Assembly: GCA_963764725.1 (NCBI GenBank) | Contig: CAVXTM010000010.1 | Span: 207,989-271,988, forward strand | Length of the DNA: 64,000 bases | Direction: 5' to 3' | Origin: an uncultured Gammaproteobacteria bacterium | Lineage (GTDB): Bacteria; Pseudomonadota; Gammaproteobacteria; JACCXJ01 | Part shown: piece after piece, positions 1 to 64,000 of the stretch | Layout of the letters: each line of letters starts with the position of its first letter | How positions within the stretch are numbered: the stretch's first letter is position 1 | Program-made: the position numbers and the translations under genes | The notes under the pieces: generated by a model | Database searches by the model: none | The model's input: the letters and a program-made list of their open reading frames with translations, nothing else | What the model was told of the DNA's origin: nothing

Positions 1-3000
1 CCCATCTGCGGCCGGTGCAGGATCTGCGAGAAATCCAAGCCCTTCGCCTTCCAGTGCACGATGGCCTTCTTCATATCCAGCTTGTCCACCCGTCCGATCA
101 TCTCGTCCACGGTACGGAAGCCGAGCCGTGACATGTTCTCGCGGATCTCCTGGGCGATGAAACGGAAAAAGTTTTCAACAAACTTGGGCTCACCGTTGAA
201 CTTTTTGCGAAGCTCCGGATCCTGGGTCGCGATGCCGACCGGACAGGTGTTGAGGTGGCAGACGCGCATCATGATACAACCCATGACCACGAGCGGCGCG
301 GTCGAGAAACCGTATTCCTCGGCGCCGAGGAGAGCGGCGATCACCACATCGCGTCCCGTCTTGAGTTGGCCGTCGGTCTGCACCACGATGCGGTCGCGGA
401 GCTTGTTCATGACCAATACCTGCTGGGTTTCCGCGAGACCGAGCTCCCAAGGCACCCCGGCATGCTTGAGCGAGGTTACGGGCGAGGCCCCGGTGCCTCC
501 ATCGTAGCCCGATATCAGTACCACATCGGCGTGCGCCTTGGCGACGCCGGCGGCGATGGTTCCAACGCCAACCTCCGCCACGAGCTTGACGTGGATGCGC
601 GCTCGTGGATTCGAGTTCTTGAGATCGTAGATGAGCTGGGCGAGGTCCTCGATCGAGTAGATATCGTGATGCGGGGGCGGTGAAATCAAACCGACCCCCG
701 GTGTCGAAAAACGTACCTTGGCGATCCAAGGATAGACCTTGTGTCCGGGTAACTGTCCGCCCTCGCCGGGCTTTGCGCCTTGGGCGATCTTGATCTGGAC
801 GTCATCGGCATTAACGAGGTACTCGCTGGTGACGCCGAAGCGGCCCGAGGCCACCTGTTTGACGGCGCTGCGGCGCAAGTCTCCGTTCGCATCGGGTTTG
901 AAGCGCGCGGGATCTTCGCCGCCTTCGCCGGTGTTGGATTTGGCGCCCATACGGTTCATGGCGATTGCGAGCGTCTCGTGCGCTTCTTGGCTGATCGAGC
1001 CATAGGACATCGCGCCGGTCGCGAAGCGCTTGAGGATCGATTCCGCCGGCTCCACTTCTTCCAGCGGGATTGGATTTTCCGCCAGCTTGAATTCGAACAA
1101 GCCACGCAAGGTAGCCAGGTTCTCGTTCTGTTCGTCAACTAGGCGGGTGTACTCCTTGAAGACTTTGTATTGTCCGGTACGCGTCGCATGCTGCAGCTTG
1201 AAAACCGTCTCGGGATTGAAGAGATGGTACTCGCCGTCGCGCCGCCACTGATATTCGCCGCCCCAGTCGAGATCGGGTTTCCCGGCCGGACGCTCCGTGA
1301 ACGCGCGGTGGTGGCGCAACGCGATCTCCTTGGCGATCACCTCGAGCCCAATCCCGCCGATACGCGACGCGGTCCGGGTAAAGTAGGCATCGACTAATTC
1401 CTGCTCTAATCCCACGGCCTCGAAGATCTGGGCGCCACGATAGGATTGGATCGTGGAGATCCCCACTTTGGATATGACCTTGAGCACGCCCTTGTTCAAG
1501 GCCTTGATGTAGTTTTTCACCGCTCGGGCCTGATCGACGCCTTCCAACAGCCCCTGATGAATCATGTCGTCGAGGGTCTCAAATGCCAAATAGGGATTGA
1601 TGGCGCCGGCCCCGTAACCGATGAGCACGGCGGCATGATGAACCTCGCGCGGCTCGCCGGTTTCCACAACCAGGCCCGCCTTGACGCGCGTGCCTTCGCG
1701 GACCAGATGGTGATGCACGCCGGCGGTCGCGAGTAACGCCGGTATCGGTGCGAAATGCTCGTTGACGCCGCGATCGGAGAGAATGATGTAGGTCGATCCC
1801 TCGCCGATGGCTTGGCTCGCACACGCGCAGATATCCTGCATGGCCCGTGCGAGCCCGCTGCCGCCGTCGGCGGCCGGGAACAAGATCGGAATGGTTACCG
1901 AGCGAAATCCAGGCAGATCGAGGTGGCGGATCTTAGCGAGCTCGCGGTTGTCGAGGATCGGCGTTTTGAGTTTTAATAACCGGCAGCTCTCGGGTCCGGG
2001 GGCGAGCAGGTTGCCTTCGGGTCCGATGGGGGTCTCGGTCTGGGTGACCAACTCTTCGCGAATACCGTCGAGAGGCGGGTTCGTCACCTGCGCGAAAAGC
2101 TGCTTAAAGTAATCGTAGAGCAATCTCGGGCGATTCGATAGCACCGCCAGCGCGGCGTCCGTGCCCATCGACCCGATGGGCTCTTCGCCGGTCTTCGCCA
2201 TGGGCGCCATGATGAGCCGCAGATCCTCGTGCGTATACCCAAACGCTTGCTGCCGCCTGAGGACCGTTGCGTGATCGGGTTCGTGCACTTCGGGCGGCTC
2301 GGGTAACTGTTCGAGCGGCACGATGCTCTGCGAGAGCCATGCGCGGTAGGGGTGGGCACTCGCAAAGGTGTGCTTGAGCTCCGCGTCATCGATGATGCGT
2401 CCTTCGCGGGTATCGACGAGGAAGATACGTCCGGGGTGCAGGCGTTCCTTAATCAAAACGTTTTCCGGTGGAATGTCCAGTACACCCACCTCGGAGGCCA
2501 TGACCACTATACCGTCCTTGGTGACGTAGTAACGAGACGGGCGCAAACCGTTCCGATCAAGCACCGCGCCGATCACTGTTCCATCCGTGAACGCTATGGA
2601 AGCGGGCCCGTCCCAGGGCTCCATCAGGCAGCCGTGGTAGTCGTAAAATGCCTTGCGTTCATCGTTCATCGACTCATGTCCGCTCCAGGCCTCCGGGATC
2701 ATCATCAGTACCGCGTGCGCGAGCGGACGGCCGCTCATATGCAAGAACTCCAGCACGTTATCGAAGCACCCCGAATCGCTGCCCTCCTCATCGATGATCG
2801 GGAACAGCTTTTTGAGGTCCTCGCCAAAAAGGGGCGAAGCGCAAAGCGCCTCTCGGGCACGCATCCAATTGATATTGCCTCGCAAGGTGTTGATCTCGCC
2901 GTTGTGGGCGATGTAGCGGAACGGTTGCGCGAGCGGCCAGGAGGGAAAGGTATTCGTCGAAAAGCGCTGATGCACTAAGGCCAGCGCGGATTCGACGGCC

Positions 3001-3665
3001 GGATCGACGATATCGGGAAACATCGCTTCGATTTGATTCCCGGTCAACATCCCCTTGTAAATCAGTGTGCGGCACGACAGGCTTGGGATGTAGAACATGT
3101 CACGCTCGGACAGATCGGAGCCCCGGACTGCGTGCTCAATGCGTTTGCGGATCACATATAAGCGGCGTTCGAAGGCGGCCTCATCGCCGATCTTCGCCGA
3201 GCAGCCGATGAACACTTGCTTGAAGCCCGGTTCCACGGCTTGCGCCGAGGCGCCGATGAGCGTGTCGTCGGCGGGGACCGCCCTCCAGCCGAGCACCCGC
3301 TGACCTTCCTCTCTTATGATGGCCTCGAAACGATCGCGGCACACCCGCGCTTGGGCCGGGTCCCGCGGCAGAAAGACCAAGCCAGCGCCGTACTGGCCGA
3401 GGGCCGGCAGGTTTATCCCGAGTGTGGCGCATTCGCGGGCGAGAAACCCGTGTGGTATTTGCAGCAGTATGCCGCAGCCGTCGCCGGTATTGACTTCACA
3501 CCCGCACGCGCCGCGATGCATGAGATTTTTTAGGATCGTCAATGCTTGCATCACGATGGTATGGGATTGTCTCCCCTTTATGTCGGCCACGAAGCCGACA
3601 CCGCAAGCGTCATGCTCGAATGCAGGGTCATAAAGACCCTCTTTCGCATGTCCAACCCAATGCAT
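1..3665 (-). CDS. gltB: Glutamate synthase large subunit (5' part; runs off the left edge)
   Basis: Manual minus-strand translation from ATG 3665 gives [31 protein letters not shown]...[16 protein letters not shown] (Ntn amidotransferase start). FMN-domain motifs occur further on ([30 protein letters not shown]). Absent from the ORF track because no stop lies in the window. Confidence 0.97.
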
Positions 3666-3940
3666 AGCTACGTCACCACCCTGATGAGTTAAAACTCGAA
3701 TATTACTTACGTGTTTATTCGAGATCATGGGCATAAGCGCCTAGCGCAGAGATCCGCCTAGGCATGTCTATACGAGCCCCTCTCCGGGTCCTGTCTAGCC
3801 ACGACCGGCACATGAGTATATAACCGCGATTCGGGAGTGTCACGGCGTTCGCGTTAATGCCTTTTCAACCTATGGCTTTTCGATGGTAGCGCGGCGGGGC
3901 GACAAATTAGCCCCTTTCGTGCTCGCTTGAGCGTTGGGAA

Positions 3941-5386
3941 CTACCGCTGCGGCGGGTTTCCCAGCGCTTTCAAGTCGGCGATTCGCCGCGGCCAGGGTTG
4001 TTGGGCTTGTATCGCCTTGGGTAAGGTTCGCACGGCCGCGCTTGCGGCGCGGCGATCGGGGAACGGACCGAGGACGACGAGGTACCACGCCTGACCCTTG
4101 CGCCGGATCGCAACCACGCGCGCCCGGCCGCCGAGCTGATGCTGTGCCAGGAACCGTTCGCCGGCAGCCGGATCCCGGATCGCAAGCAGTTGTAACACGT
4201 ACTGGTCGGGTGGGGGTGGCCGCGGGAGCGTCAGCACAGGTTCGATCCGGGCGTTTTCTCCGGCCGTGGGTGCGGCGAGGCCGGATTTGAGCCTCGGTTG
4301 GCTAATCTTCGGCGATTGCGGCGGCGCGGCGGCAAGCGGCGCTTGTTTCGGCGGGGAAAGCTCGATCGGCGGCGGATCCTCGGAAGGGAGGCGAAGGAAT
4401 CGGTCTTGGAGGGAGTCGACCGCGATAATGACACTCGCCGCGGCGAGCAATGCGGCGACGGTGTTAAGACGCCATTGGTACTTCGCGATGGAACCGAAGC
4501 GCGGCGAGGATTCTTCATGCTCACTCCCGGTGGGCGATGGTTGCTTGACGGTTTGCCGCATGAGGTGATCGATGCGTCCGGGGGATCCGGCGGATCCCCC
4601 ATGTATTCGCGCGGCCTCGGTCCCGTCCAGCGGCAGAAAGCTCGCTAAGCCCCGGCGGTTGTAGCGGGCCTCGAGATAGGCCCGCGTCTGCTCGAGGGTA
4701 AAAGACGGCATATACAAAATATGGACGATAGTCTCTCGCAGGGACTGGAGCTCCGGGGCCTCAAGTATGGTGTTAATGTGCGGCTCACACAGCAAGACAA
4801 CACGCAACGCGTCAAGCTTGGAGCGTCCGCGCGCAAACAGGAGCTTGAGCGCATCGGCGGGCAGCTCATGGGCGTCATCAACGAATAACACCGTAATGAG
4901 ACTACTTTTTTCACGCTGACGGAGGATCGCGCCGATCGCCTCGGTCAATGCCTCGCGATCCGCTCCCACCGCGCTGGCGCCGACCGAGGCCGCGAGGTCC
5001 CTCAGGAGCGAGCGGGAGTCGAGCATGGGATTCGCATTAAATCGCGTTACTAACCAGGTGTCCGGCGCCCGCGCTAGCACTTGGTCGGCGAGCGTGGTTT
5101 TTCCGCTCTGGCGCTCGCCGATCACGAGCAGTAGCCGATCGCTGTGGTCGATAAGGTGGCGGATGAGCTCCAGCCGTTGCGTCAAGGCCGGTGTTGTGAA
5201 GTAGAACTCCGCTTCGGGCCCGGGCGACGTTTCTCCAGGGTGGTCCGGAGCAGGCGCTTCGGGGACGCGCACCGCTATGCGCTCACGCGCCGGCCTATCC
5301 AGCGCGGCGGTTTGAATACCGCATTTAGGCGGGGAGGGGCTCCGCACGACATGCGGCGAGTGTATGACGCAAGCAGCCTCTGTCAT
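3941..5386 (-). CDS. AAA ATPase (ExeA-like) with C-terminal SPOR domain, DamX-like
   Basis: Walker A GERQSGKT, Walker B VLFVDDAH, a TM segment and a C-terminal SPOR-like domain (YVLQLLA...WYLVVLGPF). Lies in the conserved aroK-aroB-damX-gltB position. The true start may be downstream of 5386 because the ORF overlaps aroB. Confidence 0.8.
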
Positions 5387-6413
5387 AGTCCCCCGTGACG
5401 ACCGCCTGACCGATTTTCTTCAGTAACACGAGACGAAGGGTGCCGTCCAGAGCTTTTTTGTCGACTGCCATGAGACGCAACATCCGATCGGTGGAGAGCG
5501 GGCAGCGCACAGGTAACTCCGCCTGTCGCAGCAGGGACTCGATGCGCCTTAATTCGTCTTCGCCCAGCCAACCGAGCCGCACCGACAGATCCGCGGCCAT
5601 GGAAAGCCCGGCCGCAACGGCTTCCCCGTGCAACCAGGCGCCATAGCCGAGGCCGGTCTCGATGGCATGGCCGAAGGTGTGGCCAAGATTGAGCATTGCG
5701 CGCATGCCGGACTCGCGCTCGTCGGCGGCGACGACCTCGGCTTTGATAGCACACGAGCGCTCGATGACATAACTAAGCGCCGCGGGATCGCGTCCCAGGA
5801 GGCGCGGCAGGTAACTCTCCAGCCACGCAAAGAAATCGCCATCGCGGATGAGGCCGTACTTGATCACTTCGGCCAAACCGGCCCGGAATTCTCTGGGATG
5901 TAGGGTGACCAGCGTATCGATGTCGGCGATGACGCAACGGGGCTGGTGGAAAGCCCCGATCATGTTCTTCCCGAGCCGATGATTCACGCCCGTTTTTCCG
6001 CCGACCGACGAGTCAACTTGGGACAAAAGCGTGGTCGGGATCTGGACAAAATTCACGCCACGCTGATAGCAAGCCGCGGCAAATCCGGTAATATCCCCGA
6101 CCACCCCGCCGCCAAGCGCGATCAAGGTACAGCGCCGATCAAAGCGGCGTTCCAGCAGTGCGGTGATGATGCGGTTCATGGTCTCGAGCGTCTTGTATTC
6201 TTCTCCGTCGGGAAGAGTCACGCTGCCGGTATCGTAATCGCTGAGATGCGCCGTCACCCGAGCCATATAGAGCGGCGCCACGGTCTCGTTCGACACGATC
6301 ATCACCTGCGCATCAGGGAGATAGGGGGTGAGGAGCGCGCGCCTATCGATCAAGCCCGCGCCGATGAAAATCGGATAGCTACGCGGGCCGAGCTCTAGGC
6401 GCAGGGTCTTCAT
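5325..6413 (-). CDS. aroB: 3-dehydroquinate synthase
   Basis: Motifs [40 protein letters not shown]. Confidence 0.98.
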
Positions 6414-6934
6414 CGCTGTTCGACGAAATGACGGATCTCGGTGATGACCTGCCTTAGCGTGCGGCCGTCGGTATTGATGACCAGGTCCGCAACCTCGCGA
6501 TAGAGCGGATCGCGGTGTCTAAGAAGCTCCTGCAACGTGTGCTGCGGATCCACCGTCTGCAATAACGGACGATTGATATCCCGGCGCGTGCGTGTAAACA
6601 GCCGATCGGCCGAGGCCCGCAAGTACACGGCTATCCCGCGAGTCTTAATACACTCCCGATTGTAGGCATCGATTACGGCGCCACCCCCGGTGGCTAGTAC
6701 CATGTTTTGCTGCAGCGTGAGCTCGTCGATGATCTTGCTTTCCCGACGGCGAAAGCCCGCTTCTCCTTCGATGTCGAAAATGAGCGCCACACTGGCTCCG
6801 GTCCTTGCTTCTATTTCACGATCGCTGTCGTGAAACTCCTTAACCATGGATCGCGCAAGCTGCCGCCCGATGGTAGTCTTACCGGCGCCCATCGGTCCGA
6901 TGAGAAAGATATTACCGGATTGACACGAAAGCAA
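6410..6934 (-). CDS. aroK: Shikimate kinase
   Basis: Motifs [33 protein letters not shown]; directly upstream of aroB. Confidence 0.97.
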
Positions 6935-7071
6935 CGCTTGAGGATCTCGTTGAAAGACTCGGCACGATCACTGTACCGGTTCGTTGGAAACGACGCAAAC
7001 CGCCCGGATGCGGCTCATCCCTGAGCCGTGCTGGAACTCTAGATCCCCCCGGGTGGCGCTTGCGGAGGGCG

Positions 7072-9255
7072 TTACCTCAAGCTCAAGGATTCCTTGATGA
7101 TGCGCGGGGTGACGAAGATCAACAACTCGTCCTTGTTGCGCACATTCGCCGAATTCTTGAACAGCGGCCCGACATACGGCAGCTCTCCGAAGAACGGGAC
7201 CCGTCGTGAATTGTTGCTATTAGTCTGTTCATAGACCCCTCCTAGTACCACCGTCTCGCCGTTATCGACCAGCACTTCGCTCTGGACGTTGCGAGTATCG
7301 ATACAGGGGACATCCGCGATGGCGCATTGGAAGGGCGCGTCTTTATGGACATTGAGGCTCATGTTGATGCGATCATCCGGGGTAATGTGCGGGGTCACCC
7401 GCAGGCTCAACACGGCTTTTTTGAAGCTGATGGATGTGGCACCACTCGATGACGCCTCCCTATAGGGGACCTCGGTGCCCTGTTCGATGACGGCTTCTTT
7501 TTGATCGGCCGTGATTACGCGCGGGCTCGAGATGATCTCCCCGCGTCCTTCGGCTTGAAGTGCGGAAAGTTCGAGCTGCAGTAAATAACTCCCAATCTTT
7601 CCGATCGCCAACCCGATCGCGCCCGCGGGGGTGGAAGCCGTGGGCAGGTCAACGATGAAGTCCTCGAGGTCATCGGTCGAGAACGCCGTCGTTTCGCCGA
7701 AATCGGTGTCGCCTGGCCGCTTACCACCAACCACCACGCCAAAATTATCCGTGGATAACCCGGAATTCTTGCTGTAACCGAATTTAACCCCGAGCTCCTT
7801 GGTGAAATCCTGGTTTGCGATCACGATGCGTGATTCGATCAGCACCTGCCGTACGGGCACATCCAGGGTCGTGATCACCTGGCGCATCTCCGCCAATTTC
7901 TCGGCCGTCTCTTGAATCAAAAGCGTATTGGTGCGCTGGTCAACCGAGACATTACCGCGTTCGGTCAAAAGCTTGTTTTCCTCAGCCTTGAGGAGGGTTG
8001 CGAGATCCCCCGCCTTGGCATAGTTAATCTCGACGAACTCGGTCCTAAGCGGCGCCAGTTCGGCGATTTGCTTTTGTGTCTCAAGCTCGAGTTTTTCGCG
8101 CTGCGCGATCTCCTCTTGCGGTGCGACCATGATGACGTTGCCGGCCTTCCGCATTCCCAGCCCCTTGGATTTTAGGATGATCTCCAGGCCTTGATCCCAA
8201 GGCACGTTCTTTAGCCGCAAGGTCACATTACCGGTCACCGTATCCGAGGCGACCAGATTGAGGCCGGTAAAGTCAGCGATGAGCTGCAATACCGCCCGGA
8301 CCTCGATGTCCTGGAAATTCAAGGACAGCCGTTCCCCGGTATAGCCGAACTTCGCCTTCTTCACCGCTTCTTCTTGCTCCTTGGTGAGCGGTTTTACTTC
8401 CACCGTGAGGATGTTATCGGATTGGTAGGCCAGGTGCTCGTAGTATCCGGTGGGTGTAATGGCCATGCGGATCCCGCCTTCGTAAGCGAAGCTGTCGATT
8501 TCTTTCACCGGCGTTGCAAAATCCAGTACGTCGAGACGCCGATCGAGGCGCTCCGGCAAGCGAGCATCGACAAAATCAATCAGGATCTGATTGCCTTCTT
8601 CATGTATATTCGAGGCAATTGATGCGTCCGACAATACCACCACGACACGCGCCTCGCCCCCCTCGCCACGCCGGAAGTCGATGTCCTTGATATGGGGTCC
8701 GCGCAGTGCGGGTTCCGGCGGGGCTTTCGGTACCTGTGCGGTGGGCGTGGGATGCGCCGCGACGGGCTGTCTTAGGGGCGCGGGCCGCGCCGCTGTTACG
8801 GCTGCCGGCGTAGCACCACCTAGCGTTATCACCACCGCGTTTCCGTCTTTTCTCAACTGGTAGGGAACCAACCGTACCAGGTTCAGTACGACGCGGGTGC
8901 GTCCACCCGCCTCTACGGCACTCACGCTTTGCGCCGGTCCAATTCCGATGGCGCGATGCTTCGCGGATAGGTTTATACGCGTCTCAGGTAGATCGAGGGC
9001 GATGCGCGCCGGGTTATCGATCGTAAAAGTGAGCGGATCTCGCGCTAGGGGATTCGAAAGCTGTAATCGAATTTGCACCTCGTCCCCCGGCAGGGTCGTA
9101 AAGGTGACCGCATCTAGGCTGTTTTGGGCCGCCCATGCCATGGACGACAGCGTCAACGCCAAGCTCAGCGCGATGCTGCTCCCTACCCTTGACGCCACAT
9201 CCCGCAACTCGGTTCCAATCATTTCGTGAATCCCCCAATATCGGTGTGTATTCAT
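7072..9255 (-). CDS. pilQ: Type IV pilus secretin
   Basis: AMIN domains, YTGERLSLNFQDIEVR, VPWDQ and secretin C-terminus (GETVVLGG...ELLIFVTPRI). Confidence 0.97.
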   Translation of the reverse strand: MNTHRYWGIHEMIGTELRDVASRVGSSIALSLALTLSSMAWAAQNSLDAVTFTTLPGDEVQIRLQLSNPLARDPLTFTIDNPARIALDLPETRINLSAKHRAIGIGPAQSVSAVEAGGRTRVVLNLVRLVPYQLRKDGNAVVITLGGATPAAVTAARPAPLRQPVAAHPTPTAQVPKAPPEPALRGPHIKDIDFRRGEGGEARVVVVLSDASIASNIHEEGNQILIDFVDARLPERLDRRLDVLDFATPVKEIDSFAYEGGIRMAITPTGYYEHLAYQSDNILTVEVKPLTKEQEEAVKKAKFGYTGERLSLNFQDIEVRAVLQLIADFTGLNLVASDTVTGNVTLRLKNVPWDQGLEIILKSKGLGMRKAGNVIMVAPQEEIAQREKLELETQKQIAELAPLRTEFVEINYAKAGDLATLLKAEENKLLTERGNVSVDQRTNTLLIQETAEKLAEMRQVITTLDVPVRQVLIESRIVIANQDFTKELGVKFGYSKNSGLSTDNFGVVVGGKRPGDTDFGETTAFSTDDLEDFIVDLPTASTPAGAIGLAIGKIGSYLLQLELSALQAEGRGEIISSPRVITADQKEAVIEQGTEVPYREASSSGATSISFKKAVLSLRVTPHITPDDRINMSLNVHKDAPFQCAIADVPCIDTRNVQSEVLVDNGETVVLGGVYEQTNSNNSRRVPFFGELPYVGPLFKNSANVRNKDELLIFVTPRIIKESLSLR

Positions 9256-9273
9256 GTGTCTACCCCTCCAGGC

Positions 9274-9849
9274 CTACTCTTCTTCGTCCAAAAGCGCCAG
9301 GGACGCGGCGCGTTCCTCCCAGCTGCCCTGCATATCGCCGATGATTTCGCGTACTTCGATTTTATCTTCGGCGATATTGATGATTCTGCCGAAGTTTTTC
9401 CCCATGTAATTCCCTACCTTCACGCGATGGACCGTGCCTTCTTGGTCGAGCACGACTCCCCAGAAATCAGCGCTGTTCTGAAGGGTTCCAACCATGCGTA
9501 AGCCGTCTAGCTCGAAGTTTTCGAGCTCCTCGGGGTTATGGGTTTCAATTTCTTCGATGTATTTTCTTTGCGCGTCGGACACGTTCCTTTCAATGTTGGT
9601 GCTGCGTTTCGTCTCAAAGAACGGCTCAAACGGATCGCGCGCGTCGGCCTCCCCAGATTGGTACAGGTAGCGCTCATAGGGCTTGATCTCCGGAAGAGGG
9701 TCGATGGTGCCCCCTTTGCGGCTCAGGACCTCGGCGACGTAAGCTTGCAGATCACTTAGGTCATCGGATCCGCACCCGCTTAGTAGGAAGGCGGTGGCGA
9801 CAAGCGCCCCGCGCATGGTGTACTGGAGAAACTGTTTCTGGTGGCTCAT
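9274..9849 (-). CDS. pilP: Type IV pilus lipoprotein PilP
   Basis: Lipobox LLSGC, RDPF, LRMVGTL, VKVGNYMGKNFGRI; operon position. Confidence 0.95.
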   Translation of the reverse strand: MSHQKQFLQYTMRGALVATAFLLSGCGSDDLSDLQAYVAEVLSRKGGTIDPLPEIKPYERYLYQSGEADARDPFEPFFETKRSTNIERNVSDAQRKYIEEIETHNPEELENFELDGLRMVGTLQNSADFWGVVLDQEGTVHRVKVGNYMGKNFGRIINIAEDKIEVREIIGDMQGSWEERAASLALLDEEE

Positions 9850-10484
9850 GATTGCGATGGTTTCGTAGCAGTTGGATTCGGAGTTTGTGGCTGCTGTGCG
9901 GCCTCCTCTTCTTCGCCAAGATAACGGTACGTCTTGGCGATCGATTCCATGATCAAACCGCCCTTATCCTTTGCCTTTATCTTGATGTCATGCTGGGTGA
10001 CGATGCGTGGTAGATCAGCCACGCCGCTGACAAACTGTCCGAGCTGGTGATAACTGCCGGTCACGCGAACGTTAATCGGTAACTCGACATAAAACTCGGC
10101 CGGTTGCTCGGCCCCGGGCTTAAACAGCTCGAACTCGAGCCCAGCGCCCAGTCCTTGCTGAGAGATGTCGACGAGCAGCGCGGCGACCTCGGTTTTACTA
10201 GGGAGGCGCTTTAGCATATCGCCAAACGACTGCTTGATATCTTGCAGTTGCTCCTTGAGGGCATCGAGATTCACGACCTTGCTCTGCTTGGTCTCGAAAT
10301 CCTGCTTGAGGGTTTGCTCCTTGCCTTCCACCTGTTCGAGCAGCAGGCGCTGATCGTTAATGTCAAGGTACCAGCCGAGGCCTAGCAGAACCAGGCACCC
10401 GAACCCAATCACCGCCGCCTTCGCTGGCGCCGGCCAGTTGCCGATGTTGTTGGGATCGAGATTTCGAAATTCCGACAATTTCAT
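9846..10484 (-). CDS. pilO: Type IV pilus protein PilO
   Basis: NIGNWP, LPSKTEV, FYVELPI, LPRIVT; operon position. Confidence 0.95.
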   Translation of the reverse strand: MKLSEFRNLDPNNIGNWPAPAKAAVIGFGCLVLLGLGWYLDINDQRLLLEQVEGKEQTLKQDFETKQSKVVNLDALKEQLQDIKQSFGDMLKRLPSKTEVAALLVDISQQGLGAGLEFELFKPGAEQPAEFYVELPINVRVTGSYHQLGQFVSGVADLPRIVTQHDIKIKAKDKGGLIMESIAKTYRYLGEEEEAAQQPQTPNPTATKPSQS

Positions 10485-11071
10485 GACTTTGCTCCCTTGG
10501 CATCCGCCCCCGCATAACTGGACTCCGGCTGCGCGCTTATTTGATCGATGATCAGTGTAAAGTTGTTGAGGCGCCGCCCCTTTTCATCCTTGGTTTCGAT
10601 GATGTTGAGTTGAGGCTTTTTAACCCACTTGGATGCCTCGACGTTGCGCATGAAGTTCGATACCCGCGCGTTCGATTCCGCAATCCCCTTGATCGTGATC
10701 GCGTTGCTCGACTGGGTGATTTCCGTCAGCGATATTCCTTCCGGCAGCGTGCTGACCAGCTCATCGAAGATATGTACGATGATGGGGCGGCTCGTTTGCA
10801 GGGTCTCAATGGCCCGCATGCGGTCAATGAGCCGCTGTTTTTCCTTATCCAGATCGCGGATCTCGGCAATGGTCTTGTCAAGTTTCTTGATCTCGCTTTC
10901 CAAGTATCCGTTGCGCGCTGTTTGGTAATCGATGATGTTCTGGTAAACGACATGCACCAGTCCGATGGCCGCGACAGCGCACGCGGCCGCGATTCCAGTG
11001 TTGAGCAAGAATTGCTGCTTGCGTTCGCGCCGCCGTTCTTCTCGCCAAGGTAAGAGGTTAATACGTGCCAT
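10481..11071 (-). CDS. pilN: Type IV pilus protein PilN
   Basis: N-terminal INLLPWRE motif, TM helix, GIAESNARVSNFMRN. Confidence 0.96.
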   Translation of the reverse strand: MARINLLPWREERRRERKQQFLLNTGIAAACAVAAIGLVHVVYQNIIDYQTARNGYLESEIKKLDKTIAEIRDLDKEKQRLIDRMRAIETLQTSRPIIVHIFDELVSTLPEGISLTEITQSSNAITIKGIAESNARVSNFMRNVEASKWVKKPQLNIIETKDEKGRRLNNFTLIIDQISAQPESSYAGADAKGAKS

Positions 11072-12135
11072 TAATCGAAACTCCGTAACGCTAGACCGAA
11101 AGAAGTCATCAACGCCGGGGCGTCATTGCCGAGAGCTTGCTCCTTGATCCTTGGAGCGAGCGGCATTCCGGTAAAGGGGTTCGCCACGGTGACGGCAGTT
11201 CCACACTTCGCGGCGATGAGGTCTGTGATCCCTGGTATCGAGGCGCAGCCTCCCGCCAATACCACCTGATCGACGGTCCCCACTTGGCTCGACGAATAGA
11301 AGAACTGCAACGCCCGGTTCACCTCTAGCGCCATCGTCTCCTTAAAGGGCTCGAGGACTTCCGCGATGTAATTCTCCGGTAATCCACCTTGGCGCTTCGC
11401 GTGGCCGGCCTCGTCATAGGACAGGCCGTAGCGGCGCTGAATTTCTTCCGTGAGCTGCTTCCCTCCAAACAACTGTTCCCGCGTATAAATGATCTTGAGA
11501 TCCCGCAACACACTCAGAGTCGTCGTGGTTGCCCCGATGTCAACCACCGCAACTGTATCTCCTTGTTCTAACCCCGCGCCGCCCTTGCGAAGCACATGGC
11601 CCACGGCGTTCTCGAGCGCGAACGCCTCGACATCGACAACTTTTGCGGCCAGGCCGCCCATCGCCAGCGCCGCGACGCGTACCTCCACGTTGTCGCTCCT
11701 CGATGCGGCGAGCAAGACATCGACTTTGTCCGGTTCGGTTTCCGAGGGACCCAGTACCTCGAAATCAAGACTGACCTCTTCGAGCGGATAGGGAATGTAT
11801 TGATCGGCTTCCACCCGGATCTGGTTTTCCATGTCATCTTCGGTCAGTTGAGAGGGCATGGAAATGATCTTGGTGATCACGGCGGTTCCGGAGACCGCAC
11901 AGGCCGCCGCTTTGGTCCGCGTTCCGGACTTTTTCACCGCGCGCCCGATCGCCTCGCCGACAAGTTGAACATCCGCTGTATTCCGTTCGGAGACCGAATT
12001 AGACTGCAACGGTTCGACGGCGTAGCTTTCAACCCGGTAATAGCCTTTGCTACCCCCGATTTCCAGCAGCTTCACCGAGGTGGAACTGATATCGATACCG
12101 AGCAGCAGCGTATTTTTGCGACCAAGAATAGTCAT
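11071..12135 (-). CDS. pilM: Type IV pilus actin-like ATPase PilM
   Basis: GIDISSTSVK, EADQYIPYPLEEV, VDIGATTT, LAGG. ATG at 12135 chosen for its AAGGA RBS. Confidence 0.96.
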   Translation of the reverse strand: MTILGRKNTLLLGIDISSTSVKLLEIGGSKGYYRVESYAVEPLQSNSVSERNTADVQLVGEAIGRAVKKSGTRTKAAACAVSGTAVITKIISMPSQLTEDDMENQIRVEADQYIPYPLEEVSLDFEVLGPSETEPDKVDVLLAASRSDNVEVRVAALAMGGLAAKVVDVEAFALENAVGHVLRKGGAGLEQGDTVAVVDIGATTTTLSVLRDLKIIYTREQLFGGKQLTEEIQRRYGLSYDEAGHAKRQGGLPENYIAEVLEPFKETMALEVNRALQFFYSSSQVGTVDQVVLAGGCASIPGITDLIAAKCGTAVTVANPFTGMPLAPRIKEQALGNDAPALMTSFGLALRSFD

Positions 12136-12309
12136 TTTTTTCCTTACATCGATCAATGGTTAGCGGTTGTAAAACGGAACTATTTCATTAAACTTTAGCC
12201 CCTCGGTTAGAGGTGACATGGGTTCCTTAACGAGTCGATCCGACGCGGGAAACGCTTAAGCGCCACTTTTTCTTTCATAATATACCAGTCCAAATTAGTT
12301 TGTTTCTCT

Positions 12310-14676
12310 ATGTTGCGAAATATCTTAAATATTTTCATTGTAACCTTGCTGTTTTCAGTGCTCGCGCTGGGTGCATTACTTACCTACCTGATACCGCGCC
12401 TGCCATCGATAGAGACTTTGAAAGACATCCACTTACAGGTACCACTCAAGGTCTACTCACGTGATCTATCATTACTGGCCGAGTTTGGCGAAACCCGGCG
12501 CGCACCCATGCAACTCAAGGACTTACCCCAGACACTGATCAACGCCGTGCTGGCCGCCGAAGACGATCGTTTTTTCCGGCATCCGGGAGTCGATTGGCGA
12601 GGTATCCTGCGGGCCGCGATCCAGTTGCTCTTAACGGGAGAGAAGATCCAAGGCGGTAGCACCATTACCATGCAGGTCGCACGTAACTTCTTTTTGACAC
12701 CTGAAAAGACATATTTACGTAAAATAAATGAGATACTGCTTGCATTGAAGATAGAACGCGGGCTTACAAAAAAAGAGATCCTAGAGCTATACCTGAACAA
12801 GATTTATTTCGGTCATCGGGCTTATGGCGTAGCCGCCGCCGCTCATGTTTACTACGGCATGGATGTGCAAAACTTGGGCCTACCCGAACTTGCGATGATC
12901 GCGGGTCTGCCGAAGGCGCCGTCGAAGCTCAACCCGATTACCGATTCGGAACGCGCCGTTGAGCGGCGTAATTTTGTCTTAAGGCGTATGCGGCATCTGG
13001 AGATGATCTCAAAGCTGGACTATCGCGCCGCGAAGCTCACCAAGGATTCCGCGAGCTTGCATGGACAAGCGGTCGAGATAAATGCCTCCCATCTAGCGGA
13101 GATGGTGCGCGTCTACATGGTGGAGCACTTCGGTAAGCAGGTTTACAACGCCGGCTACCGGGTGGTGACGACGATAAGCGATCGGCTACAGGCCGCGTCT
13201 ACCCGGGCGCTTCGGCGCGGTTTGCTGCGTTATGATCAGCGGCACGGTTATCGTGGCCCCGAGCAGCGGCACCCTTCGTCGAATTCCGTGACCGAGGCTG
13301 AATGGACCCGGATTTTACAAGGATATTCGAGTATCGGGGACTTACGTGCGGCGTTAGTCATCGCCGCGACCGATACATCGATCACGGCGTTTACCTTGGA
13401 CGCAGGGCTCATCACGGTCGATTGGGACGGGCTCGCCTGGGCGAGTAACCGCGCGGGCGCACGGGTGGCGAAACGAGCCCGCGATCTTCTCTCGCCAGGA
13501 GATGTGGTGCGGGTCGAAGCGATCGAGAAGGGCGGGTTTAGATTGGCTCAGGTGCCTGCGGTTGAAGGCGCTTTCGTGGCGCTCGACCCGCGTGACGGCG
13601 CAATCTTGGCGCTTTCGGGCGGATTTGATTTTTCTCAGAGCAAGTTTAACCGGGTGACACAAGCGCGGCGTTTGGCAGGGTCCGGATTTAAACCGTTTAT
13701 CTACTCGGCGGCGCTGGCATCCGGATATACGGCGGCAAGCATCGTCAACGATACCCCGTTTGTGTTCTATGACCCGGCGCTCGACCGTGTTTGGCGTCCG
13801 GAGAATTACACCCACAACTACATGGGCCCCATGCGTTTGCGCGAAGCACTAGCGCTATCGCGTAATCTCGTGTCGGTCCACTTGCTGCAAGCGATCGGTG
13901 TCAACAAGGCCGTTAATCATATAAAAAGATTCGGTTTTGACAAGCACTACCTGCCGCGTAACCTCTCCTTGGCCTTAGGTACGGCGGAGGTCACTCCGCT
14001 CGAGCTTGCGAGAGGATACGTCGCCTTCGCGAACGGCGGATTTCGCGTCGATCCATACTTCATCGAGCGTATCGAGAACGACCGGGGCGAGATCATTATG
14101 AGCCGCGGATCGGTGATCCTATGTGAATCATGCGACCAGCAAGCTCCGGTAGTGAGCGCACTAACGGGAACCGCCGAGCGGGGTGTTCGCGTCATCAACG
14201 CGCAGAATGCCTGGATTATGACCTCAATGATGCAGGAAGTAATGCGGACCGGGACGGCGAAAGCGGCCTTGGCCTTGAATAGAACCGACATCGCGGGGAA
14301 GACCGGAACCACCAATGACCATAAGGACACGTGGTTCTCCGGGTTTAACCAGCAGATCGTTGCGACGGCTTGGGTAGGATTCGATCAGGCCAGATCGCTC
14401 GGTCCGAAGGAAACCGGTGCGCGGGTCGCGCTGCCGATCTGGATGGAGTTTATGCAGACGGCGCTGGCGGGAACGCCCGATTCCATAGCGCCCGAACCCC
14501 CGGGCTTGGTCACCGTGCGCATCGATCGCGACACCGGTTTACTGACGAACGCCGGCAATCCACGGGCAATGTTTGAAGTCTTCCGCTTGGAGAATACTCC
14601 AAGCGAGCCCGGCGACGGCCCTGCTTGGGACCGCGGTGCCCCCGATACGGCGGCGCTACCCGAGCAACTGTTCTAG
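12310..14676 (+). CDS. mrcA: Penicillin-binding protein 1A
   Basis: Transglycosylase motifs EDDRF and QGGSTITMQ; transpeptidase motifs SGFK, SRN, KTG; divergent from pilM as usual. Confidence 0.97.
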   Translation: MLRNILNIFIVTLLFSVLALGALLTYLIPRLPSIETLKDIHLQVPLKVYSRDLSLLAEFGETRRAPMQLKDLPQTLINAVLAAEDDRFFRHPGVDWRGILRAAIQLLLTGEKIQGGSTITMQVARNFFLTPEKTYLRKINEILLALKIERGLTKKEILELYLNKIYFGHRAYGVAAAAHVYYGMDVQNLGLPELAMIAGLPKAPSKLNPITDSERAVERRNFVLRRMRHLEMISKLDYRAAKLTKDSASLHGQAVEINASHLAEMVRVYMVEHFGKQVYNAGYRVVTTISDRLQAASTRALRRGLLRYDQRHGYRGPEQRHPSSNSVTEAEWTRILQGYSSIGDLRAALVIAATDTSITAFTLDAGLITVDWDGLAWASNRAGARVAKRARDLLSPGDVVRVEAIEKGGFRLAQVPAVEGAFVALDPRDGAILALSGGFDFSQSKFNRVTQARRLAGSGFKPFIYSAALASGYTAASIVNDTPFVFYDPALDRVWRPENYTHNYMGPMRLREALALSRNLVSVHLLQAIGVNKAVNHIKRFGFDKHYLPRNLSLALGTAEVTPLELARGYVAFANGGFRVDPYFIERIENDRGEIIMSRGSVILCESCDQQAPVVSALTGTAERGVRVINAQNAWIMTSMMQEVMRTGTAKAALALNRTDIAGKTGTTNDHKDTWFSGFNQQIVATAWVGFDQARSLGPKETGARVALPIWMEFMQTALAGTPDSIAPEPPGLVTVRIDRDTGLLTNAGNPRAMFEVFRLENTPSEPGDGPAWDRGAPDTAALPEQLF

Positions 14677-14679
14677 TTT

Positions 14680-15300
14680 ATGGCAAGCGGCGCGAACGGT
14701 TCACAGAACCGCAGGCGTGTCGCCGAACTGGCCGCCCGCATCATGGCAGATGAAGGCGTCGAGCATTACCATCTGGCCAAGCGCAAGGCGGCCGATCGGC
14801 TGGGTATCAAGGCAACTCGCGAGGTCCCCGATAACAGCGAGATCGCCGCTCTCCTGAGCGCCTATCAGCGGCTGTTTCAGGCGCAGAGGCAGCCCCGATG
14901 GTTGCGCGCGCAACGGGAAACGGCACTGGAAGCCATGCGCCTGCTGCGTCGATTCGACCCCATGTTGGCCGGTCCCGTGCTGGATGGATCCGCGGCACGC
15001 CAGGCCATCGTGTGCTTGCACGTCTTTGCCGAAACGCCGGAAGAGGTGAGTTATGTTCTCCTGGAGCATGCGATTCCGTTTACGGTTCATGAACGAACGG
15101 TGCGCCAGAATTCTCGCGAGCGTACAGGATACCCGTGCTTCCGCTTCATGGCAGGCGAAGTCGGTATCGAGTTAGTGGTGTTTCCGCCCATTCTCAAACG
15201 CCAGGCGCCATTGAGTCCGATGGACGGTAAGCCCATGGCGCGCGCCGATTTCGCCTTCGTCGAAGCCCTCGTGCGTCCACCTCGTCAGCGAGGACACTAA
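14680..15300 (+). CDS. Conserved hypothetical protein (N-terminal helical domain, nucleotidyltransferase-like C-terminus)
   Basis: 206-aa ORF tightly packed between mrcA and priA; motifs AARIMA, AKRKAA, GPVLDG recalled from a proteobacterial family found at this position. Confidence 0.75.
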   Translation: MASGANGSQNRRRVAELAARIMADEGVEHYHLAKRKAADRLGIKATREVPDNSEIAALLSAYQRLFQAQRQPRWLRAQRETALEAMRLLRRFDPMLAGPVLDGSAARQAIVCLHVFAETPEEVSYVLLEHAIPFTVHERTVRQNSRERTGYPCFRFMAGEVGIELVVFPPILKRQAPLSPMDGKPMARADFAFVEALVRPPRQRGH

Positions 15301-15312
15301 CCTTAATCTTCG

Positions 15313-17514
15313 GTGCCGGGCCAGATCTTAAGAATCGCCGTTCCCGTGCCGGTCGATCAGGTTTTCGACTACCTACCGCCCTCCGGGGTAGATCTTGCGG
15401 CGTTGCAGCCGGGAATGAGACTGCGGGTACCCTTCGGCCGCAGGTCCGCGGTCGGTATGCTGTTGGCCCTTACGGCCGAAAGTGTCCTTAAAAATCTCCG
15501 GCGCGCCACCGCATTGCTCGACTCTGCTCCGGTGCTGACCGTGCGGCATTTACGTTTGCTCGAATGGGCGAGCCGCTATTATCGCCATCCGATTGGAGAG
15601 GTGATTTTCGCTTCCTTACCTCTGCTGTTGCGGCAGGATCGTCCGCGCAGGCCAAAGACTCTCGATCTCCGCTGGCGGCTCACGCCTGAAGGCGCCGCGA
15701 TTGACCCAGATTGTTTACGCCGGAGCCCGGCCCAAGCCACCCTGATGCAAACTTTACGGCGGCAACCCGAGCGGAAATTGCAGCCTGGCTCGCTCGCGAG
15801 CGCAGCTTCCTGGCGCCGTGCCTTACGCACCTTGGTAGCCAAAGGTTGGGTAGCGCAGGAACCCGCGTCGCTCGCAACGGTCCTTCCCGCGGCCGCGGCC
15901 AGACCACCTACGCTGAACGATGCGCAGGCGTCTGCCGTCGAGCAACTGTGCGCAGGATTGAACCGTTTCGGCGTGTTTCTCTTGGACGGTCTGACCGGTA
16001 GCGGGAAGACGGAAGTTTATTTGCGCGTGATCGAGGAGGTGCTTCGCCGTGGCAGTCAGGCCCTGGTCCTAGTACCGGAAATCGGATTGACCGAACAAAC
16101 CCTGTTGCGGTTTCGCGATCGTTTCGCGGCGCCACTCGCAGTCTTGCACTCAGGACGGCCGAGCGGCGCCCGGCTCGACGAGTGGTGGCAAGCCCGCGAG
16201 GGCGGGGCGCCGATCGTGATCGGAACCCGTTCGGCGGTATGGGCGCCGTTGGCGAAGCCGGGCGTCATCATCGTCGACGAGGAACATGACCTGTCTTTCA
16301 AGCAGCAGGAGGGATTCCGCTATTCCGCCCGGGATATCGCGGTCATTCGCGGCCAACGCGAAAACATTCCCGTGATCCTCGGGAGCGCCACTCCATCGTT
16401 GGAATCGCTGTTCAATGTCCACCGTGGCAAGTACCGGCACCTCCGACTCCGGACGCGGGCAGGGACGGCAACGCCTCCCACGTACGAGGTGGTGGATTTA
16501 CGCGCTGCGCAACTGCGTGAGGGGTTCTCCGCGCCGCTGCTCACAAGGATGCGCGAGCATCTGGATCGCCGCCAGCAGGTGCTCCTGTTCGTCAATCGGC
16601 GCGGCTACGCTCCTCTCATCCTCTGCCACCAGTGCGGATGGACGGCGTGGTGCGAGCGCTGTGATGCGCGCTTGATTTACCACCAGACAGCCAACCGGCT
16701 TGAATGCCACTTTTGCGGGGCGCTAAGTGAACTGAATGCGGCTTGCACGCGCTGCGGCAGCGGCAACCTGCTGAAACTCGGTTACGGGACCGAACGGGTG
16801 GTGGAAGCCGTCAACCGGACGTTTCCCAATGCGCGGGTGCTGCGGATCGATCGCGATATTACCCGCCGGCAAACGGCGTGGCAGACCGCACTGCGCCAGA
16901 TCCGGGACGGTCAGGCCGACGTGCTAGTGGGTACACAGTTGCTGTCGAAAGGCCATCATTTCCCGGGCGTGACTCTGGTCGCGGTTGTGGATGGCGATAG
17001 CCGCCTCTTCGGGGTAGATTTCCGTTCGCACGAACGCTTTGCTCAACAGCTCGTTCAAGTCGCCGGGCGGGCCGGCCGCGCCGATGAACCGGGCACCGTC
17101 GTGATCCAGACCCACCACCCGGCGCACCCCCTGTTGCAAGTGCTCGTGAACCAAGGTTACGGCGCGTTCGCTGCCTTGGCGCTCAAGGAACGGGCAGAGG
17201 CGCGGCTGCCGCCGTGTCAGGCCATGGCGCTCATCCGCGCCGAGTCGGAAAGGCCGGAAAAAGCACGAGCCTTCTTAAATGAAGCGCGAGAAATGGCGCT
17301 TGATCTCATCGCGAACGAGGCCGAGCTGCTCGGACCGGTCCCGGCGCCCATGGAACGACTCGCGGGCCGCTACCGCTGGCAATTGGTCTTGCAAACCCGC
17401 CATCGCGCCCGTTTGCAACGCTTGCTCGATGAGTGGCTCCCCGCTATTCGTAGATTGCGTAGCGGGCGCGCGCTACGCTGGTCGATCGACGTCGATCCCC
17501 AGGAAACGCTTTAA
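15313..17514 (+). CDS. priA: Primosomal protein N'
   Basis: GLTGSGKTEVY, DEEHD, two Cys zinc fingers, QVAGRAGR, WSIDVDP. Confidence 0.98.
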   Translation: MPGQILRIAVPVPVDQVFDYLPPSGVDLAALQPGMRLRVPFGRRSAVGMLLALTAESVLKNLRRATALLDSAPVLTVRHLRLLEWASRYYRHPIGEVIFASLPLLLRQDRPRRPKTLDLRWRLTPEGAAIDPDCLRRSPAQATLMQTLRRQPERKLQPGSLASAASWRRALRTLVAKGWVAQEPASLATVLPAAAARPPTLNDAQASAVEQLCAGLNRFGVFLLDGLTGSGKTEVYLRVIEEVLRRGSQALVLVPEIGLTEQTLLRFRDRFAAPLAVLHSGRPSGARLDEWWQAREGGAPIVIGTRSAVWAPLAKPGVIIVDEEHDLSFKQQEGFRYSARDIAVIRGQRENIPVILGSATPSLESLFNVHRGKYRHLRLRTRAGTATPPTYEVVDLRAAQLREGFSAPLLTRMREHLDRRQQVLLFVNRRGYAPLILCHQCGWTAWCERCDARLIYHQTANRLECHFCGALSELNAACTRCGSGNLLKLGYGTERVVEAVNRTFPNARVLRIDRDITRRQTAWQTALRQIRDGQADVLVGTQLLSKGHHFPGVTLVAVVDGDSRLFGVDFRSHERFAQQLVQVAGRAGRADEPGTVVIQTHHPAHPLLQVLVNQGYGAFAALALKERAEARLPPCQAMALIRAESERPEKARAFLNEAREMALDLIANEAELLGPVPAPMERLAGRYRWQLVLQTRHRARLQRLLDEWLPAIRRLRSGRALRWSIDVDPQETL

Positions 17515-17655
17515 ATCTATTCGCGCGAGGTGCAGCTCTCCCCTTTGGTAGCCGCACGGGTTGCATACCCCGTGGTGGCGAAATCTAAATTGACTCGCGG
17601 ACGTTCCAATGGCATGGGAGGCAAGCTAGAATCCACACTTTTCGCGGGAGTATTT

Positions 17656-19401
17656 TTGAAGAACCTCATCAGAGAGCAGGTGGCCGTGGCGCTCAAGCAA
17701 TTGGATCTGGGCGATGCCGACGGCCATTTGGGAAAGCGCGGGGTGCGCTTTGAACGCACCCGCGATACCCGGCATGGAGACTTCAGCGCCAATGTGGCGC
17801 TCGTAATTGCTAAGGACCTCGGTGTGACGCCGCGTGCCCTGGCAGAACGGATCGTATCGGCCCTGCCTGGATCTCCCAGCATCGATCGCGTCGAGGTGGC
17901 TGGCGCGGGCTTCCTCAATTTCTATATCCGGCCCCACTATTGGCTGGGGATTATTCAACAAGTACTCGCGGAGGGCGATGCCTTCGGGCGTAACAGCATG
18001 GGCGCCGGCGCGAAGATCCAAGTCGAGTTCGTTTCCGCCAATCCGACCGGCCCGCTGCACATCGGACATGGCCGGGGCGCTGCCTATGGCGCGGCGATCG
18101 CCAATCTGCTCGAGGCTAACGGTTATGCCCTGCAGAGGGAATATTATGTCAACGATTCCGGCCGGCAGATGGACATCTTGGCGCTCAGCGTGTGGCTACG
18201 GTATCTTGAGCTTTGTGGGGAAGCGGTGGATTTTCCGGCCGGCGCGTACCAGGGCACCTATGTTATCGAGATCGCCCGCGCACTTTGGCGTGAGGTCCAG
18301 GCTGGTTGCCAATACCCGATTAGCGCCGTTTACGATGGACTGGCGGGGCTAGACGGCGATCCTTTGCTCGATGCTCTCATCGCGCGCGTCAATTCGCTCT
18401 TGGGCCCGGCCAGGTATCGCCGGGTGTTCGATAGTGGATTGAATAGCGTGCTCGCCGGCATTCGCGCCGATCTCACCGAGTTCGGCATACGTTACGACCG
18501 ATGGTTCTCCGAGCGCTCGCTAGCGGAGACCCAGGCCGTCGAGCGGGTGATTGCCAAGCTCCAGTCGCTGGGACGAACCTACACCAAGGACGGTGCGCTT
18601 TGGTTCAATGCGGCGGCCTTCGGAGATGAGAAAGACCGTGTCCTGGTGCGCGAGAATGGCCAGACAACCTATTTTGCCTCCGATGTGGCATACCACACAA
18701 ACAAATTCGAACGCGGATTCGATCGCGTTATCAACATTTGGGGCGCCGATCATCACGGTTACGTGCCGCGGGTGAAGGCCGCCCTCGCGGCGCTTGGGGA
18801 TGATTCGGATCGCTTGGAGGTCTTACTCGTGCAATTCGCGACGCTCTATCGGGGTAAAGAACGCGTGCAGATGTCAACGCGCTCGGGCGAGTTCGTCACG
18901 CTCCGGGAGCTTGTCGATGAGGTCGGTCGGGACGCGGCGCGGTTCTTTTACGTGACGCGGCGTTGCGAGCAGCATCTTGAGTTCGATCTCGATCTCGCCA
19001 AGTCACAGTCAGCCGATAACCCCGTGTATTATATCCAGTACGCGCACGCACGCATTGCGAGCGTCTTCCGGCAACTGGCCGAACAAGGATGGTCGTGGGA
19101 CCGGAAGCGTGGCGAGAACGCGGTAGTGGTCTTGACCGAAGCGCACGAGCAGGGTTTGATCGGTGCCATATCACGTTATCCGGAGATCATTGAAGCGGCG
19201 GCGCGGGAGCGTGAACCGCATCAACTGGCTCAGTACCTGCGGGAGCTGGCGAACGCGTTCCACGGCTATTACAGCGCGCACATGTTCCTGGTCGAGGACG
19301 AGTCACTACGTAATGCCCGCTTAAACCTCATCGCCGCAACCCAGCAGGTCATCCGTAACGGTCTTGCGATCCTCGGGGTGTCGGCTCCGGAGTCGATGTG
19401 A
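17656..19401 (+). CDS. argS: Arginine--tRNA ligase
   Basis: [38 protein letters not shown]. Probable TTG start at 17656 after GGGAG. Confidence 0.97.
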
Positions 19402-19964
19402 TGTCGCGTCAGCCTGGCAGATCCAGTAGTAACAGAGGCCGGCAACGGGGCTGGCTTTCATTTCTCACCGGCTTGGCCATGGGGCTGTTCGTGGCGTTTC
19501 TCGTGTATCTGCAATCCCTCACGAACGTTAAGGACGCGCGGCCGGACTTTAAACCAGGCGCCGAATCCACGCCGCAAAATCCGGTAATCAAACCAAAATT
19601 CGATTTCTACACGATTCTTCCGGAAATGGAGGTCAAGGTTCCGGACTGGGAAGTGGACGCCCCGCCAGTGCCCGCGCCGCAATCCAAACCGGCGCAAGCG
19701 CCGTCCGATGGGCCCTATTTGATCCAAGTAGGTTCGTTCCAGCGATTTCAGGAGGCCGACAAGATGAAAGCCAGGCTGGCACTGATCGGGATCGCCGCCG
19801 ACATCCAGCGGGTGACGATCAGCGGTACGGATGTGTGGTTCCGGGTGCGGGTCGGCCCGTTCAAAGACCTCAAGAAACTTCAGGGCACCCGCTCTCGCTT
19901 AGCCGAGAACAACATCAATTTCATGCTAGTGCGCATGCGTCCGGGCGAATCCGCGGACGGATAA
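19398..19964 (+). CDS. SPOR domain cell division protein (FtsN-like)
   Basis: TM helix, [12 protein letters not shown] domain (IQVGSF...WFRVRVGPF); usual position after argS. Confidence 0.88.
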
Positions 19965-19983
19965 CGCGCGGCTGGTCCGGATA

Positions 19984-20090
19984 GGGTCTGCTCCTGAAAT
20001 ATAAAAAACTGAAAAACTGAAATATTCAAGACCAGACCCGTCTGCGGTGCGTTGCGAAATATTAGAAACTGATATTTCAAGACCAGAACC
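19984..20090. repeat. REP-like cluster of TTCAAGACCAGACCC motifs
   Basis: GGGTCTGCTCCTGAAAT (19984-20000) is an imperfect inverted copy of ATTCAAGACCAGACCC (20024-20039); a further direct copy ATTTCAAGACCAGAACCC lies at 20073-20090. Confidence 0.6.
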
Positions 20091-20144
20091 CGGCAGCGCG
20101 TCAGCGCTGAAAGAGGTGTGTCAGGCGGAACGGGAGGATCAGGA

Positions 20145-21011
20145 ATGCAATATGCCTTGGTGAACGGTAACCGCGAGGCTGCCAAGCCAAAGCTTGCCGG
20201 ACTGTGTCTCATATGTGGAAATAAGATGATTGCCAAATGTGGCTCGAAAGTCATTTGGCATTGGGCGCATGAAACGCGAAAACATTGCGACCCGTGGTGG
20301 GAAAATGAGACGGACTGGCATAGGACCTGGAAGGCGTGCTTTCCCGAGCCATGGCGCGAGCAGGTTCATCATGACTCATCGGGCGAAAAGCATATTGCCG
20401 ACGTCGAGACACCAAACGGCACAGTAATCGAGTTTCAGAACTCACCGATACCTCCAGACGAGCTTCAAAGCCGCGAGAATTTTTACGGTCGTATTATATG
20501 GATAGTTAACGGCAGCGGATTTCTCCAGAACTTTCATGTTCTTGGGCGGTTGCCAAAACCCGATGCCGAGTGTGTAAAGGAGATTGTCTTCGTTCGTCAA
20601 CGGCGCGATTGGTATGGACGAGCATTCTGGCGAAAGTCTGAAAACCCTCACGCGAAGCCAGAAGAACCGAACATGGTTAAAGTGCATAGTACCGATAAGA
20701 TCCAAGCGGAGATTGACAAGGACTACATCGGCCATCATCTCTACGACTGGCTGAAGCCGCGCGCTGTGTGGCTAGAAGCCAAGGCGCTTATCTATATCGA
20801 TTTTGGTGGTGACCTCTTGTGGCTACTTAGTCGCTACGATGATCGCGGCTTGCATTGCGTACAAGCTGTCCGCAAGACGTCGGTCATTCAACAGCACGGC
20901 GGAAGTTATATAAATGTTGGGAAGACAGCATCTCTGCCTGGTCGCGTTGCGAGGTTGGGTGCTCCAATCGATAACCATGATTGCGACGTGCTACTGAATC
21001 TTATTCCATAG
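20145..21011 (+). CDS. CoiA-like PD-(D/E)xK nuclease family protein
   Basis: CxxC...C...HWAH zinc motif, ETDWH, HIADV...VIEFQNS nuclease-like core; lower GC than flanks. Confidence 0.8.
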   Translation: MQYALVNGNREAAKPKLAGLCLICGNKMIAKCGSKVIWHWAHETRKHCDPWWENETDWHRTWKACFPEPWREQVHHDSSGEKHIADVETPNGTVIEFQNSPIPPDELQSRENFYGRIIWIVNGSGFLQNFHVLGRLPKPDAECVKEIVFVRQRRDWYGRAFWRKSENPHAKPEEPNMVKVHSTDKIQAEIDKDYIGHHLYDWLKPRAVWLEAKALIYIDFGGDLLWLLSRYDDRGLHCVQAVRKTSVIQQHGGSYINVGKTASLPGRVARLGAPIDNHDCDVLLNLIP

Positions 21012-21031
21012 CGTGAGAAATCGTAGACTGG

Positions 21032-21151
21032 TTAGGCGCGCCGTTCGCGCCGTAACCCGGGGATCTTCGAGCCGCAATTCCCGGGTCGCAAACAACGCTC
21101 AACCCAGGCTACGAGCTCTTCGCTGATGACGTTGGTGTCAACGAGGTACAT
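21032..21151 (-). pseudogene. Truncated PIN-domain (VapC/FitB) toxin
   Basis: Starts MYLVDTNVISE (PIN N-terminal motif), overlaps the antitoxin end and loses the domain after about 20 codons. Confidence 0.75.
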
Positions 21152-21371
21152 GGTCGCGGAAGCGCGTTTCGATGCGCTCGAAGTCAGCGTCCTCGCCCAC
21201 GCCGGGGATGCGAACCAGCACTTCCGCGAACGTTCTTCGACGCGGCCGGAGCAAAGCCTGCGCGAGGATACGGCGATGCTCGGCTTCAGCGCTGGTACCG
21301 TGCCGACCGGCCCGCGCCTTGAGCGCTTGGACGATGTCTTCATCGACGTTGCGGACGATAAGGTTGGCCAT
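21138..21371 (-). CDS. FitA/StbC-like ribbon-helix-helix antitoxin
   Basis: MANLIVRNVDEDIVQALKARAGRHGTSAEAEHRRIL is a typical Arc-like RHH antitoxin start. Confidence 0.88.
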   Translation of the reverse strand: MANLIVRNVDEDIVQALKARAGRHGTSAEAEHRRILAQALLRPRRRTFAEVLVRIPGVGEDADFERIETRFRDHVPR

Positions 21372-21497
21372 GGTGGATCTCCTGTCAGAGTCGAGAGCGA
21401 TAGTGATTGCAATGATAGCGCCCTACGATCTCGCGCTCAAGCCGGTTGCGCTCCCTCATCGGGGGTGAGCGGGGCGAACATCCGTGCCCTTGTGAAA

Positions 21498-21872
21498 CTA
21501 ATCGATCATTAGGAGGGCGGCGGCCACGTTGCGATCTTCGGATAACAAGATAATGTAGCTGCGGCAAGCGGCCGCCGTATCCATCACTTCAAAGCCGATG
21601 CCTGCGCTTAATAGACCGGCGGCGATGTTCGCGGGTGGAAAACGCAACCGCGTTCCGGTTCCGAAGAGGACGATTTCGGGTTTGAGCTCGGCGATCGCGG
21701 TGAAGTGCTCGAGCAGCACCTCATCGAAGCGTTGGGGGGGCCAGTCGCGGAGAAGTTGCGTGGGCGTGATGATGAAGCTTTGCGTCAGGGTCTCCTCGTT
21801 GACCACGATGGCGCCCCGCCGATAGGAGCGGATGGCATAAGCGCCGGGAGGACTCTGGAGATCAAGCCGCAT
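21498..21872 (-). CDS. Mth938-like (DUF498) protein
   Basis: PEIVLFGTG, GFEVMDTAAACRSY...EDRNVAAAL; an alternative start lies at 21899. Confidence 0.9.
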   Translation of the reverse strand: MRLDLQSPPGAYAIRSYRRGAIVVNEETLTQSFIITPTQLLRDWPPQRFDEVLLEHFTAIAELKPEIVLFGTGTRLRFPPANIAAGLLSAGIGFEVMDTAAACRSYIILLSEDRNVAAALLMID

Positions 21873-21895
21873 CGGGATCCTCGGCGAGATCGCAC

Positions 21896-22450
21896 TCACA
21901 CCGGCGCTGGCCGCTTATTGAGCTTGCGCTGTAGCGTTCGGCGGTGCATTCCCAGGCGCCGGGCGGCTTCGGAGACGTTGGCTCCGCACTCGACCAAAAC
22001 ACGCTGAATGTGCTCCCACTCGATGCGATCCATCGAGATCGGGTGCGGCGCAGCCTCGGCGCGGGCGTTGCCGTCGTCGCGGTGGAAGGCCGCCATGATT
22101 TCGTCGGCGTCGGTGGGCTTCGTGAGGTAGTAAGTAGCGCCGAGCTTTATGGCCTCGACGGCCGTGGTAATGCTGGCATAACCCGTGAGCACGACAATCT
22201 TCATGTCGGGATCTTGCGCCCGGAGCCGGGCCACCAGTTCTAGCCCCGAGGGACCGGGCATACGCAGATCGACCACGGCGTAACCGGGCGCATGCTGTTC
22301 GGCCAGCCGTAGACCGTCCGCGACGTTGTGAGCGATGAAGATATCGAGGCCTCGCCGGGCCAGCGCATCGCCCAGAACCTCGCAAAACGCGGGATCATCG
22401 TCCACCAGTATCAGGGAAGGCGCTGCAGCTTCGAGCATGGCATCGATCAT
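21896..22450 (-). CDS. regA: Redox response regulator RegA/PrrA
   Basis: Receiver domain (LVDDD, VVDLRM, LTGYASITTAVEAIKLGA) and signature EWEHIQRVL...NVSEAARRLGMHRRTLQRKL. Confidence 0.95.
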   Translation of the reverse strand: MIDAMLEAAAPSLILVDDDPAFCEVLGDALARRGLDIFIAHNVADGLRLAEQHAPGYAVVDLRMPGPSGLELVARLRAQDPDMKIVVLTGYASITTAVEAIKLGATYYLTKPTDADEIMAAFHRDDGNARAEAAPHPISMDRIEWEHIQRVLVECGANVSEAARRLGMHRRTLQRKLNKRPAPV

Positions 22451-22584
22451 AGCGGCTTCGCGGTCATTAAGGGAATAAGCGACGGCTCGCGTTCTTGTTG
22501 TCCGGTCCTTCTGCTCCGTTTGATATACTGTAAGAGGTGCTTTGGCGCGACTGCTATAACGATCAAAAGTGACCACATTGAGCG

Positions 22585-24393
22585 ATGACGCCTAAATCGG
22601 AATACGCCGCTTCGAAGACCGGCCGGCTTCGGATTGGAGATGACTGGAACGCCATCACGATCATCGCGACCTCACAGACCAATCCCCTCAAGGCCGTGGC
22701 CGAGTTCGTAGAGAACAGCATCGATGCTGGCGCTCGGACGATTACGATCACGCGCGGCCGGGAACACGGGGCGCATTACCTCGCGATCATGGACGATGGC
22801 CGGGGGATCGCGAGAGATCCGGAGGGCCTGCCTGACTTCCGGTACGTGGCGACGCATATTTGCGATTCGATGAAACGCAGGCTCAAGGCAAACGGGGCGG
22901 CAGGGATCCAGGGCGAGTTCGGGATAGGTCTACTGAGTTTTTGGACGGTTGGGGAGGAGCTCACCCTGACCTCGGCGGCCGCTGATGGCCGAACATACAC
23001 GATGCGCATGAAACGCAACGATCCGAGCTATACGGTGACCGCGCGACGGCTGCTTTTTCCCGCCTGCGGCACCGAGCTCACCGTGGCCCCGTTACTGCCC
23101 GGGATCCGGCAGTTCAGTGGCGAGAAGATCCAATGGTACCTCGCCTCTGAGTTGCGCGAGCGGATCCGGCAATCGGGTGTCGCGATCAAGATCGTGGATC
23201 GGCACGCCCGCAAGGAATTCAAGGTTGAGCCCCGGCAATTCACCGGCCGCTTACTGCACGGCTTGCCAGTACCGACCACGGCGTTCGGTCAAGCCTACGT
23301 CGAGATCTATCTGTCGGATCCCGATCCGGCCAAAAAGGTGGGGCTCTATCGCTCAGGCACGCGGCTCATAGAAGATCTGGCCGAGATTGATGCCCTGGCG
23401 CGCCCTCCCTGGACGGAGAGGACCCTCCAGGGCATCGTGGATGTGCCCTTTGTGCACGTGACGCCGGCGACGCGTATGGGAGTCATTTACGACGATGTCT
23501 TTGCCGCTTTCATCGAAAGCTTGGGCCCCCTAGAGGAAGCACTCGCTAAGCTCATGGAGGAACAGCGCCGTGCCGAAGAGGAGCAAACGAGTCAACAGAT
23601 CTTGCGGACCATTCAGAAAGCCTTCAAGGAAGCCTTGCTCGCCTTGCCGGTGGAGGAATATGACTGGTTCGAGATCCCCGAGCGCTCCCGCCCGGGCTTG
23701 GGGTTACCTGCGGGTGGGGTTGCTGGAATGAGTCTGCCCGACGGCGCCGAGGAGGCACAGCAGGCGGGCAAGTCCGAAGAACGACAGCGGCACTTCTTCG
23801 AGTTCGCTGGTCCCTTGTTTCAAGTGCGCGTATCACCTGCTTCCTGTGCGGTCGCTGTCGGCCAATCGCGAACCTTCTCTGCCATTGCCCGCGATCGCAC
23901 GGGCCACCGGGTCGAGGAGGGCCTCACCTGGTCCTGGGAAATCGTCGAGGGCGAAGGTTCTCTCCAGGATGCCAGGGCCGAGATCGCGACCTTTACGGCC
24001 TCGGCCGAGCCCGGGCTCGTGCGGATCAGGCTGTCCGTCACCCAAGGGCCTATCAGCGGCCAAGCGGAGGCTCTAGTCACGGTAACGGATTCACTATTGC
24101 CCGAGACCAAAGATAGCTCCGCGAGTCGCTCGGGGCTCCCTGGATATACCTTCCAACGTGCACCGGGTCAACTTTGGCGATCGCGTTTCGATGAGGATCA
24201 GAACGTGATCGTAATCAACAACGGCCATCGTGACTTCGTCTACGCATCGAAAAACAAGGCCCTCAAGCTTCGTTACATCAGCCGATTGTTCGCCAAAGAG
24301 CTTGTGTACAAGAACTTTCCGGGAATTCCGCCCGCTGAGCTCCTCGAACGCCTGATCGAGCTCTCGCTCTACACCGAGGAGAACCTTAAATAG
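22585..24393 (+). CDS. GHKL (Hsp90/MORC-like) ATPase with an Ig-like domain
   Basis: Bergerat motifs AEFVENSIDAGA, DDGRGI, GEFGIGLLS, GT; coiled coil; beta-rich segment VRVSPASCAVAVGQSRTFSAIARD...WSW. Confidence 0.8.
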   Translation: MTPKSEYAASKTGRLRIGDDWNAITIIATSQTNPLKAVAEFVENSIDAGARTITITRGREHGAHYLAIMDDGRGIARDPEGLPDFRYVATHICDSMKRRLKANGAAGIQGEFGIGLLSFWTVGEELTLTSAAADGRTYTMRMKRNDPSYTVTARRLLFPACGTELTVAPLLPGIRQFSGEKIQWYLASELRERIRQSGVAIKIVDRHARKEFKVEPRQFTGRLLHGLPVPTTAFGQAYVEIYLSDPDPAKKVGLYRSGTRLIEDLAEIDALARPPWTERTLQGIVDVPFVHVTPATRMGVIYDDVFAAFIESLGPLEEALAKLMEEQRRAEEEQTSQQILRTIQKAFKEALLALPVEEYDWFEIPERSRPGLGLPAGGVAGMSLPDGAEEAQQAGKSEERQRHFFEFAGPLFQVRVSPASCAVAVGQSRTFSAIARDRTGHRVEEGLTWSWEIVEGEGSLQDARAEIATFTASAEPGLVRIRLSVTQGPISGQAEALVTVTDSLLPETKDSSASRSGLPGYTFQRAPGQLWRSRFDEDQNVIVINNGHRDFVYASKNKALKLRYISRLFAKELVYKNFPGIPPAELLERLIELSLYTEENLK

Positions 24394-24467
24394 CGCGGGT
24401 AGCCGCAACGTGCGTCATGTCGCGAGGAGAAAAAACGGCCACAGCCAGAAAGGACTCGAGGTGAAGG

Positions 24468-24631
24468 CGACGGCCGTGGTAATGCTGGCATAACCCGTGA
24501 GCACGACAATCTTCATCTCGATCTTGTGCCCGGAGCCGGGCTAGCGCATCGCCCAGAACCTCGCAAAACGCGGGATCATCGTCCACCAGTATCAGGGAAG
24601 GCGCTGCAGCTTCGAGCATGGCATCGATCAT
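24468..24631 (-). pseudogene. regA: Partial duplicate of the regA 5' region
   Basis: Near-identical to 22156-22450 but with a 129-bp internal deletion, a 2-bp deletion and a 3' truncation; its ATG overlaps the regB stop (ATGA). Confidence 0.9.
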
Positions 24632-25947
24632 AACGGCTTCGCGGTCATCAAGGGCGTGAGCGGCAAGCCGATTTTGACGCATACACCGGAAGGCCTTCGC
24701 TCTTCCAGATCGAGCGTGCCGCCGAGCCGATCGAGCGTCGTGCGCGCGAGATACAAGCCGAGGCCCAAGCCCTTTCCCGCGGGTTTGGTGGTTACGAAAG
24801 GTTTCCCGATGTGCTCGCGCAACGTTTTGGGCAGGCCGGCGCCATCGTCGTAGACCGTGATATCGAGGCGATCGTCGGTCCACACGGCCTCTACCGCCAC
24901 GGTTTGCGCCGCCGCATCTGCGGCGTTGTTGAGCACATTGAGAAGAGCCTGTGTGAGGGTTCGATCGGCGATGATTTGCGCTGCCGGCTGCGGTCCGGAA
25001 CGCTTCACCCGCGGCGCGAGCCCGGGATGTAGCTCACGCCATTCGGCGATCAGGTCCTCGAGATAGCGATCGAGATAAACGGGCCGGCCCGCGTCGGCTT
25101 GGGCCGCGCCCGAACGCGCCGCCATGCTCGATAGAATCCCTTTACAGCGCATCACCTGGCTGCGCAATAGCTGAAGTTTTTCCGTGAGCGTCTCGTTGTC
25201 CTCATAGTCGTGTTCCAATTCCTTGGCCAAGATAGCGATCGTCGCGAGCGGGGTTCCGAGCTCGTGGGCCGTTCCGGTGGCCAGCGAGCCCAAGGCCGCT
25301 AGTTGGCCGGCTTCGAGCGCTTTTTCCCGGGCCTGCGCAAGATCCCGGTCGTGTTGGCGCAAGGTGGAGCCCATGCGCGCCACGAAATACGCTACGACCA
25401 TGGCGCTCAACAGAAACCCGAGCCACATTCCCCAGACATGGAAGGTAAACTCATGTCCGATCTGGGTGCTCTCCGGGGGATGGACTTCGACGAAAAGCGG
25501 GTGCACATGAACGAACAAAAGCCCCGTGTAAAAGAGCGCCGCCTCGGCAGCAATGATCCAGGTATAGCGGCGCGGCAACAGGGCCGCGGCGACGATGACG
25601 GGCAAAAGTAGCAAGGATGCAAATGGATTAGCCGAGCCTCCTGTAAACAATAACAGCGCTGCCAGCCCGAGGACATCGACGAGAAGCTGTGTCAAGATGC
25701 TGCGCTCCGAAACCGGAATCCCCGATTGAAGGGTGCGCCAACTGAAAAACGTGAAACCGCCGAGAGCGATGATTACAATCGCCACGGGCAGTATTGAGGG
25801 CGGCATCGCCAGGATATAATGCGCGGCGATGGCCGCGGCGAGTTGCCCGACGATCACGACGACCCGTACCAGCAATAAATACTGAAGGCAGAGCTTCGAC
25901 AGCGCGCTGTCGCGGGGGGCTGGATCGGAGTTGGCGTCTGTAAGCAT
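24628..25947 (-). CDS. regB: Redox sensor histidine kinase RegB/PrrB
   Basis: TM region with GGSANPF quinone motif, AHELGTPLATI H-box, RCK cysteine, NNAADA, DDGAG, GLGLGL. Confidence 0.94.
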   Translation of the reverse strand: MLTDANSDPAPRDSALSKLCLQYLLLVRVVVIVGQLAAAIAAHYILAMPPSILPVAIVIIALGGFTFFSWRTLQSGIPVSERSILTQLLVDVLGLAALLLFTGGSANPFASLLLLPVIVAAALLPRRYTWIIAAEAALFYTGLLFVHVHPLFVEVHPPESTQIGHEFTFHVWGMWLGFLLSAMVVAYFVARMGSTLRQHDRDLAQAREKALEAGQLAALGSLATGTAHELGTPLATIAILAKELEHDYEDNETLTEKLQLLRSQVMRCKGILSSMAARSGAAQADAGRPVYLDRYLEDLIAEWRELHPGLAPRVKRSGPQPAAQIIADRTLTQALLNVLNNAADAAAQTVAVEAVWTDDRLDITVYDDGAGLPKTLREHIGKPFVTTKPAGKGLGLGLYLARTTLDRLGGTLDLEERRPSGVCVKIGLPLTPLMTAKPL

Positions 25948-26070
25948 CTTTGGAGTCCGAGAACCGGTGCGCCGCGGCCGTTCTTGAGCTGCTGTCAGAC
26001 CGCACATGTTATTCTAGCATTGCCGTTGCCAGAAACCTTATCCGGACAACAAGCCGATTCACTGGCAGAC

Positions 26071-27357
26071 ATGAGCAACAAACCACAGCGCATTGGCAAA
26101 TACCGTATTGTGAGGGAGCTATCCCGCAACAGTTCAGCGGCGGTTTTCCTCGCCCAAGATCCCTACGTCGATCGCCCGGTCGCGCTCAAGGTTCCCGCGG
26201 CGAGCATTGCGGAGGCTGCTCCGGAGGAAACCCGGAATCGATTTTTTACCGAGGCGCAAACAACGGCGGCGCTGCGACATCCCAACATCGTGCAAGTATT
26301 CGACGCCGGAATCGAGGGTGATACTTGTTATATCGCGATGGAGTACGTCATGGAAGGGGCGACGCTTAAAGCGCATTGTACGCCGGATCGCCTGTTGCCG
26401 GTGGAGCGTGTCGTTGAGCTTATTTTTAGATGTGCGAAAGCCCTGGATTATGCGCACGCGAAGGGTGTGTTACACCGCGACATCAAGCCTACCAATCTCT
26501 TATTGACCCCTGAGGGCGAGGTTAAGATCGGCGATTTCGGTATCGCTTACATCAACCGCGGCAACATCAAAGATGGCCTGACGCTGAGCTTCGCGGGCTC
26601 GCCAGGCTATATGTCGCCCGAGCAGGTCCAAGAGGAGCCCATCTCAGGCCAAACCGATCTCTTTTCCCTGGGCGTGGTCATGTATGAAATGCTGACGGGC
26701 CGGCATCCCTTTTACGCCGAGCGTTTTTCGGAGGTGATCCATCGCGTCGTTAACGAGGATCCCGCGCCGATGAGCGCATACCGGCCCGATACTTCCCCCG
26801 TCCTGGAACGTATCGTCGCGCGTGCGCTCGAAAAAGCGCCGGCGAACCGCTATAAACGCGGCCTTGATTTGGCTTCGGATCTCGCGGCGATCTTCGGATC
26901 TCTATGGGTGCCCGCACGCGACATATCGCTGAGCGAGCGCTTTCGCGAGCTGCGGCGGCTCGCGTTTTTTTCCGAGTTTAGCGATGAAGAACTATGGACG
27001 ATTATCCGCGGCAGTATCCGGCAAGAGTTCTCGGATGATGACCCGATACTGACCGGTGGCGAGATCGAGGGCGCCTTCTATATCATCGTGGAAGGCAGCG
27101 CCGTCGTAGTGCACGCGAAAAAGAAAATGGCCCTGCTCAACGAAGGCGGTTGCTTCGGGGAAATCGGCAAGATAACCGAGGGCGCACGGGCAGCGGCGAT
27201 CATAGCGAATCGCCATTGTTCGGTGCTCAAGATCAACGAAACGATGCTGGAGCAGTTATCACCGGACTGTCAACTGCGTTTTTACCGGCTGTTTATGAAG
27301 AGCATGCTCCAGCGTTTGGCGAGCGTGACCGAATTCGCGCTGAAACATCTGGGATAA
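26071..27357 (+). CDS. Hanks-type Ser/Thr protein kinase with C-terminal cyclic-nucleotide-binding domain
   Basis: VALK, HRDIKPTN, DFG, YMSPEQ, DLFSLG; cNMP domain FYIIVEG...GCFGE...RAA. Confidence 0.92.
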   Translation: MSNKPQRIGKYRIVRELSRNSSAAVFLAQDPYVDRPVALKVPAASIAEAAPEETRNRFFTEAQTTAALRHPNIVQVFDAGIEGDTCYIAMEYVMEGATLKAHCTPDRLLPVERVVELIFRCAKALDYAHAKGVLHRDIKPTNLLLTPEGEVKIGDFGIAYINRGNIKDGLTLSFAGSPGYMSPEQVQEEPISGQTDLFSLGVVMYEMLTGRHPFYAERFSEVIHRVVNEDPAPMSAYRPDTSPVLERIVARALEKAPANRYKRGLDLASDLAAIFGSLWVPARDISLSERFRELRRLAFFSEFSDEELWTIIRGSIRQEFSDDDPILTGGEIEGAFYIIVEGSAVVVHAKKKMALLNEGGCFGEIGKITEGARAAAIIANRHCSVLKINETMLEQLSPDCQLRFYRLFMKSMLQRLASVTEFALKHLG

Positions 27358-27396
27358 TGAATATACTTCGCGGGCGGGTATGAACCCCGCCCTTGA

Positions 27397-27470
27397 CCAA
27401 AGGGGAGAGCTGCGCTTCTCCCCTTTGGAAACCCCATGGCTAAGGTATCCGCGGCAAGACCGCGGGGTAT
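27397..27470. repeat. Two tandem hairpins (REP-like or IS200/IS605-end-like remnant; possibly a terminator)
   Basis: Perfect 12-bp IR CCAAAGGGGAGA/TCTCCCCTTTGG (27397-27428), then CCGCGG-CAAGA-CCGCGG (27449-27465). Confidence 0.5.
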
Positions 27471-27501
27471 GCGTTTAATAAATTAATCACTGGCGTTCGC
27501 A

Positions 27502-28686
27502 ATGGCCCCGCGACTCCCGCGAATCGTCATCGTCTTAGGCCTGGCCGCATTCCTAAACGACGCCGCGAGCGAGATGATCACGCCGCTCCTGCCGGTTTTT
27601 CTGGTGACCACGCTCGGGGCGGGACCGGCAATCGTCGGTCTGATCGAAGGCATCGCCGAGTCGCTGTCGAGTATCCTCAAGCTCGTGTCGGGTTGGCTCG
27701 TGGATCGGGGGTGGAGTACCAGGCGCCTGGTGTTAGGGGGTTACGGGCTCTCGAACAGCGTGCGGCCGCTGCTCGGTCTGGCGTTTGGATGGACTTGGGT
27801 ACTCGTGCTGCGAGCACTCGATCGCATCGGCAAGGGGCTGCGCACCTCGCCGCGTGACGCCATGATTGCCGTGAGCGTGGTAGACCGCGGCCGTGCTTTT
27901 GGTTTTCATCGCGGTATGGATCATGCCGGCGCCATGCTCGGAGCGGCGATTGCGTTTGCCTTACTCTATGTGGGTACGGAGCTGCAATCGGTGTTTATGC
28001 TCTCCGTGATCCCGGGGATCGTCGCAATGCTCTTGCTGTGGCGCGTCTTGCCTCAGCGCGTCATCGCGTATCGCACGGAGCACACCCCGCTCAGGTGGCG
28101 GGGCCTCGCGTGGCCACTCCGGGGATTAATACTTTCCTCGGGGGTGCTCGCGCTGGCCACCGTGCCCGAGGCGTTCCTGGTGCTCTGGGCTATCGAGCGC
28201 GGTGTGGATAATGCGGCGATCCCGTTGTTGTGGATGCTGGCGCATGCCTGCAAGGCTATCCTGGCCTACGCCGCTGGCGATCTCTCCGACCGGCTGGGGC
28301 GTGTGGCTGTCGTTGTGGCCGGATGGAGCGGGCGCATCGCGGTCATGCTGATGATCATAACGCTGGGCGACGGACCGCTCGTGGTCTGGTGCCTCTTCGT
28401 TGCATACGGCGCCGCCCTGGCCTGTACCGAAGGCGCGGAACGGGCGCTCATCGGCGACTATGCGCCGAACCCTCAGAAAGCCACGGCTTTCGGGCTTTAT
28501 CATTTGGTATCGAGCTTGTTCGCCTTGCCGGGCGCGGTCGGCTTAGGGTTATTGTGGGAGTGGTGGGGCTGGAACGCCGCGTTGGTGACCGCGGCCGTGG
28601 TGACCGCGGTCGCGGCGGGGGTTTTTTTAACACTCGTTTCTCGGATGTCCGTATCGGCACGAGCGGGATTACACGATGCGGGTTAG
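27502..28686 (+). CDS. MFS transporter
   Basis: About 12 hydrophobic segments; DRIGKGLRTSPRDA, GRAFGFHR, GDLSDRLGR. Confidence 0.92.
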   Translation: MAPRLPRIVIVLGLAAFLNDAASEMITPLLPVFLVTTLGAGPAIVGLIEGIAESLSSILKLVSGWLVDRGWSTRRLVLGGYGLSNSVRPLLGLAFGWTWVLVLRALDRIGKGLRTSPRDAMIAVSVVDRGRAFGFHRGMDHAGAMLGAAIAFALLYVGTELQSVFMLSVIPGIVAMLLLWRVLPQRVIAYRTEHTPLRWRGLAWPLRGLILSSGVLALATVPEAFLVLWAIERGVDNAAIPLLWMLAHACKAILAYAAGDLSDRLGRVAVVVAGWSGRIAVMLMIITLGDGPLVVWCLFVAYGAALACTEGAERALIGDYAPNPQKATAFGLYHLVSSLFALPGAVGLGLLWEWWGWNAALVTAAVVTAVAAGVFLTLVSRMSVSARAGLHDAG

Positions 28687-28691
28687 AAACT

Positions 28692-30365
28692 CTACGGAAT
28701 CGGATCACCGTGACGGGCATGGATGAATCGATTCATGAGCCCGCGCGTCGAGCCGTCGTGATCGGTGCCGATCGCTTGCGTTTCTAACTCGGACGCGACA
28801 CGCGTGGCAAGCTGTTTACCGAGCTCGACACCCCATTGATCGAAGGAGTTGATCCCCCAGATCACGCCTTCGACGAAGGTCTTGTGCTCATAGGCAGCGA
28901 TCAACGCGCCCAAGGTCTCGGGGGTCAATCGTTCGTAAACCAAGGTGTTGCTCGGTTTGTTCCCGGGGAACACCTTGTGCGGTAGCAAAGACTCAATGTT
29001 GGAGGACGGGAGCCCCGCTGTCACCATCTCGGCAAGCACCTCGTCCTCGTTCTTGCCGCGCATCAACGCCTCGGATTGAGCGACGCAGTTCGCGAACAAG
29101 AGCTCCTGCTGCCGGCCGATGCGGTAGTAGCCCTGCAAGGGCGTCATGAAATCCACCGGCACGAACACGGTGCCCTGGTGCAGGAGCTGGAAGAAAGCGT
29201 GCTGGCCGTTCGTCCCGGGGGCGCCCCAGAGGACCGGCGCCGTGGCGTAGTCGATCACTTGTCCGCCCGTGGTGACGCGCTTACCGTTGCTCTCCATCGC
29301 GAGTTGCTGCAAATAGGCAGGCAAAAGCTCCAGGTGCTGGTCGTACGGTACCACGGCATGCGTCTGCGCTCCGAAGAAATTGGTATACCAGATCGAGAGC
29401 AACGCAAGCAACGCGGGCAAGTTATGCTCGAGCGGAGCCGTTCGAAAGGATTGGTCCATCTGATATGCGCCTTCGAGGAGTTGCTCGAACCTATCCATCC
29501 CGATGCCGAGCGCGATCGGCAGACCGATCGCCGACCAGAGCGAGAAGCGTCCACCGGCCCAGTCCCAAAACTCGAAAACCCTGTCGTCATGGATCCCGAA
29601 GCGCCGGGTGGCCTCGAGGTTGGTCGACACGGCGAGGAAGTGGCGGCCGACAGCCGCGGGATCCCCGATGCGATCGAAAAACCAGCGCTTGGCGGCTTCG
29701 GCGTTGGTAAGGGTTTCGAGTGTCGTGAAGGTCTTGGATGCGATGATGAATAAAGTCGAGCCCGGATCGAGCTGCTCGAGGACCTCGCCGAGATCGGCCG
29801 GATCGATGTTGGAAACAAAGTGCACGCGCATGTCGCCTTTGCGGTAGGGTCTTAGCGCACGCGTCGCCATGAGCGGGCCGAGGTGTGAGCCACCGATCCC
29901 GATGTTGACAATGTCCGTGATCGAGCTGCCGCCATGACCGCGGTATGCACCCGCATGGACCGCCTCGGTAAAGCTACGCATCTTGGCCAGCACCGCGCGA
30001 ACGGCCGGCATGACATCTTCGCCGTCCACGTAAACGGGCGTATCGGAGCGGTTGCGTAGGGCGGTATGTAGTGCCGCCCGCTGCTCGGTGCTGTTGATCC
30101 GTTCGCCGCGAAACATCCTTTCGATGGCCTCCGGCAGGCCCGCGGCGCGCGCCAGCGCCGTGAGGAGGGGTAGCGTATCCGCGGTGATGCGGTTTTTTGA
30201 ATAGTCGAGCAACAGCGGCCCCGCCTCGATGGAAAACCGGTTGCAACGGCCGGGATCCTCGCGAAACAAGTCCCTTATCTGTAGCGGCGATATCGCTTGC
30301 CAATGTTGCGCAAGCGCCCGCCAGTGGGGGGTGGAGGGGAGAGGCGGAATTGCATGACTGGACAT
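28692..30365 (-). CDS. pgi: Glucose-6-phosphate isomerase
   Basis: IGIGGSHLGP, SKTFTT, GGRFSLWSAIG, MESNGK, FDQWGVELGK. Confidence 0.98.
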   Translation of the reverse strand: MSSHAIPPLPSTPHWRALAQHWQAISPLQIRDLFREDPGRCNRFSIEAGPLLLDYSKNRITADTLPLLTALARAAGLPEAIERMFRGERINSTEQRAALHTALRNRSDTPVYVDGEDVMPAVRAVLAKMRSFTEAVHAGAYRGHGGSSITDIVNIGIGGSHLGPLMATRALRPYRKGDMRVHFVSNIDPADLGEVLEQLDPGSTLFIIASKTFTTLETLTNAEAAKRWFFDRIGDPAAVGRHFLAVSTNLEATRRFGIHDDRVFEFWDWAGGRFSLWSAIGLPIALGIGMDRFEQLLEGAYQMDQSFRTAPLEHNLPALLALLSIWYTNFFGAQTHAVVPYDQHLELLPAYLQQLAMESNGKRVTTGGQVIDYATAPVLWGAPGTNGQHAFFQLLHQGTVFVPVDFMTPLQGYYRIGRQQELLFANCVAQSEALMRGKNEDEVLAEMVTAGLPSSNIESLLPHKVFPGNKPSNTLVYERLTPETLGALIAAYEHKTFVEGVIWGINSFDQWGVELGKQLATRVASELETQAIGTDHDGSTRGLMNRFIHARHGDPIP

Positions 30366-30657
30366 CGGGCTACCTCAATCGCAATGGAGTATCGACCTTA
30401 GGAAATTTGTTCGCATTATCCCGCGCTTTCGGCACAATTCCATCTCATTGGGCCATAAAGTGATCCGATGCCCAGCCGGCGCAAGAAATACGTGAAAAAA
30501 GTGTTTGAATTCCTTTATGCTAGGCGATGCAATCAGGTAACAGGTCAAGGCCAACAATAACCTCAATCCGCTGCCGGCGATTACCTCCTGCTGCTCCCGG
30601 ACACTACGTCGTACAACTGGTGCTAATGACAAGACAAAAGGCGAAGAACGTTTGCCC

Positions 30658-31941
30658 ATGACAGAACCCACGATCACCTGTCCGAACTGCAAGACCGAGA
30701 TCAAGCTGACAGAGTCGCTTGCGGCTCCGCTTATCGAGGCGACCCGCCGCGACTACGAGCAGCGCCTGGCCAAGAAGGACGTTGACATTGCCACTCGCGA
30801 GACATTGCTGCGCGAACATGAGGAGGCTGTCGCCAAGGCGAAGGAAACGATAGACGACCAAGTCGCCGAGAAATTGCAACAGGAGCGTGCGAAGATCGCG
30901 ATAGATGAAGCTAAGAAGGCAAGACTTGCCCTGGCGGCCGACCTTGGCCAGAAAACCAAGGAAATCACTGAGCTTCAAGAAATCCTGAATCAGCGAGAAG
31001 CGAAGCTTGCCGAGGCCCAGAAAGCCCAAGCCGAGCTTATCCGAAAGAGCCGCGAGCTGGACGACGCTAAGCGCGAGCTCGACCTGACAGTCGAGAAGCG
31101 TGTTCAAGAGGGGCTTGGCGCCACTCGCGAACAGGCGCGCAAGGAGGCCGAGGAGCAACTTAAGTTTAGGGTGATGGAAAAGGAACAAACCATCGCCTCG
31201 ATGCAGAAGCAGATCGAAGAGCTTAAGCGCAAGGCCGAGCAAGGGTCACAGCAACTTCAGGGCGAGGTGCAGGAACTCGAGCTCGAATCTTTACTGTCCG
31301 CAAGGTTTCCGCGCGACACGATCGAGCCCGTGCCCAAGGGGGAACATGGCGGCGATGTACTGCATCGGGTCGTCGGGCCGCTCGGCCAGGTATGCGGCAC
31401 AATCCTGTGGGAATCAAAGCGTACCAAGAACTGGAGCGACGGCTGGCTCGGGAAACTTCGCGAAGACCAAAGGGCCGCGAAAGCCGAAATCGCCATCATC
31501 ATCAGCCAGGTTCTACCGAAGGATGTTGAATCGTTCGATTGGATCGATCACGTTTGGGTGGCGCATCCGCGCGTTGCCATGCCTGTCGCGGCGACGCTTC
31601 GTCAATCCCTTGTGGATCTCGCGATGGCGCGCCAAGCAGCCGAAGGCCAGCAGACCAAGATGGAGATGGTCTATCGGTACCTCACCGGTCCGCGTTTCCG
31701 CCTTCGCATGCAGGCCATCGTCGAGGCGTTCTCCTCCATGCAGGAGGATCTCGATCGCGAGAAGAAGGCTATCACGAAGCAGTGGGCCAAGCGGGAAGAG
31801 CAGATCGACCGCGTGATGCAGGCGACGGTTGGCATGCACGGAGACCTGCAGGGGATCGCGGGCAAGTCGTTGCAAGAGATTGAGGGGCTGGAATTGAAGG
31901 CGCTTGAAGCTAGTAAAACCTTTGAGGAGCCGCTCGGCTGA
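30658..31941 (+). CDS. DUF2130 domain coiled-coil protein (RmuC-like nuclease fold)
   Basis: CPNC, long coiled coil, SQQLQGEVQELELE, ILWESKRTKNWSDGW. Confidence 0.88.
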   Translation: MTEPTITCPNCKTEIKLTESLAAPLIEATRRDYEQRLAKKDVDIATRETLLREHEEAVAKAKETIDDQVAEKLQQERAKIAIDEAKKARLALAADLGQKTKEITELQEILNQREAKLAEAQKAQAELIRKSRELDDAKRELDLTVEKRVQEGLGATREQARKEAEEQLKFRVMEKEQTIASMQKQIEELKRKAEQGSQQLQGEVQELELESLLSARFPRDTIEPVPKGEHGGDVLHRVVGPLGQVCGTILWESKRTKNWSDGWLGKLREDQRAAKAEIAIIISQVLPKDVESFDWIDHVWVAHPRVAMPVAATLRQSLVDLAMARQAAEGQQTKMEMVYRYLTGPRFRLRMQAIVEAFSSMQEDLDREKKAITKQWAKREEQIDRVMQATVGMHGDLQGIAGKSLQEIEGLELKALEASKTFEEPLG

Positions 31942-31950
31942 CCTCGCCTA

Positions 31951-32090
31951 AGGAAGCTCTGAGACTATATAAGGTAGATAGGCGAGCGACGAGCGAGCAT
32001 GCGCCGACGCGGGGAGCGGCCCATGGACGGCCGCGCTTTGAGGAGCGAGGAATGCAGGTGGGCTGCGCAGTAACTTTTGCAGAGCTTCCA
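31951..32090. mobile_element. Putative MITE (about 140 bp)
   Basis: Terminal IRs GGAAGCTCTG (31952-31961) and CAGAGCTTCC (32080-32089) with TA on both flanks; no ORF; lies between convergent genes. Confidence 0.6.
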
Positions 32091-32093
32091 TAA

Positions 32094-32900
32094 TCAGCGC
32101 TTAGGAACCAGCGCCACGACGCGGACCGGCCCGCCAGAGCCGCCTTCGATCTTCATCGGCAGAGCGATGAGCGTCGCACCACGCGGGGGAAGCGCTTCCA
32201 ATCCCGTGAGATTCTCTAACCCCGGAACATTCTTTGCCGCGGCGATCCGGTGAACGATGAAATCCTGAGAGCGCCCATAGTCGATCGAGGCGGTGTCCAC
32301 TCCGAGTGCCGCGACCCTGCGTGCTTCGACCAACAGGCGTGCGGCCTTTCCCCCAAAACTCGGGAAACTGAGCCTCGCGCCGGCACCGCGCCGATCGTCG
32401 CCGAGATAATGCTTGCGGTCGGGCCAGAAACGGCTCCAACCCGTTCGCAACAAAACGATGCTCCCTGGCGCGATGACGCCGTGCGCGCGCTCGAAATCAA
32501 GCACGTCTTGTCGCGTGAGTCGATAATCGCGGTCGCCGATCGTCTTACGCGCGATGTCGATCACGATTGCCGGAGCGATCAGTTGTTCCAGAGGCAGGGC
32601 TTCCAACGTGCGTTTGCCTTGCGCGAAATGGATCGGCGCGTCGATATGGGTGCCGCCGTGCTCAGGGGCGCAGAAGGCGTTAGCGCTATAAAAATAGCCC
32701 GCGGGCGTATCACCGTAAGCGAGGCGTGTGAGCTCGAAATGCATCGGTGCGGTGGGCCAATAGATCGTGTCTGTGTTAAACGGGTGGGTGAGGTCGACCA
32801 GCCGATAGGCGCGTGCATCGAATGCCTGTGCCTCCGGCGCGAGCATTCCGGCCAGTAACGCGACAAGGTAGGAAAGCTCTTTACATCGAACGCCGTTCAT
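32094..32900 (-). CDS. Cyclase family protein (kynurenine formamidase-like) with signal peptide
   Basis: EHGGTHIDAPIHF, LLRTGW, GVDTASID, GLENL, GGSGGPVR. Confidence 0.92.
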   Translation of the reverse strand: MNGVRCKELSYLVALLAGMLAPEAQAFDARAYRLVDLTHPFNTDTIYWPTAPMHFELTRLAYGDTPAGYFYSANAFCAPEHGGTHIDAPIHFAQGKRTLEALPLEQLIAPAIVIDIARKTIGDRDYRLTRQDVLDFERAHGVIAPGSIVLLRTGWSRFWPDRKHYLGDDRRGAGARLSFPSFGGKAARLLVEARRVAALGVDTASIDYGRSQDFIVHRIAAAKNVPGLENLTGLEALPPRGATLIALPMKIEGGSGGPVRVVALVPKR

Positions 32901-33035
32901 AAGTAGACCCCAAGTCGTTACACGCGATTAAGCAATCTTGCATTGTCTTATCATTAATCCGTTTTCAATACCACCGGGCGTGCTCCCGGACGGCTCAGCT
33001 AGGGCGGTTAACTAACCCGGAAAAGGTCGGAATTG

Positions 33036-33356
33036 CTATTCATAGTGCAACGCAAGCCACACGGTTTTTTCATCGTTATCGGTCCACTCAACGCGGTGGC
33101 GCCGATGCGCGGGAATGAGGACATAATCGCCGGGGCGCAGCTCGGTGATCTCCGCTTCGCCCTCGAATAGTAGGCCGGCACGCCCGCTCAAGAGTACGAC
33201 CCACTCATTGCGATCTTGGTCATACCATCGACCAGGCGGTGTCGCCTGTCCTGAAGAGACGATCCGTTCGAGCTGAAACCGCGCTCCTTCCAATAACATC
33301 TCAAACAACTCTTCCGACATCGTGTCCGGGATCCGGTTATACAAATTACGAATCAT
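33036..33356 (-). CDS. Cupin domain protein
   Basis: ERIVSSGQATP, WYDQDRNEWV, PGDYVLIPAHRRHRVEWT. Confidence 0.88.
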   Translation of the reverse strand: MIRNLYNRIPDTMSEELFEMLLEGARFQLERIVSSGQATPPGRWYDQDRNEWVVLLSGRAGLLFEGEAEITELRPGDYVLIPAHRRHRVEWTDNDEKTVWLALHYE

Positions 33357-33561
33357 GGGTATTTTAAGAGTTCAAAGTTTTGCGATGACATTAGCATGCG
33401 CTACCCCCTATCGTGAATCAGCGTGCTGACTAGCAGGACGGCTAACTTACAAAAAAAAGGGGTTAAAATACGCGAACCTAGTACAATGTTCGAATAAACG
33501 ATGTAAGTAAATCGCGATAAGATCGAAGAACGAGGTAAGAACTGAGACAGACTTTGCAGCC

Positions 33562-36500
33562 ATGAATAATCAGTTCTTCGAAAGGCCCATTCTCAACTCT
33601 CCCTACGAGTACCCGTCTCGTTACTGGGAGCTCGATGAGCAGGGCCAGCCGACTCAGAGAATCATCGAGCGCCGCCGCCGCGCCGAGTTCATCACGCCGA
33701 TTCCGAAGCCGAAGAAAGCGCAAGGGTTCGGCTGAACAAACGTCCTTTCGTCTTCGACGAAGGCAAAGGACTCTCCACCGCAGAAGCAGCAGTACGACCA
33801 CACAGCCATCATCAATTCGAGTTCGCCAGCAGGTGGACCAGTGGCGGCGCTTGCCGAATCCCAACGACTGGCGCGTAACCCCGGAGACGGCGCGCCTGCT
33901 TCAGCACTGGCGGCATCACAAATTCAGCAGCATCCGTCCGTTCTTCTGTCAGATCGAGGCGGTCGAGACCGCCATCTGGCTGACCGAAGTCGCACCCCAG
34001 GCGGGCAAGGTGGGCGAGGGTTTTCTTGAACACCTGGCCAATGCCAACAACGACGCCAACCCGGAGCTCATGCGCCTCGCGCTGAAGCTGGCCACCGGTG
34101 CCGGCAAGACCACGGTCATGGCGATGCTCATCGCCTGGCAAACCATCAACGCGGTGCGGCGACCGCAGAGCAAACGCTTCACGCGCGGCTTTCTCGTCGT
34201 CGCACCGGGCCTCACGATCAAGGATCGCCTGCGCGTCCTGCAACCGAACGATCCGGACAGCTACTACCAGAGCCGCGAACTGGTTCCGGGCGACATGCTG
34301 GACGACGTGAACCGCGCCAAGATCGTCATCACCAACTATCACGCCTTCAAGCTTCGCGAGCGGATCGATCTTTCCAAGGGCGGACGCTCGCTGCTCCAAG
34401 GGCGCGGCGAAGAGCTGAACACCCTCGAAACCGAGGGCCAGATGCTCCAGCGGGTGATGCCCGATCTGATGGGCATGAAGAACATTCTCGTGCTCAACGA
34501 CGAAGCCCACCACTGCTATCGAGAGAAGCCGGGAGCCGATGACGAGGAAGATCTGAAAGGGCGACGACAAGAAGGAGGCCGAGAAGAACAACGAAGCCGC
34601 CCGTCTCTGGATCTCCGGCCTTGAAACCGTCAATCGCAAACTCGGCGTCGCACGCGTGATCGACTTGTCCGCGACGCCGTTCTTTCTGCGCGGCTCAGGC
34701 TATGCCGAGGGCACGCTGTTCCCGTGGACGATGAGCGACTTCTCGCTGATGGACGCCATCGAGTGCGGCATCGTCAAATTGCCGCGCGTGCCGGTGGCCG
34801 ACAACATTCCCGGCGCGGAGATGCCGATGTTCCGCAACCTCTGGGAACACATTCGCTCGAAGATGCCGAAGAAGGGGCCGAGGCAAAGCCAATACGCTCG
34901 ATCCACTGAGCCTGCCGCCGCAACTCCAGACAGCACTCGAAGCCCTTTACGGTCACTACGAAAAGACCTTCGCCTTTGGGAGAAGGCCGGAATTCGCGTG
35001 CCTCCCTGCTTCATCGTGGTCTGCAACAACACCTCCACCTCCAAGCTGGTATACGACTTCATCTCCGGCTTTCACCGGCAGAACGATGACGGCTCTAGCA
35101 CTCTTGGTAAACGGGCGCCTCGCGCTGTTCCGCAACTTCGACGAGCACGGCAACCCGTTCCCGCGGCCGAACACACTGCTCATCGACAGCGAGCAGCTCG
35201 AATCCGGCGAGGCGCTGGATGACAATTTCCGCGCTATGGCCGCCGATGAGATCGAGCGCTTCCGCCGCGAGATCCTCGAACGCGGCGGCCAAGCTCGCCG
35301 ATGAACTGCAAAAGGGGAAAGAACTCGATGATGTGACACTGCTCCGCGAAGTGATGAATACCGTCGGCAAGTACGGCCAGTTGGGCGGATCGATTCGTTG
35401 CGTCGTTTCCGTCTCGATGCTCACCGAGGGCTGGGATGCCAATACCGTCACCCACGTGCTCGGCGTGCGCGCCTTCGGCACCCAGCTCCTGTGCGAGCAG
35501 GTCATCGGACGGGCGCTGCGCCGCCAGTCCTACGACCTGAACGAAGAAGGTCTCTTCAATGTGGAATACGCCGACGTGCTCGGCATTCCCTTCGACTTCA
35601 CCGCCAAGCCGGTGGTCGCGCCGCCACAACCGCCGCGCGAGACCATCCAGGTCAAGGCGGTGCGGCCCGATCGCGATGCGCTCGAAATCCGCTTCCCGCG
35701 TGTCGAAGGCTATCGCGTCGAGTTGCCCGAGGAACGGCTGACCGCCGAGTTCAACGAAGACTCCGTGCTCGAACTGACGCCGGATCTGGTCGGGGCCACC
35801 GAAACGCAGAAACTCCGGAATCATCGGCGAGACGGTGGACCTCAATCTCGTGCATACCGGCGACGTGCGGCCGTCGCAGGTCGCTGTACGAGCTGACGTC
35901 GCACCTGGTGCTGACGCAAGTGGCGCGACGCCCGGCGAAGACCGCAAGCTGCACCTGTTCGGCCAGCTCAAGCGCATCGCCAAGCAGTGGCTCGACGGAG
36001 TATTTGGTTTGCAAAGGCGGTACCTATCCTGCGCAGCTCAAGTACAAGATGCTGGCCGACATGGCCTGCGAGCGGATCATGGCGGGAATCACGCGCGAGT
36101 TCGATCGGCGAGCGCCCCATCAAAGCCGTGCTCGATCCCTACAATCCCACCGGCTCCACGAGCACACGTCAACTTCAACACGTCAAAGCCGGATCGCTGG
36201 GAAACCGACTCCCGCCGTTGTCACATCAACTGGGTCGTGCTCGACAGCGATTGGGAGGCCGAGTTCTGCCGCGTGGCCGAATCGCACCCGCGTGTCCGAG
36301 CCTACGTCAAGAACCACAACCTCGGTCTTGAAGTGCCTTACCGTTACGGCTCGGAGACGCGCAGGTACCTGCCCGACTTCATCGTGCTGGTGGACGACGG
36401 GCACGGCGAAGACGATCTCCTGCACCTCATCGTCGAGATCAAAGGCTACCGGCGCGAGGACGCCAAGGAAAAGAAATCCACCATGGACACCTACTGGGTG

Positions 36501-36650
36501 CCTGGCGTTAATCATCTCGGGACACATGGCCGCTGGGCTTTTGCCGAGTTCACCGAGGTCTATCAGATCGAGGCCGACTTCGAAGCGAAAGTCAAAGCCG
36601 AGTTCAATAAGATGATCGAAACGTATACCGGTCGAATCGGCCCGGAGTAA
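33562..36650 (+). pseudogene. Type III-like restriction endonuclease/helicase Res subunit (BPTD_3080-like), with many frameshifts in this sequence
   Basis: Stitched frames give MNNQFFERPILNSPYEYP, LKLATGAGKT (Walker A), LNDEAHH, SATP, MLTEGWD, EQVIGRALRR and nuclease YLPDF...VEIKG. About ten or more single-base indels, which may be sequencing errors. Confidence 0.9.
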
Positions 36651-36744
36651 TCTAGTCAATCAAATAGCAGCAACACGCATCAGGAGGCATCATGGCCAAT
36701 ACGCTACCGTTGGACAAAATGTCGCCTGGAAGAACGGCTCCAAC

Positions 36745-37035
36745 ATGAACAGAAACGAAACATTGAAACTCCTGCAAACCCACAAGCCGTACTTGGCCCG
36801 GGAGTTCGGCGTTACCGCTTTGGCTCTGTTCGGCTCCATCGCGCGCGATGTCGCGGGCGCGAACAGCGACGTGGACATCCTGATCGCCTTCGATGGCCCA
36901 GCGACATCAAAGCGTTATTTCGGTGTCCAGTTCTATCTGGAAGACCTGCTGGGCCGCCCTGTGGATCTGGTGACGGTAAAGGCACTGCGTCCGGAGCTGC
37001 GCTCCCACATCGAGCGAGAGGCCATCCATGTCTAA
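36745..37035 (+). CDS. MNT minimal nucleotidyltransferase antitoxin
   Basis: LFGSIARD...SDVDILI (GSx10DxD), LEDLLGRPVDLV. Confidence 0.92.
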   Translation: MNRNETLKLLQTHKPYLAREFGVTALALFGSIARDVAGANSDVDILIAFDGPATSKRYFGVQFYLEDLLGRPVDLVTVKALRPELRSHIEREAIHV

Positions 37036-37387
37036 TGGAGTGCGGGGCGAGCGCGAGTGGCGTTTCTACGTAGACGACATGATCGTCTTCGCGGAAAAGG
37101 TTCTGTCTTACACCAACGGATTGGATCAATCCAGTTTCGTTGCCGACGGGCTCACCTACGATGCCACCCTGCGCAACCTGGAGCTGATCGGCGAGGCGGC
37201 TACCCACATCCCCGACGCGGTGCGCGCCGCTCATCCCGACATCCCGTGGCGGCTGATCATCGCCACGCGCAACCGCCTGATCCACGCCTACTTGGGCATT
37301 GACGACGATACGCTCTGGAGCATCGTCCAGGACGACATCCCTGCGTTCCTGACGGCCTTGCAGAAGCTCAAGCAAGCCCACCAGTGA
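37028..37387 (+). CDS. HEPN (DUF86/HepT) RNase toxin
   Basis: RNLELIGEAA, IPW and the RNRLIHAY (Rx4HxY) HEPN motif; overlaps the MNT gene. Confidence 0.92.
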   Translation: MSNGVRGEREWRFYVDDMIVFAEKVLSYTNGLDQSSFVADGLTYDATLRNLELIGEAATHIPDAVRAAHPDIPWRLIIATRNRLIHAYLGIDDDTLWSIVQDDIPAFLTALQKLKQAHQ

Positions 37388-39258
37388 TGTGACCGCAACA
37401 ACGGATAGCTCTCCATGGCTAGAAACAAATCGGACACCAAGAAGACCGTCGAAACCCTCAAGCACGACGAGGCCACGCGCAAAAACATTCCGACTGCTGA
37501 ATATCAGTCGGTGATGCAGAAGCACGAGCAGGCCCCCGTCCGCGTGACCTACGAGCGCGGTGCAGCCGGGCTCGACGATGCGAAAGAGCAGCGCAACCGC
37601 GACCTCGATCCGCAGCTCGTCTGGCGCGGCAAGGACGAGCAGGACTGGAGCGACCTCGTCGTCCACGCCCCGCCGCTCTACATCCAGGAGAAGGTACACC
37701 CCAAGGTGCTCATCGACGACCTGCTCAAGCAGACTCGCGAGCAGCGCGCGCAAGAAGTCGGCGCGCAGTTCGATCTCTTTGGCGACTTCAACGGCATCCC
37801 CGAGGGCGTGGACAAGACCGAGTTCTACCAGCACGACCAGAACTGGTCGAACCGCATGATCCTCGGCGACAGTCCTACAGGTGATGGCGAGCCTCGCCGA
37901 GCGCGAAGGACTGCGCGGCAAGGTGCAATGCATCTACCTCGACCCGCCCTACGGCATCAAATTCAACAGCAACTTCCAGTGGACTACCACCAGCCGCGAC
38001 GTGAAGGACGGCAAGGCCGACCACATCACCCGCGAGCCAGAGCAGGTCAAAGCCTTCCGCGACACCTGGCGCGACGGCATCCACAGCTACCTCACGTATC
38101 TGCGCGACCGGCTGACCGTGGCGCGGGATTTACTGACGGATTCGGGTTCGATCTTCGTGCAGATCGGGGATGAGAATGTGCATCGCGTGCGGGCGGTGAT
38201 GGATGAGGTGTTTGGGGACGAGAACTTTATCGTTGCAAATCGACTTCGCCACAACGACGAGCCAAACCTGCGCAATTCGTGTCGAGTATTTCAGACCACA
38301 TCCTTTGGTATTGCAAAGGACAGATTGCAGACGAAATATCCGGGAGCTGTAGCTTTCGAAGGATCGTGAGAGGCAGGAAACATCTTCGTTTCGCGCTTTA
38401 CGAACACGATTTCGTAATCTCACGCAATCCTGCAAACGAGAATGCTCGGCTGTCGGTATTTGGTGATCTTCACTTCTCGGTCCGGCGGGGAGTCCTCAAC
38501 GGCGACCATTCCGTCTGGTTTGGCCACGACTTTATCCCGAACTGCCGGCGGAGTGGAAGACCAGCTTGGTCGGCTTAGAAAGGTTAGGGAAAGCCCATCG
38601 ACTTGGTCTACGTGGCAAGAATGCCTTCTACAAGAGATACTTCGACGATTGGCCATTTTCCCCAATGCCAAACGCTTGGACTGGACACTCAATCCGGAGG
38701 GCTCGGTGTTGAGAGCAGGATCTATGTCGTTCAGACGAACTTTAAGGTAATAGAGCGCTGCATCCTGATGACCACCGACCCCGGCGACCTTGTCCTCGAC
38801 CCGACCTGCGGTTCCGGCACCACCGCCACCGTCGCCGAGCAATGGGGCGGGTCGCCGCTGGATCACGATTGACACCTCGCGCGTGGCACTGGCGCTTGGC
38901 CCGGGCTCGCATCATGGGTGCGCGCTATCCGTATTACCTGCTGACCGATTCGCGCGAAGGCCAGATCAAGGAAGCCGAAGTGACCCGCACCGTGCCGTCC
39001 TCGCAAGCGGTCCGCGGCAGCATCCGCCACGGATTCGTTTACGAGCGTGTGCCGCACATCACGCTCAAGTCCATCGCCAACAACGTGGAGATTGACGTCA
39101 TCTGGGATAAATACCAGGCCATCCTCGAACCTCTGCGCGAGCAACTCAACGAAGCTCTTGTAGGATAATGGTATGGACTCCTCCCCTCCCTAACGGCATC
39201 GTGATGTGCCAAAGTGGAGGATGTAACAACCACTTGAACAGAAGAGGAGAAGTCCGCT

Positions 39259-40275
39259 ATGAACGTTACAACAATCGGGTTAGACATTGCAAAGAATGTC
39301 TTTCAGGCACACGGTGTGGACGGGAAGGGGAAGGTCGCGGTGCGCAAGTCGCTCAGGCGAGGGCAGGTCTTGGCGTTCTTCGCCAACCTCGACCCTTGCG
39401 TGGTAGGGATCGAAGCCTGCGCCGGCGCACACTACTGGGCGCGGGAGCTGGGGAAGCTCGGGCATACGGTCAGGCTCATCAGCCCGCAGTTCGTCAAGCC
39501 CTACGTGAAGGGGAACAAGAATGACAAGAACGACGCGGAGGCGATCTGCGAGGCGGTGGGGCGCCCGAACATGCGTTTTGTGCCGGTGAAGAGCACCGAG
39601 AGCCAAGACATTCTGGCGCTGCACCGGGTACGCAGTGGGTTGGTAAAGGAACGCACCGCGCAGGCAAACCGGCTGCGGGGTTTGTTAGGCGAGTATGGCA
39701 TCGTCATCGGTCAGGGCTTGGCGCAGGTACGCAAGCGCCTGCCGGAGATCTTGGAAGACGGCGAGAACGGCCTGAGTGGCTTGGCGCGAGAGCTGTTTGC
39801 CGATCTCCACCGGCAGGTCCTGGAGCTGGACCGGCAAGTGGGGGCCTACGGCGTCAAGCTCCAAGGGCTCTACCATGCGAGCGAGGCGTGCCAGAGGATT
39901 GGCCGGATGCCGGGGGTAGGGCCGATCACGGCGACGGCGGCCGTCGCCTCGGTCGGTGATGGTCGAGCGTTCGAGTCCGGGCGGCAGGTCGCGGCCTGGG
40001 TGGGGCTCGTGCCGCGGCAGGATTCGAGCGGGGGCAAGCCCAAGCTCCTGGGGATCAGCAAGCGGGGCGATACCTACCTGCGCACTCTGCTCATCCACGG
40101 GGCGCGGTCCGTGGTGAAGGCGGCGGCCAAGAAGACCGACGCCCAGAGCCGGTGGATCAACGACCTCGTCAAACGGCGCAACAAGAACATCGCAGCGGTG
40201 GCGGTGGAAAAGAGCTCGGGCGATCTGGGCGCTCCTGAGGCGAGACGAGGGTTACCGCGCGCGGGTTTCGGTTGA
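39259..40275 (+). CDS. IS1111-type DEDD recombinase/transposase (frameshift near the C-terminus)
   Basis: IGLDIAK, GIEAC, KNDKNDAEAI, catalytic Ser motif SSGGK. The normal tail (ARAIWALLRRDEGY) continues in another frame from about 40210. Confidence 0.94.
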   Translation: MNVTTIGLDIAKNVFQAHGVDGKGKVAVRKSLRRGQVLAFFANLDPCVVGIEACAGAHYWARELGKLGHTVRLISPQFVKPYVKGNKNDKNDAEAICEAVGRPNMRFVPVKSTESQDILALHRVRSGLVKERTAQANRLRGLLGEYGIVIGQGLAQVRKRLPEILEDGENGLSGLARELFADLHRQVLELDRQVGAYGVKLQGLYHASEACQRIGRMPGVGPITATAAVASVGDGRAFESGRQVAAWVGLVPRQDSSGGKPKLLGISKRGDTYLRTLLIHGARSVVKAAAKKTDAQSRWINDLVKRRNKNIAAVAVEKSSGDLGAPEARRGLPRAGFG

Positions 40276-40289
40276 CGCGTAGCACGCGA

Positions 40290-40535
40290 GGCCACAGGGT
40301 TTTTCACCTTCCACCCAGTTGCGAAGCATCTTTCGAAGCGATGGCAAAGCGGTCAGACCGGTGTTTTCAGCAATCCGCTCAGCGCATGGGCCTTCGAGGC
40401 CGGTAGGATGATTGAGATGAAGACACGCGGATATTCCATCGGGGCCAGAGGCATCGCAAGCCTCATTGACAGGCCGGATATATGGGAGCAACTGCGCTCA
40501 CCGACCGCTGCAATCAAAGCGAAAAGATGCTTGCA
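40290..40535 (+). ncRNA. Predicted seekRNA/bridge RNA of the IS1111-type element (ends approximate)
   Basis: CTCAGCGCAT (40378-40387; 9/10 match to the target bottom strand), hairpin GGCCTTCGAGGCC, then GTAGGATG (40403-40410; identical to the target top strand). Confidence 0.75.
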
Positions 40536-41123
40536 AATCGGGAGGAGTCCATATATGGGCTGAGGCACGAAGCCCATCAATCGCGACCGATGGGCTTCGT
40601 TCTTGCTCAGCCCATCCTACCAAGACGTTCAAACCCTTCGAAGAATGGGAGATTCCACGCGAGGTCGATGCCAAATGGCCGGACGCAGCCAAGAAGCTCC
40701 ATGCCCAATGGTGGGAACAACGCATCGCCCGCCAGCGTGAGATCGATGCGTCGATCGCCGCCAAGGCCGAGTTCGAATACCTCTACGACAAGCCCTACGA
40801 CAACAAGAAGATAGTTCGCGTGGCCGGGCCGTTCACCGTCGAGAGCCTTTCCCCGCACCGCATGCTCGGCGTGGACGAGAACGACGAATTGATTGATCGC
40901 GTCGCCGAACCCGGCGCTGACTACAGCGCCAAGCAGTCTTTTCCCCAGATGATCCTGGAAAACCTCAAAACCGCCGGCGTCCAGCAAGCACATAAGGAAG
41001 ACAAAATCACCTTCACCGCGCTTACGCCGTGGCCCGGCGATCTGGTCTGCGCCGAAGGCCGGTATGTCGAAACGCACCCCTCACCCCAACCCTTGTATGT
41101 TCTATTTTGTAGAAATTAATGAA

Positions 41124-42169
41124 ACGGGCTATCCACTTAACGCAAGTCACCGCTATATGTTGGGGTCCGGGCTGTTGACGATTTGGCGGTAAGACACTGG
41201 CGGCGTCGCCACGGCCTGTTGCATCAGGCGGTAGAAGAGAAGCCCGCGGGAGCGAGAGGTGCGCCGGTTGAAGCGAAACGTGTATTCGTCGAGGTAGTAG
41301 TCGAGGTACCTGCCACTTACCGCGCCTTGGTGAGTTCCGAGCAGCCAGCGTTTGAGCAGAGAGGCGATGCGGTGGACACCGGGCATCAGGACATGGGCCG
41401 GGTCTCCGCTGTCGGAGAGATTCGTCTTGATGCGCGTATATCCAGACTTCGTCATGTCGTTGTACCCGCCCCAGGCGTCGGTGAGAACTTCCGAACCGGG
41501 CTCAATGCTCTCGCGCACGAAAGGGACGAGATTGGCGCCGGAGGCGTCGGCCACACGTCTCATGCGCACGCGTCCAAATCCCTTCGGTTCGTGTAGTTCG
41601 ACGGCGATGACCACAATCTCCTTTCGTTCTGCTCCACGGCCACGCTTACCGCCTTTTTCGCTGCCTCCTACGAGCGTCTCGTCCACTTCAACGCGACCAT
41701 GAAGCCGCTCGCGCCCAGCTCGCACCATCGCGCGTCGCAGCTTATGCAACCAGGTCCATGCCGTTTGATAGCTTCCCAACCCCAGAACCCGCTTCAGGCC
41801 GAGAGCGTTGGCTCCATGCTTCTGACTCGTCACAAACCATATCGCCGCCAACCATGTCTTCAACGGGATACGCGTTCGCTCGAACATCGTACCTGCCGTG
41901 ACCGAGATCTCTGCACCGCAATCCCGACAATGCAGGTAACCTCGTCCCGTGATCCAGGGCGCACCGCTGGACCCACAGCGTGGACAGTGGTAACCCGCTG
42001 GCCAGCGAAGGCCCGCAAGATACTCGCGACAGCCCGCATCGTCCTCGAAAAAATCATTGAACTCGCCGAATGTCCGAGGGTAGTCGGACCCGCCGACTGG
42101 CCCTTCCCCTGTCCCCATGGGTAGCAAACACTAGATGTTGTGGTGACTTGCGTCAAGTGGATAGCCCGT
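41124..42169 (-). mobile_element. IS1595-family insertion sequence
   Basis: 28-bp TIRs ACGGGCTATCCACTT(A/G)ACGCAAGTCACC with one mismatch; 8-bp TSD TTAATGAA (41116-41123 and 42170-42177). Confidence 0.95.
41153..42127 (-). CDS. IS1595-family transposase
   Basis: Zn ribbon CPRC...CRDC, VEVDET, VLTD, YLDEYTFRFNRR. Confidence 0.95.
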   Translation of the reverse strand: MLPMGTGEGPVGGSDYPRTFGEFNDFFEDDAGCREYLAGLRWPAGYHCPRCGSSGAPWITGRGYLHCRDCGAEISVTAGTMFERTRIPLKTWLAAIWFVTSQKHGANALGLKRVLGLGSYQTAWTWLHKLRRAMVRAGRERLHGRVEVDETLVGGSEKGGKRGRGAERKEIVVIAVELHEPKGFGRVRMRRVADASGANLVPFVRESIEPGSEVLTDAWGGYNDMTKSGYTRIKTNLSDSGDPAHVLMPGVHRIASLLKRWLLGTHQGAVSGRYLDYYLDEYTFRFNRRTSRSRGLLFYRLMQQAVATPPVSYRQIVNSPDPNI

Positions 42170-42187
42170 TTAATGAAAATGTATTTC

Positions 42188-43308
<1,121 letters not shown>

Positions 43309-43700
43309 CTTTGAACACGGTTGCTCTCCCGCAAGGGGCGAGGGAGAAAAGCGGAGCGCCGCCCAAGGCTTGGAACCCTCTCCACCCAGTGGGGGGAGAG
43401 GGGAGGGTGAGGGGGGCGGAGTAGAAAAACGCGCCGCCATCTTCATCGGTCCGGAATTCGGTACCGTCACCCGCCCCGATCTGGTGGCCGCCGCGCGTGA
43501 GGCCGGCGATGCCGACTTTGACGTGCTGATCGCCTGCGCCTTCAACTACGAGGCACACGCGACCGAGTTTAGCAAGCTCGGCCGTATCCCCGTGCTCAAG
43601 GCGCGCATGAACGCCGACCTCCACATGGCCGAAGACCTCAAGAACACCGGCAAAGGCAATCTGTTCGTGATCTTCGGTGAACCGGATGTGGAAGTGGCTA

Positions 43701-44132
43701 GTGAAGAGTGGTTAGTGGATAGTGACGAGAAGAGAATCGCGCCTTATGAAATCTTTAAGCTCGTTTCGGGAGTTGATAGTCTGGCGGAAGTCAATCGACT
43801 TGGCCGTGAGGATTTACGCGACTACTCGCAGCTTTCCCACCGAGGAGAGATTTGGGATTACATCGCAAATGCGGCGGGCGGCGACCTCCATTCCGGCAAA
43901 CATCGCCGAGGGACAGGCGCGAAAAACGACGGGGGAGTTTCTGCAGTCGCTTGGCGTTGCGCGAGGATCTCTGGCGGAGCTGGAAACCTTTCTGACATTG
44001 TCCGAAAGATTGGAGTTTCTCACCAAACCGGACTCCGAGAGCTTACTCAACGCCTGCGCCGAGATCAACAAAATGCTCCACGCGCTCATGAAATCCTTAT
44101 CGACTCTCCACTAGCCACTAACCACTATTCAC
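43701..44132. mobile_element. Inverted-repeat-bounded four-helix-bundle cassette inserted in frame in mod
   Basis: 25-nt IRs at 43701-43725 and 44108-44132 (22/25 match) built from AGTGGNT heptamers; 432 nt long; the Mod frame has no stop across it. Confidence 0.8.
43746..44114 (+). CDS. Four helix bundle protein (23S rRNA IVS protein / Avd-like family)
   Basis: FRELIVWRKS, FPTEERFGITSQMRRAATSIPANIAEG, ARGSLAELET; encoded in the +1 frame inside mod. Confidence 0.93.
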   Translation: MKSLSSFRELIVWRKSIDLAVRIYATTRSFPTEERFGITSQMRRAATSIPANIAEGQARKTTGEFLQSLGVARGSLAELETFLTLSERLEFLTKPDSESLLNACAEINKMLHALMKSLSTLH

Positions 44133-44553
44133 AAGTCACTGTCCACGGCGTCGATATCTTCCACCCGCAGACCGGCGAAGTCCGCAGCGACGGCCCCGAA
44201 GGCATCGCCTGCTGGTTCATCGACACCGACTACAACGAAGAGAGCTTCTTCGTCCGCCACGCCTACTTCCTCGGTGCCAACGATCCCTACAGCGCCCTGA
44301 AAACGACCCTCAAAGCCGAGATCAACGACGAGGCCTGGGCCACCCTCAACAGCGACACCTCCCGCGCCTTCGACAAACCGAAGTCCGGGCGGATCGCCGT
44401 AAAAGTCATCAACCACCTTGGGGATGAGGTGATGAAGGTGTTCCGTGTTTGACAAAGTCCATATTGCATTGTTCTTGCGTAAAATGGATCGGCTATTGGC
44501 GATATATTGCCCAAATAATTTTAAAGACCCTTACCACATTTCACTCGACAACT

Positions 44554-45303
44554 ATGGCTAGGCAGCGGCATCTAACTCACGCACCGATTACCGAGGCACT
44601 GATCAACCTTCACGTAGAACATCGAGGTGGCCTTTCGTTTACGGCGCTCCAAGACGCGTTCAGTACTTTGGACTTCGGGTATTACTTAAAGGGGCCAATT
44701 TCCCTCGGGACTTTTGGCTTCAAACTTACAACCGATGGTCAGCAGCCGCAGACGACAGCAGATGCCACACAAATAGGACTGCGATTACATTCGTCGGATG
44801 AAAAATACGTCGCACAATGCCGGCTCGCAGGATTTACGTTGAGCCGTCTGCCGCCGTATGAGGCATGGCCGATGTTGGTTCAGGAAACGAAACGTGTCTG
44901 GTCGGTCTACAGGGACCGATTGGCCCCATTACGCGTGACTCGTGTAGCCACCCGCTTTATTAACAATCTACAACTTCCACTGGAGCACGGGGCGTCATTT
45001 CAGACGTATTTACAAAAATTTGCGGACCTTCCGGATGAAGCGCCACAGGCGGTTGCTTCGTTTTTTCAGCGCTTTCAATTGGTGGATGTCGCGAGTAATG
45101 CCTCTGTAAACTTGACTCTGGCGCTCGAATCGATGTCACCAGGCAGACCAGCGCCGGTGATTCTAGACGTTGACGCGTTCAGTTTTACGGACTTGGACCC
45201 CATGGACGATAAACTTTGGGTGATTCTTGAGCACCTGAGGACGCTGAAGAACAACAGTTTTTTTGGTAGCTTAACTGAGCGAGCAGCGGAGTTATACGGA
45301 TGA
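44554..45303 (+). CDS. TIGR04255-like uncharacterised protein
   Basis: Motifs HAPITEAL, RLPPYEAW, RVATRFINNL, ILDVDAF, LRTLKNNSFFGSLT recalled from this family. Confidence 0.8.
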   Translation: MARQRHLTHAPITEALINLHVEHRGGLSFTALQDAFSTLDFGYYLKGPISLGTFGFKLTTDGQQPQTTADATQIGLRLHSSDEKYVAQCRLAGFTLSRLPPYEAWPMLVQETKRVWSVYRDRLAPLRVTRVATRFINNLQLPLEHGASFQTYLQKFADLPDEAPQAVASFFQRFQLVDVASNASVNLTLALESMSPGRPAPVILDVDAFSFTDLDPMDDKLWVILEHLRTLKNNSFFGSLTERAAELYG

Positions 45304-45848
45304 GTTTAGCCATTGCAATTGGTGATTCGCGTCTAGCTTGGGAGTTTGACTATGAACCCATTACAGACAGTAGTCGCGAGATTCAGCGGGCGTGGGCGCA
45401 GAAAAGAAATTACCTGCAAGGAAGCGCGTCAGATTGGTTTCCGACTACAGAAGCAGCTCTTGGTAACATTAAAAAAGAGTGTGGCAGGACGGACTGGGAC
45501 GGCAGTGGCGCGATTCCAGTGAGTGATCAAGTGATCGATCTTGCGGCGGAAATTGTAGGATCGTTGTTTACGATACTGCCCCGAGGCACACCGGCGCCTG
45601 ATCTCATACCGGAAGCTGACGGGGAGATTTGTCTAAGCTGGTCCATTGATGCCAGCCGGTTATTTTCATTGAGCGTGGGCGCGCACGACAAGATCAATTT
45701 CGCTGGTCAGTTCGGCAAGGAGGGCGGTATTCATGCCTGGCAGCCGATTGATGCGACGAGTCGCAGCAGTCTTGAAAAATCTCTTCAAGACGCTGCTCGG
45801 TACATTGGGCGTCTCTACGCGCCGGCTACCATTAACCGTAAGTCCTGA
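45300..45848 (+). CDS. Hypothetical protein (DWDGSGAIP and PDLIPEADGEICLSW motifs)
   Basis: 182-aa ORF coupled to the upstream gene by an ATGA overlap. Confidence 0.7.
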   Translation: MSLAIAIGDSRLAWEFDYEPITDSSREIQRAWAQKRNYLQGSASDWFPTTEAALGNIKKECGRTDWDGSGAIPVSDQVIDLAAEIVGSLFTILPRGTPAPDLIPEADGEICLSWSIDASRLFSLSVGAHDKINFAGQFGKEGGIHAWQPIDATSRSSLEKSLQDAARYIGRLYAPATINRKS

Positions 45849-46260
45849 CGAGAAAATAAGTAGCTTTGTGTTTCGTTCTGATCAAGTGGTCAAGAAAAGC
45901 CAGACGATCCATTATTCGCGTCTGAATGCCACGGCCCAATCCCGAGACTGGTCGGCGGGAAACGTCAGTATGCCGCTCGCAGCATCTAACAGAGGCCCAG
46001 GTCTGGGAGATTTGCTCGTTGCACTTTGATTCCCACGCGCCAAAGCCTGCTATAGGTCGTGGCGTTGGCCCCGCTGGAGCCGTGTTTCAGGTCGATTTGC
46101 ATTTTGACGCCGACGGTAAACCGTACCGGGAGCACGCTAACATAATTGGATGGCGTGACTCGGCGAATACCCCGTATGACGAACAGAAGCATTTTTGGAT
46201 GGACTAGGCTCAACGAATGGCACCCCACTTATCCTACGTGTCGCGCTTCAGGTCTGATTG
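45772..46260 (+). pseudogene. Hypothetical protein (ETSV...HANIIGW motifs) with a frameshift near 45925 and a TAG at 46205
   Basis: Stitching the 45733 and 45926 ORFs gives one coherent protein that overlaps the previous gene; start is uncertain. Confidence 0.55.
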
Positions 46261-46557
46261 ATTTCCGCGTCGCCGACAGCTTGACTGAACTCATCGGTGG
46301 GGGTCAGAAGGCGGTCAAGACCTTGCTGTTCGATCTGAAAATGGAACACGCCAATTTAGGCGCGATCCTTACATTTATTCGGACCGTAAGGTTTCATTCG
46401 ACCGATGGCGCGACCATGCGGTCAAGTAAGTGGACCGATTGCTCTGGCATCTGCGGGCAGTCTTCCCCGTTTGTCCAAGAGCTTTTGCACGAGCCTAGAC
46501 GCTTAAGAAGTGAACATGCGCCCTGGAAATTCTAGGGATCTAATAGCGGATCACCGA

Positions 46558-46908
46558 TCATTGGGCGGCTTCCCAGGCGGCATAACCGCCCGCCAGCGAA
46601 ACCACATTGGTGTAGCCCATGCGCTGCAGGGTGTGAGCTGCCAGGGCCGAGCGCCCGCCGCTTTGGCAATAGACCAGGGTCGCGGTCGCTGGATCTTGTA
46701 GTTGCGGCAGCGAGCCGATCCTGAATTCCAGTATACCCCGAGGAACATTGATCGCGCCCGGAATGGCACCGCGCTGAAACTCCTCCGGTTCGCGTACATC
46801 GAGAATTACGGTATTCGCGGGTTGCAGTAATTCACCCGCGCTTTCGAGCCCGACCTCGCGGATCTCTTGTTTAGCCGCTTGCACAAGCATCTGAGCGGTG
46901 ACAGACAT
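46558..46908 (-). CDS. Rhodanese-like domain protein
   Basis: LDVREPEEF, IPGAINVPRG, YCQSGGRS, LAGGYAAW. Confidence 0.93.
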   Translation of the reverse strand: MSVTAQMLVQAAKQEIREVGLESAGELLQPANTVILDVREPEEFQRGAIPGAINVPRGILEFRIGSLPQLQDPATATLVYCQSGGRSALAAHTLQRMGYTNVVSLAGGYAAWEAAQ

Positions 46909-47197
46909 GGCGTGCCTCCGTAGAAAAAGTTTTAAGCCCTAACCCAACGCTGTCGTATCCCATGGTGCATCGGGCGAACGGACATCATGGTACGCGGACG
47001 TTTGGGAAAAGGACATCGCGAACGGCGGTTGCCGGGCACTGGCAGCGCTGAGCTATCTAAATTGACTCCTAAGAAAGTGGTTTAAGTACGTATTAATAAT
47101 TCCTTATATCAAAGTGATATAGGTCTTATTTAAAGTTACTCACTCCATCGAAAATCGCTGTACCGATCCGCTCATATTTTGTTATCTTTAGGCACCA

Positions 47198-50100
47198 ATG
47201 AAGATTAGTCACATCAAGCTCTCCGGATTCAAGTCCTTCGTCGATCCGACCACGCTGCATCTGTCCAACAATCTTACCGGTATCGTCGGTCCCAACGGTT
47301 GCGGTAAATCGAATATCGTCGATGCGGTGCTTTGGGCGATGGGCGAGATCTCCGCCAAACACTTACGCGGAGACTCGATGGCGGATGTCATCTTCAATGG
47401 TTCCAATAGCCGCAAACCCGTCGGTCAGGCCACGGTCGAACTGGTGTTCGATAACTCCGAGGGCGGCTTTCTCGGCCAATACGCGGGGTACGCGGAAATC
47501 GCCATCAAACGGCAGGTCACCCGCGATGGCGGATCGGATTACTTTCTCAACGGCGTACGTTGTCGGCGGAAAGACATTACGGACCTGTTTCTAGGCACGG
47601 GGCTCGGCTCGCGCAGCTATGCCGTCATCGAGCAGGGGATGATTTCCCGGGTTGCGGAAGCCAAACCAGAGGAGTTGCGGGTGTTCATGGAAGAGGCGGC
47701 CGGCATCTCCAGATACAAGGAACGCCGGAAAGAGACCGAGGCTCGGATCCGCGACGCTAAGGGCAATATTGGTCGGCTCACCGATATCCGCGACGAGTTG
47801 GAAAAGCAGAATCTCCAAGCTCCAGCAGCAAGCGCGCGCCGCCGAGAAGTTTCAGCGCTTGAGAGACGAGGAACGGCGGTTGCGGGCGGAATCGATAGCA
47901 CTTACCTACCGCCGGCTTGAGCGCGAAGGCGACGAACACCGCTTGGTGACTCAAGCGCGGACGTTGGCCGTGGACGCCGCGATGGCGCAACTTCGTGAGA
48001 TCGAGCTCGGGACAGAGCAGACCCGTCAGGCCAGAGCCGCGGCGAATGACGGTTTTAATCAGGTGCAAGCGCGGTACTACAGCAGCGGAGCTGAAATTGC
48101 GCGCTTGGAGCAAGCGATCCAGCACTCCAAGGATCGCCAGCAGGCCTTGGAACAGGAACTGGAACGCCTCGGACAAGACCTTACGCGGGCGGAGGGGCAA
48201 ACGGTTGCGGACGCGGAGGCGTGTGCAAGCTTGAAAACGGAGATCGAACACCTCATCCCGCAGCATGGGCGCGCATCAGCGGAAGAGCGGGAAGCCGGGG
48301 CGCGGCTGCTTGCGCAAGAGACCCAGCTGCAAACACTGCAAACGGCGTTGGATACCCATGGCGCGGAGGCGACGCAGCTCTCCCGCGCCGAGAGCGCGGA
48401 GGGCGCGCACGTCCAACACTTAAGCCAAAGCCTCGGAGCGACTCGCGAGCGGCTGCGGGGGTTACGGTCTGACCTCAGTGCCTTGGCGTTGCGGGAGGAG
48501 GTTTCGTCCCTGGATTCGCTGAGCAGCGATCTCGCCGCGCTCGAATCCTACTACCAGGACTTGCAAGCGCGCAAAGCCGAGTTTCAGGCCTCGATCCGAG
48601 AGTTGCGCGAGCGACGCGATTGCCTCGGCAGTGAATTAAATGAGTTGCAGACCAAGTTGCAAGCCGCGATCGGACGGCGGGCGGCGTTGGAAGCGTTACG
48701 CGATGGCCAGGCGGGGGTTGATCTCGGCGCGGCGCGTGGCTGGCTGGAATCTCAAGGGGTCGTGAACCCCGGGCGCGTGGTCCAGGAGCTTGCCGTCGAT
48801 CCAGGCTGGGAGGTAGCCCTGGAGATGGTCCTGGGTGACTTTATTAATGCTTTTATATTCAAAGAAATTGATAGTATTTCTAATAAATTTGATACCTACG
48901 GCCAAGGGCTGCTCTGTGCCCTCGAATCGGCGGATGGCGAGTGCAAAGACAGAGGTCCGGAACCTCTTGCCGCAGAGTTATTGCTGAGCCGGGTAGGAGG
49001 ACCGCATCCCATCACCTGTCTTCTGGGCGGCGTGTATCTCGCCGAAGATGTGCCGGCGGCGCTGTCCTTACGGCCGCGTTTGCGCTCCGGGGAGTCGGTC
49101 GTGACGCGTAGCGGCGTGTGGCTCGGCTGCAACTGGATGAAATTGAAGCGCGCGGAGGGCGAAGACGGCGGTGCCCTGCGCGTGCAAAAGGACCTCAATG
49201 CCGCCTTGGAATGCGAGCATGGTTTCGCGGACCAGGGCGATGGGTGCGCGGCGCGCATGGCCGGCACGCGGCAGGCGTTGGCAGAAGCGGAGGAAGAACT
49301 CCGATCGCTGGAAGAACATCTCATCGATGCGCAAGGGCGGATCGGGCGTGCAAGGGAAAAGATCGCGGTGCGTCAGGCGGAACATGAGCACATTCGGATG
49401 CGGAACGAAACCCTGGGTGCGGAGTTGCGTGGGCTCGAAGAACGCGATCGAGCCGGCACGGCCGAGCTCGAGGCGGCGGAGGTTCGCTTGGAATCGATAC
49501 GCCGGGACCTCGACGCGCTCGAAGCCCGGCGGGCCGAGATCGCCACGAGCCGGGAGCAACAAAAAGCGCTGTTGCAAGGGGCGAAGGACGAGTGGCAAGG
49601 CGCTCGCGAACGCATGCACGAGATGGCGCTGCGGCTGGAGTCGATGCGCACCCGTTGCAGATCCCTAGAGCAAAGCTTTAACCGCAATCGCCTCCAAGTC
49701 GAGCAAATGAACGTGCGCCGCGACGAGTTAAAGGCCGCGCTCGGCCAGGCCGCGCAGCCCCGCGATGATCTCACGAAGGCGTTGCAGCAAGCCTTGGAAG
49801 AGCGGCTAGGGGTGGAAGCGGAGCTGGCTCAAGCGCGCGCGGACCTGCAGGCGCTCGATGCCCATCTGCGGGAGGGCGCGGAGCGTCGCGCCGAGACCGA
49901 ACGCGGCCTTCAGGGACTGCGCGATGTGCTCGAGCAAGCACGCGTGCACGAGGAAAGCTTGCGGGTGCGGATGCAGACCCAGCACGACTTGCTCGCTCCG
50001 ACCGGTCATACAATGGAGCAATTACTGCCCGGCCTCCCCGCCGAGGCCGATCCAGCCGCTTGGCAAGAGCGTCTAAGTCACGTCGAGCAGCGCATCGAGC

Positions 50101-50720
50101 GGCTCGGTCCCATCAACCTGGCGGCAGTGGACGAGTTCCAGCAACTGAGCGAGCGCAAGAAGTACCTCGACCATCAACACGCCGATCTTAGCGAAGCGCT
50201 GGCGACCTTGGACGACGCCATACGGCGGATGGATCGGGAGACGCGCGGGCGGTTTAAAGAGGTATTCGAGGCGGTCAATTTGCGCTTACAGTCGATGTTC
50301 CCGCGGCTCTTCGGCGGCGGGCAGGCCTATTTGGAGCTGACCGACGATGATCTCTTGGCAACGGGAATCACGTTGATGGCGCGCCCTCCGGGCAAACGCA
50401 ACACGACGGTGCATCTGCTCTCGGGCGGTGAAAAGGCATTAACGGCGCTCGCATTAGTGTTTGCGATCTTCGAGCTCAACCCGGCGCCGTTCTGTCTCCT
50501 CGACGAGGTGGACGCGCCCCTCGACGATGCCAATGCCGTGCATCTTTGCGACATGCTGCGCGCGATGTCGGAGAGCGTGCAGTTCCTATTCGTGACCCAC
50601 AATAAGACCACCATGGAGATCGCTGAACGCCTTATCGGGGTCACCATGCAGGAAGCGGGTGTCTCACGGCTCGTGGCCGTGGATATCGACGCAGCGGTAC
50701 GGCTGGCCGCAACGGCGTGA
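47198..50720 (+). CDS. smc: Chromosome segregation protein SMC (one apparent +1 frameshift near 47810)
   Basis: [14 protein letters not shown], coiled coils, hinge, [15 protein letters not shown]. Two ORFs join at GAAAAGCAGAATCTCC. Smc-zipA-ligA synteny. Confidence 0.95.
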
Positions 50721-50721
50721 T

Positions 50722-53476
<2,755 letters not shown>

Positions 53477-53527
53477 GGTGTCTTCGCCGAGACCGCCCGT
53501 AGGAATCAGTGCAACCGTAGATTAGGC

Positions 53528-53640
53528 ATGTCAGTGACCCGCAGTCAAAACGAAGCATTCTCCCGAGTCCTTATCGACAAGGCGCTTGAAGCTAGCGGCT
53601 GGAACTTACTCGACCCGCGGCCAGGTGCAGTTCGAGCTTG
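53528..53640 (+). pseudogene. N-terminal fragment of a type I restriction HsdR-like helicase
   Basis: MSVTRSQNEAFSRVLIDKALEASGWNLLDPR-(frameshift)-QVQFE resembles the HsdR N-terminal E..R..ID..L...GW motif; truncated by an IS91 remnant. Confidence 0.6.
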
Positions 53641-54084
53641 TGCCGCTGATTGATGGCAAGCCGCGTCTCGGCATGCAGACTAAAGCCCTGGGCGTTAACG
53701 CAGCGTTGCGCGGTGGCGGGCATTACGGGGAGTGGCGCCGCGGTGGACAATCTGCAAAACCGGCGTGAGCACCTCCGGATGGGCGGCGAAGAGCACGCGC
53801 AGCGGGATGGGAAACGACAGCACCCACTGCCGCACGGGCACCCGCCACAGTCGCCGCAGCGTAGGCGGAGAAAGCCGTGGGCTAGCTAGGATGCCGCATT
53901 CTAGAAAGGCCTCGAACTCGGCTTTGACGAACTCGGGCAAACCGGCCCCGGTCTCGGCTTCGACTTGGGCTACGAAGGTTTCGAGATGCTCTTGGACCAG
54001 CTGGTAGAGGACGGTTTCTTCGGGACGCCGCCGTTCGTAGTGGATGCGCCTTTCAGCCGGCGCCGGCCGCGCTGCGTGGTCCAT
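53641..54084 (-). pseudogene. IS91/ISCR-family transposase remnant with internal deletions
   Basis: YERRRPEETVLYQLVQEHLETF, EFEAFLECGILA, PVRQWVLSFPIPLR. Confidence 0.82.
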
Positions 54085-54743
54085 CGTCCTTGAACCCCTG
54101 TCCTTCCTTGACGGCCATCGGTATTGACAGCCGATCCTATGCTTCCCTCCGTAAAACCCGGGTGATCAGGCGTCGAAAGCGGGAAAGTCCAGTTCTCCGG
54201 GGGTAGCTAACAGGGTAGAGAACTTAATGAAAACTTTCAATCCATCGATAGGCCAAATCTCCAAGGGCCTTTCCTGAACGGCCGCTTCACTTGCATCGAC
54301 GCTCCGCAGTTGTGCGAACCTGAATGACCCAAAGTGGCCGACCGCTGCCATTATTGAAAGAAAGAATGCAACGGGAAGCGGGGCATGCGCCCATGGGGTC
54401 AACCCAAACGCACGGCGAGCGGCATGACGAGGGACTGCAATACCCTTGTGACACGAATGTTATTCCGTGCAGTGCTGATTGGACTCGTCCCCTGAAACGG
54501 GACGATCGGCCTGGCGGCGTTCGTGCTAACGCGACGTAGAGATACGTGAAGGGTCGGCAAGAATAGTCAAGAAATTCCGCGCACAATTTCTTTCCAGGGG
54601 ACATCCGCTGGCTGAAAACCAGGTACTCGCTTACAGCAACGACCTGATTTGTCGCCTACTGCTATAGCGCTACGAGAATTGTGCGACGACGACTAATACA
54701 AAAAGCTACAATTAGTCTAGATAATCCCTGTAACCTAATGATT

Positions 54744-54789
54744 TGGCGCGCCCGGAGGGACTCGAACCCCGACCCCCTGGTTCGAAGCC
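54744..54789 (-). other. 3' half of tRNA-Arg(UCG); probable att site of an integrative element
   Basis: Reverse complement GGCTTCGAACCAGGGGGTCGGGGTTCGAGTCCCTCCGGGCGCGCCA has the anticodon loop, T-loop and CCA; no D-arm or 5' acceptor strand upstream. Confidence 0.85.
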
Positions 54790-55051
54790 GGATGTGCTAA
54801 TTAGGTGTTTTATTCGAATATACAGTTAGTTACGAAAGCCGCCCTGTGCTATTTTTGAGACTTCATCAACGATAACTATCAATAAGTTACGTTTTCCGAT
54901 ATCTGTTGAATAGCACAGTTGCCCTAGCGTGACTCCGCCGCCACCGGACGAACGCCCCCCGGGTCGTGCACCGGACGCGGAAGCGGGCGCCTCCCACGAC
55001 ACCATGGGACCGGCTGTTCTTTAGTCTGTGCTCACTGTGGATTGCCCCTAG

Positions 55052-56612
55052 CAGCCTGTCGGACTTAACGTTGAACTTTTAATGTTCGGATCGATCAGAT
55101 CGACAAACGTTTTGATGAGCGAGAATCGATGAGCCACTTCCGTCAAAGTGATCGCGATACCCAGTATCTTCTGCCGCCATCGATGGATGAATGGTTGCCC
55201 AAGGACCATCTGGCGCGCTTTGTGGTGGACATTGTCGAGCAGTTGGACCTGTCGGCGCTGATCCGCCAGTATCGCGGCGCAGGCTCGGCGGCGTATCACC
55301 CGGGGGTGCTGTTGGCGCTGCTGATCTACGGCTATGCCACCGGCACCTTCGGTAGCCGGCGCATCGAGCAGGCCTCCCATGACTCGGTCGCGTTTCGCTA
55401 CATCGCCGCCAATACCCATCCCGATCACGACACGCTGTGCGCATTCCGCAAGCGGTTCCTGCCCGAAATCGAGCGGCTGTTCGTCGAGGTCCTGCGCGTC
55501 GCCAAGCAAATGAAGCTGCTGAAGCTCGGGACGATTGCGCTGGATGGGACGAAGATCCACGCCAATGCCTCGCGCCACAGCGCACTGTCCTACGGGCACG
55601 CGCAGAGGATCGAGACGCAGTTGCAGGAGGAAGTCAAAGAGCTGCTGGCGCGGGCCGAGCACGCCGATGCCGAGCCGTTGCCCGAGGGGCTGACTATTCC
55701 CGAGGAGTTGGCCCGGCGTGAAGTGCGGTTGAAAGCGATCCAGGAAGCGAAAGCCGAGATTGAGGCGCGCGCCGCGGAGCGTCTCGCCGCCGAGCAGGCC
55801 GAGTACGAGGCGAAGGTGAAGGCGCGCGCAGACAAAGAAGAACACACCGGCAAAAAACCCCGGGGCAAATCTCCGACACCGCCCGGCGCCGGTCCGCGCG
55901 CTGAGGACCAAGTCAACCTCACCGATCCGGACTCGCGTATCATGCCCGCCGCCGGCGGAGCATTCGAGCAGAGCTACAACGCCCAAGCGGCCGTGGATGT
56001 TGACACGATGCTGGTGGTGGCCACCACCTTGACGCAGGCCGCCAACGATAAGCAGCAGGTGGCCCCGATGGTCGAAGTGCTCGCTGAGCTGCCCGCCGAA
56101 ATCGGGACGGTCGACACCGTGCTCGCCGACAACGGCTACTTCAGCGAAGCGAACGTCACGACCTGTATCGAGGCGGGTATCGAGCCGCTGTTGGCGGCAG
56201 GGCGCGAGTCCCATCACCTGCAGTGGCAGGAACGTTTTACCGAGCCGGCGCCGTTGGCCGATGACGCCGACGCCGTGCAGCGGATGAAGCACGAACTGAA
56301 GACCCGGCCGGGCGCGCACGGTATGGGCTGCGCAAACAGACGGTGGAACCGGTATTCGGCATCATCAAGGCGGTGATGCGGTTCAGGCAATTTCTGCTGC
56401 GTGGGTTGGATGCGGTGCGCGGGGAGTGGTCGTTAGTGGCGATGGCGTGGAATATCCGCCGAATGGCGGTATTGCGGGGCTGAAAAGGAGGAACGGGGCT
56501 TTCCCACCGTCAATTCCGGCCGTTTATACTGCTCAATGAACACTCGATCCGTGATCCCACCGTTCAGCACGCCCGCCACCGCTTCAATTGGAAACCTAAC
56601 TCCGACAGGCTG
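55052..56612 (+). mobile_element. IS1182-family insertion sequence
   Basis: TIRs CAGCCTGTCGGA/TCCGACAGGCTG flanked by CTAG on both sides (55048-55051 and 56613-56616). Confidence 0.92.
55129..56483 (+). CDS. IS1182-family transposase (frameshift near 56310)
   Basis: LLPPSMDEWLPKDHLARF, PDHDTL, IALDGTK, TDPDSR, LADNGY; the RKQTVEPVFGIIK tail is in a shifted frame ending at TGA 56483. Confidence 0.9.
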
Positions 56613-57030
56613 CTAGCCGTCGGAACAAGATCTCGGTCGTGTTCCGTCCTTCAACCTTCCAGCGTTTTCACGATGTACTCGTCAAGTGCAAGTATCGGCT
56701 ACTATTCAATGCGAAAGGACGGGGATTCATTGGTACGGGCGGCGACTGTTAGCGGATTCTGCAATGCTTTTGGTATGCGGCGATGAGAAGCAGAAAACGT
56801 GGCAAGCACTGCCACGTTCCGCCCCCTTTATGGCCGCTCCAAACAACACCGACCTTTTGTATTCGGCGAACAGGCCACCAGCAGATAAGTATTCCTAGTT
56901 ATAGAAGTATACCTTTCCTAACTTCTTCCCTTGAAGGCGTAGACAATCCCCCCGATTGTCGGGAGCGATAGCGCCCCCCGTGACCTGTGCCTGAAAGACG
57001 CGGGAAAGTAGACTTTTAGCCTTGCCGCAA

Positions 57031-57065
57031 ATAGTGTTGCCATGTGAATATATGCACTATACACT
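57031..57065 (+). promoter_or_regulatory. Predicted sigma70 promoter and operator of higBA
   Basis: TTGCCA-17 nt-TACACT (57037-57065), overlapped by the IR ATAGTG...CACTAT (57031-57060). Confidence 0.55.
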
Positions 57066-57071
57066 GAAAGC

Positions 57072-57350
57072 ATGATACGGAGTTTTCGACACAAGGGGCT
57101 GAAACGGCTTTTTGAGAACGACGACCGCAGCAAGGTTAGCGCTCAGGACGTGGACAAGCTGGCCCGCATCCTCGCCCGTTTGAATCGGTCCCGTGTGCCG
57201 GAGGACATGGCAGCTCCCGGCTTCCGGCTTCACCCCCTGAAAGGGGGCCGGAAAGGCTTTTGGGCCGTCACCGTAAGGGCTAACTGGCGCATCGTTTTCA
57301 GGATTGAGAACGGCGACGCCTGCGACGTTGATTTAATCGACTACCACTAG
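57072..57350 (+). CDS. higB: HigB (RelE/ParE family) toxin
   Basis: MIRSFRHKGLKRLF, FRLHPLKG, WAVTVRANWRIVF, DYH. Confidence 0.93.
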   Translation: MIRSFRHKGLKRLFENDDRSKVSAQDVDKLARILARLNRSRVPEDMAAPGFRLHPLKGGRKGFWAVTVRANWRIVFRIENGDACDVDLIDYH

Positions 57351-57359
57351 GAGGACACC

Positions 57360-57671
57360 ATGCGTATGAAGAACCCGCCCCATCCCGGCAAGCATGTGAA
57401 GCTGGATTGCCTTGAGCCTTTGGGCCTGAGCATCACGAAGGGAGCCGAGATTTTGGGCGTTACCCGCTTGACCCTGAGCAATCTCGTGAACGGCAAGAAC
57501 GGCATCAGCCCGGAAATGGCGCTGCGCCTTTCCAAGGCTTTTGGCGGCAGCCCCGAAGTATGGCTTGGGATGCAGATGGACTACGACCTGGCACAAGCAG
57601 AGAAAAACGCCCCGAAGCTGAAAGTTACGAGGGTATGGCCGCAAGGCAAGCTGGAGCCGGTCAGCCTGTAG
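57360..57671 (+). CDS. higA: HigA antitoxin (HTH)
   Basis: PPHPG, ISPEMALRLSKAFG, WLGMQ..YDL; follows the toxin gene. Confidence 0.93.
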   Translation: MRMKNPPHPGKHVKLDCLEPLGLSITKGAEILGVTRLTLSNLVNGKNGISPEMALRLSKAFGGSPEVWLGMQMDYDLAQAEKNAPKLKVTRVWPQGKLEPVSL

Positions 57672-57770
57672 CGTTCTAAAAGCACCGTCTAAACAGGGTG
57701 CACCCGGATCAGTTCGTGAACTGAATGTATAATCAGTACCATCTGGTTCAACGCCGATGTGCATCGCTAC

Positions 57771-58734
57771 TCAAGTTCCACGTGATCCAGGACGGAAGTT
57801 CCTTTGCGGTCAAGGACAGCTTGGGTGATGTTTTCCCCGGTCGCTTTAAGCGCGTGAGCCCCGCGGCGGTGGAATTGCACGTCAGCATGGATTTCTTGAA
57901 CGAAGCGCTGGAGCATATCACCCTGACCCCCGACACCTTCGGTGAGCGGGCCGAGCTTCCCGACCCTGGGAGTTTATCCGGCTGCCTATTGCTCGCCGAC
58001 CGCGGTTACTTCAGCTTGCCCTATGTGGGGGAGATGATAAAGGCGGGGGCGAGCTTGGTGCTGCGGACCAAGACCAACCTCAATCCGTGGGTGGTCAACG
58101 CCTATGGGAAAGCGGGTAAGCGCCTACGGCGGTTGTGTGGGAAGCCGTTGCGGGAAGTGGTCGAACGATTTCCCAAAAAGACCCCGGTAGACCTCGATGT
58201 ATGCTGGCGGAATGCACAGCACCAACGTCTCCTGTCGCCTGGTGGTGAGCTTCAATCCGAAGACCCGTGAATTCCGCTACCTCCTCACCAACCTCTCCCG
58301 TACCCGCTATGCTGCCGAGCAGGTCGGTTTGGCCTACAAGCTCCGCTGGCAGATCGAGCTCCTGTTTAAAGAGTGGAAATCCTACGCGAACCTGCATGCC
58401 TTCGACACCGGCAAATCCGAGATCGCCGAAGGTCTCATCTGGGCCGCCATCGCCGCCGCGACGGTGAAACGTTATCTCGCGCATCTCACCCAGCAGCTTG
58501 CCCACGTGGACATCTCTACCCGCAAGGTGGCCATGTGTGCGCACCATGTGATGAGCGGCATTGTAAAGGCTCTCCTCGATGGTCGCCTCTCTCGAATTCG
58601 TAAGGCAATCAACAACGCCGTCGCCTTTCTTGCAACCAATGCCCGCCGGGCACACCCTGAACGCGACAGGCGAAGCGGACGCCTCGAACTGAATTTGGAA
58701 CCAGTTTTCAACGCGGCTTAAGTACCTAACTATG
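57771..58734 (+). pseudogene. IS4-family transposase remnant (5'-truncated, frameshift near 58215) with putative right end
   Basis: IQDGSSF, LLADRGYF, YKLRWQIELLFKEWKS (YREK motif); candidate end CTTAAGTACCTAACTATG at 58717-58734. Confidence 0.85.
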
Positions 58735-60376
58735 AACCCGGCATAGCCGGAACCAAAGTGTTAAATGTACTATTCTGGCGGATGGGCAATAAAGATTGAG
58801 ATGAGTTGTCACCATGAATCCCTTTGTCGAACGCCATCAAGAGAAGATCGCCGCGGTGCTTTGTTGCTTTGACCGCATCGTGATCACTGGCACGCTTCCG
58901 GAGATCGCCCATGCCGAGGCCATGGCCCGGTATTTGGGTGTCCGGGGTATGCGTCTGTTTGACTACCCCCGCTGGGCGGAACCGCTGCGCGAGGCGCTTC
59001 GGACCCATGCCGAGGGGCTGGCCGCTGAGGCTTGTTTGGAAATCGAGTTCATCCGCCATTACAAGGCGTTTCGCAAAGAAGAACGGATCAAAGCGATTTT
59101 GGCTTTGCGCGGTGAGCACCCGGGGCTGGTGCATATCTTCTCGGCGATGGAGGCCTGTCCTTCGTATCGCCCCTGGCATGACAAGCTTCAGCATACGACC
59201 CGTTTGAAGTCTACCCCGGGCAAGTGTTTGCATTATTACTTCTATTTCATCGATGAGATCTTCGGGCTCTGTTATGTCCGAGTACCCACCTGGGCGCCGT
59301 TTCGCCTGCAAGTCTACTTGAACGGCCATCACTGGTTGGCCCACCGACTGGCAAAGGCAGGGATCGCCTTTGAGCGCGCCGATAATGCCTTCTTGTCCAT
59401 CGGCGATCCCCGCCGTGCTCAGTCGCTTGCCGATAGCCTCGATCCCAAAGGCTTGCATCGTCGTCTGGATAAATGGGCCAAGCACTTCTGCCCCATCGTG
59501 GGTCACTTTCACAGTGCTTACCACTGGAGCTTCATGCAGGTGGAGTTCTCGACCGATGTCATCTTCCACCGCCAAGCCGATTTCCAACCCCTCTATCAAG
59601 CCATCGTGCGTACCGCCGTGCATGCCCTCAAGGCAGAACACGTCGCCACCTTCTTGGGACGCAAACTCACCTCGGCCTTCAGCGGGGAGGCCGGTAACGA
59701 TTTTCACACCCGCATTCAGGGTACACGCATCCGCCACCATATGGGGCCAGCGAGCCTCAAGCTCTACGATAAATTCAGTCTCATGGCTCGGGTGGAATGC
59801 ACCGCCAACGATGTCTCCTTCTTCAAACACCACCGCTTCGTGGAACAACGCAATGGGCGCAAGCAATTCAAACTCGCACCCCTGCGAAAAAACATCTATA
59901 GCCTCCCCGATCTGCGAGAGCTGATGCATGCTGCCAATGAACGCTATCTCAGCTTCATGGCCAGCATCGATAACCCCATTGCAGCTCTGCACGCCATCGA
60001 CAAAATGGCTAAACCCATACGAGAGAACGACCGCTCCTATCGGGGCTTCAATCTCTTCCTCCGTGAAGATCATAGCCTTTTTATCACCCTCGCCCGCGGG
60101 GAGTGGAACATCAGCGGCTTTCGCGCTTCCGATCTCCGAGCCCATCTCCGGGATCTCTCCACCGGCCGTGCCTCCTACTGGTTGAAACGCTTGCGCACCC
60201 ATGGCCTCATCAAGAAGATCGGACATCGCTACAAGTACTACCTCACTACCTTCGGTCGTCGTGTGCTCACCACCGCACTCGCTATCCGAGAGTATGTGGT
60301 CATGCCTTCTCTCGGTACGGCCGCCGCATGACACTCTTTGCTTTTTTGCACAAGATTTCATGGATAAGGGACTAAC
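58735..60376 (+). mobile_element. Putative unclassified mobile element without TIRs (ends approximate)
   Basis: One 505-aa ORF, a left-end hairpin CCGGC-ATA-GCCGG (58738-58750) and short non-coding ends; lies among other IS elements. Confidence 0.55.
58814..60331 (+). CDS. Transposase-like protein with a Rep-like KxYDK/RxE core and C-terminal winged helix
   Basis: FDRIVITGTL, HYYFYFID, QVEFSTD, LKLYDK...RVECT, LKRLRTHGLIKK...YYLT; intact ORF. Confidence 0.75.
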   Translation: MNPFVERHQEKIAAVLCCFDRIVITGTLPEIAHAEAMARYLGVRGMRLFDYPRWAEPLREALRTHAEGLAAEACLEIEFIRHYKAFRKEERIKAILALRGEHPGLVHIFSAMEACPSYRPWHDKLQHTTRLKSTPGKCLHYYFYFIDEIFGLCYVRVPTWAPFRLQVYLNGHHWLAHRLAKAGIAFERADNAFLSIGDPRRAQSLADSLDPKGLHRRLDKWAKHFCPIVGHFHSAYHWSFMQVEFSTDVIFHRQADFQPLYQAIVRTAVHALKAEHVATFLGRKLTSAFSGEAGNDFHTRIQGTRIRHHMGPASLKLYDKFSLMARVECTANDVSFFKHHRFVEQRNGRKQFKLAPLRKNIYSLPDLRELMHAANERYLSFMASIDNPIAALHAIDKMAKPIRENDRSYRGFNLFLREDHSLFITLARGEWNISGFRASDLRAHLRDLSTGRASYWLKRLRTHGLIKKIGHRYKYYLTTFGRRVLTTALAIREYVVMPSLGTAAA

Positions 60377-60579
60377 AGCGCCGCGTGATCGAAGGCCGCC
60401 TCCACCGCGCTGTTGATCTCCGGAAAATGCTGAACCGTCCGCGGCGCCCACACGCCTGAAGCAGCCCTGGTTATGGGTATAGGGTATAGACTTTTAAACG
60501 CCCTTCGTCGACAAGAAAAGTACCGCTGGGCCCTGTGGGCTATCAAACACGCGAAATCTCGGTCCAGAATTGGAAATTT

Positions 60580-60914
60580 TACTGATGGTCACCTCGGGCT
60601 ATGCATTGCTGCCTGCTCGTCGCGCCCCTGTCTACTCGGCCACCAAGGCCGGTCTACGCGCGTTTACCCGCGCCCTTCGCTATCAGCTCGAGGGTAGCGG
60701 GATCCGTGTGGTTGAAACCTTACCCCCCATCGTCGATACGCCGCTGACCGCCAATATTCGCGGACGTAAGATGAGCCCTGCAGCGGTGGTCGATGCGGCG
60801 CTACGCGCGATCGAGCGCGGTCGAGACGAGGTGTTCGTCGGCCAGGTAAGATATCTCCCCTGGCTCATGCGCCTGGCACCCGGCCTGGCAGCACACCTTG
60901 TGGCCAACTCTTGA
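60580..60914 (+). pseudogene. C-terminal fragment of an SDR oxidoreductase
   Basis: VTSG, YSATKAG (YxxxK), PPIVDT; no Rossmann GxxxGxG N-terminus visible. Confidence 0.75.
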
Positions 60915-61033
60915 ACGGGTAGCGCTCCTCCTGCGGAGAGTGCCGGTCGCGATGCGCTGAATAATGGACCGCATGAGAAGGGCCGGATTCGGATAATAGG
61001 GATTCGCCTGGACCGCTCATCATGGCTTCTAGT

Positions 61034-61870
61034 CTACGCAAGGGTGACTTCGGGCGGCGTCGGCTTTTGCATTAGCCAGTCCTTGGTAAGGCAGGCTTTA
61101 ACCAGCGCAAGCAGATCCTGGAAATCGGACACGACAGCATCGGGCTTGTGTGGGTGCTCGGGCGTCACGGGAAAAATCTGCGCCAGCCACTGGGGGCTCC
61201 AGGCAGCGCCATTATAGAAAACGTTGGTGATGCCAGCGGTCTTCGCGGCCACCGTGTCCGTGGTGCTGTCTCCCACATACCAGCAATCCGGACCGGGCTT
61301 TCGCTTGAGATTCGAAAGCGCTTTGAGGATCACATCCGGTGCGGGCTTTCTCTTGCCGCAGGCATCGCCGCCGACCACGGTAGAGAACTGCTCGCGCCAA
61401 GCGCCGGAATCCACCACATCCAGCTCGTGGTCCAGGAATTCCCGCTTGCGATTGGTACACACACCCAGTATCAAGCCCAGCCCCTTAAGCTCCTGCAGTA
61501 CTTGCGCGATACTCTCCTCAAACGGGTGAACCTCACCGTAATGGGTGCGGTAGTGGCGATCGAACTCCTCGTGCGCAGAGTGCTTGGCTTGCTCATCCCG
61601 ACCGAAAAGGACCTCGAAGAGATCCGTGCGCGAGACCTTTTTCTCCGCCTCCACCTTTGGATGCAATCGCTGGAGCTCTCGCACGTAGGCGACCAGCTTC
61701 GCATCCTCGGCATTCTTGCTCTCCCCCGGTGGGGTCAAGTGATCGATGAGCCCTAAATCGACGATGTTAGCCAGCATATCATCGATGGCGTGATAGACGG
61801 CATCGAGGGTGTCGACCAAGGTGGCATGCCAATCAAACAGAATCACCGTTGGGGATGCAAGCGTAGGCAT
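61034..61870 (-). CDS. HAD-family hydrolase
   Basis: ILFDWHATLVDT (variant motif I), CTN, KPAPD, YVGDSTTD. Confidence 0.88.
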   Translation of the reverse strand: MPTLASPTVILFDWHATLVDTLDAVYHAIDDMLANIVDLGLIDHLTPPGESKNAEDAKLVAYVRELQRLHPKVEAEKKVSRTDLFEVLFGRDEQAKHSAHEEFDRHYRTHYGEVHPFEESIAQVLQELKGLGLILGVCTNRKREFLDHELDVVDSGAWREQFSTVVGGDACGKRKPAPDVILKALSNLKRKPGPDCWYVGDSTTDTVAAKTAGITNVFYNGAAWSPQWLAQIFPVTPEHPHKPDAVVSDFQDLLALVKACLTKDWLMQKPTPPEVTLA

Positions 61871-62515
61871 AGCAAGCTAATACTACAAGAAGTTACTCCG
61901 AGAGCTACTGTTCGCCCGTTGACGATCGTGCCCCGGCAGCGGTCTTAGCCGAGCCCGGCGTCATTGCTCGTTTGCTGCGTGTTCCTCTGCCGGTCGCACT
62001 TGAACAACTGGCTCAGCATGCGTGTATTCGTCCACCCACTGGGAAGGGCGTCGGTCTCCGGCGATGGTCGATCATGGCTCTATGCTTTCCCCGTATTCCG
62101 CCGCCTCTCCACCAAAAATCTAGTTGCGCTGGTATGTCCCGGTTAGTTGCACCTGGCCGAGGATATGATCCCGCATCGCGTATTCCAGGGCTGCCGCAGT
62201 CGGGTTGCCGAGATCGGGCAACACCACATCGAGCGCATAGAGCTTGTGGAAGTAGCGATGGCGGCCGATCGGCGGGCAGGGCCCCCCGTACCCCGTGCGC
62301 TTCCAGTCGTTTAACCCCTCGCGTGTGCCGGACGGCAGATCGCGCAGAGCGACCGTCTCCGGGAGCCCGGCGACGGTCGGCGGAAGGTTGTAGAGCACCC
62401 AGTGCACCCAGGTCATCTTCGGGGCTGCCGGATCGGGGGCGTCAGGGTCGTCGAGGATGAGGGCCAGGCTTTTCGTTTCCGAGGGAATTCCGGTCCAGGC
62501 CAATGGCGGTGAGAT

Positions 62516-63028
62516 TGTATTGCTCCGATTTCCCCGGACACGATGTAAAGTTTGACATGAGGTTTGTGGCGTGAAGGGGAACGGCTATGGGCAAGAAATC
62601 GGAAATGAGCGTTGAACAACGTACGCAACTGGTGGTGCGGATGCTGAGCAAGGAGGAGCCGGCGGCGCAGATTGCGCGGCGGGCGGGGATTGCCGAGGCG
62701 ACGCTGTACCGCTGGCGTGATGAGTTCATCAATGCTGGCAAGCGGGCGCTGAATGGAGGTGGCGCGGAGACGCTGGCGGCCAAGGAGAGTGCACGGCTGA
62801 ATGCGCAACTGGCCGAGCGTGACCAGGTGATTGGCGAGCTGACCATTGCCAATCGCATTTTAAAAAAACTCTCGGGCGGCTCGCCCTGAGTGCCGAGTTC
62901 CGTGCCATGGTCACCCAACTGATTGAAACGGCGGAATCCCCGGTGCGGCTGAAGCGGTTGCCTGATACCGGTGAACACTCTCACAAAATCAGGTCAGACG
63001 TGTCCAGTTGATTTCGGAGCCAAGAACA
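62516..63028 (+). mobile_element. Internally deleted IS3-family element (513 bp)
   Basis: TG...CA imperfect TIRs and 4-bp TSD AGAT (62512-62515 and 63029-63032); orfA present with an A7 slippery tract; orfB nearly absent. Confidence 0.88.
62587..62889 (+). CDS. IS3-family OrfA (HTH) protein
   Basis: IARRAGIAEATLYRWRDEF, leucine zipper, ILKK ending. Confidence 0.85.
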   Translation: MGKKSEMSVEQRTQLVVRMLSKEEPAAQIARRAGIAEATLYRWRDEFINAGKRALNGGGAETLAAKESARLNAQLAERDQVIGELTIANRILKKLSGGSP

Positions 63029-63552
63029 AGATGTCTTTGCCGTCGCAGGTGTATGCTTGGGGGATGGTGCCGTTGTGGGTGAAGGCCGACGAAGTCAGTG
63101 ACAGGCTCATGGGTTTTGCCTCCTTCTCACCCGCGAGGCCATGGGCCACCAGCGCGAGCAGGCACAGCGTGACGATGATGCATCCGATCGCGGACCGATG
63201 CATGGAACACGTTCCCTCCTTGCCTGCGGGATTTGCCGTTGCCATCATAGACAGCGTGCCGCAGTTCCTCGTGCAGAATTGTGTTTGCCTTATGCAGCCA
63301 AGGCCAGAGTCATGGCGCTGGCGGAACGAGTGCCGCTACCGTTGGCATGCTGCACTTGCCGCGGTAGCGAGACCAACCCAGTCAGATCAGCCTCGCATGG
63401 CCATCTGTACCGCGGTGTCGGTGTTCCACCTGTGTCCTCCCACACGGTTCCACCGTTTCGCTGTATTAACGATGCACCTTGTTTACCGCATCATGTTCTG
63501 CGCAAGCAGCCGTCCAAAAATTACGGAGATAGGTGCCGCGTTTCGCAAGCTT

Positions 63553-63648
63553 TCAATCTTTAGACTGAGTGTGAAGCCCGACGGCACTCGCATAGAACTC
63601 TACAGCCTTATCAAGGTCGTCGACGTCAATGTTGATTAGTAGCTTCAT
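63553..63648 (-). pseudogene. N-terminal fragment of a VOC/glyoxalase protein
   Basis: Manual translation MKLLINIDVDDLDKAVEFYASAVGL, followed by a premature stop. Confidence 0.55.
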
Positions 63649-63764
63649 CGTTGTCACTGGATACACACCCGGGTCACAGTAGGGCGTCGGACTGCCTGGG
63701 CGCACGTGAAGGTTGCGGGTCGCTCCTTTGGTGTTGGACGGTCGGTCCTACACCTACCATCCTA

Positions 63765-64000
63765 TTAATGCCATGCGGCGGGATCCACCCGGTAGTAGTC
63801 CCGCAGCGCCGCGTAGAGCGCAGGGTGCTCTCTAGACAGGCGTTCCGGCTGTTCGAAGAAGGACTCTGTGGCCACGGCGAAGAACTCGCCGGCGTCCTCG
63901 GCGCCGTAGTGGGCCATGACCGTCGCCTCCCCGCGCGACGCCTTGTCGCGCAGCGTCCGGAACTCACTGCCCAGCACTTCCGCCCACATCCGGTAACCGG
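63765..64000 (-). CDS. MtfA-like (M90) zinc peptidase, 3' end
   Basis: YGAEDAGEFFAVATESFFEQP...LYAALRDYYRVDP; the start is beyond the right edge. Confidence 0.85.
   Translation of the reverse strand, partial: GYRMWAEVLGSEFRTLRDKASRGEATVMAHYGAEDAGEFFAVATESFFEQPERLSREHPALYAALRDYYRVDPAAWH

Follow-up and report, generated by a model that had tools for sequence, protein, structure and literature searches.

The Type III restriction-modification (R-M) locus of the analysed window, 64,000 nucleotides from an uncultured gammaproteobacterium, is in our estimate (probability about 80%) a decayed system and a graveyard of nested mobile elements, with no switch. Its genes lie in the order res, mntA/hepT, mod, and mod spans 37415-44452 with inserts and IS elements included (Table 1). 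The initial annotation had described three in-frame inserts in mod, namely a GTAG REP doublet, a second palindrome (CCCTCACCC/CCCTCTCCC) and a cassette encoding a four-helix bundle (4HB), the first two split by an IS1111-type and an IS621-type element (here IS_A and IS_B, the latter classed as IS110-type); this anatomy is borne out. It had overlooked an IS1595-family element inside IS_B, a 5-bp deletion in the IS_A transposase gene and the extent of the frameshifts in mod and res, and it is these that make the locus a graveyard.

Table 1 Features of the R-M locus, in window positions.
Feature	Positions	Strand	Basis or remark
res pseudogene	33784..36650	+	Pfam ResIII and RE_endonuc matches on fragments
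MntA-like nucleotidyltransferase and HepT-like RNase pair	36745..37387	+	Pfam NTP_transf_2 and HepT-like; both ORFs intact
mod pseudogene, N-terminal part	37415..39165	+	N6_N4 methyltransferase motifs, target-recognition region; at least five frame breaks
GTAGG doublet, left stub GTAGGA	39160..39165	+	sequence; repeat uninterrupted in L002, P0002, P0100 and others
IS_A, IS1111-type IS110-family element, 1390 bp	39166..40555	+	domains, ends, empty-site allele
GTAGG doublet, remainder	40556..40620	+	in-frame reading WAEARSPSIATDGLRSCSAHPT
mod middle segment	40621..41074	+	frame unbroken; 84-94% identity to homologues; PADLOC MTase_III
Site-2 compound palindrome CCCCTCACCCC..CCCT, left part	41075..41093	+	sequence; empty-site allele L012/L005
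IS_B, IS110-type element	41094..43325	+	2232 bp here, 1178 bp when intact
IS1595-family element nested in the IS_B left end	41125..42169	-	Pfam, NCBIfam, junctions
Site-2 compound palindrome, right part	43326..43416	+	in-frame reading SPARGEGEKRSAAQGLEPSPPSGGRGEGEGGG
4HB cassette, ~446 bp	about 43694..44139	+	heptamer array, SD-like stretch, 4HB ORF, inverse heptamer array
mod C-terminal conserved 104 codons	44140..44452	+	87-93% identity to homologues

Decay of res and mod

The gene content is that of a Type III system: a Mod with N6_N4 methyltransferase motifs adjoins a Res with helicase and endonuclease domains. Neither of the two reading frames is intact. In blastx against the intact 951-aa Res of a genome of the same genus (L094), res runs through frames 2>3>1>2>3>1, at least five frame changes, and its longest open frame is 261 aa versus up to 1074 aa in relatives. 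The N-terminal part of mod passes through frames 2>3>(variable region)>1>2>3>1. Called against homologous DNA, its indels are +1 near 37871-37874, +1 at 38236, +1 near 38894-38897 and a 4-bp insertion, GGGT, at 38849-38852; the target-recognition region contains several additional frame changes. The indels lie outside homopolymer runs.

The C-terminal half of mod (1.7 kb) and the MntA, HepT and 4HB ORFs have no frame breaks. The PADLOC model MTase_III (PDLC03632) matches the N-terminal and middle parts of mod, and the C-terminal part with an E-value of 3.7e-108. For the pair between res and mod, the NCBIfam MntA_antitoxin and HepT_toxin scores fall under the curated cut-offs.

Site 1: the GTAGG doublet and IS_A

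Once IS_A is removed, site 1 consists of two GTAGG...GAAGCCCATC units in inverted arrangement, which mod reads without loss of frame as ..LNEALVG joined to WAEARSPSIATDGLRSCSAHPT. The initial annotation had called it a REP. Its GTAG-type 5' end, imperfect palindrome and inverted doublet agree with that name. REPs and REPINs (the latter reportedly described by Bertels and Rainey in 2011) are further expected to be extragenic and numerous and to have an associated RAYT transposase, for which six Y1_Tnp matches in the genome are candidates. The family label is weak here because copies are few: the genome has five matches at two or fewer mismatches, and the copy in mod is intragenic.

The IS_A transposase gene (39259-40275) encodes an N-terminal DEDD_Tnp_IS110 domain (PF01548) and a C-terminal Transposase_20 domain (PF02371), and its product matches the NCBIfam model NF033542, 'IS110 family RNA-guided transposase', scoring 340 bits (cut-off 140). 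Subterminal inverted repeats of 13 bp (ATGGACTCCTCCC at 39173-39185 and GGGAGGAGTCCAT at 40540-40552) are extended by 7 bp on the left (39166-39172) and 3 bp on the right (40553-40555), without target duplication. These ends agree with the natural empty-site allele L002. Relative to the undamaged copy on contig C8, the transposase gene has lost 5 bp at 40207, next to substitutions; the deletion alters the last ~25 residues and the gene is no longer intact.

The 3' non-coding region of IS_A, 280 nt long (40276-40555), contains two guide-like segments. CTCAGCGCAT (40380-40389) complements the top strand of the target: it has a single mismatch to the repeat in mod, whereas at the target of the C8 copy 8 nt match perfectly. 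Next come a hairpin and GTAGGATG (40403-40410); this second segment matches the top strand, and in the target it overlaps with the first match. The order of complement, hairpin and top-strand match is the layout given for IS1111-type seekRNAs in the relevant section of PMC11187229. Both other IS_A copies of the genome share the left flank ..AGTAGGA.

IS_A thus has its counterparts in the REP-targeting IS1111 elements ISPa11 and ISPpu9 (Pseudomonas putida), with which it shares the DEDD/IS110-type transposase. Where PMC11187229 treats this group, it lists inverted repeats of 11-13 bp that lie subterminally, extensions of 7 bp and 3 bp, and the lack of a target duplication; the 13-bp repeats, the extensions, the long 3' non-coding region and the putative guide order (top-strand complement, then bottom-strand match) are all common to IS_A. 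Insertion into a GTAGG-type palindrome without duplication is shared as well (PMC11187229, PMC12288879). Unlike ISPa11 and ISPpu9, IS_A occupies a palindrome inside a protein-coding gene, in frame, and its transposase gene is frameshifted.

Site 2: the compound palindrome, IS_B and a nested IS1595 element

Without IS_B, site 2 is a CCCCTCACCCC..CCCTCTCCC compound palindrome of the CCCTCACCC/CCCTCTCCC type, and mod reads ..THPSPQP joined to SPARGEGEK.. across it. The transposase, encoded at 42361-43308, is of the IS110 type by both Pfam and NCBIfam. The left non-coding end measures 213 nt (41094-41124 plus 42170-42360) and the right one 17 nt, with CT at both boundaries. In five of the six copies of IS_B the junctions are ..CCCT followed by TGTATG and GGTTGCT followed by CTCCC, and the same palindrome type hosts four of the five other copies.

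In the 5' non-coding region, CCAGCCCT and GGGAGAG lie on opposing sides of an internal loop predicted from the minimum-free-energy fold. The former matches the left flank and core, the latter the core and right flank; both guide-like matches are short (7-8 nt, one with a mismatch). ACGGTTGCT in the same non-coding end equals the right end of the element. No Rfam family was found in 36500-45500, the IS_B non-coding end included. The long left end, short right end, CT boundaries and strict target are those of the IS621/IS110 group, as is the placement of guide-like segments around a predicted internal loop, although with such short matches the bridge RNA is putative.

Unlike in IS621, the left end of IS_B is interrupted. 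The intruder encodes its transposase on the minus strand (41153-42127), with Pfam domains DDE_Tnp_IS1595 and Zn_ribbon_IS1595, and has terminal inverted repeats and a 9-bp target duplication, TTAATGAAA, against a family norm of about 8 bp. A second copy is found on contig C18.

Empty sites and recurrent inserts in the Mod family

That excision of an IS restores the frame is by itself trivial, since the same holds wherever an ORF is interrupted by an insert. The exact joining of the mod frames proposed in the initial annotation has stronger grounds, in that natural uninterrupted alleles equal the predicted empty sites exactly at both sites. They are found at site 1 in L002 (unpublished genome G005) and, among public proteins, in P0002, P0100 and others, and at site 2 in the public L012/L005 and in P0001. 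The last is a metagenomic allele with the right end of IS_A fused at site 1; its uninterrupted site-2 peptide is identical to the one predicted here.

The survey of mod homologues suggested by the initial annotation reveals in-frame repeats at the same loops again and again. Inserts were counted among the 120 best Mod homologues, with a different scorable subset for each site. Site 1 has inserts of at least five repeat types in 24 of 80 homologues, and the other 56 have none; at site 2, 43/103 carry at least 13 aa. The 4HB cassette of site 3 occurs in 3 of 115, while 102 are devoid of any insert. The Mod family is widely transferred, and its same loops repeatedly take in-frame repeats. In an AF2 model of poor quality (mean pLDDT 54) all three sites fall at helix-helix or beta-hairpin turns, and they may be surface loops. 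Such repeated colonisation of one Type III Mod family maps, in nature, where an R-M enzyme tolerates insertions.

In-frame insertion of palindromic elements into Rickettsia ORFs was reportedly described by Ogata et al. in 2000. The Mod repeats are likewise short palindromes persisting inside intact genes, which they can do because they are in frame, stop-free and placed in tolerant loops. They differ in that unrelated repeat families occupy the same two or three positions and then become targets of IS elements.

Proposed history and alternative readings

The mod allele would already have carried its three inserts, the doublet in loop 1, the palindrome in loop 2 and the cassette in loop 3, at turns that in this family tolerate in-frame selfish repeats. 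IS_A and IS_B, whose putative guide RNA regions match exactly these repeat types, would then have integrated into loops 1 and 2, drawn to the repeats and not to mod, as they have at other genomic copies of the repeats. The landing of the IS1595 element in IS_B, the 5-bp loss in IS_A and the frameshifts of mod and res probably came later, in whatever order. The suggestion in the initial annotation that palindromes serve as addresses for both IS110-family elements is supported by the guide-like matches and by the repeat types that their other copies occupy, and the pairings are plausible from the sequence. A repeat settled in a gene brings the IS after it, which is enough for a 'landing pad' without a switch.

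A reversible two-lock switch had been proposed, in which RNA-guided excision of both IS elements turns mod and restriction ON and re-insertion turns them OFF. The frame is indeed regained at both sites on precise removal, neither element has lost its ends, and undamaged copies at other genomic positions could act in trans, making excision mechanistically possible. In the portion of PMC13626964 devoted to excision, IS621 excises precisely in E. coli and IS110-family excision, detected at native E. coli loci, regenerates the target site, but it is less efficient than insertion. The combination in P0001 of IS_A at site 1 with an empty site 2 would suit a switch, and sequential insertion explains it equally well. 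Twelve metagenome contigs contain the right end of IS_A, but in none of them does it lie beside mod, and IS_B is burdened with the 1-kb IS1595 element. With five or more further breaks in mod, five or more frame changes in res and the loss in IS_A, double excision would leave the genes broken and would not restore function, so that the switch is unsupported here and, in our judgement, highly improbable. IS492 is said to undergo phase variation by precise excision, and here too the gene is split, at a specific site, by a member of the IS110 family whose excision could in principle leave it intact; the difference is that this mod is dead for other reasons. The switch claim thus yields an informative negative, in that matches to the guide sequences determine where IS110-family elements go.

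The decay itself could be an artefact. All indels are read from the assembly alone, a genome in 19 contigs, and if they were assembly errors the R-M genes would be intact but for the IS elements, recently inactivated and possibly still reversible. We consider this improbable because the indels are not of the homopolymer type (the GGGT insertion; the 5-bp deletion with its adjacent substitutions) and three IS_B copies are 100% identical, without gaps, over 1161-1162 bp; the unbroken MntA, HepT and 4HB ORFs and C-terminal half of mod argue in the same direction. One could also regard the inserts as an ordinary variable linker of Mod, their palindromic look and the IS positions being coincidental. 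The site-1 GTAGG insert does look monophyletic, the flanking KPFEEW is common to homologues, and the repeat is scarce in the genome. Yet most homologues lack an insert at sites 1 and 3, site 1 takes unrelated repeat types across alleles, the same repeat types recur outside mod occupied by the same IS elements, and free-standing 4HB relatives bear the same arrays in unrelated contexts. A coincidence on this scale is hardly credible, and we retain the reading of a decayed locus colonised by nested mobile elements.

Site 3: a gene nested in the methylase gene

The cassette opens with the heptamer array GTGGCTA GTGAAGA GTGGTTA GTGGATA.. and contains an ORF (43746-44114) matching 23S_rRNA_IVP (Pfam E 1.5e-38). 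This is a four-helix-bundle ORF of the S23p type (PF05635/TIGR02436), with flanking inverted repeats and upstream heptameric repeats, that sits in mod instead of within a 23S rRNA helix. The ORF is in frame 0 and mod in frame 2, the ORF being +1 relative to mod, and the mod frame crosses the whole cassette without a stop. In the flanking heptamer arrays two frames have stops and the third is stop-free.

In many bacteria the methylase gene contains the 4HB cassette as a small nested gene. The 4HB protein was found at 79 genome loci, 57 of which are spanned by a host ORF, and the read-through peptide occurs in 182 protein clusters, almost all of which are Mods about 1060-1140 aa long. Selection keeps the host frame open through the cassette: 58 of 61 embedded copies have it open, where synonymous-codon permutation gives a mean expectation of 4.4%, as do only 3 of 19 free-standing ones. 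Sequence variation is highest at the third codon position of the 4HB ORF (1.17 bits versus 0.52 and 0.51).

To our knowledge, neither a function nor a mobility mechanism has been known for S23p/four-helix-bundle intervening sequences since their description. The cassette has in common with those of Coxiella and Leptospira 23S rRNA a PF05635 ORF, inverted repeats able to form a long stem, tandem heptamers upstream of the ORF and a similar size (428 nt in Coxiella versus about 446 bp; PMC4990558). It departs from them in having a protein-coding host whose frame is kept open, which points to translation across the cassette rather than to simple removal by RNase III. With a second kind of host and clear selection for two-frame coding, the role of these elements becomes open to testing in those cultured strains where the nested form is present.

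To the following reading, taken as a whole, we give slightly less than even odds. The cassette would be a selfish element of the intervening-sequence type that occupies protein-coding genes as well as 23S rRNA. It would form a two-frame coding region of about 147 codons, stop-free in the host frame and therefore translated straight through by the host enzyme. It would be maintained in the Type III Mod genes of many phyla, and may also occur in Eco57I/PglX-like and MmeI-like methyltransferases, with solo heptamer-array hairpins as its miniature derivatives. Palindromes, a possible intein, IS elements and the cassette would together mark the Mod family as a preferred refuge of selfish DNA. In the stem test of the 4HB cassette, 81.3% of cells are paired, and changes on both sides are seen in 11 of 28 pairs.

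Layout and decay of the Type III locus

The mod gene carries three in-frame inserts: a GTAGG doublet (site 1), a compound palindrome (site 2) and a four-helix-bundle (4HB) cassette (site 3). The first is interrupted by the IS1111-type element IS_A and the second by the IS110-type element IS_B. This anatomy, described in the initial annotation as a nested landing pad, is confirmed; the reversible OFF/ON switch proposed there finds no support at this locus, where both mod and res have frame breaks.

Features of the Type III restriction-modification (R-M) locus, in window coordinates
Feature	Position	Description
Type III R-M locus	33.8-44.5 kb	order: res, MntA-like/HepT-like pair, mod
res		first gene of the locus; ResIII and RE_endonuc domains
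MntA-like nucleotidyltransferase/HepT-like RNase pair	36745-37387	intact, between broken res and broken mod
mod	37415-44452	N6_N4_Mtase domain; PADLOC MTase_III PDLC03632; interrupted twice
IS_A	39166-40555	1390 bp; IS110-family transposase
IS_B	41094-43325	IS110-family transposase; long left non-coding end, 17-bp right end; CT at both boundaries
IS1595-family element	41125-42169	opposite strand to IS_B; 1045 bp; splits the IS_B left non-coding end after nt 31; 9-bp duplication
4HB ORF	43746-44114	matches 23S_rRNA_IVP and TIGR02436; 122-aa product
TIGR04255-family gene	44449-45848 region	begins 4 nt upstream of the stop codon of mod
182-aa ORF	44449-45848 region	overlaps and follows the TIGR04255-family gene; no family match

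Compared with full-length homologues, mod upstream of IS_A passes through frames 2 and 3, an unresolved target-recognition region, and then frames 1, 2, 3 and 1. DNA alignments, called first against unpublished loci and repeated with the public loci L010, L013, L016, L022, L028, L042 and L048, place one surplus base near 37871-37874, one at 38236, GGGT at 38849-38852 and one near 38894-38897. Against an intact 951-aa Res (locus L094), res runs through frames 2, 3, 1, 2, 3 and 1, and its longest open frame is 261 aa, versus up to 1074 aa in relatives. Relative to the copy on contig C8 of the same genome, the transposase gene of IS_A is missing 5 bp and has substitutions beside the gap. We take the mod, res and IS_A indels, called from the assembly sequence, as real because none lies in a homopolymer run and because three copies of IS_B, compared as a check on assembly quality, are identical and gap-free.

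With these frames, excision of IS_A and IS_B would not regenerate a working enzyme at this locus. Excision as such appears possible, because neither the ends nor the guide regions are damaged, intact copies occur elsewhere, and the related IS621 is described as excising precisely, less efficiently than it inserts (PMC13626964).

Insertion elements and their targets

Both IS elements of the initial annotation are present; a third, the IS1595-family element nested in IS_B, had been overlooked, and has a second identical copy on contig C18 (86258-87270). An intact IS_B measures 1178 bp. IS_A has 13-bp subterminal inverted repeats, with extensions of 7 bp on the left and 3 bp on the right, and a 280-nt non-coding region 3' of its transposase gene; an IS110-family transposase, such repeats, the 7/3-bp extensions and the 3' non-coding region define the IS1111 group in the account of PMC11187229.

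Of the five further IS_B copies in the genome, four lie between a left flank ..CCCTCACCC(3-4 nt)CCCT and a right flank CTCCC..GGGAG; at the fifth, the right half of the target alone is present. The copy at C18:332585-333772, with the usual right flank and an unrelated left one, suggests a deletion or rearrangement. Eleven uninterrupted CCCTCACCC(N3-4)CCCTCTCCC sites occur in the genome, counting both strands. Elsewhere, IS_A is represented by one full copy, which lies at a contig end (C8), and by 349 bp of a further copy on C11; ..AGTAGGA stands to the left of each. The second GTAGG arm of the doublet (40589-40620) repeats the IS_A target in inverted orientation and carries no insertion.

Within the IS_A non-coding region, the guide-like segment CTCAGCGCAT (40380-40389) is complementary to ATGCGCTGAG; its match to the mod repeat ATGGGCTGAG has a single mismatch, and that to the target of the C8 copy is exact over 8 nt. 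It is followed by a GGCC..GGCC hairpin and then by GTAGGATG (40403-40410), which has the sequence of the top strand. At the insertion point these matches overlap, an order and overlap like those reported for IS1111-type seekRNAs in PMC11187229. In the left end of IS_B, CCAGCCCT (nt 101-108) reproduces the left flank and the CT, one mismatch apart, and GGGAGAG (nt 126-132) is complementary to CTCTCCC; in the minimum-free-energy fold they stand on either side of an internal loop. Further on, ACGGTTGCT (nt 170-178) equals the right end of the element. From these short matches we infer the putative IS_B guide. A search of Rfam in E-value mode over 36500-45500 returned no match, and no curated RNA family stands behind the guide RNAs. 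The proposal of guide-addressable palindromes finds support as ordinary IS110-family target specificity. Judged by the repeat-type flanks of the other copies, the IS elements follow the repeats.

Uninterrupted alleles

Removal of IS_A joins ..CTTGTAGGA to TGGGCTGAGG.., which reads ..LNEALVGWAEARSP..; removal of IS_B joins ..CCCCAACCCT to CTCCCGCAAGG.., which reads ..THPSPQPSPARGEG.. The restoration of frame noted in the initial annotation is thus reproduced. Taken alone it is uninformative, as any insertion would be expected to give the same, and the informative evidence is that of natural uninterrupted alleles. The site-1 repeat is intact in the same-genus locus L002 (from an unpublished genome, G005) and in the public proteins P0002, P0010, P0013, P0014, P0050, P0065 and P0100. 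The entire site-2 compound palindrome is found in L012/L005 (public title 'MAG: Chromatiales bacterium'), where ..CCCCAACCCTCTCCCACAAGG.. is unbroken.

The metagenomic protein P0001 starts inside the right end of IS_A, its first 35 residues being identical to the window ORF 40482-40814, and runs on into mod; there site 2 is unbroken, and a 42-residue segment equals the peptide predicted for the window. In at least one allele besides that of the window, therefore, site 1 holds IS_A while IS_B is absent. In a metagenome scan with the IS_A right end, none of the 12 contigs found adjoins mod, so that the scan adds no instance of IS_A in mod to P0001; several of the 12 right flanks resemble other REP-type hairpins.

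Recurrent in-frame inserts in the Mod family

The segment of mod between IS_A and IS_B has at least 8000 homologues, typically of 930-940 aa and 80-90% identical. Insert counts were taken among the best 120, protein sets being biased by the queries used. The survey of homologues suggested in the initial annotation does reveal recurrent in-frame inserts. Of 80 homologues scorable at site 1, 56 have a short form of 7 residues and 24 an insert of 18-46; at site 2, 60 of 103 have a short form of 5-9 residues and 43 an insert of 13-48. Site 3, scorable in 115, is short in 102 (14-15 residues) and occupied by a 161-residue 4HB read-through in three.

At least five types of site-1 insert occur among the best 120 homologues: VGWAE..RSRSAHPT (9 homologues), QDEQDLQD..NPVNPV (5), PSPQPSPARGEG and related (5), SREGGNP..LRGNDG (3) and VGSAHH..SAPY (2). 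Further types are found in the DNA of relatives (L004, L012), and site-2 inserts are likewise of many types. An AlphaFold2 model of an insert-free homologue is poor (mean pLDDT 54, pTM 0.40) and served only to show the secondary structure near each of the three sites; in this low-confidence model, two helices flank site 1, and sites 2 and 3 fall at β-hairpin turns. Only one of the three frames of the GTAGG repeat is without a stop. Repeats would land everywhere, and selection would spare only those that are in frame, stop-free and structurally harmless.

A different candidate insert lies in the DPTCGSG motif of P0060, a partial Mod relative from a Chloroflexota MAG, which reads ..VYDLEVEGAHSFVTETCTVHN followed by 14 residues. 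It resembles the C-terminal end of an intein (HN plus Cys motif) with a DUF559/Vsr-like endonuclease domain.

A cassette open in two frames

Most worth following up are the recurrent in-frame inserts, above all the conserved 4HB cassette. Its ORF, the sole such gene in the genome, is flanked by imperfect heptamers (GTGGCTA GTGAAGA GTGGTTA GTGGATA ..) on one side and their inverse on the other. The 147-aa mod read-through peptide matches 182 protein clusters; among the 120 listed, nearly all are PF01555 Mods, about 1060-1140 aa long, or pieces of such Mods. A search with the 4HB protein, one genome per species, gives 79 loci: 60 have Mod-like flanks, and in 57 a -1-frame ORF spans the 4HB gene. 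By record title, carriers include Gammaproteobacteria, Chloroflexota, Planctomycetota, Nitrospirota, Cyanobacteria, Verrucomicrobiota, Bacillota, Bacteroidota and others; among the hosts are Mods that share no more than 32-40% identity with that of the window in the C-terminal flank. Carriers in culture are Thiocapsa imhoffii DSM 21303 (L040), Thiorhodococcus minor DSM 11518 (L032) and Spirulina sp. CCNP1310 (L058). Two weak matches of the peptide in Eco57I/MmeI-type methyltransferases (P0288, E 1.7e-4; P0294, E 5.9e-4), with the same boundary peptides, and a weak PglX profile match in a PADLOC search hint, at the protein level, at other hosts.

Of 61 embedded copies, the window included, 58 have a host frame free of stops from one end of the 4HB ORF to the other. 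When synonymous codons are permuted within each ORF it stays open in a mean of 4.4% of trials, and it is open in 3 of 19 free-standing relatives. Variability at 4HB codon positions 1, 2 and 3 is 0.52, 0.51 and 1.17 bits (57 sequences, 118 columns); the peak at position 3 indicates purifying selection on the 4HB protein, with selection on the host frame acting only against stops. The flanking arrays can pair in 81.3% of cells (28 pairs, 38 loci), against 28-53% with partners slid, the structure having been derived from one of the tested sequences and the heptamer period inflating the slid controls. Eleven pairs have changes on both sides, and in the AT-rich variants L080 and L084 both arrays have changed together.

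On a FastTree phylogeny of 172 Mod C-terminal regions, 75 with the cassette and all with cassette columns removed, the cassette changes state 6 times, compared with 53-59 in five shuffles. Thus the cassette has mainly been passed on within Mod lineages, apart from a few gains or losses. Free-standing 4HB relatives have the same kind of arrays in unrelated contexts, which points to a self-contained element. Pfam matches for 10 neighbouring ORFs at 9 of the 19 free loci are to DNA polymerase III alpha, a symporter, a sulfatase, a cytochrome and IDH. The 23S rRNA intervening sequence of Coxiella, as presented in PMC4990558, has 428 nt, an S23p ORF preceded by tandem heptameric repeats, and RNase III excision at the stem; the cassette shares this build in a different kind of host. 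Searches of open-access article texts found no account of a 4HB or IVS-protein gene inside a methyltransferase gene.

The 4HB gene would be translated from its own start, about 8-10 nt upstream of which many loci have an SD-like GGAGG or GAAGAG. Mod would be translated straight through the cassette, and the added loop, some 147 residues long, is probably disordered. As 7 nt shifts the frame, slippage in the heptamer arrays might give phase variation; for embedded copies we reject this because their arrays consist of imperfect repeats and are conserved among phyla. A bypass of the cassette by the ribosome is rejected as well, since the host frame inside it is kept open.

In the Caldilineaceae loci L066, L067, L069, L071, L073, L076, L077 and L081, the free-standing 4HB gene adjoins an ORF of about 1050-1090 aa, which is DNA polymerase III alpha (DnaE-like) in L067 and L073; at the other loci the assessment used ORF size alone. 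Short solo hairpins of the heptamer array, lacking a 4HB ORF, lie in frame at several further loops in L011:890-2698, P0288 and P0294, with peptides such as SGQWLV.. and ..PLATHHSPLA, and may be miniature derivatives of the cassette.

Follow-up and report, generated by a model that had tools for sequence, protein, structure and literature searches.

An IS1111-group insertion sequence in a gammaproteobacterial genome, very probably aimed at a GTAG-headed repeat by its own guide RNA

Within 64,000 nucleotides of DNA from an uncultured Gammaproteobacteria bacterium, which constitute the whole stretch analysed here and are referred to as the window, a 1390-bp insertion sequence (39166..40555, + strand) interrupts a small hairpin repeat directly after the letters GTAGGA, and the question raised by this locus is what brings the element to that position. 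An earlier note, made from the sequence alone, had taken the insertion for an IS1111-type element carrying a readable guide RNA (seekRNA) for a REP sequence; its identification of the element and of its limits was borne out by protein domains, subterminal inverted repeats (sTIRs) and a 3' non-coding region, and all the sequence items that it listed are present in the window. Taken together, our sequence comparisons make it very probable that 39166..40555 is an IS1111-group, IS110-family RNA-guided element aimed at the GTAGGA repeat by its own guide RNA. Guidance by seekRNA or bridge RNA, as well as REP targeting (by ISPa11), was already published in 2024, and the element is a further example of both.

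The ends of the element were fixed by a 99%-identical second copy, by the sTIR geometry and by an IS-free orthologous site in the unpublished genome G011. At the left junction GTAGGA (39160-65) is followed by TAATGG, and at the right junction the element finishes in CCATATA, with its last base at 40555, before TGGGCTGAG. The sTIRs, ATGGACTCCTCCC (39173..39185, + strand) and GGGAGGAGTCCAT (40540..40552, + strand), are 13 bp long and lie 7 nt in from the left end and 3 nt in from the right end, bounded by a left extension, TAATGGT (39166..39172, + strand), whose first 4 nt would finish a -10 box in the circular form, and a right extension, ATA (40553-55). sTIRs of 7-17 bp with a 7-nt left and a short right extension are a trait of the IS1111 group. 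Further group traits are present, namely a long non-coding region 3' of the transposase gene (280 nt, versus 93 nt 5' of it) and site- and orientation-specific insertion without target duplication, the site and orientation being alike in all five insertions examined (the window copy, a second full copy on contig C8, a remnant on contig C11 and two in Methylobacter).

The transposase gene (39259..40275, + strand) encodes a DEDD protein of 338 aa whose C-terminal tail is frameshifted after approximately 40207. In Pfam, PF01548 (E 6e-17) and PF02371 (E 3e-24) were both matched, in keeping with a DEDD (RuvC-like) N-terminal domain and a Transposase_20 C-terminal domain, and the intact copy scores 364.5 bits against the NCBIfam model NF033542, 'IS110 family RNA-guided transposase' (cut-off 140). 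The translations contain GLVPRQDSSG, an instance of GL-P----S(T)G in the C-terminal domain, which is given as the C-terminal motif of the IS1111 group in PMC11187229. Relatedness within the group was judged via genes annotated as IS4321, with a length of 330-350 aa and a full-length relation as the criterion; the intact transposase shares 41% identity, across 98% of its length, with plasmid genes that carry the annotation IS4321 family transposase, and the likeness to IS4321 and IS5075, IS1111-group elements of plasmids, extends to sTIRs with 7-nt and 3-nt terminal extensions (PMC11187229).

The intact copy on contig C8 encodes 342 aa, and the equivalent frame in the window copy would end at 40280-82. 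Relative to it, 5 bases are missing from the window copy after 40207 and 2 others are substituted; because of the deletion, the last ~37 of the 342 codons are shifted. The 5 extra letters are present in near-identical contigs of two metagenome runs, and the C-terminal frameshift that had been suspected near 40210 is thus real. The window copy probably depends on the C8 copy, whose RNA is identical. A further reading is that the window copy is a dead fossil, with a guide/target pair that is historical and no longer works at this locus, which would agree with the shifted tail, with a host gene that had already decayed and is adjoined by an IS1595 transposase gene, and with contigs from the sequencing runs that contain neither circle nor empty-site joints. 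However, in its RNA region, at both ends and in its flanks the window copy equals the intact C8 copy or is no worse than it, and the C8 copy could provide transposase in trans; with 99% identity between the two, their divergence is recent. We consider the fossil reading unlikely, albeit a real possibility; it bears on the activity of the element and not on its identity.

The left target half GTAGGA (39160..39165, + strand) is the head of REP unit 1, and the right target half with the rest of the REP doublet, which consists of two inverted GTAG-headed hairpin units, lies at 40556..40620 (+ strand); the other doublet arm holds a second, empty copy of the 15-nt target as an exact match (40606..40620, - strand). 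The second full copy, on contig C8 of genome G000, is flanked by GTAGGA and TGCGCTGTG, and the decayed remnant on contig C11 has GTAGGA on its left, so that the check proposed in the earlier note, whether other genomic copies sit at the same REP position, was answered in its favour. Copies in unrelated sequences, which would have spoken against its claim, were also looked for, and the copies found were at the same sequence, including those of a public Methylobacter genome, where two copies of a 74-75% identical element occupy the same position of the same repeat; a search of that genome for more copies with the same guides returned no more than these two, and a further insertion interrupts one of them. 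At the orthologous IS-free site in G011, GTAGGA is directly followed by TGGGCTGA, with no duplication.

Shared flanks could also arise without repeated targeting, if a larger segment bearing a single ancestral insertion had been multiplied by duplication or recombination; that each genome has just two full copies and that the repeat units resemble one another would fit such an origin. Nevertheless, outside the 15-nt target the window, C8 and C11 insertions have unrelated flanks, the two Methylobacter sites differ past the repeat, and metagenome contigs from other runs keep GTAGGA and diverge directly upstream of it, all of which renders copying of a segment extremely improbable and argues for repeated targeting.

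REP and REPIN sequences have a GTAG head and an imperfect palindrome of about 30 nt, often arranged as inverted doublets. The repeat units found here display compensated stems (GATGGGCT/AGCCCATC, GATGCGCT/AGCGCATC and others), mostly as doublets, and the family amounts to ~16 units in the 4.2 Mb genome. The high copy number and extragenic location expected of REPs and REPINs were not found, the units being few and the doublet lying in frame inside a gene: the window copy and its REP doublet are both in frame within a decayed type III methyltransferase gene. Thus, of the proposal that guide and target form a pair programmed for a REP family, the GTAG-headed palindromic doublet as target stood, whereas the family proved small and this copy not extragenic. 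An abundant GTAG-REP family was considered and rejected, since GTAG-headed perfect hairpins (30) are no commoner than those with other 4-mer heads (16-34). With regard to the association of REPs and REPINs with a RAYT (Y1 transposase) gene, genome G000 contains six Y1_Tnp matches, all of them more than 2 kb away from every listed repeat unit. The decayed methyltransferase gene has the IS1595 transposase gene as its neighbour.

Downstream of the transposase gene, a structured guide RNA (seekRNA or bridge RNA) is predicted at 40352..40502 (+ strand), the extent of the covariance model R1. Its target-binding module (40358..40430, + strand) is formed by an outer stem, 40358-69 with 40418-30, around both guides and an inner hairpin. 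Guide T, CTCAGCGCAT (40378..40387, + strand), would recognise the right half of the target by pairing to its top strand, showing one mismatch in ten to the reverse complement of ATGGGCTGAG; past the inner hairpin, GGCC-TTCGA-GGCC (40389..40401, + strand), guide B, GTAGGATG (40403..40410, + strand), reads the same as the top strand over the insertion point (8/8) and would therefore pair with the bottom strand. In the predicted donor module, a 5' side, ATTCCATCG (40433..40441, + strand), is complementary at 6 of 9 positions to the left end, TAATGGTAT, helices 3 and 4 follow at 40443..40475 (+ strand), and the 3' side, ATATATG (40478..40484, + strand), consists of the final 5 nt of the right end followed by TG. 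The 9/10 and 8/8 guides around a hairpin that had been read in the earlier note hold at the level of sequence, and the weaker matches to the circle junction that it had noticed in a second loop were located as ATTCCATC at 40433-40 and ATATAT at 40478-83.

When the 280-nt non-coding region was shuffled (n=50,000), GTAGGATG appeared in 235 shuffles; for the other guide, a 9/10 match arose in 401, and the two co-occurred in 5. The guide matches that characterize seekRNAs and bridge RNAs are borne out by sequence matching, by this shuffling and by the cognate test across the family described below. Guide T is perfect to a sister repeat variant, ATGCGCTGAG, and 9/10 to each of the two occupied sites in this genome, with the mismatch at a different position in each, while a perfect 15-nt site (G000, contig C11, 278122) is empty; the occupied sites thereby represent natural data on mismatch tolerance for this guide.

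The fold was assessed with model R1, which was built in part from the unpublished genomes G008 and G002. In an alignment fitted to this model, which favours the fold, 91.8% of cells are paired versus 28-42% with partners slid (99.6% and 98.1% in helices 3 and 4), and compensatory changes occur in 29 of the 32 pairs, including 11 of 12 in the outer stem (helix 1) and 5 of 5 in the inner hairpin (helix 2). RNAalifold proposed a consensus pairing of part of guide B with upstream bases, which was dropped because those pairs break in relatives, and our own structure was used for the model. A search of Rfam 15 with 38900-40900 (E <=10) returned no relevant family and three unrelated sub-threshold matches, and since Rfam had no match, the relatives offer a ready alignment for a curated RNA family. 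One contig from an RNA library (X15) covers 40249-40443 and could be DNA carry-over, and another (X16) corresponds to a 92%-alike relative; neither demonstrates transcription.

Model R1 was matched in 72 of 96 sources. Every match of at least 20 bits shared its strand with the transposase gene and, where loci were oriented, began ~60-200 nt past the end of the protein match. Among the 24 sources with no R1 match, ~20 had a truncated transposase or a contig edge; locus L106 gave a weak match with filters off, and in L040, L055 and L059, where the gene is full-length, R1 found no match even with filters off. In 49 related loci, guides matched their own flanks at a mean of 13.45/18 positions versus 7.19/18 for non-cognate flanks (guide T, 7.29/10 versus 3.89/10; guide B, 6.16/8 versus 3.30/8), and 41 of them reached the 99th percentile of 2332 non-cognate pairs; the remaining 8 fell below it, some with mis-registered ends. 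Furthermore, the 5-mer in the donor module is the same as the tip of the right end at 49 of 53 loci, versus 27% for non-cognate pairs, whereas pairing with the left end is weak in the family (6.89/9 cognate, 6.09/9 non-cognate).

These figures also bear on a reading in which the transposase protein alone recognises the REP hairpin, the non-coding matches being incidental or a captured target and the RNA nothing but a 3' UTR. Many targets in the family are palindromic, therefore structure-based recognition is conceivable, and the binding of RNA by the protein is argued here from analogy. Against this, guides and flanks co-vary in the 41 loci although their targets are quite different, the guides are found at constant places in a fold that compensatory changes maintain, and published deletion and reprogramming experiments show the RNA to be required in other IS1111 members (PMC11187229). 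We therefore regard recognition by the protein alone as very improbable and retain guidance by the RNA. Relatives 72-85% identical to the window element display a re-aimed pattern in which the guide segments have changed, and the closest relatives bear guides for several different GTAG-headed variants, which tentatively suggests that the lineage re-aims within REP sequence space.

A circular intermediate would supply a promoter. TTGCAA (40531..40536, + strand), a predicted -35 box, is followed after 17 nt by TA (40554-55), and this TA joins TAAT (39166-69) only in the circle; the TTGCAA-17-TATAAT arrangement anticipated by the earlier note at the circle junction is accordingly present in the sequence. 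A promoter scan allowing 16-18 nt of spacing, with the integrated junction as control, replaced a fixed-position criterion (20/54) and found a junction promoter in 34 of 52 loci versus 2 of 52 in the integrated configuration; in the linear element no promoter was found. The contigs of four sequencing runs contained no circle junction and no excised or re-joined target.

The mechanism that we propose builds on the observed anatomy, the target common to all copies, the covariation of guides with flanks and of the donor module with the right end, the conserved fold and the junction promoter sequence. The element would leave as a circle, whose joined ends would form the TTGCAA-17-TATAAT promoter and drive the DEDD transposase and the ~150-nt structured RNA on one transcript. 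In the first RNA module, CUCAGCGCAU would recognise the right half of the target by pairing to its top strand, and GUAGGAUG the left half by pairing to its bottom strand, the two overlapping at the crossover; the element would thereby land after GTAGGA and before TG, at a point two bases beyond the GTAG head of the small hairpin repeat. In the second module, AUAUAUG would read the right end and AUUCCAUC, less well, the left end; insertion would make no duplication. That the RNA is made, bound by the transposase and needed for movement is inferred here by analogy with other IS1111 members, in which the RNA proved to be required (PMC11187229).

Comparison with known systems is consistent with this mechanism. 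In published IS1111 seekRNAs (PMC11187229), the segment matching the top strand is placed 5' of the one matching the bottom strand and the two overlap in the target, and the guide order and overlap in the window element agree with this layout. ISPa11, of the IS1111 group in Pseudomonas aeruginosa, likewise has its gene followed by a 3' non-coding region with a transposase-bound seekRNA (predicted in our element), the same order of matches and a fixed REP position; it differs in host, repeat sequence and guides, and its RNA was purified and sequenced, whereas that of the window element is predicted only (PMC11187229, PMC11208160). ISEc11 and ISXne4, also of the IS1111 group, share the circle-junction promoter and the need for a seekRNA, both predicted in the window element, and the natural re-aiming of close relatives via guide segments alone; in contrast, their targets are not REPs, and experimental proof exists for ISEc11 only. 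More distantly, IS621 and ISCro4 of the IS110 group (PDB 8wt6, 9t56) resemble it in the DEDD recombinase, the two-loop target/donor RNA and the short core, and IS621 also targets REPs, but their RNA lies 5' of the gene with the guide order reversed, their sTIRs are only 2-3 bp, and sequence similarity is confined to the C-terminal domain (E ~1e-4). The element leaves the known mechanism of IS1111-type guidance unchanged and contributes a clean natural example of it, drawn from five insertions in two genomes together with one orthologous site that is empty and ~50 relatives in which the guides follow the targets.

Finally, we tentatively raise a rather doubtful point, that in this IS1111 subfamily the donor-loop dinucleotide may follow the core dinucleotide of the target and not the left end of the element. 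If functional, it could indicate a donor loop adapted to the right-end/target junction of the integrated element, the substrate for excision, or alternatively it could place a built-in mismatch on the circle; either effect could determine how IS1111-type elements divide between excision and insertion. At 39 of 49 loci the dinucleotide after the right-end guide is the same as the one that opens the right flank; it agrees with the one that opens the left end at only 14 of 49, the dominant pattern being TA in the element versus TG in both the RNA and the target.

On sequence grounds, and as the earlier note had proposed, the window element belongs to the IS1111 group and has a readable predicted guide RNA directed at a repeat with a GTAG head; all the strings named in that note were found at their positions. 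The window (G000:C10:207989-271988; its genome, G000, comprises 4.2 Mb in 19 contigs, with ~59% G+C) carries this 1390-bp element (39166..40555) between GTAGGA (39160-65) and TGGGCTGAG (from 40556). The left end reads TAATGGT followed by ATGGACTCCTCCC and the right end GGGAGGAGTCCAT followed by ATA, thus giving 13-bp subterminal inverted repeats with outer extensions of 7 nt (left) and 3 nt (right). Its transposase ORF (39259..40275, 338 aa) matches PF01548 and PF02371. A second copy (G000:C8:28178-29585), 99% identical, encodes a 342-aa protein matching NCBIfam NF033542, "IS110 family RNA-guided transposase" (364.5 bits, cut-off 140), and containing GLVPRQDSSG, in agreement with the motif GL-P----SG given in PMC11187229. 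This protein shares 41% identity, over 98% of its length, with plasmid genes whose annotation is IS4321 family transposase, and the nearest solved structures by sequence, ISCro4 and IS621, resemble it in the C-terminal domain only (E ~1e-4). Compared with its C8 counterpart, the window copy has 2 substitutions and lacks 5 bases after 40207, a loss that puts the last ~37 codons out of frame; since near-identical contigs in two metagenome runs have the 5 extra letters, the change lies in the window copy, which probably needs the transposase of the C8 copy. No further IS110-family genes were found in G000 by tblastn.

The other copies occupy the same kind of site, a point that the earlier note had put forward as a check: the C8 copy lies between GTAGGA and TGCGCTGTG, and a decayed 350-nt remnant (G000:C11:13786-14121) likewise has GTAGGA on its left, the flanks of the three copies being unrelated beyond the target. 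Downstream of the gene, guide T (CTCAGCGCAT, 40378-87), a hairpin (GGCC-TTCGA-GGCC, 40389-40401) and guide B (GTAGGATG, 40403-10) follow one another; when the 280-nt non-coding region was shuffled 50,000 times, both guide matches came up together in 5 of the shuffles. Because guide T exactly complements ATGCGCTGAG, it fits each occupied G000 site at 9/10 positions, with the mismatch position differing. An exact 15-nt site at G000:C11:278122 is unoccupied, as is a second copy of the occupied 15-nt target on the other arm of the window doublet (40606-40620, minus strand). The public complete genome of a Methylobacter (L075/L078, 74-75% protein identity) harbors two copies of a related element, both between (G/A)TAGGA and TGC(G/T)..., in the same repeat type. 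Contigs from two other samples agree with the window from 39159/39160 on, the preceding sequence being different, and several contigs end at 40557.

From ~40300 to the right end, the sequence is kept in relatives of the same taxonomic family. A covariance model (R1) was built on an alignment (A1) of 40352-40502 with three related loci, L012, L036 and L071 (the first two from unpublished genomes G008 and G002), with a five-helix structure supplied by hand, and was searched against 96 sources (80 public related loci and 16 loci from the taxonomic family). The search returned 75 matches in 72 sources; those of at least 20 bits are all on the transposase strand and, in oriented loci, start ~60-200 nt past the end of the protein match; two lie on the minus strand, with weak scores (14 bits). 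The other 24 sources lacked a match: in ~20 of them the gene is truncated or a contig edge is reached, L106 gives a weak match once filters are off, and L040, L055 and L059, with full-length genes, gave none in the R1 search. Standard pairs fill 91.8% of the cells of the 75-row alignment, versus 28-42% with partners slid, and 29 of 32 pairs show compensatory changes, figures to be read knowing that the rows are related to one another and were fitted to R1, which favors the structure. A related guide RNA survives as an orphan remnant (L144, G000:C18:705320-705419, minus strand, 26.6 bits), which keeps the donor module and has the target module deleted; tblastn detected no transposase gene near it.

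Guides and flanks were then compared in the relatives. Element ends were set for each row by the longest inverted repeat between the sequence upstream of the gene and that downstream of the RNA, followed by the 7-nt/3-nt rule. Rows with no repeat (mostly contig ends), with a repeat lacking an (A/G)TGG start, or with too short a flank, 26 of the 75 in all, were left out. For the remaining 49 (L012 and L019 from unpublished genomes; the others public records, except the two G000 copies and L015), the re-joined flanks were compared with the 8 nt that follow the inner hairpin and with the complement of the 10 nt that precede it, allowing one base of slack. Cognate pairs averaged 6.16/8 for guide B and 7.29/10 for guide T (sum 13.45/18), versus 3.30, 3.89 and 7.19 for 2332 non-cognate pairs, and 41 loci reached the non-cognate 99th percentile; among the eight misses are poorly aligned rows (L069, L093) and ends set in the wrong register (L113). 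Re-aiming is seen in close relatives: L076 (public, 72% identity) has other guides that fit its own right flank, and in L012 and L036 guide B departs from that of the window copy at one position and guide T at several, with matching flank changes on both sides in L012 and on the right in L036, whose left side lies off the contig (both genomes unpublished). The guide order (top-strand match first) and crossover overlap are those published for ISEc11, ISPa11 and ISKpn4 (PMC11187229). The mechanism, natural re-aiming and REP targeting of such elements were already published in 2024, and the window element thus adds a member to a known class.

Regarding the second loop, where the earlier note had seen weaker matches to the circle junction, ATATAT (40478-83) proved real and ATTCCATC (40433-40) marginal. 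In 49 of 53 loci, the segment at 40478-82 is identical to the final 5 nt of the right end, versus 27% for non-cognate pairs, and this donor-module segment tracks all right-end variants (ATA, GTA, CTA, ACA, AGA). The 5' side (40433-41) can pair with the left end at 6/9 positions in the window copy, with a weak signal across the family (6.89 cognate vs 6.09 non-cognate). The two bases after the right-end match equal the first two of the right flank in 39/49 loci and the first two of the left end in just 14/49; this may reflect G-T wobble on the circle, or the integrated junction may be what is read during excision. According to Durrant et al. (PMC11208160), who inspected ISPa11 as one of six elements, bridge RNAs were predicted in 93% of IS1111 elements, and IS1111 donor-binding bases often lie in a multi-loop.

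Joining of the ends would also create a putative promoter: TTGCAA (40531-36) is followed by 17 nt and the TA of the right tip, which meets the left-tip TAAT only in the joined form. A consensus scan of 39000-40700 found no sigma-70-like promoter; by the same criteria, one is predicted at the joined ends of 34/52 loci, versus 2/52 for the right end with its genomic flank. Structural variants were also observed. L028 (G010:C155, ~1501-1678) is a miniature derivative of a related element, with ~100 nt of left end joined to ~77 nt of right end, without transposase gene or guide modules, and with GTAGCC as left flank. In L012, L024, L036 (unpublished G008, G002) and an RNA-library contig (X16), at ~81% DNA identity, the stretch from the transposase stop to the conserved RNA region is longer by ~190-295 bases, and the last ~25 nt of the L036 right end are in tandem duplicate before the flank.

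The target itself (39160-65 plus 40556-40620) is a 71-nt stretch of two inverted units, each headed by GTAG and with a stem of 8 bp. A seven-unit profile detected ~16 units in G000 (E up to 1), mostly doublets with compensated stems; GTAG-headed perfect hairpins are not over-represented there (30, versus 16-34 for other heads), and no Y1 transposase matches were found beside the units in this genome. The designation as a REP thus holds for form, with GTAG heads and stems, but the copy number is low. Moreover, the doublet is not extragenic, lying in frame in the C-terminal portion of a type III methyltransferase gene that is fragmented in the window (N6_N4_Mtase matches at 37881-38369 and 38603-38872); the orthologue in unpublished genome G011, an open 949-aa frame, has the same doublet without the IS, i.e., an empty site. 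Small repeats seem to land repeatedly in this linker, which appears to tolerate them.

A type III restriction-modification locus, now decayed, makes up the surroundings (33635-39165 and 40556-41119). Its res gene is distributed over several ORFs, with a ResIII match at 33635-34624 and an endonuclease domain at 35835-36650, and the mod gene is split by several apparent frameshifts, one near 37870 and two near 38855 and 38900, which may be real or assembly errors. Between them lies a toxin-antitoxin-type module (36745-37387) of a nucleotidyltransferase (PF01909) and a HepT-like RNase (PF01934). At the point of the methyltransferase gene that holds the doublet, the related locus L130 has no repeat, and L128, L131 and L132 have a palindromic repeat unlike this one; L129 and L131 have one more repeat slightly further downstream. 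An IS1595-family transposase gene (41153-42127, minus strand; PF12762 and PF12760) lies directly past the last open mod stretch and may truncate mod.

Follow-up and report, generated by a model that had tools for sequence, protein, structure and literature searches.

How can a gene for a DNA methyltransferase carry within its coding sequence a second complete gene, in another reading frame and bounded by inverted repeats? The question arises from a locus in a 64,000-nt stretch of contig CAVXTM010000010.1, from an uncultured Gammaproteobacteria bacterium; we refer to this whole stretch as the window. An earlier note on the window had described there a repeat-bounded four-helix-bundle (4HB) gene nested in a mod gene. 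We consider it probable that the insert is a hairpin cassette of the intervening sequence (IVS) type, seated in the tip of a hairpin of the Mod protein, tolerated by read-through and dual-coding, and we infer that both the host-frame and the 4HB products are translated.

A heptamer-bounded cassette in a decayed mod gene

The features of the locus, in window coordinates, are these.

33562..36623, plus strand: decayed res gene, homologue of the L082 'BPTD_3080 family restriction endonuclease', matching over three plus-strand frames
37415..41074, plus strand: earlier mod pseudogene fragments, with frame changes near 37874, 38848 and 38900 and a poor match at 38249-38642
Between 39171 and 40631: IS110-family insertion in mod, interrupting the earlier fragments
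41153-42127, minus strand: IS1595-family transposase ORF, part of the segment 41153..43308 that separates mod residues 733 and 737
42361-43308, plus strand: IS110-family transposase ORF, part of the same segment
43427..44452, plus strand: last mod pseudogene fragment, equivalent to residues 737-958 of the L082 plasmid homologue, its frame open through the cassette
43693..43736, plus strand: left arm, an AGTGGNT-type heptamer array, host-frame reading ..VASEEWLVDSDEKR..
43697..44134, plus strand: host-frame read-through of the cassette, 146 stop-free codons, flanked by mod ..EPDVEV and VTVHGVD..
43724-43736, plus strand: purine-rich tract, putative ribosome-binding site, 10-22 nt 5' of the 4HB start
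43746..44114, plus strand: 4HB gene (PF05635 / TIGR02436), 122 aa and stop, +1 relative to the mod frame
44097..44140, plus strand: right arm, the complementary heptamer array, host-frame reading ..SPLATNHYSQV..

The cassette occupies 448 nt (43693-44140) and consists of inverted AGTGGNT-type heptamer arrays flanking an intact 122-aa PF05635 gene. Such arrays had been recognized from the outset, but as repeats of 25 nt, which understates them: each arm is 44 nt long, the pair is 80% complementary, and the best core without gaps spans 32 nt, 4 of them mismatched. Across 38 loci, arm complementarity was 0.84 in register, 0.67-0.69 after a shift of 7 nt in either direction and 0.20-0.34 when the shift was no multiple of 7; the arms are built from 7-nt units. 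The predicted RNA fold of positions 43680-44150 reaches -180.5 kcal/mol (z = -4.53), which 0 of 100 shuffles equalled. Genome-wide, arrays of this type are found at the cassette and at one other place only, the latter not in cassette form. The 448 nt contain no transposase, as the earlier note had stated, and comparison of filled with empty sites indicates that the hairpin tip is replaced, with no obvious duplication by this comparison alone.

The enclosed ORF runs from an ATG at 43746 to a stop codon at 44112-44114, within the right arm. Its product matches PF05635 (E = 1.5e-38; 131.7 bits, cut-off 33.8; 1-105 of the 106 profile positions), TIGR02436 (E = 1.3e-38; 131.5 bits, cut-off 24) and NF008911 (143.5 bits, cut-off 137) and, judged by these profiles, is a member of PF05635 / TIGR02436, the 23S rRNA IVS protein family (S23p). 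It is the sole PF05635 gene of the genome. The match, together with the tract at 43724-43736, confirms the complete 122-aa, +1-frame ORF with a purine-rich leader that had been proposed. This tract is a possible ribosome-binding site for the 4HB gene; its spacing from the ATG is rather long (about 10-13 nt), and GGAGG-like tracts are frequent at its position in relatives.

Intact relatives match PF01555 at E = 3e-31 to 6e-30 and the PADLOC MTase_III model PDLC03632 at 1321-1730 bits, and on these similarities the host gene is a Mod methyltransferase of the type III class of restriction and modification (R-M) systems, not intact here. In the window, mod is a pseudogene: nine tblastn pieces (37415-44449) are distributed over all three frames of the plus strand and match residues 1-281 and 360-958 of the L082 Mod, and three IS transposase genes lie within the span. 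Around the insert, no stop interrupts the mod frame between 43280 and 44452; GEPDVEV precedes the insert and QVTVHGVD follows it. Because res and mod have both already become pseudogenes, the window copy can be regarded as a recent relic in which the 4HB gene is intact and the local host frame has not yet decayed; with the host gene dead, nothing 'stealthy' is occurring here now. The decay of mod and res had been overlooked in the first reading of the locus.

Two reading frames through one insert

The stop-free stretch of about 146 Mod codons across the insert was confirmed. When the codons of the window's 4HB ORF were permuted synonymously 500 times, the host frame was stop-free in 3.2% of the permutations (mean, 2.6 stops), so that the single window copy is only mildly unusual and the weight of the argument comes from its relatives. 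We examined 81 4HB ORFs, those of the window and of loci L002-L081 (L049 and L056 were dropped, their flanks being too short); since L002-L081 were collected by 4HB similarity, this sample is biased toward intact 4HB genes. Carriers span 18 phylum labels. Within the set, 56 of the 81 ORFs sit inside a plus-strand frame that spans the whole cassette. The host codon begins 2 nt after the 4HB codon in every one of these 56 copies, and the insertion site is identical in 55 of them (EPDxxV before the insert, QVTVxGVDVF after it).

None of the 56 nested copies has a host-frame stop inside the 4HB ORF; the other frame has 4-17. Under synonymous permutation the same copies average 3.0 stops, and the median probability of finding none is 0.024. 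Relatives classed independently, by homology of both mod flanks, have an open host frame in 49 of 50 cases, and 22 of the 24 copies outside mod carry at least one stop in the equivalent frame. Nested copies thus keep the host frame open far beyond chance (no stops in 56 of 56, against about 3 expected), which answers the question, posed with the original observation, of how comparable intragenic cassettes treat the frame of their host. The concern that Mod homologues might natively contain the segment is borne out in a sense: at least 8000 database proteins match the region, and they carry it as the same dual-coding cassette.

Selection could be measured in each frame. In the 4HB frame, dNN/dSN was 0.17 in nested and 0.16 in free copies, indicating strong purifying selection, and the ATG is retained in 55 of 57 nested copies. 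In the host frame, dNN/dNS was 0.71 (bootstrap, 0.55-0.92) for nested copies and 1.24 (0.88-1.94) for free ones, the sequence pairs being non-independent, the bootstrap being over codons only and most of the sequences being metagenome-assembled. The host-frame read-through is thus under weak purifying selection when nested. Selection maintains each of the two readings, which makes the stretch a genuine case of dual coding.

These observations are consistent with tolerance by read-through. A PF05635 gene with its inverted heptamer arrays would have settled where a surface beta-hairpin of a type III-like Mod has its tip, and would be tolerated because the ribosome translating Mod continues through it without interruption. 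In the host frame, arms and 4HB gene would yield an additional module of about 150 residues borne on a beta-stalk; the 4HB protein would start at an ATG of its own, its phase lying one base downstream. For the spread of the cassette the arms may act as cis-sites, and the 4HB ring may possibly bind them; an S23p-type pentameric ring is known from a Xanthomonas structure cited in PMC4990558. Nesting in the methyltransferase of a restriction system would also protect the cassette, a form of 'addiction', since any frameshift or imprecise loss would destroy Mod and leave the cell open to attack by the restriction enzyme that it makes itself.

The insert enters Mod about 110 residues before its C-terminus, at the tip of a surface beta-hairpin. 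AlphaFold2 predicts that the arm-coded peptides form an antiparallel beta-stalk, with pLDDT of 85-96 over the first ~50 residues of the insert, and models a host-frame module that differs from the 4HB fold; this high confidence could reflect covariation leaking from the overlapping 4HB frame. Foldseek with both module models returned nothing from the PDB at E <= 0.001, a wide VIA-align search with the module model reached a best Z of 3.1 with no known fold matched, and the insert profile had 0 matches among PDB sequences at E <= 1. Among the outcomes that had been envisaged for the insert, toleration as a protein loop is the supported variant, with a host frame that is stop-free and under selection.

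The same note had also envisaged removal or bypass at the RNA level through the long stem. On such a reading the cassette would be cut out by RNase III, with or without religation, or skipped by the ribosome, and Mod would be made without the insert. The cassette does share its build with the rRNA intervening sequences that RNase III excises (as described in PMC4990558), its predicted stem is stable (z as above), and the heptamer type of both arms shifts together between clades. An excised insert would, however, need neither an open nor a selected host frame, and the nested copies have both; loci L127 and L174, introduced below, retain the host frame after decay of the 4HB gene. The 221 arm mismatches show no excess of sense G-U pairs (43 sense, 39 antisense, 139 other). 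Nor is in-frame excision conserved: stem-bounded spans fall 11, 20 and 15 of 46 into lengths of 0, 1 and 2 modulo 3, and the window's own 448 nt is 1 modulo 3, which renders uninformative the earlier remark that exact removal would be in frame. For rRNA intervening sequences themselves, excision occurs without subsequent ligation (PMC4990558). RNA-level removal finds no support in this material and is, in our estimation, very improbable.

Public sequencing runs were also searched. No run contained more than 0.40 of the sampled words, and RNA runs contained 0.06-0.08; in contigs of two DNA and two RNA runs, which represent distant relatives with mostly empty sites, the mod flanks had high cover and the cassette little. 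Four joints in those contigs skipped 463-526 nt. They came from relatives 85-90% identical, the sole joint to show intervening letters had 61 of them, and we read them as empty-site alleles of other organisms instead of splicing.

Heptamer arrays invite one further reading, a phase-variation switch, by which slippage of a 7-nt unit would shift the mod frame and turn the methyltransferase on or off, in the manner of the simple repeats of other type III mod genes. One unit does move the frame by one, unit number in the arms varies between relatives, and phase-variable mod genes are established knowledge. Set against this, the same arms surround free intergenic cassettes, where no frame is at stake; where intact genes have extra stretches (L026, L028 and L114), these amount to complete blocks of 7 residues, equal to three units; the heptamer units are imperfect copies and therefore poor substrates for slippage; and the conserved gene that they enclose is left unexplained. 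We find such a switch hardly credible. Heptamer slippage that would fuse Mod to the 4HB frame was considered separately and is ruled out by a TAG in the 4HB frame of the left arm (43713-43715).

Other hosts, empty alleles and mobility

Nesting of the cassette extends to two other methyltransferase families. Three DUF1156 methyltransferase genes (L171-L173) and an Eco57I-like gene (L170, 1509 aa) each enclose an intact 4HB gene in the same relative frame, and L174 shares the insertion site of L170, its 4HB gene carrying a stop and its 1510-aa host frame remaining open. Two different nesting sites occur within one Eco57I-like family. L175 was rejected as a further nested case, its long open frame starting inside the cassette and belonging to the downstream gene. 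A profile of the host-frame module found matches in 405 cluster representatives; 16 long matches were scanned, and 11 of these contain Eco57I/MmeI methyltransferase domains, the position of the module varying. Because the profile with which other hosts were sought represented the d=2 frame, nestings in that frame alone could be detected; blastp classing of 150 profile matches against three reference hosts, unreliable where the module alone aligned, was used only for P0364. With the open host frame and these nestings, it is fair to say of the family, as had been proposed, that it does not inactivate the protein genes that it enters.

Empty mod alleles, which the earlier note had suggested seeking, exist and are up to 78-90% identical. 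One such allele lies on a Pseudomonas avellanae plasmid: its Mod shares 78% identity with the fragment in the window, and at the insertion site it forms a short hairpin tip. A Mod-based search of 401 genomes of another phylum, unbiased with respect to the 4HB gene, yielded 27 two-flank loci: 5 filled, 21 empty and L127, in which the host-frame peptide is retained and the 4HB ORF has decayed. All five filled loci, a small sample, combine an intact, full-length 4HB match with an open host frame. In 401 genomes of the window's own phylum, 0 of 17 further Mod loci with both flanks contain the cassette. At 10 empty sites we looked for a nucleic-acid hairpin as a possible target; these sites fold no better than shuffles (z of -1.55 to +1.20) and have no common structure.

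The decayed copies raise the possibility that the host-frame module is the functional product, a domain of Mod born by overprinting, and that the nested 4HB ORF is silent, persisting only through its youth or through constraint from the other frame. L127 retains a recognizable host-frame peptide beside its decayed 4HB ORF, and L174 pairs a 4HB stop with its open host frame; selection on the host frame is measurable, the module is partly confident in AlphaFold, and the S23p of Coxiella is reported, in PMC4990558, as probably untranslated. A silent ORF is nonetheless difficult to reconcile with a 4HB constraint that is about equal in nested and free copies and far above that of the host frame, with the near-complete retention of the ATG, or with the full-length 4HB match in 5 of 5 filled loci of the unbiased sample. 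We regard overprinting with a silent 4HB gene as quite unlikely and continue to favor translation of both frames.

The trees bear on how the cassette came to lie in so many mod genes. Mapped on the Mod tree, filled and empty states require 9 changes, at least 5 of them forced. Arm type changes once on the 4HB tree and 4 times on the Mod tree, and a grouping of the mod flanks of GTTT-armed cassettes into one clade is rejected (p-AU 0.0011; the group was chosen after seeing the tree). The arms are thus co-inherited with the 4HB gene and not with mod. Cassettes are found with and without a surrounding mod, and mod with and without a cassette, which, with an arm type that follows the 4HB tree, bears out the view of the insert as a discrete element.

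Alternatively, there may have been a single ancient insertion, inherited vertically with mod while the R-M system crossed phyla and followed by repeated precise losses, the cassette being now immobile and never having targeted mod. Site and frame are identical across all mod carriers, the 4HB and Mod trees agree broadly at their deep splits, and the window's genome has one copy and no other cassette-form arrays of its heptamer, all as this history would have it. Against it stand the arm-type changes and the AU test just given, as well as closely related Mod alleles that hold 4HB genes just 52-58% identical to the window's (L111, L121, L078 and L062). Free cassettes, moreover, are interspersed with mod-borne ones when placed on the 4HB tree (at least 3 forced changes), and nesting has taken place independently in DUF1156 and Eco57I-like genes, including the two sites within one Eco57I-like family. 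On balance we think a single insertion unlikely. Recombination between mod alleles could still account for part of the evidence set against it.

Beyond a mobile cassette tolerated by read-through lies a broader and more speculative proposal: that 4HB hairpin cassettes are a widespread selfish class specialized in R-M genes, kept alive in methyltransferase genes through translation in the only alternative frame that can be freed of stops, shielded by the host's restriction enzyme and copied with the help of a 4HB ring that recognizes its own arms, the read-through peptide sometimes being kept as an overprinted domain after the 4HB gene has died, as in L127. As a whole, we hold this proposal to be tentative and somewhat improbable.

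Relation to intervening sequences and other tolerated inserts

To our knowledge, it is very rare in bacteria for a gene of more than 100 codons to lie wholly within another on the same strand and to be conserved there across phyla. Here the same cassette also occurs outside genes, a clean natural control that makes the dual coding measurable. A practical consequence concerns annotation: gene callers fuse or split such methyltransferases, and one of the two products may go missing. Full-text searches found no paper on a 4HB or IVS cassette inside a protein gene, although supplements may mention one.

The 4HB family is homologous to Avd, the accessory protein of diversity-generating retroelements (DGRs), as described in PMC10053308. 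The window's 4HB nevertheless falls below the thresholds of the Avd models (31.1 bits for bAvd PF22296, cut-off 40; 28.3 for NF033474, cut-off 80), and no reverse transcriptase (RVT_1) lies on the window's contig, the genome's 8 matches all being on other contigs; we rejected its identification as a DGR Avd. Inteins and group I and II introns resemble the cassette as selfish inserts that spare the host gene and recur at the same site in homologues; they are tolerated through splicing, whereas the cassette apparently owes its tolerance to read-through translation. Pfam searches of four full host proteins (E <= 0.01) returned PF01555 and three sub-cut-off matches to methyltransferase families only, with no Hint/intein or intron-encoded family.

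Rickettsia palindromic elements (RPEs) and other intragenic MITEs that form in-frame fusions are, like the cassette, palindromic selfish DNA set in frame into protein genes, where it becomes a translated part of the host protein at fold-compatible places (review PMC10969869). RPEs are about 150 bp long and without a gene of their own; the cassette carries a selected 122-aa gene in another frame and is dual-coding. It is further set apart by its presence in 18 phyla and by its identified hosts, DNA-methyltransferase genes of restriction systems. Such inserts offer a possible route by which selfish DNA donates new protein modules.

The nearest relatives in build are the ORF-bearing 23S rRNA IVSs, whose proteins belong to the same family, PF05635. 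In the published account (PMC4990558), terminal inverted repeats enclose the ORF and form a long stem, the helix 45 IVS of Coxiella burnetii is about equal in size to the cassette (428/444 nt, compared with 448 nt), and the patchy distribution of IVSs, like that of the cassette, suggests horizontal transfer; S23p-ORF IVSs are also cited there for Leptospira, Xanthomonas and Brucella. Even the seats correspond, the IVS replacing an rRNA tetraloop and the cassette the tip of a protein beta-hairpin (PMC4990558). The Coxiella stem is given as 28 bp and nearly perfect, while the cassette's arms are heptamer arrays about 84% complementary, which tie bacterial heptamer repeats to one specific protein family; for the Coxiella S23p, the authors conclude that the protein is probably not made in vivo (PMC4990558). 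rRNA intervening sequences and S23p/Avd-like proteins, long unexplained, are thereby extended to protein-coding genes of defense systems. The IVS sits in rRNA, in helix 9, 25 or 45, and is excised by RNase III, whereas the cassette sits in the coding sequence of mod and keeps the host frame open, the evidence pointing to translation through it.

Cassette anatomy and decay of the mod gene

The earlier note had described an intragenic, inverted-repeat-bounded four-helix-bundle (4HB) cassette in mod, which encodes a type III-like methyltransferase (Mod), with the 4HB gene in the +1 frame and the host frame open. All of these elements were confirmed. The cassette is preceded by Mod residues GEPDVEV and followed by VTVHGVD, and its arms are built from repeated heptamers that follow the pattern AGTGGNT.

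43693-43736 and 44097-44140: inverted arms, 44 nt, 80% complementary
43746 (ATG) to 44114 (stop): 4HB ORF, 122 aa, enclosed by the arms

The ORF matches PF05635 (23S rRNA intervening-sequence protein; E 1.5e-38) and TIGR02436 ("four helix bundle protein"; E 1.3e-38), and lies +1 relative to the mod frame, which is stop-free across the whole cassette. The predicted transcript fold across this span is a long stem (z = -4.53). No second PF05635 gene was found in the window's genome, where AGTGGNT-type heptamer arrays occur at the cassette and in one other place only.

The host mod gene in the window is dead, a point absent from the earlier note. Its decay was mapped by a tblastn search of the window with the res (restriction), mod, and exonuclease proteins of L082, a plasmid homologue; the list below also places the two genes in between.

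33562-36623: res remnant, matches scattered over all three plus-strand frames
36745-37035: 96-aa ORF with a nucleotidyltransferase-like GS..D.D motif, overlapping the next gene by 8 nt
37028-37387: HepT-like ribonuclease gene (PF01934, E 2e-27)
37415-44449: mod remnant, nine tblastn pieces with frame changes

An IS110-family element sits between mod residues 590 and 588, and an IS1595-family element together with a second IS110-family element splits residues 733 and 737. Of the three transposase genes inside the mod span (39259-40275; 41153-42127, minus strand; 42361-43308), two belong to the IS110 family and differ from each other, and the third is of the IS1595 family. Read-through of the cassette survives only in the last mod fragment (43427-44452). 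The window's copy is a relic within a pseudogene, yet it led to a general, testable pattern.

Between the decayed res and mod, a two-gene pair (36745-37387) is intact; judging by the motif, its 96-aa ORF may be MntA-like. The window genes after mod (44449-45848) had no Pfam family match. Further on, an SMC-like gene (47198-50720) is split into overlapping ORFs, 47198-47920 and 47652-50720, that do not share a frame, which suggests a frameshift or sequencing error near 47650-47920. The plasmid three-gene set (L082 1212-9272; L083, a second plasmid Mod locus, 1-9125) consists of a "BPTD_3080 family restriction endonuclease", a methyltransferase, and a gene annotated "3'-5' exonuclease" with PADLOC matches to UvrD/GajB-like helicase models.

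Nesting and constraint on the host frame

Relatives of the 4HB protein share 66-95% identity with it among the best 120 of 2244 matches and carry names from many phyla. A scan with one genome per species gave 80 loci, in most of which inverted heptamer arrays flank the 4HB gene, with arm type differing by clade (AGTGGNT in one, AGTTTTN in another). We analysed 81 4HB ORFs, two loci being excluded because their flanks were too short, and a plus-strand frame spans the whole cassette in 56 of them. The relative frame is identical in 56/56, and 55 of these occupy the same place in a homologous 1000-1200-aa protein bearing a PF01555 methyltransferase domain and a match to the PADLOC type III MTase model. 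Because the spanning-frame criterion is circular as a test of openness, loci were reclassified by flank homology, whereupon the host frame proved open in 49 of the 50 loci flanked by mod sequence at both ends. The region is matched by at least 8000 proteins in the database, and matches to the best 120 extend over the entire insert.

Openness of the host frame, which the earlier note had wished to see weighed against chance, exceeds it: 56/56 nested copies have no host-frame stop inside the 4HB ORF, compared with a mean of 3.0 (median P(none) 0.024) under within-gene permutation of synonymous codons, and with 4-17 stops in the third frame. Cassettes outside mod provide a natural control, and at least one stop interrupts the host-equivalent frame in 22/24 such free copies. 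Selection was estimated by an OLGenie-style count over non-independent pairs from a sample chosen by 4HB similarity (nested, 57 sequences, 400 pairs; free, 24 sequences, 63 pairs). The 4HB frame gave dNN/dSN of 0.17 in nested and 0.16 in free copies, and the 4HB gene is therefore equally constrained within and outside mod. The corresponding host-frame dNN/dNS was 0.71 (0.55-0.92) in nested copies versus 1.24 (0.88-1.94) in free ones; the host-frame reading is thus constrained only when nested, where these sequence comparisons point to weak but measurable constraint.

The earlier note had suggested that the insert could be removed or bypassed at the RNA level through the long stem, or tolerated as a protein loop. 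The evidence against such removal is indirect but consistent: stops are avoided and selection acts in the host frame, the arms lack sense-strand wobble bias, and no in-frame stem span is conserved. Most likely, the cassette is instead tolerated through translation straight across it, with the 4HB protein translated from its own start.

AlphaFold2 modeling of the 466 C-terminal residues of an intact carrier (63 aligned sequences; mean pLDDT 72.7) predicted an antiparallel beta-stalk formed by the arm-coded peptides, with pLDDT 86-96 across the first 60 insert residues. The insert alone (52 aligned sequences) yielded pLDDT 74.1 and pTM 0.71, and its middle was modeled as disordered. Searches with the module found no known fold matching the models and no matching PDB sequence. 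Model confidence may derive partly from covariation inherited from the overlapping 4HB frame, and the host-frame insert is taken as a putative folded module.

Empty sites and exchange between Mod lineages

Empty mod alleles, sought at the suggestion of the earlier note, do exist. Plasmid homologues align to filled Mod as two pieces with the insert skipped; a Pseudomonas avellanae plasmid Mod, 78% identical to the window's fragment, has a short stretch at the cassette site. The Mod C-terminus matched in 22/401 genomes of the window's phylum, where none of the 17 other two-flank places holds a 4HB gene; the flanks there are 52-91 nt apart, versus 481 nt in the window. We read the empty site (EPDIDILDAEDGQVRVKVNGVDVF) as a beta-hairpin, the turn of which gives way to the cassette in filled alleles. 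In a second phylum, only the Mod C-terminus served as query (401 genomes, 56 of them matching, two unpublished genomes counted in); both flanks were present at 27/29 analysed loci, among which 5 were filled, all with a full-length 4HB match and open host frame, and 21 were empty. At L127, a 384-nt in-frame insert encodes a still recognisable host-frame peptide, and the start and middle of the 4HB ORF are lost.

Other, unrelated extra stretches occupy the same hairpin tip in the plasmid Mods (L082 6750-6874; L083 5882-6111), where the span between conserved flanking blocks is ~28 and ~80 residues, respectively, compared with ~10 for typical empty sites; insertions seem to favour this tip generally. 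Five assemblies from the window's phylum (L098, L101, L102, L106, L107) have a contig that starts inside the Mod C-terminal domain; the recurrent break falls within residues 31-39 of a 105-residue query, ~90-115 nt past the cassette site; two of the five genomes have a full Mod copy elsewhere.

Cassette and Mod host share no single common history. On the Mod-flank tree (69 rows), the filled/empty distribution needs 9 changes, at least 5 forced by well-supported branches, and the 4HB tree (81 rows) intermixes mod-borne with free copies, at least 3 changes being forced. Arm type changes once on the 4HB tree versus four times on the Mod tree. Constraining the Mod flanks of AGTTTTN cassettes to one group, defined post hoc after tree inspection, cost 347.6 log-likelihood units (p-AU 0.0011). 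Two Mod alleles close to each other, L110 and L111, have 4HB genes with 77% and 54% identity to that of the window. From the tree and arm-type results, therefore, arms and 4HB gene move as one unit, and this unit has been exchanged between Mod lineages, via insertion or recombination.

Free cassettes occupy operon spacers, with the ORFs on either side lying on the same strand. One Caldilineaceae clade of free 4HB genes (L035, L039, L042, L047, L048, L058, and neighbours) lacks AGTGG-type and AGTTT-type arms within 90 nt; AACTGCAGT / GGTCAG words recur on both sides of the gene and may represent a further arm type.

Other hosts and related elements

A profile of the host-frame module (A4), run through 401 genomes with stops read through, reaches only the frame in which the host codon starts 2 nt after the 4HB codon, so its counts bear on that nesting alone: 38 places, 26 with 1-7 stops and 12 stop-free. 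The 26 are free 4HB genes viewed in the wrong frame. The 12 include five type III Mods and L127. Intact 4HB genes with AGGAAAT-type arms lie near residue 200-250 of three DUF1156 methyltransferase genes (L171-L173), and GGGGAAT-type arms lie near residue 1280 of L170 and L174, two Eco57I-like genes of ~1510 aa; a stop interrupts the 4HB gene of L174, whose host frame is open. L175 was rejected as a false nested case. Against 1.84 billion cluster representatives, A4 matched 405 proteins at E <= 0.001. Eco57I/MmeI methyltransferase domains occur in 11/16 long matches scanned, the module preceding the catalytic domain in some and following it in others, and the module's site in one protein (P0364) differs from that in its relative L170. 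P0353, a predicted 2729-aa protein for which Pfam yielded no family at E <= 1e-4, has the module at residues 2274-2381 and may represent cassette nesting in a non-methyltransferase host.

The reason why methyltransferase genes serve as hosts, binding of the arms by the 4HB ring, and the way in which the cassette moves can only be inferred. We favour the idea that loss of, or damage to, a cassette lodged in a restriction system's modification gene would be lethal to the cell.

Full-text literature searches, covering main texts, found no description of the nested 4HB arrangement. Most likely, the cassette is the protein-gene counterpart of the ORF-bearing rRNA intervening sequence. Going by PMC4990558, the two share a protein family, similar size, enclosing complementary termini, and replacement of a hairpin tip, but the intervening sequences are located in rRNA and are cut out. 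Rickettsia palindromic elements, as described in PMC10969869, are in-frame like the cassette but carry no gene of their own. These two, the rRNA intervening sequences and the in-frame Rickettsia elements, are the closest known systems.
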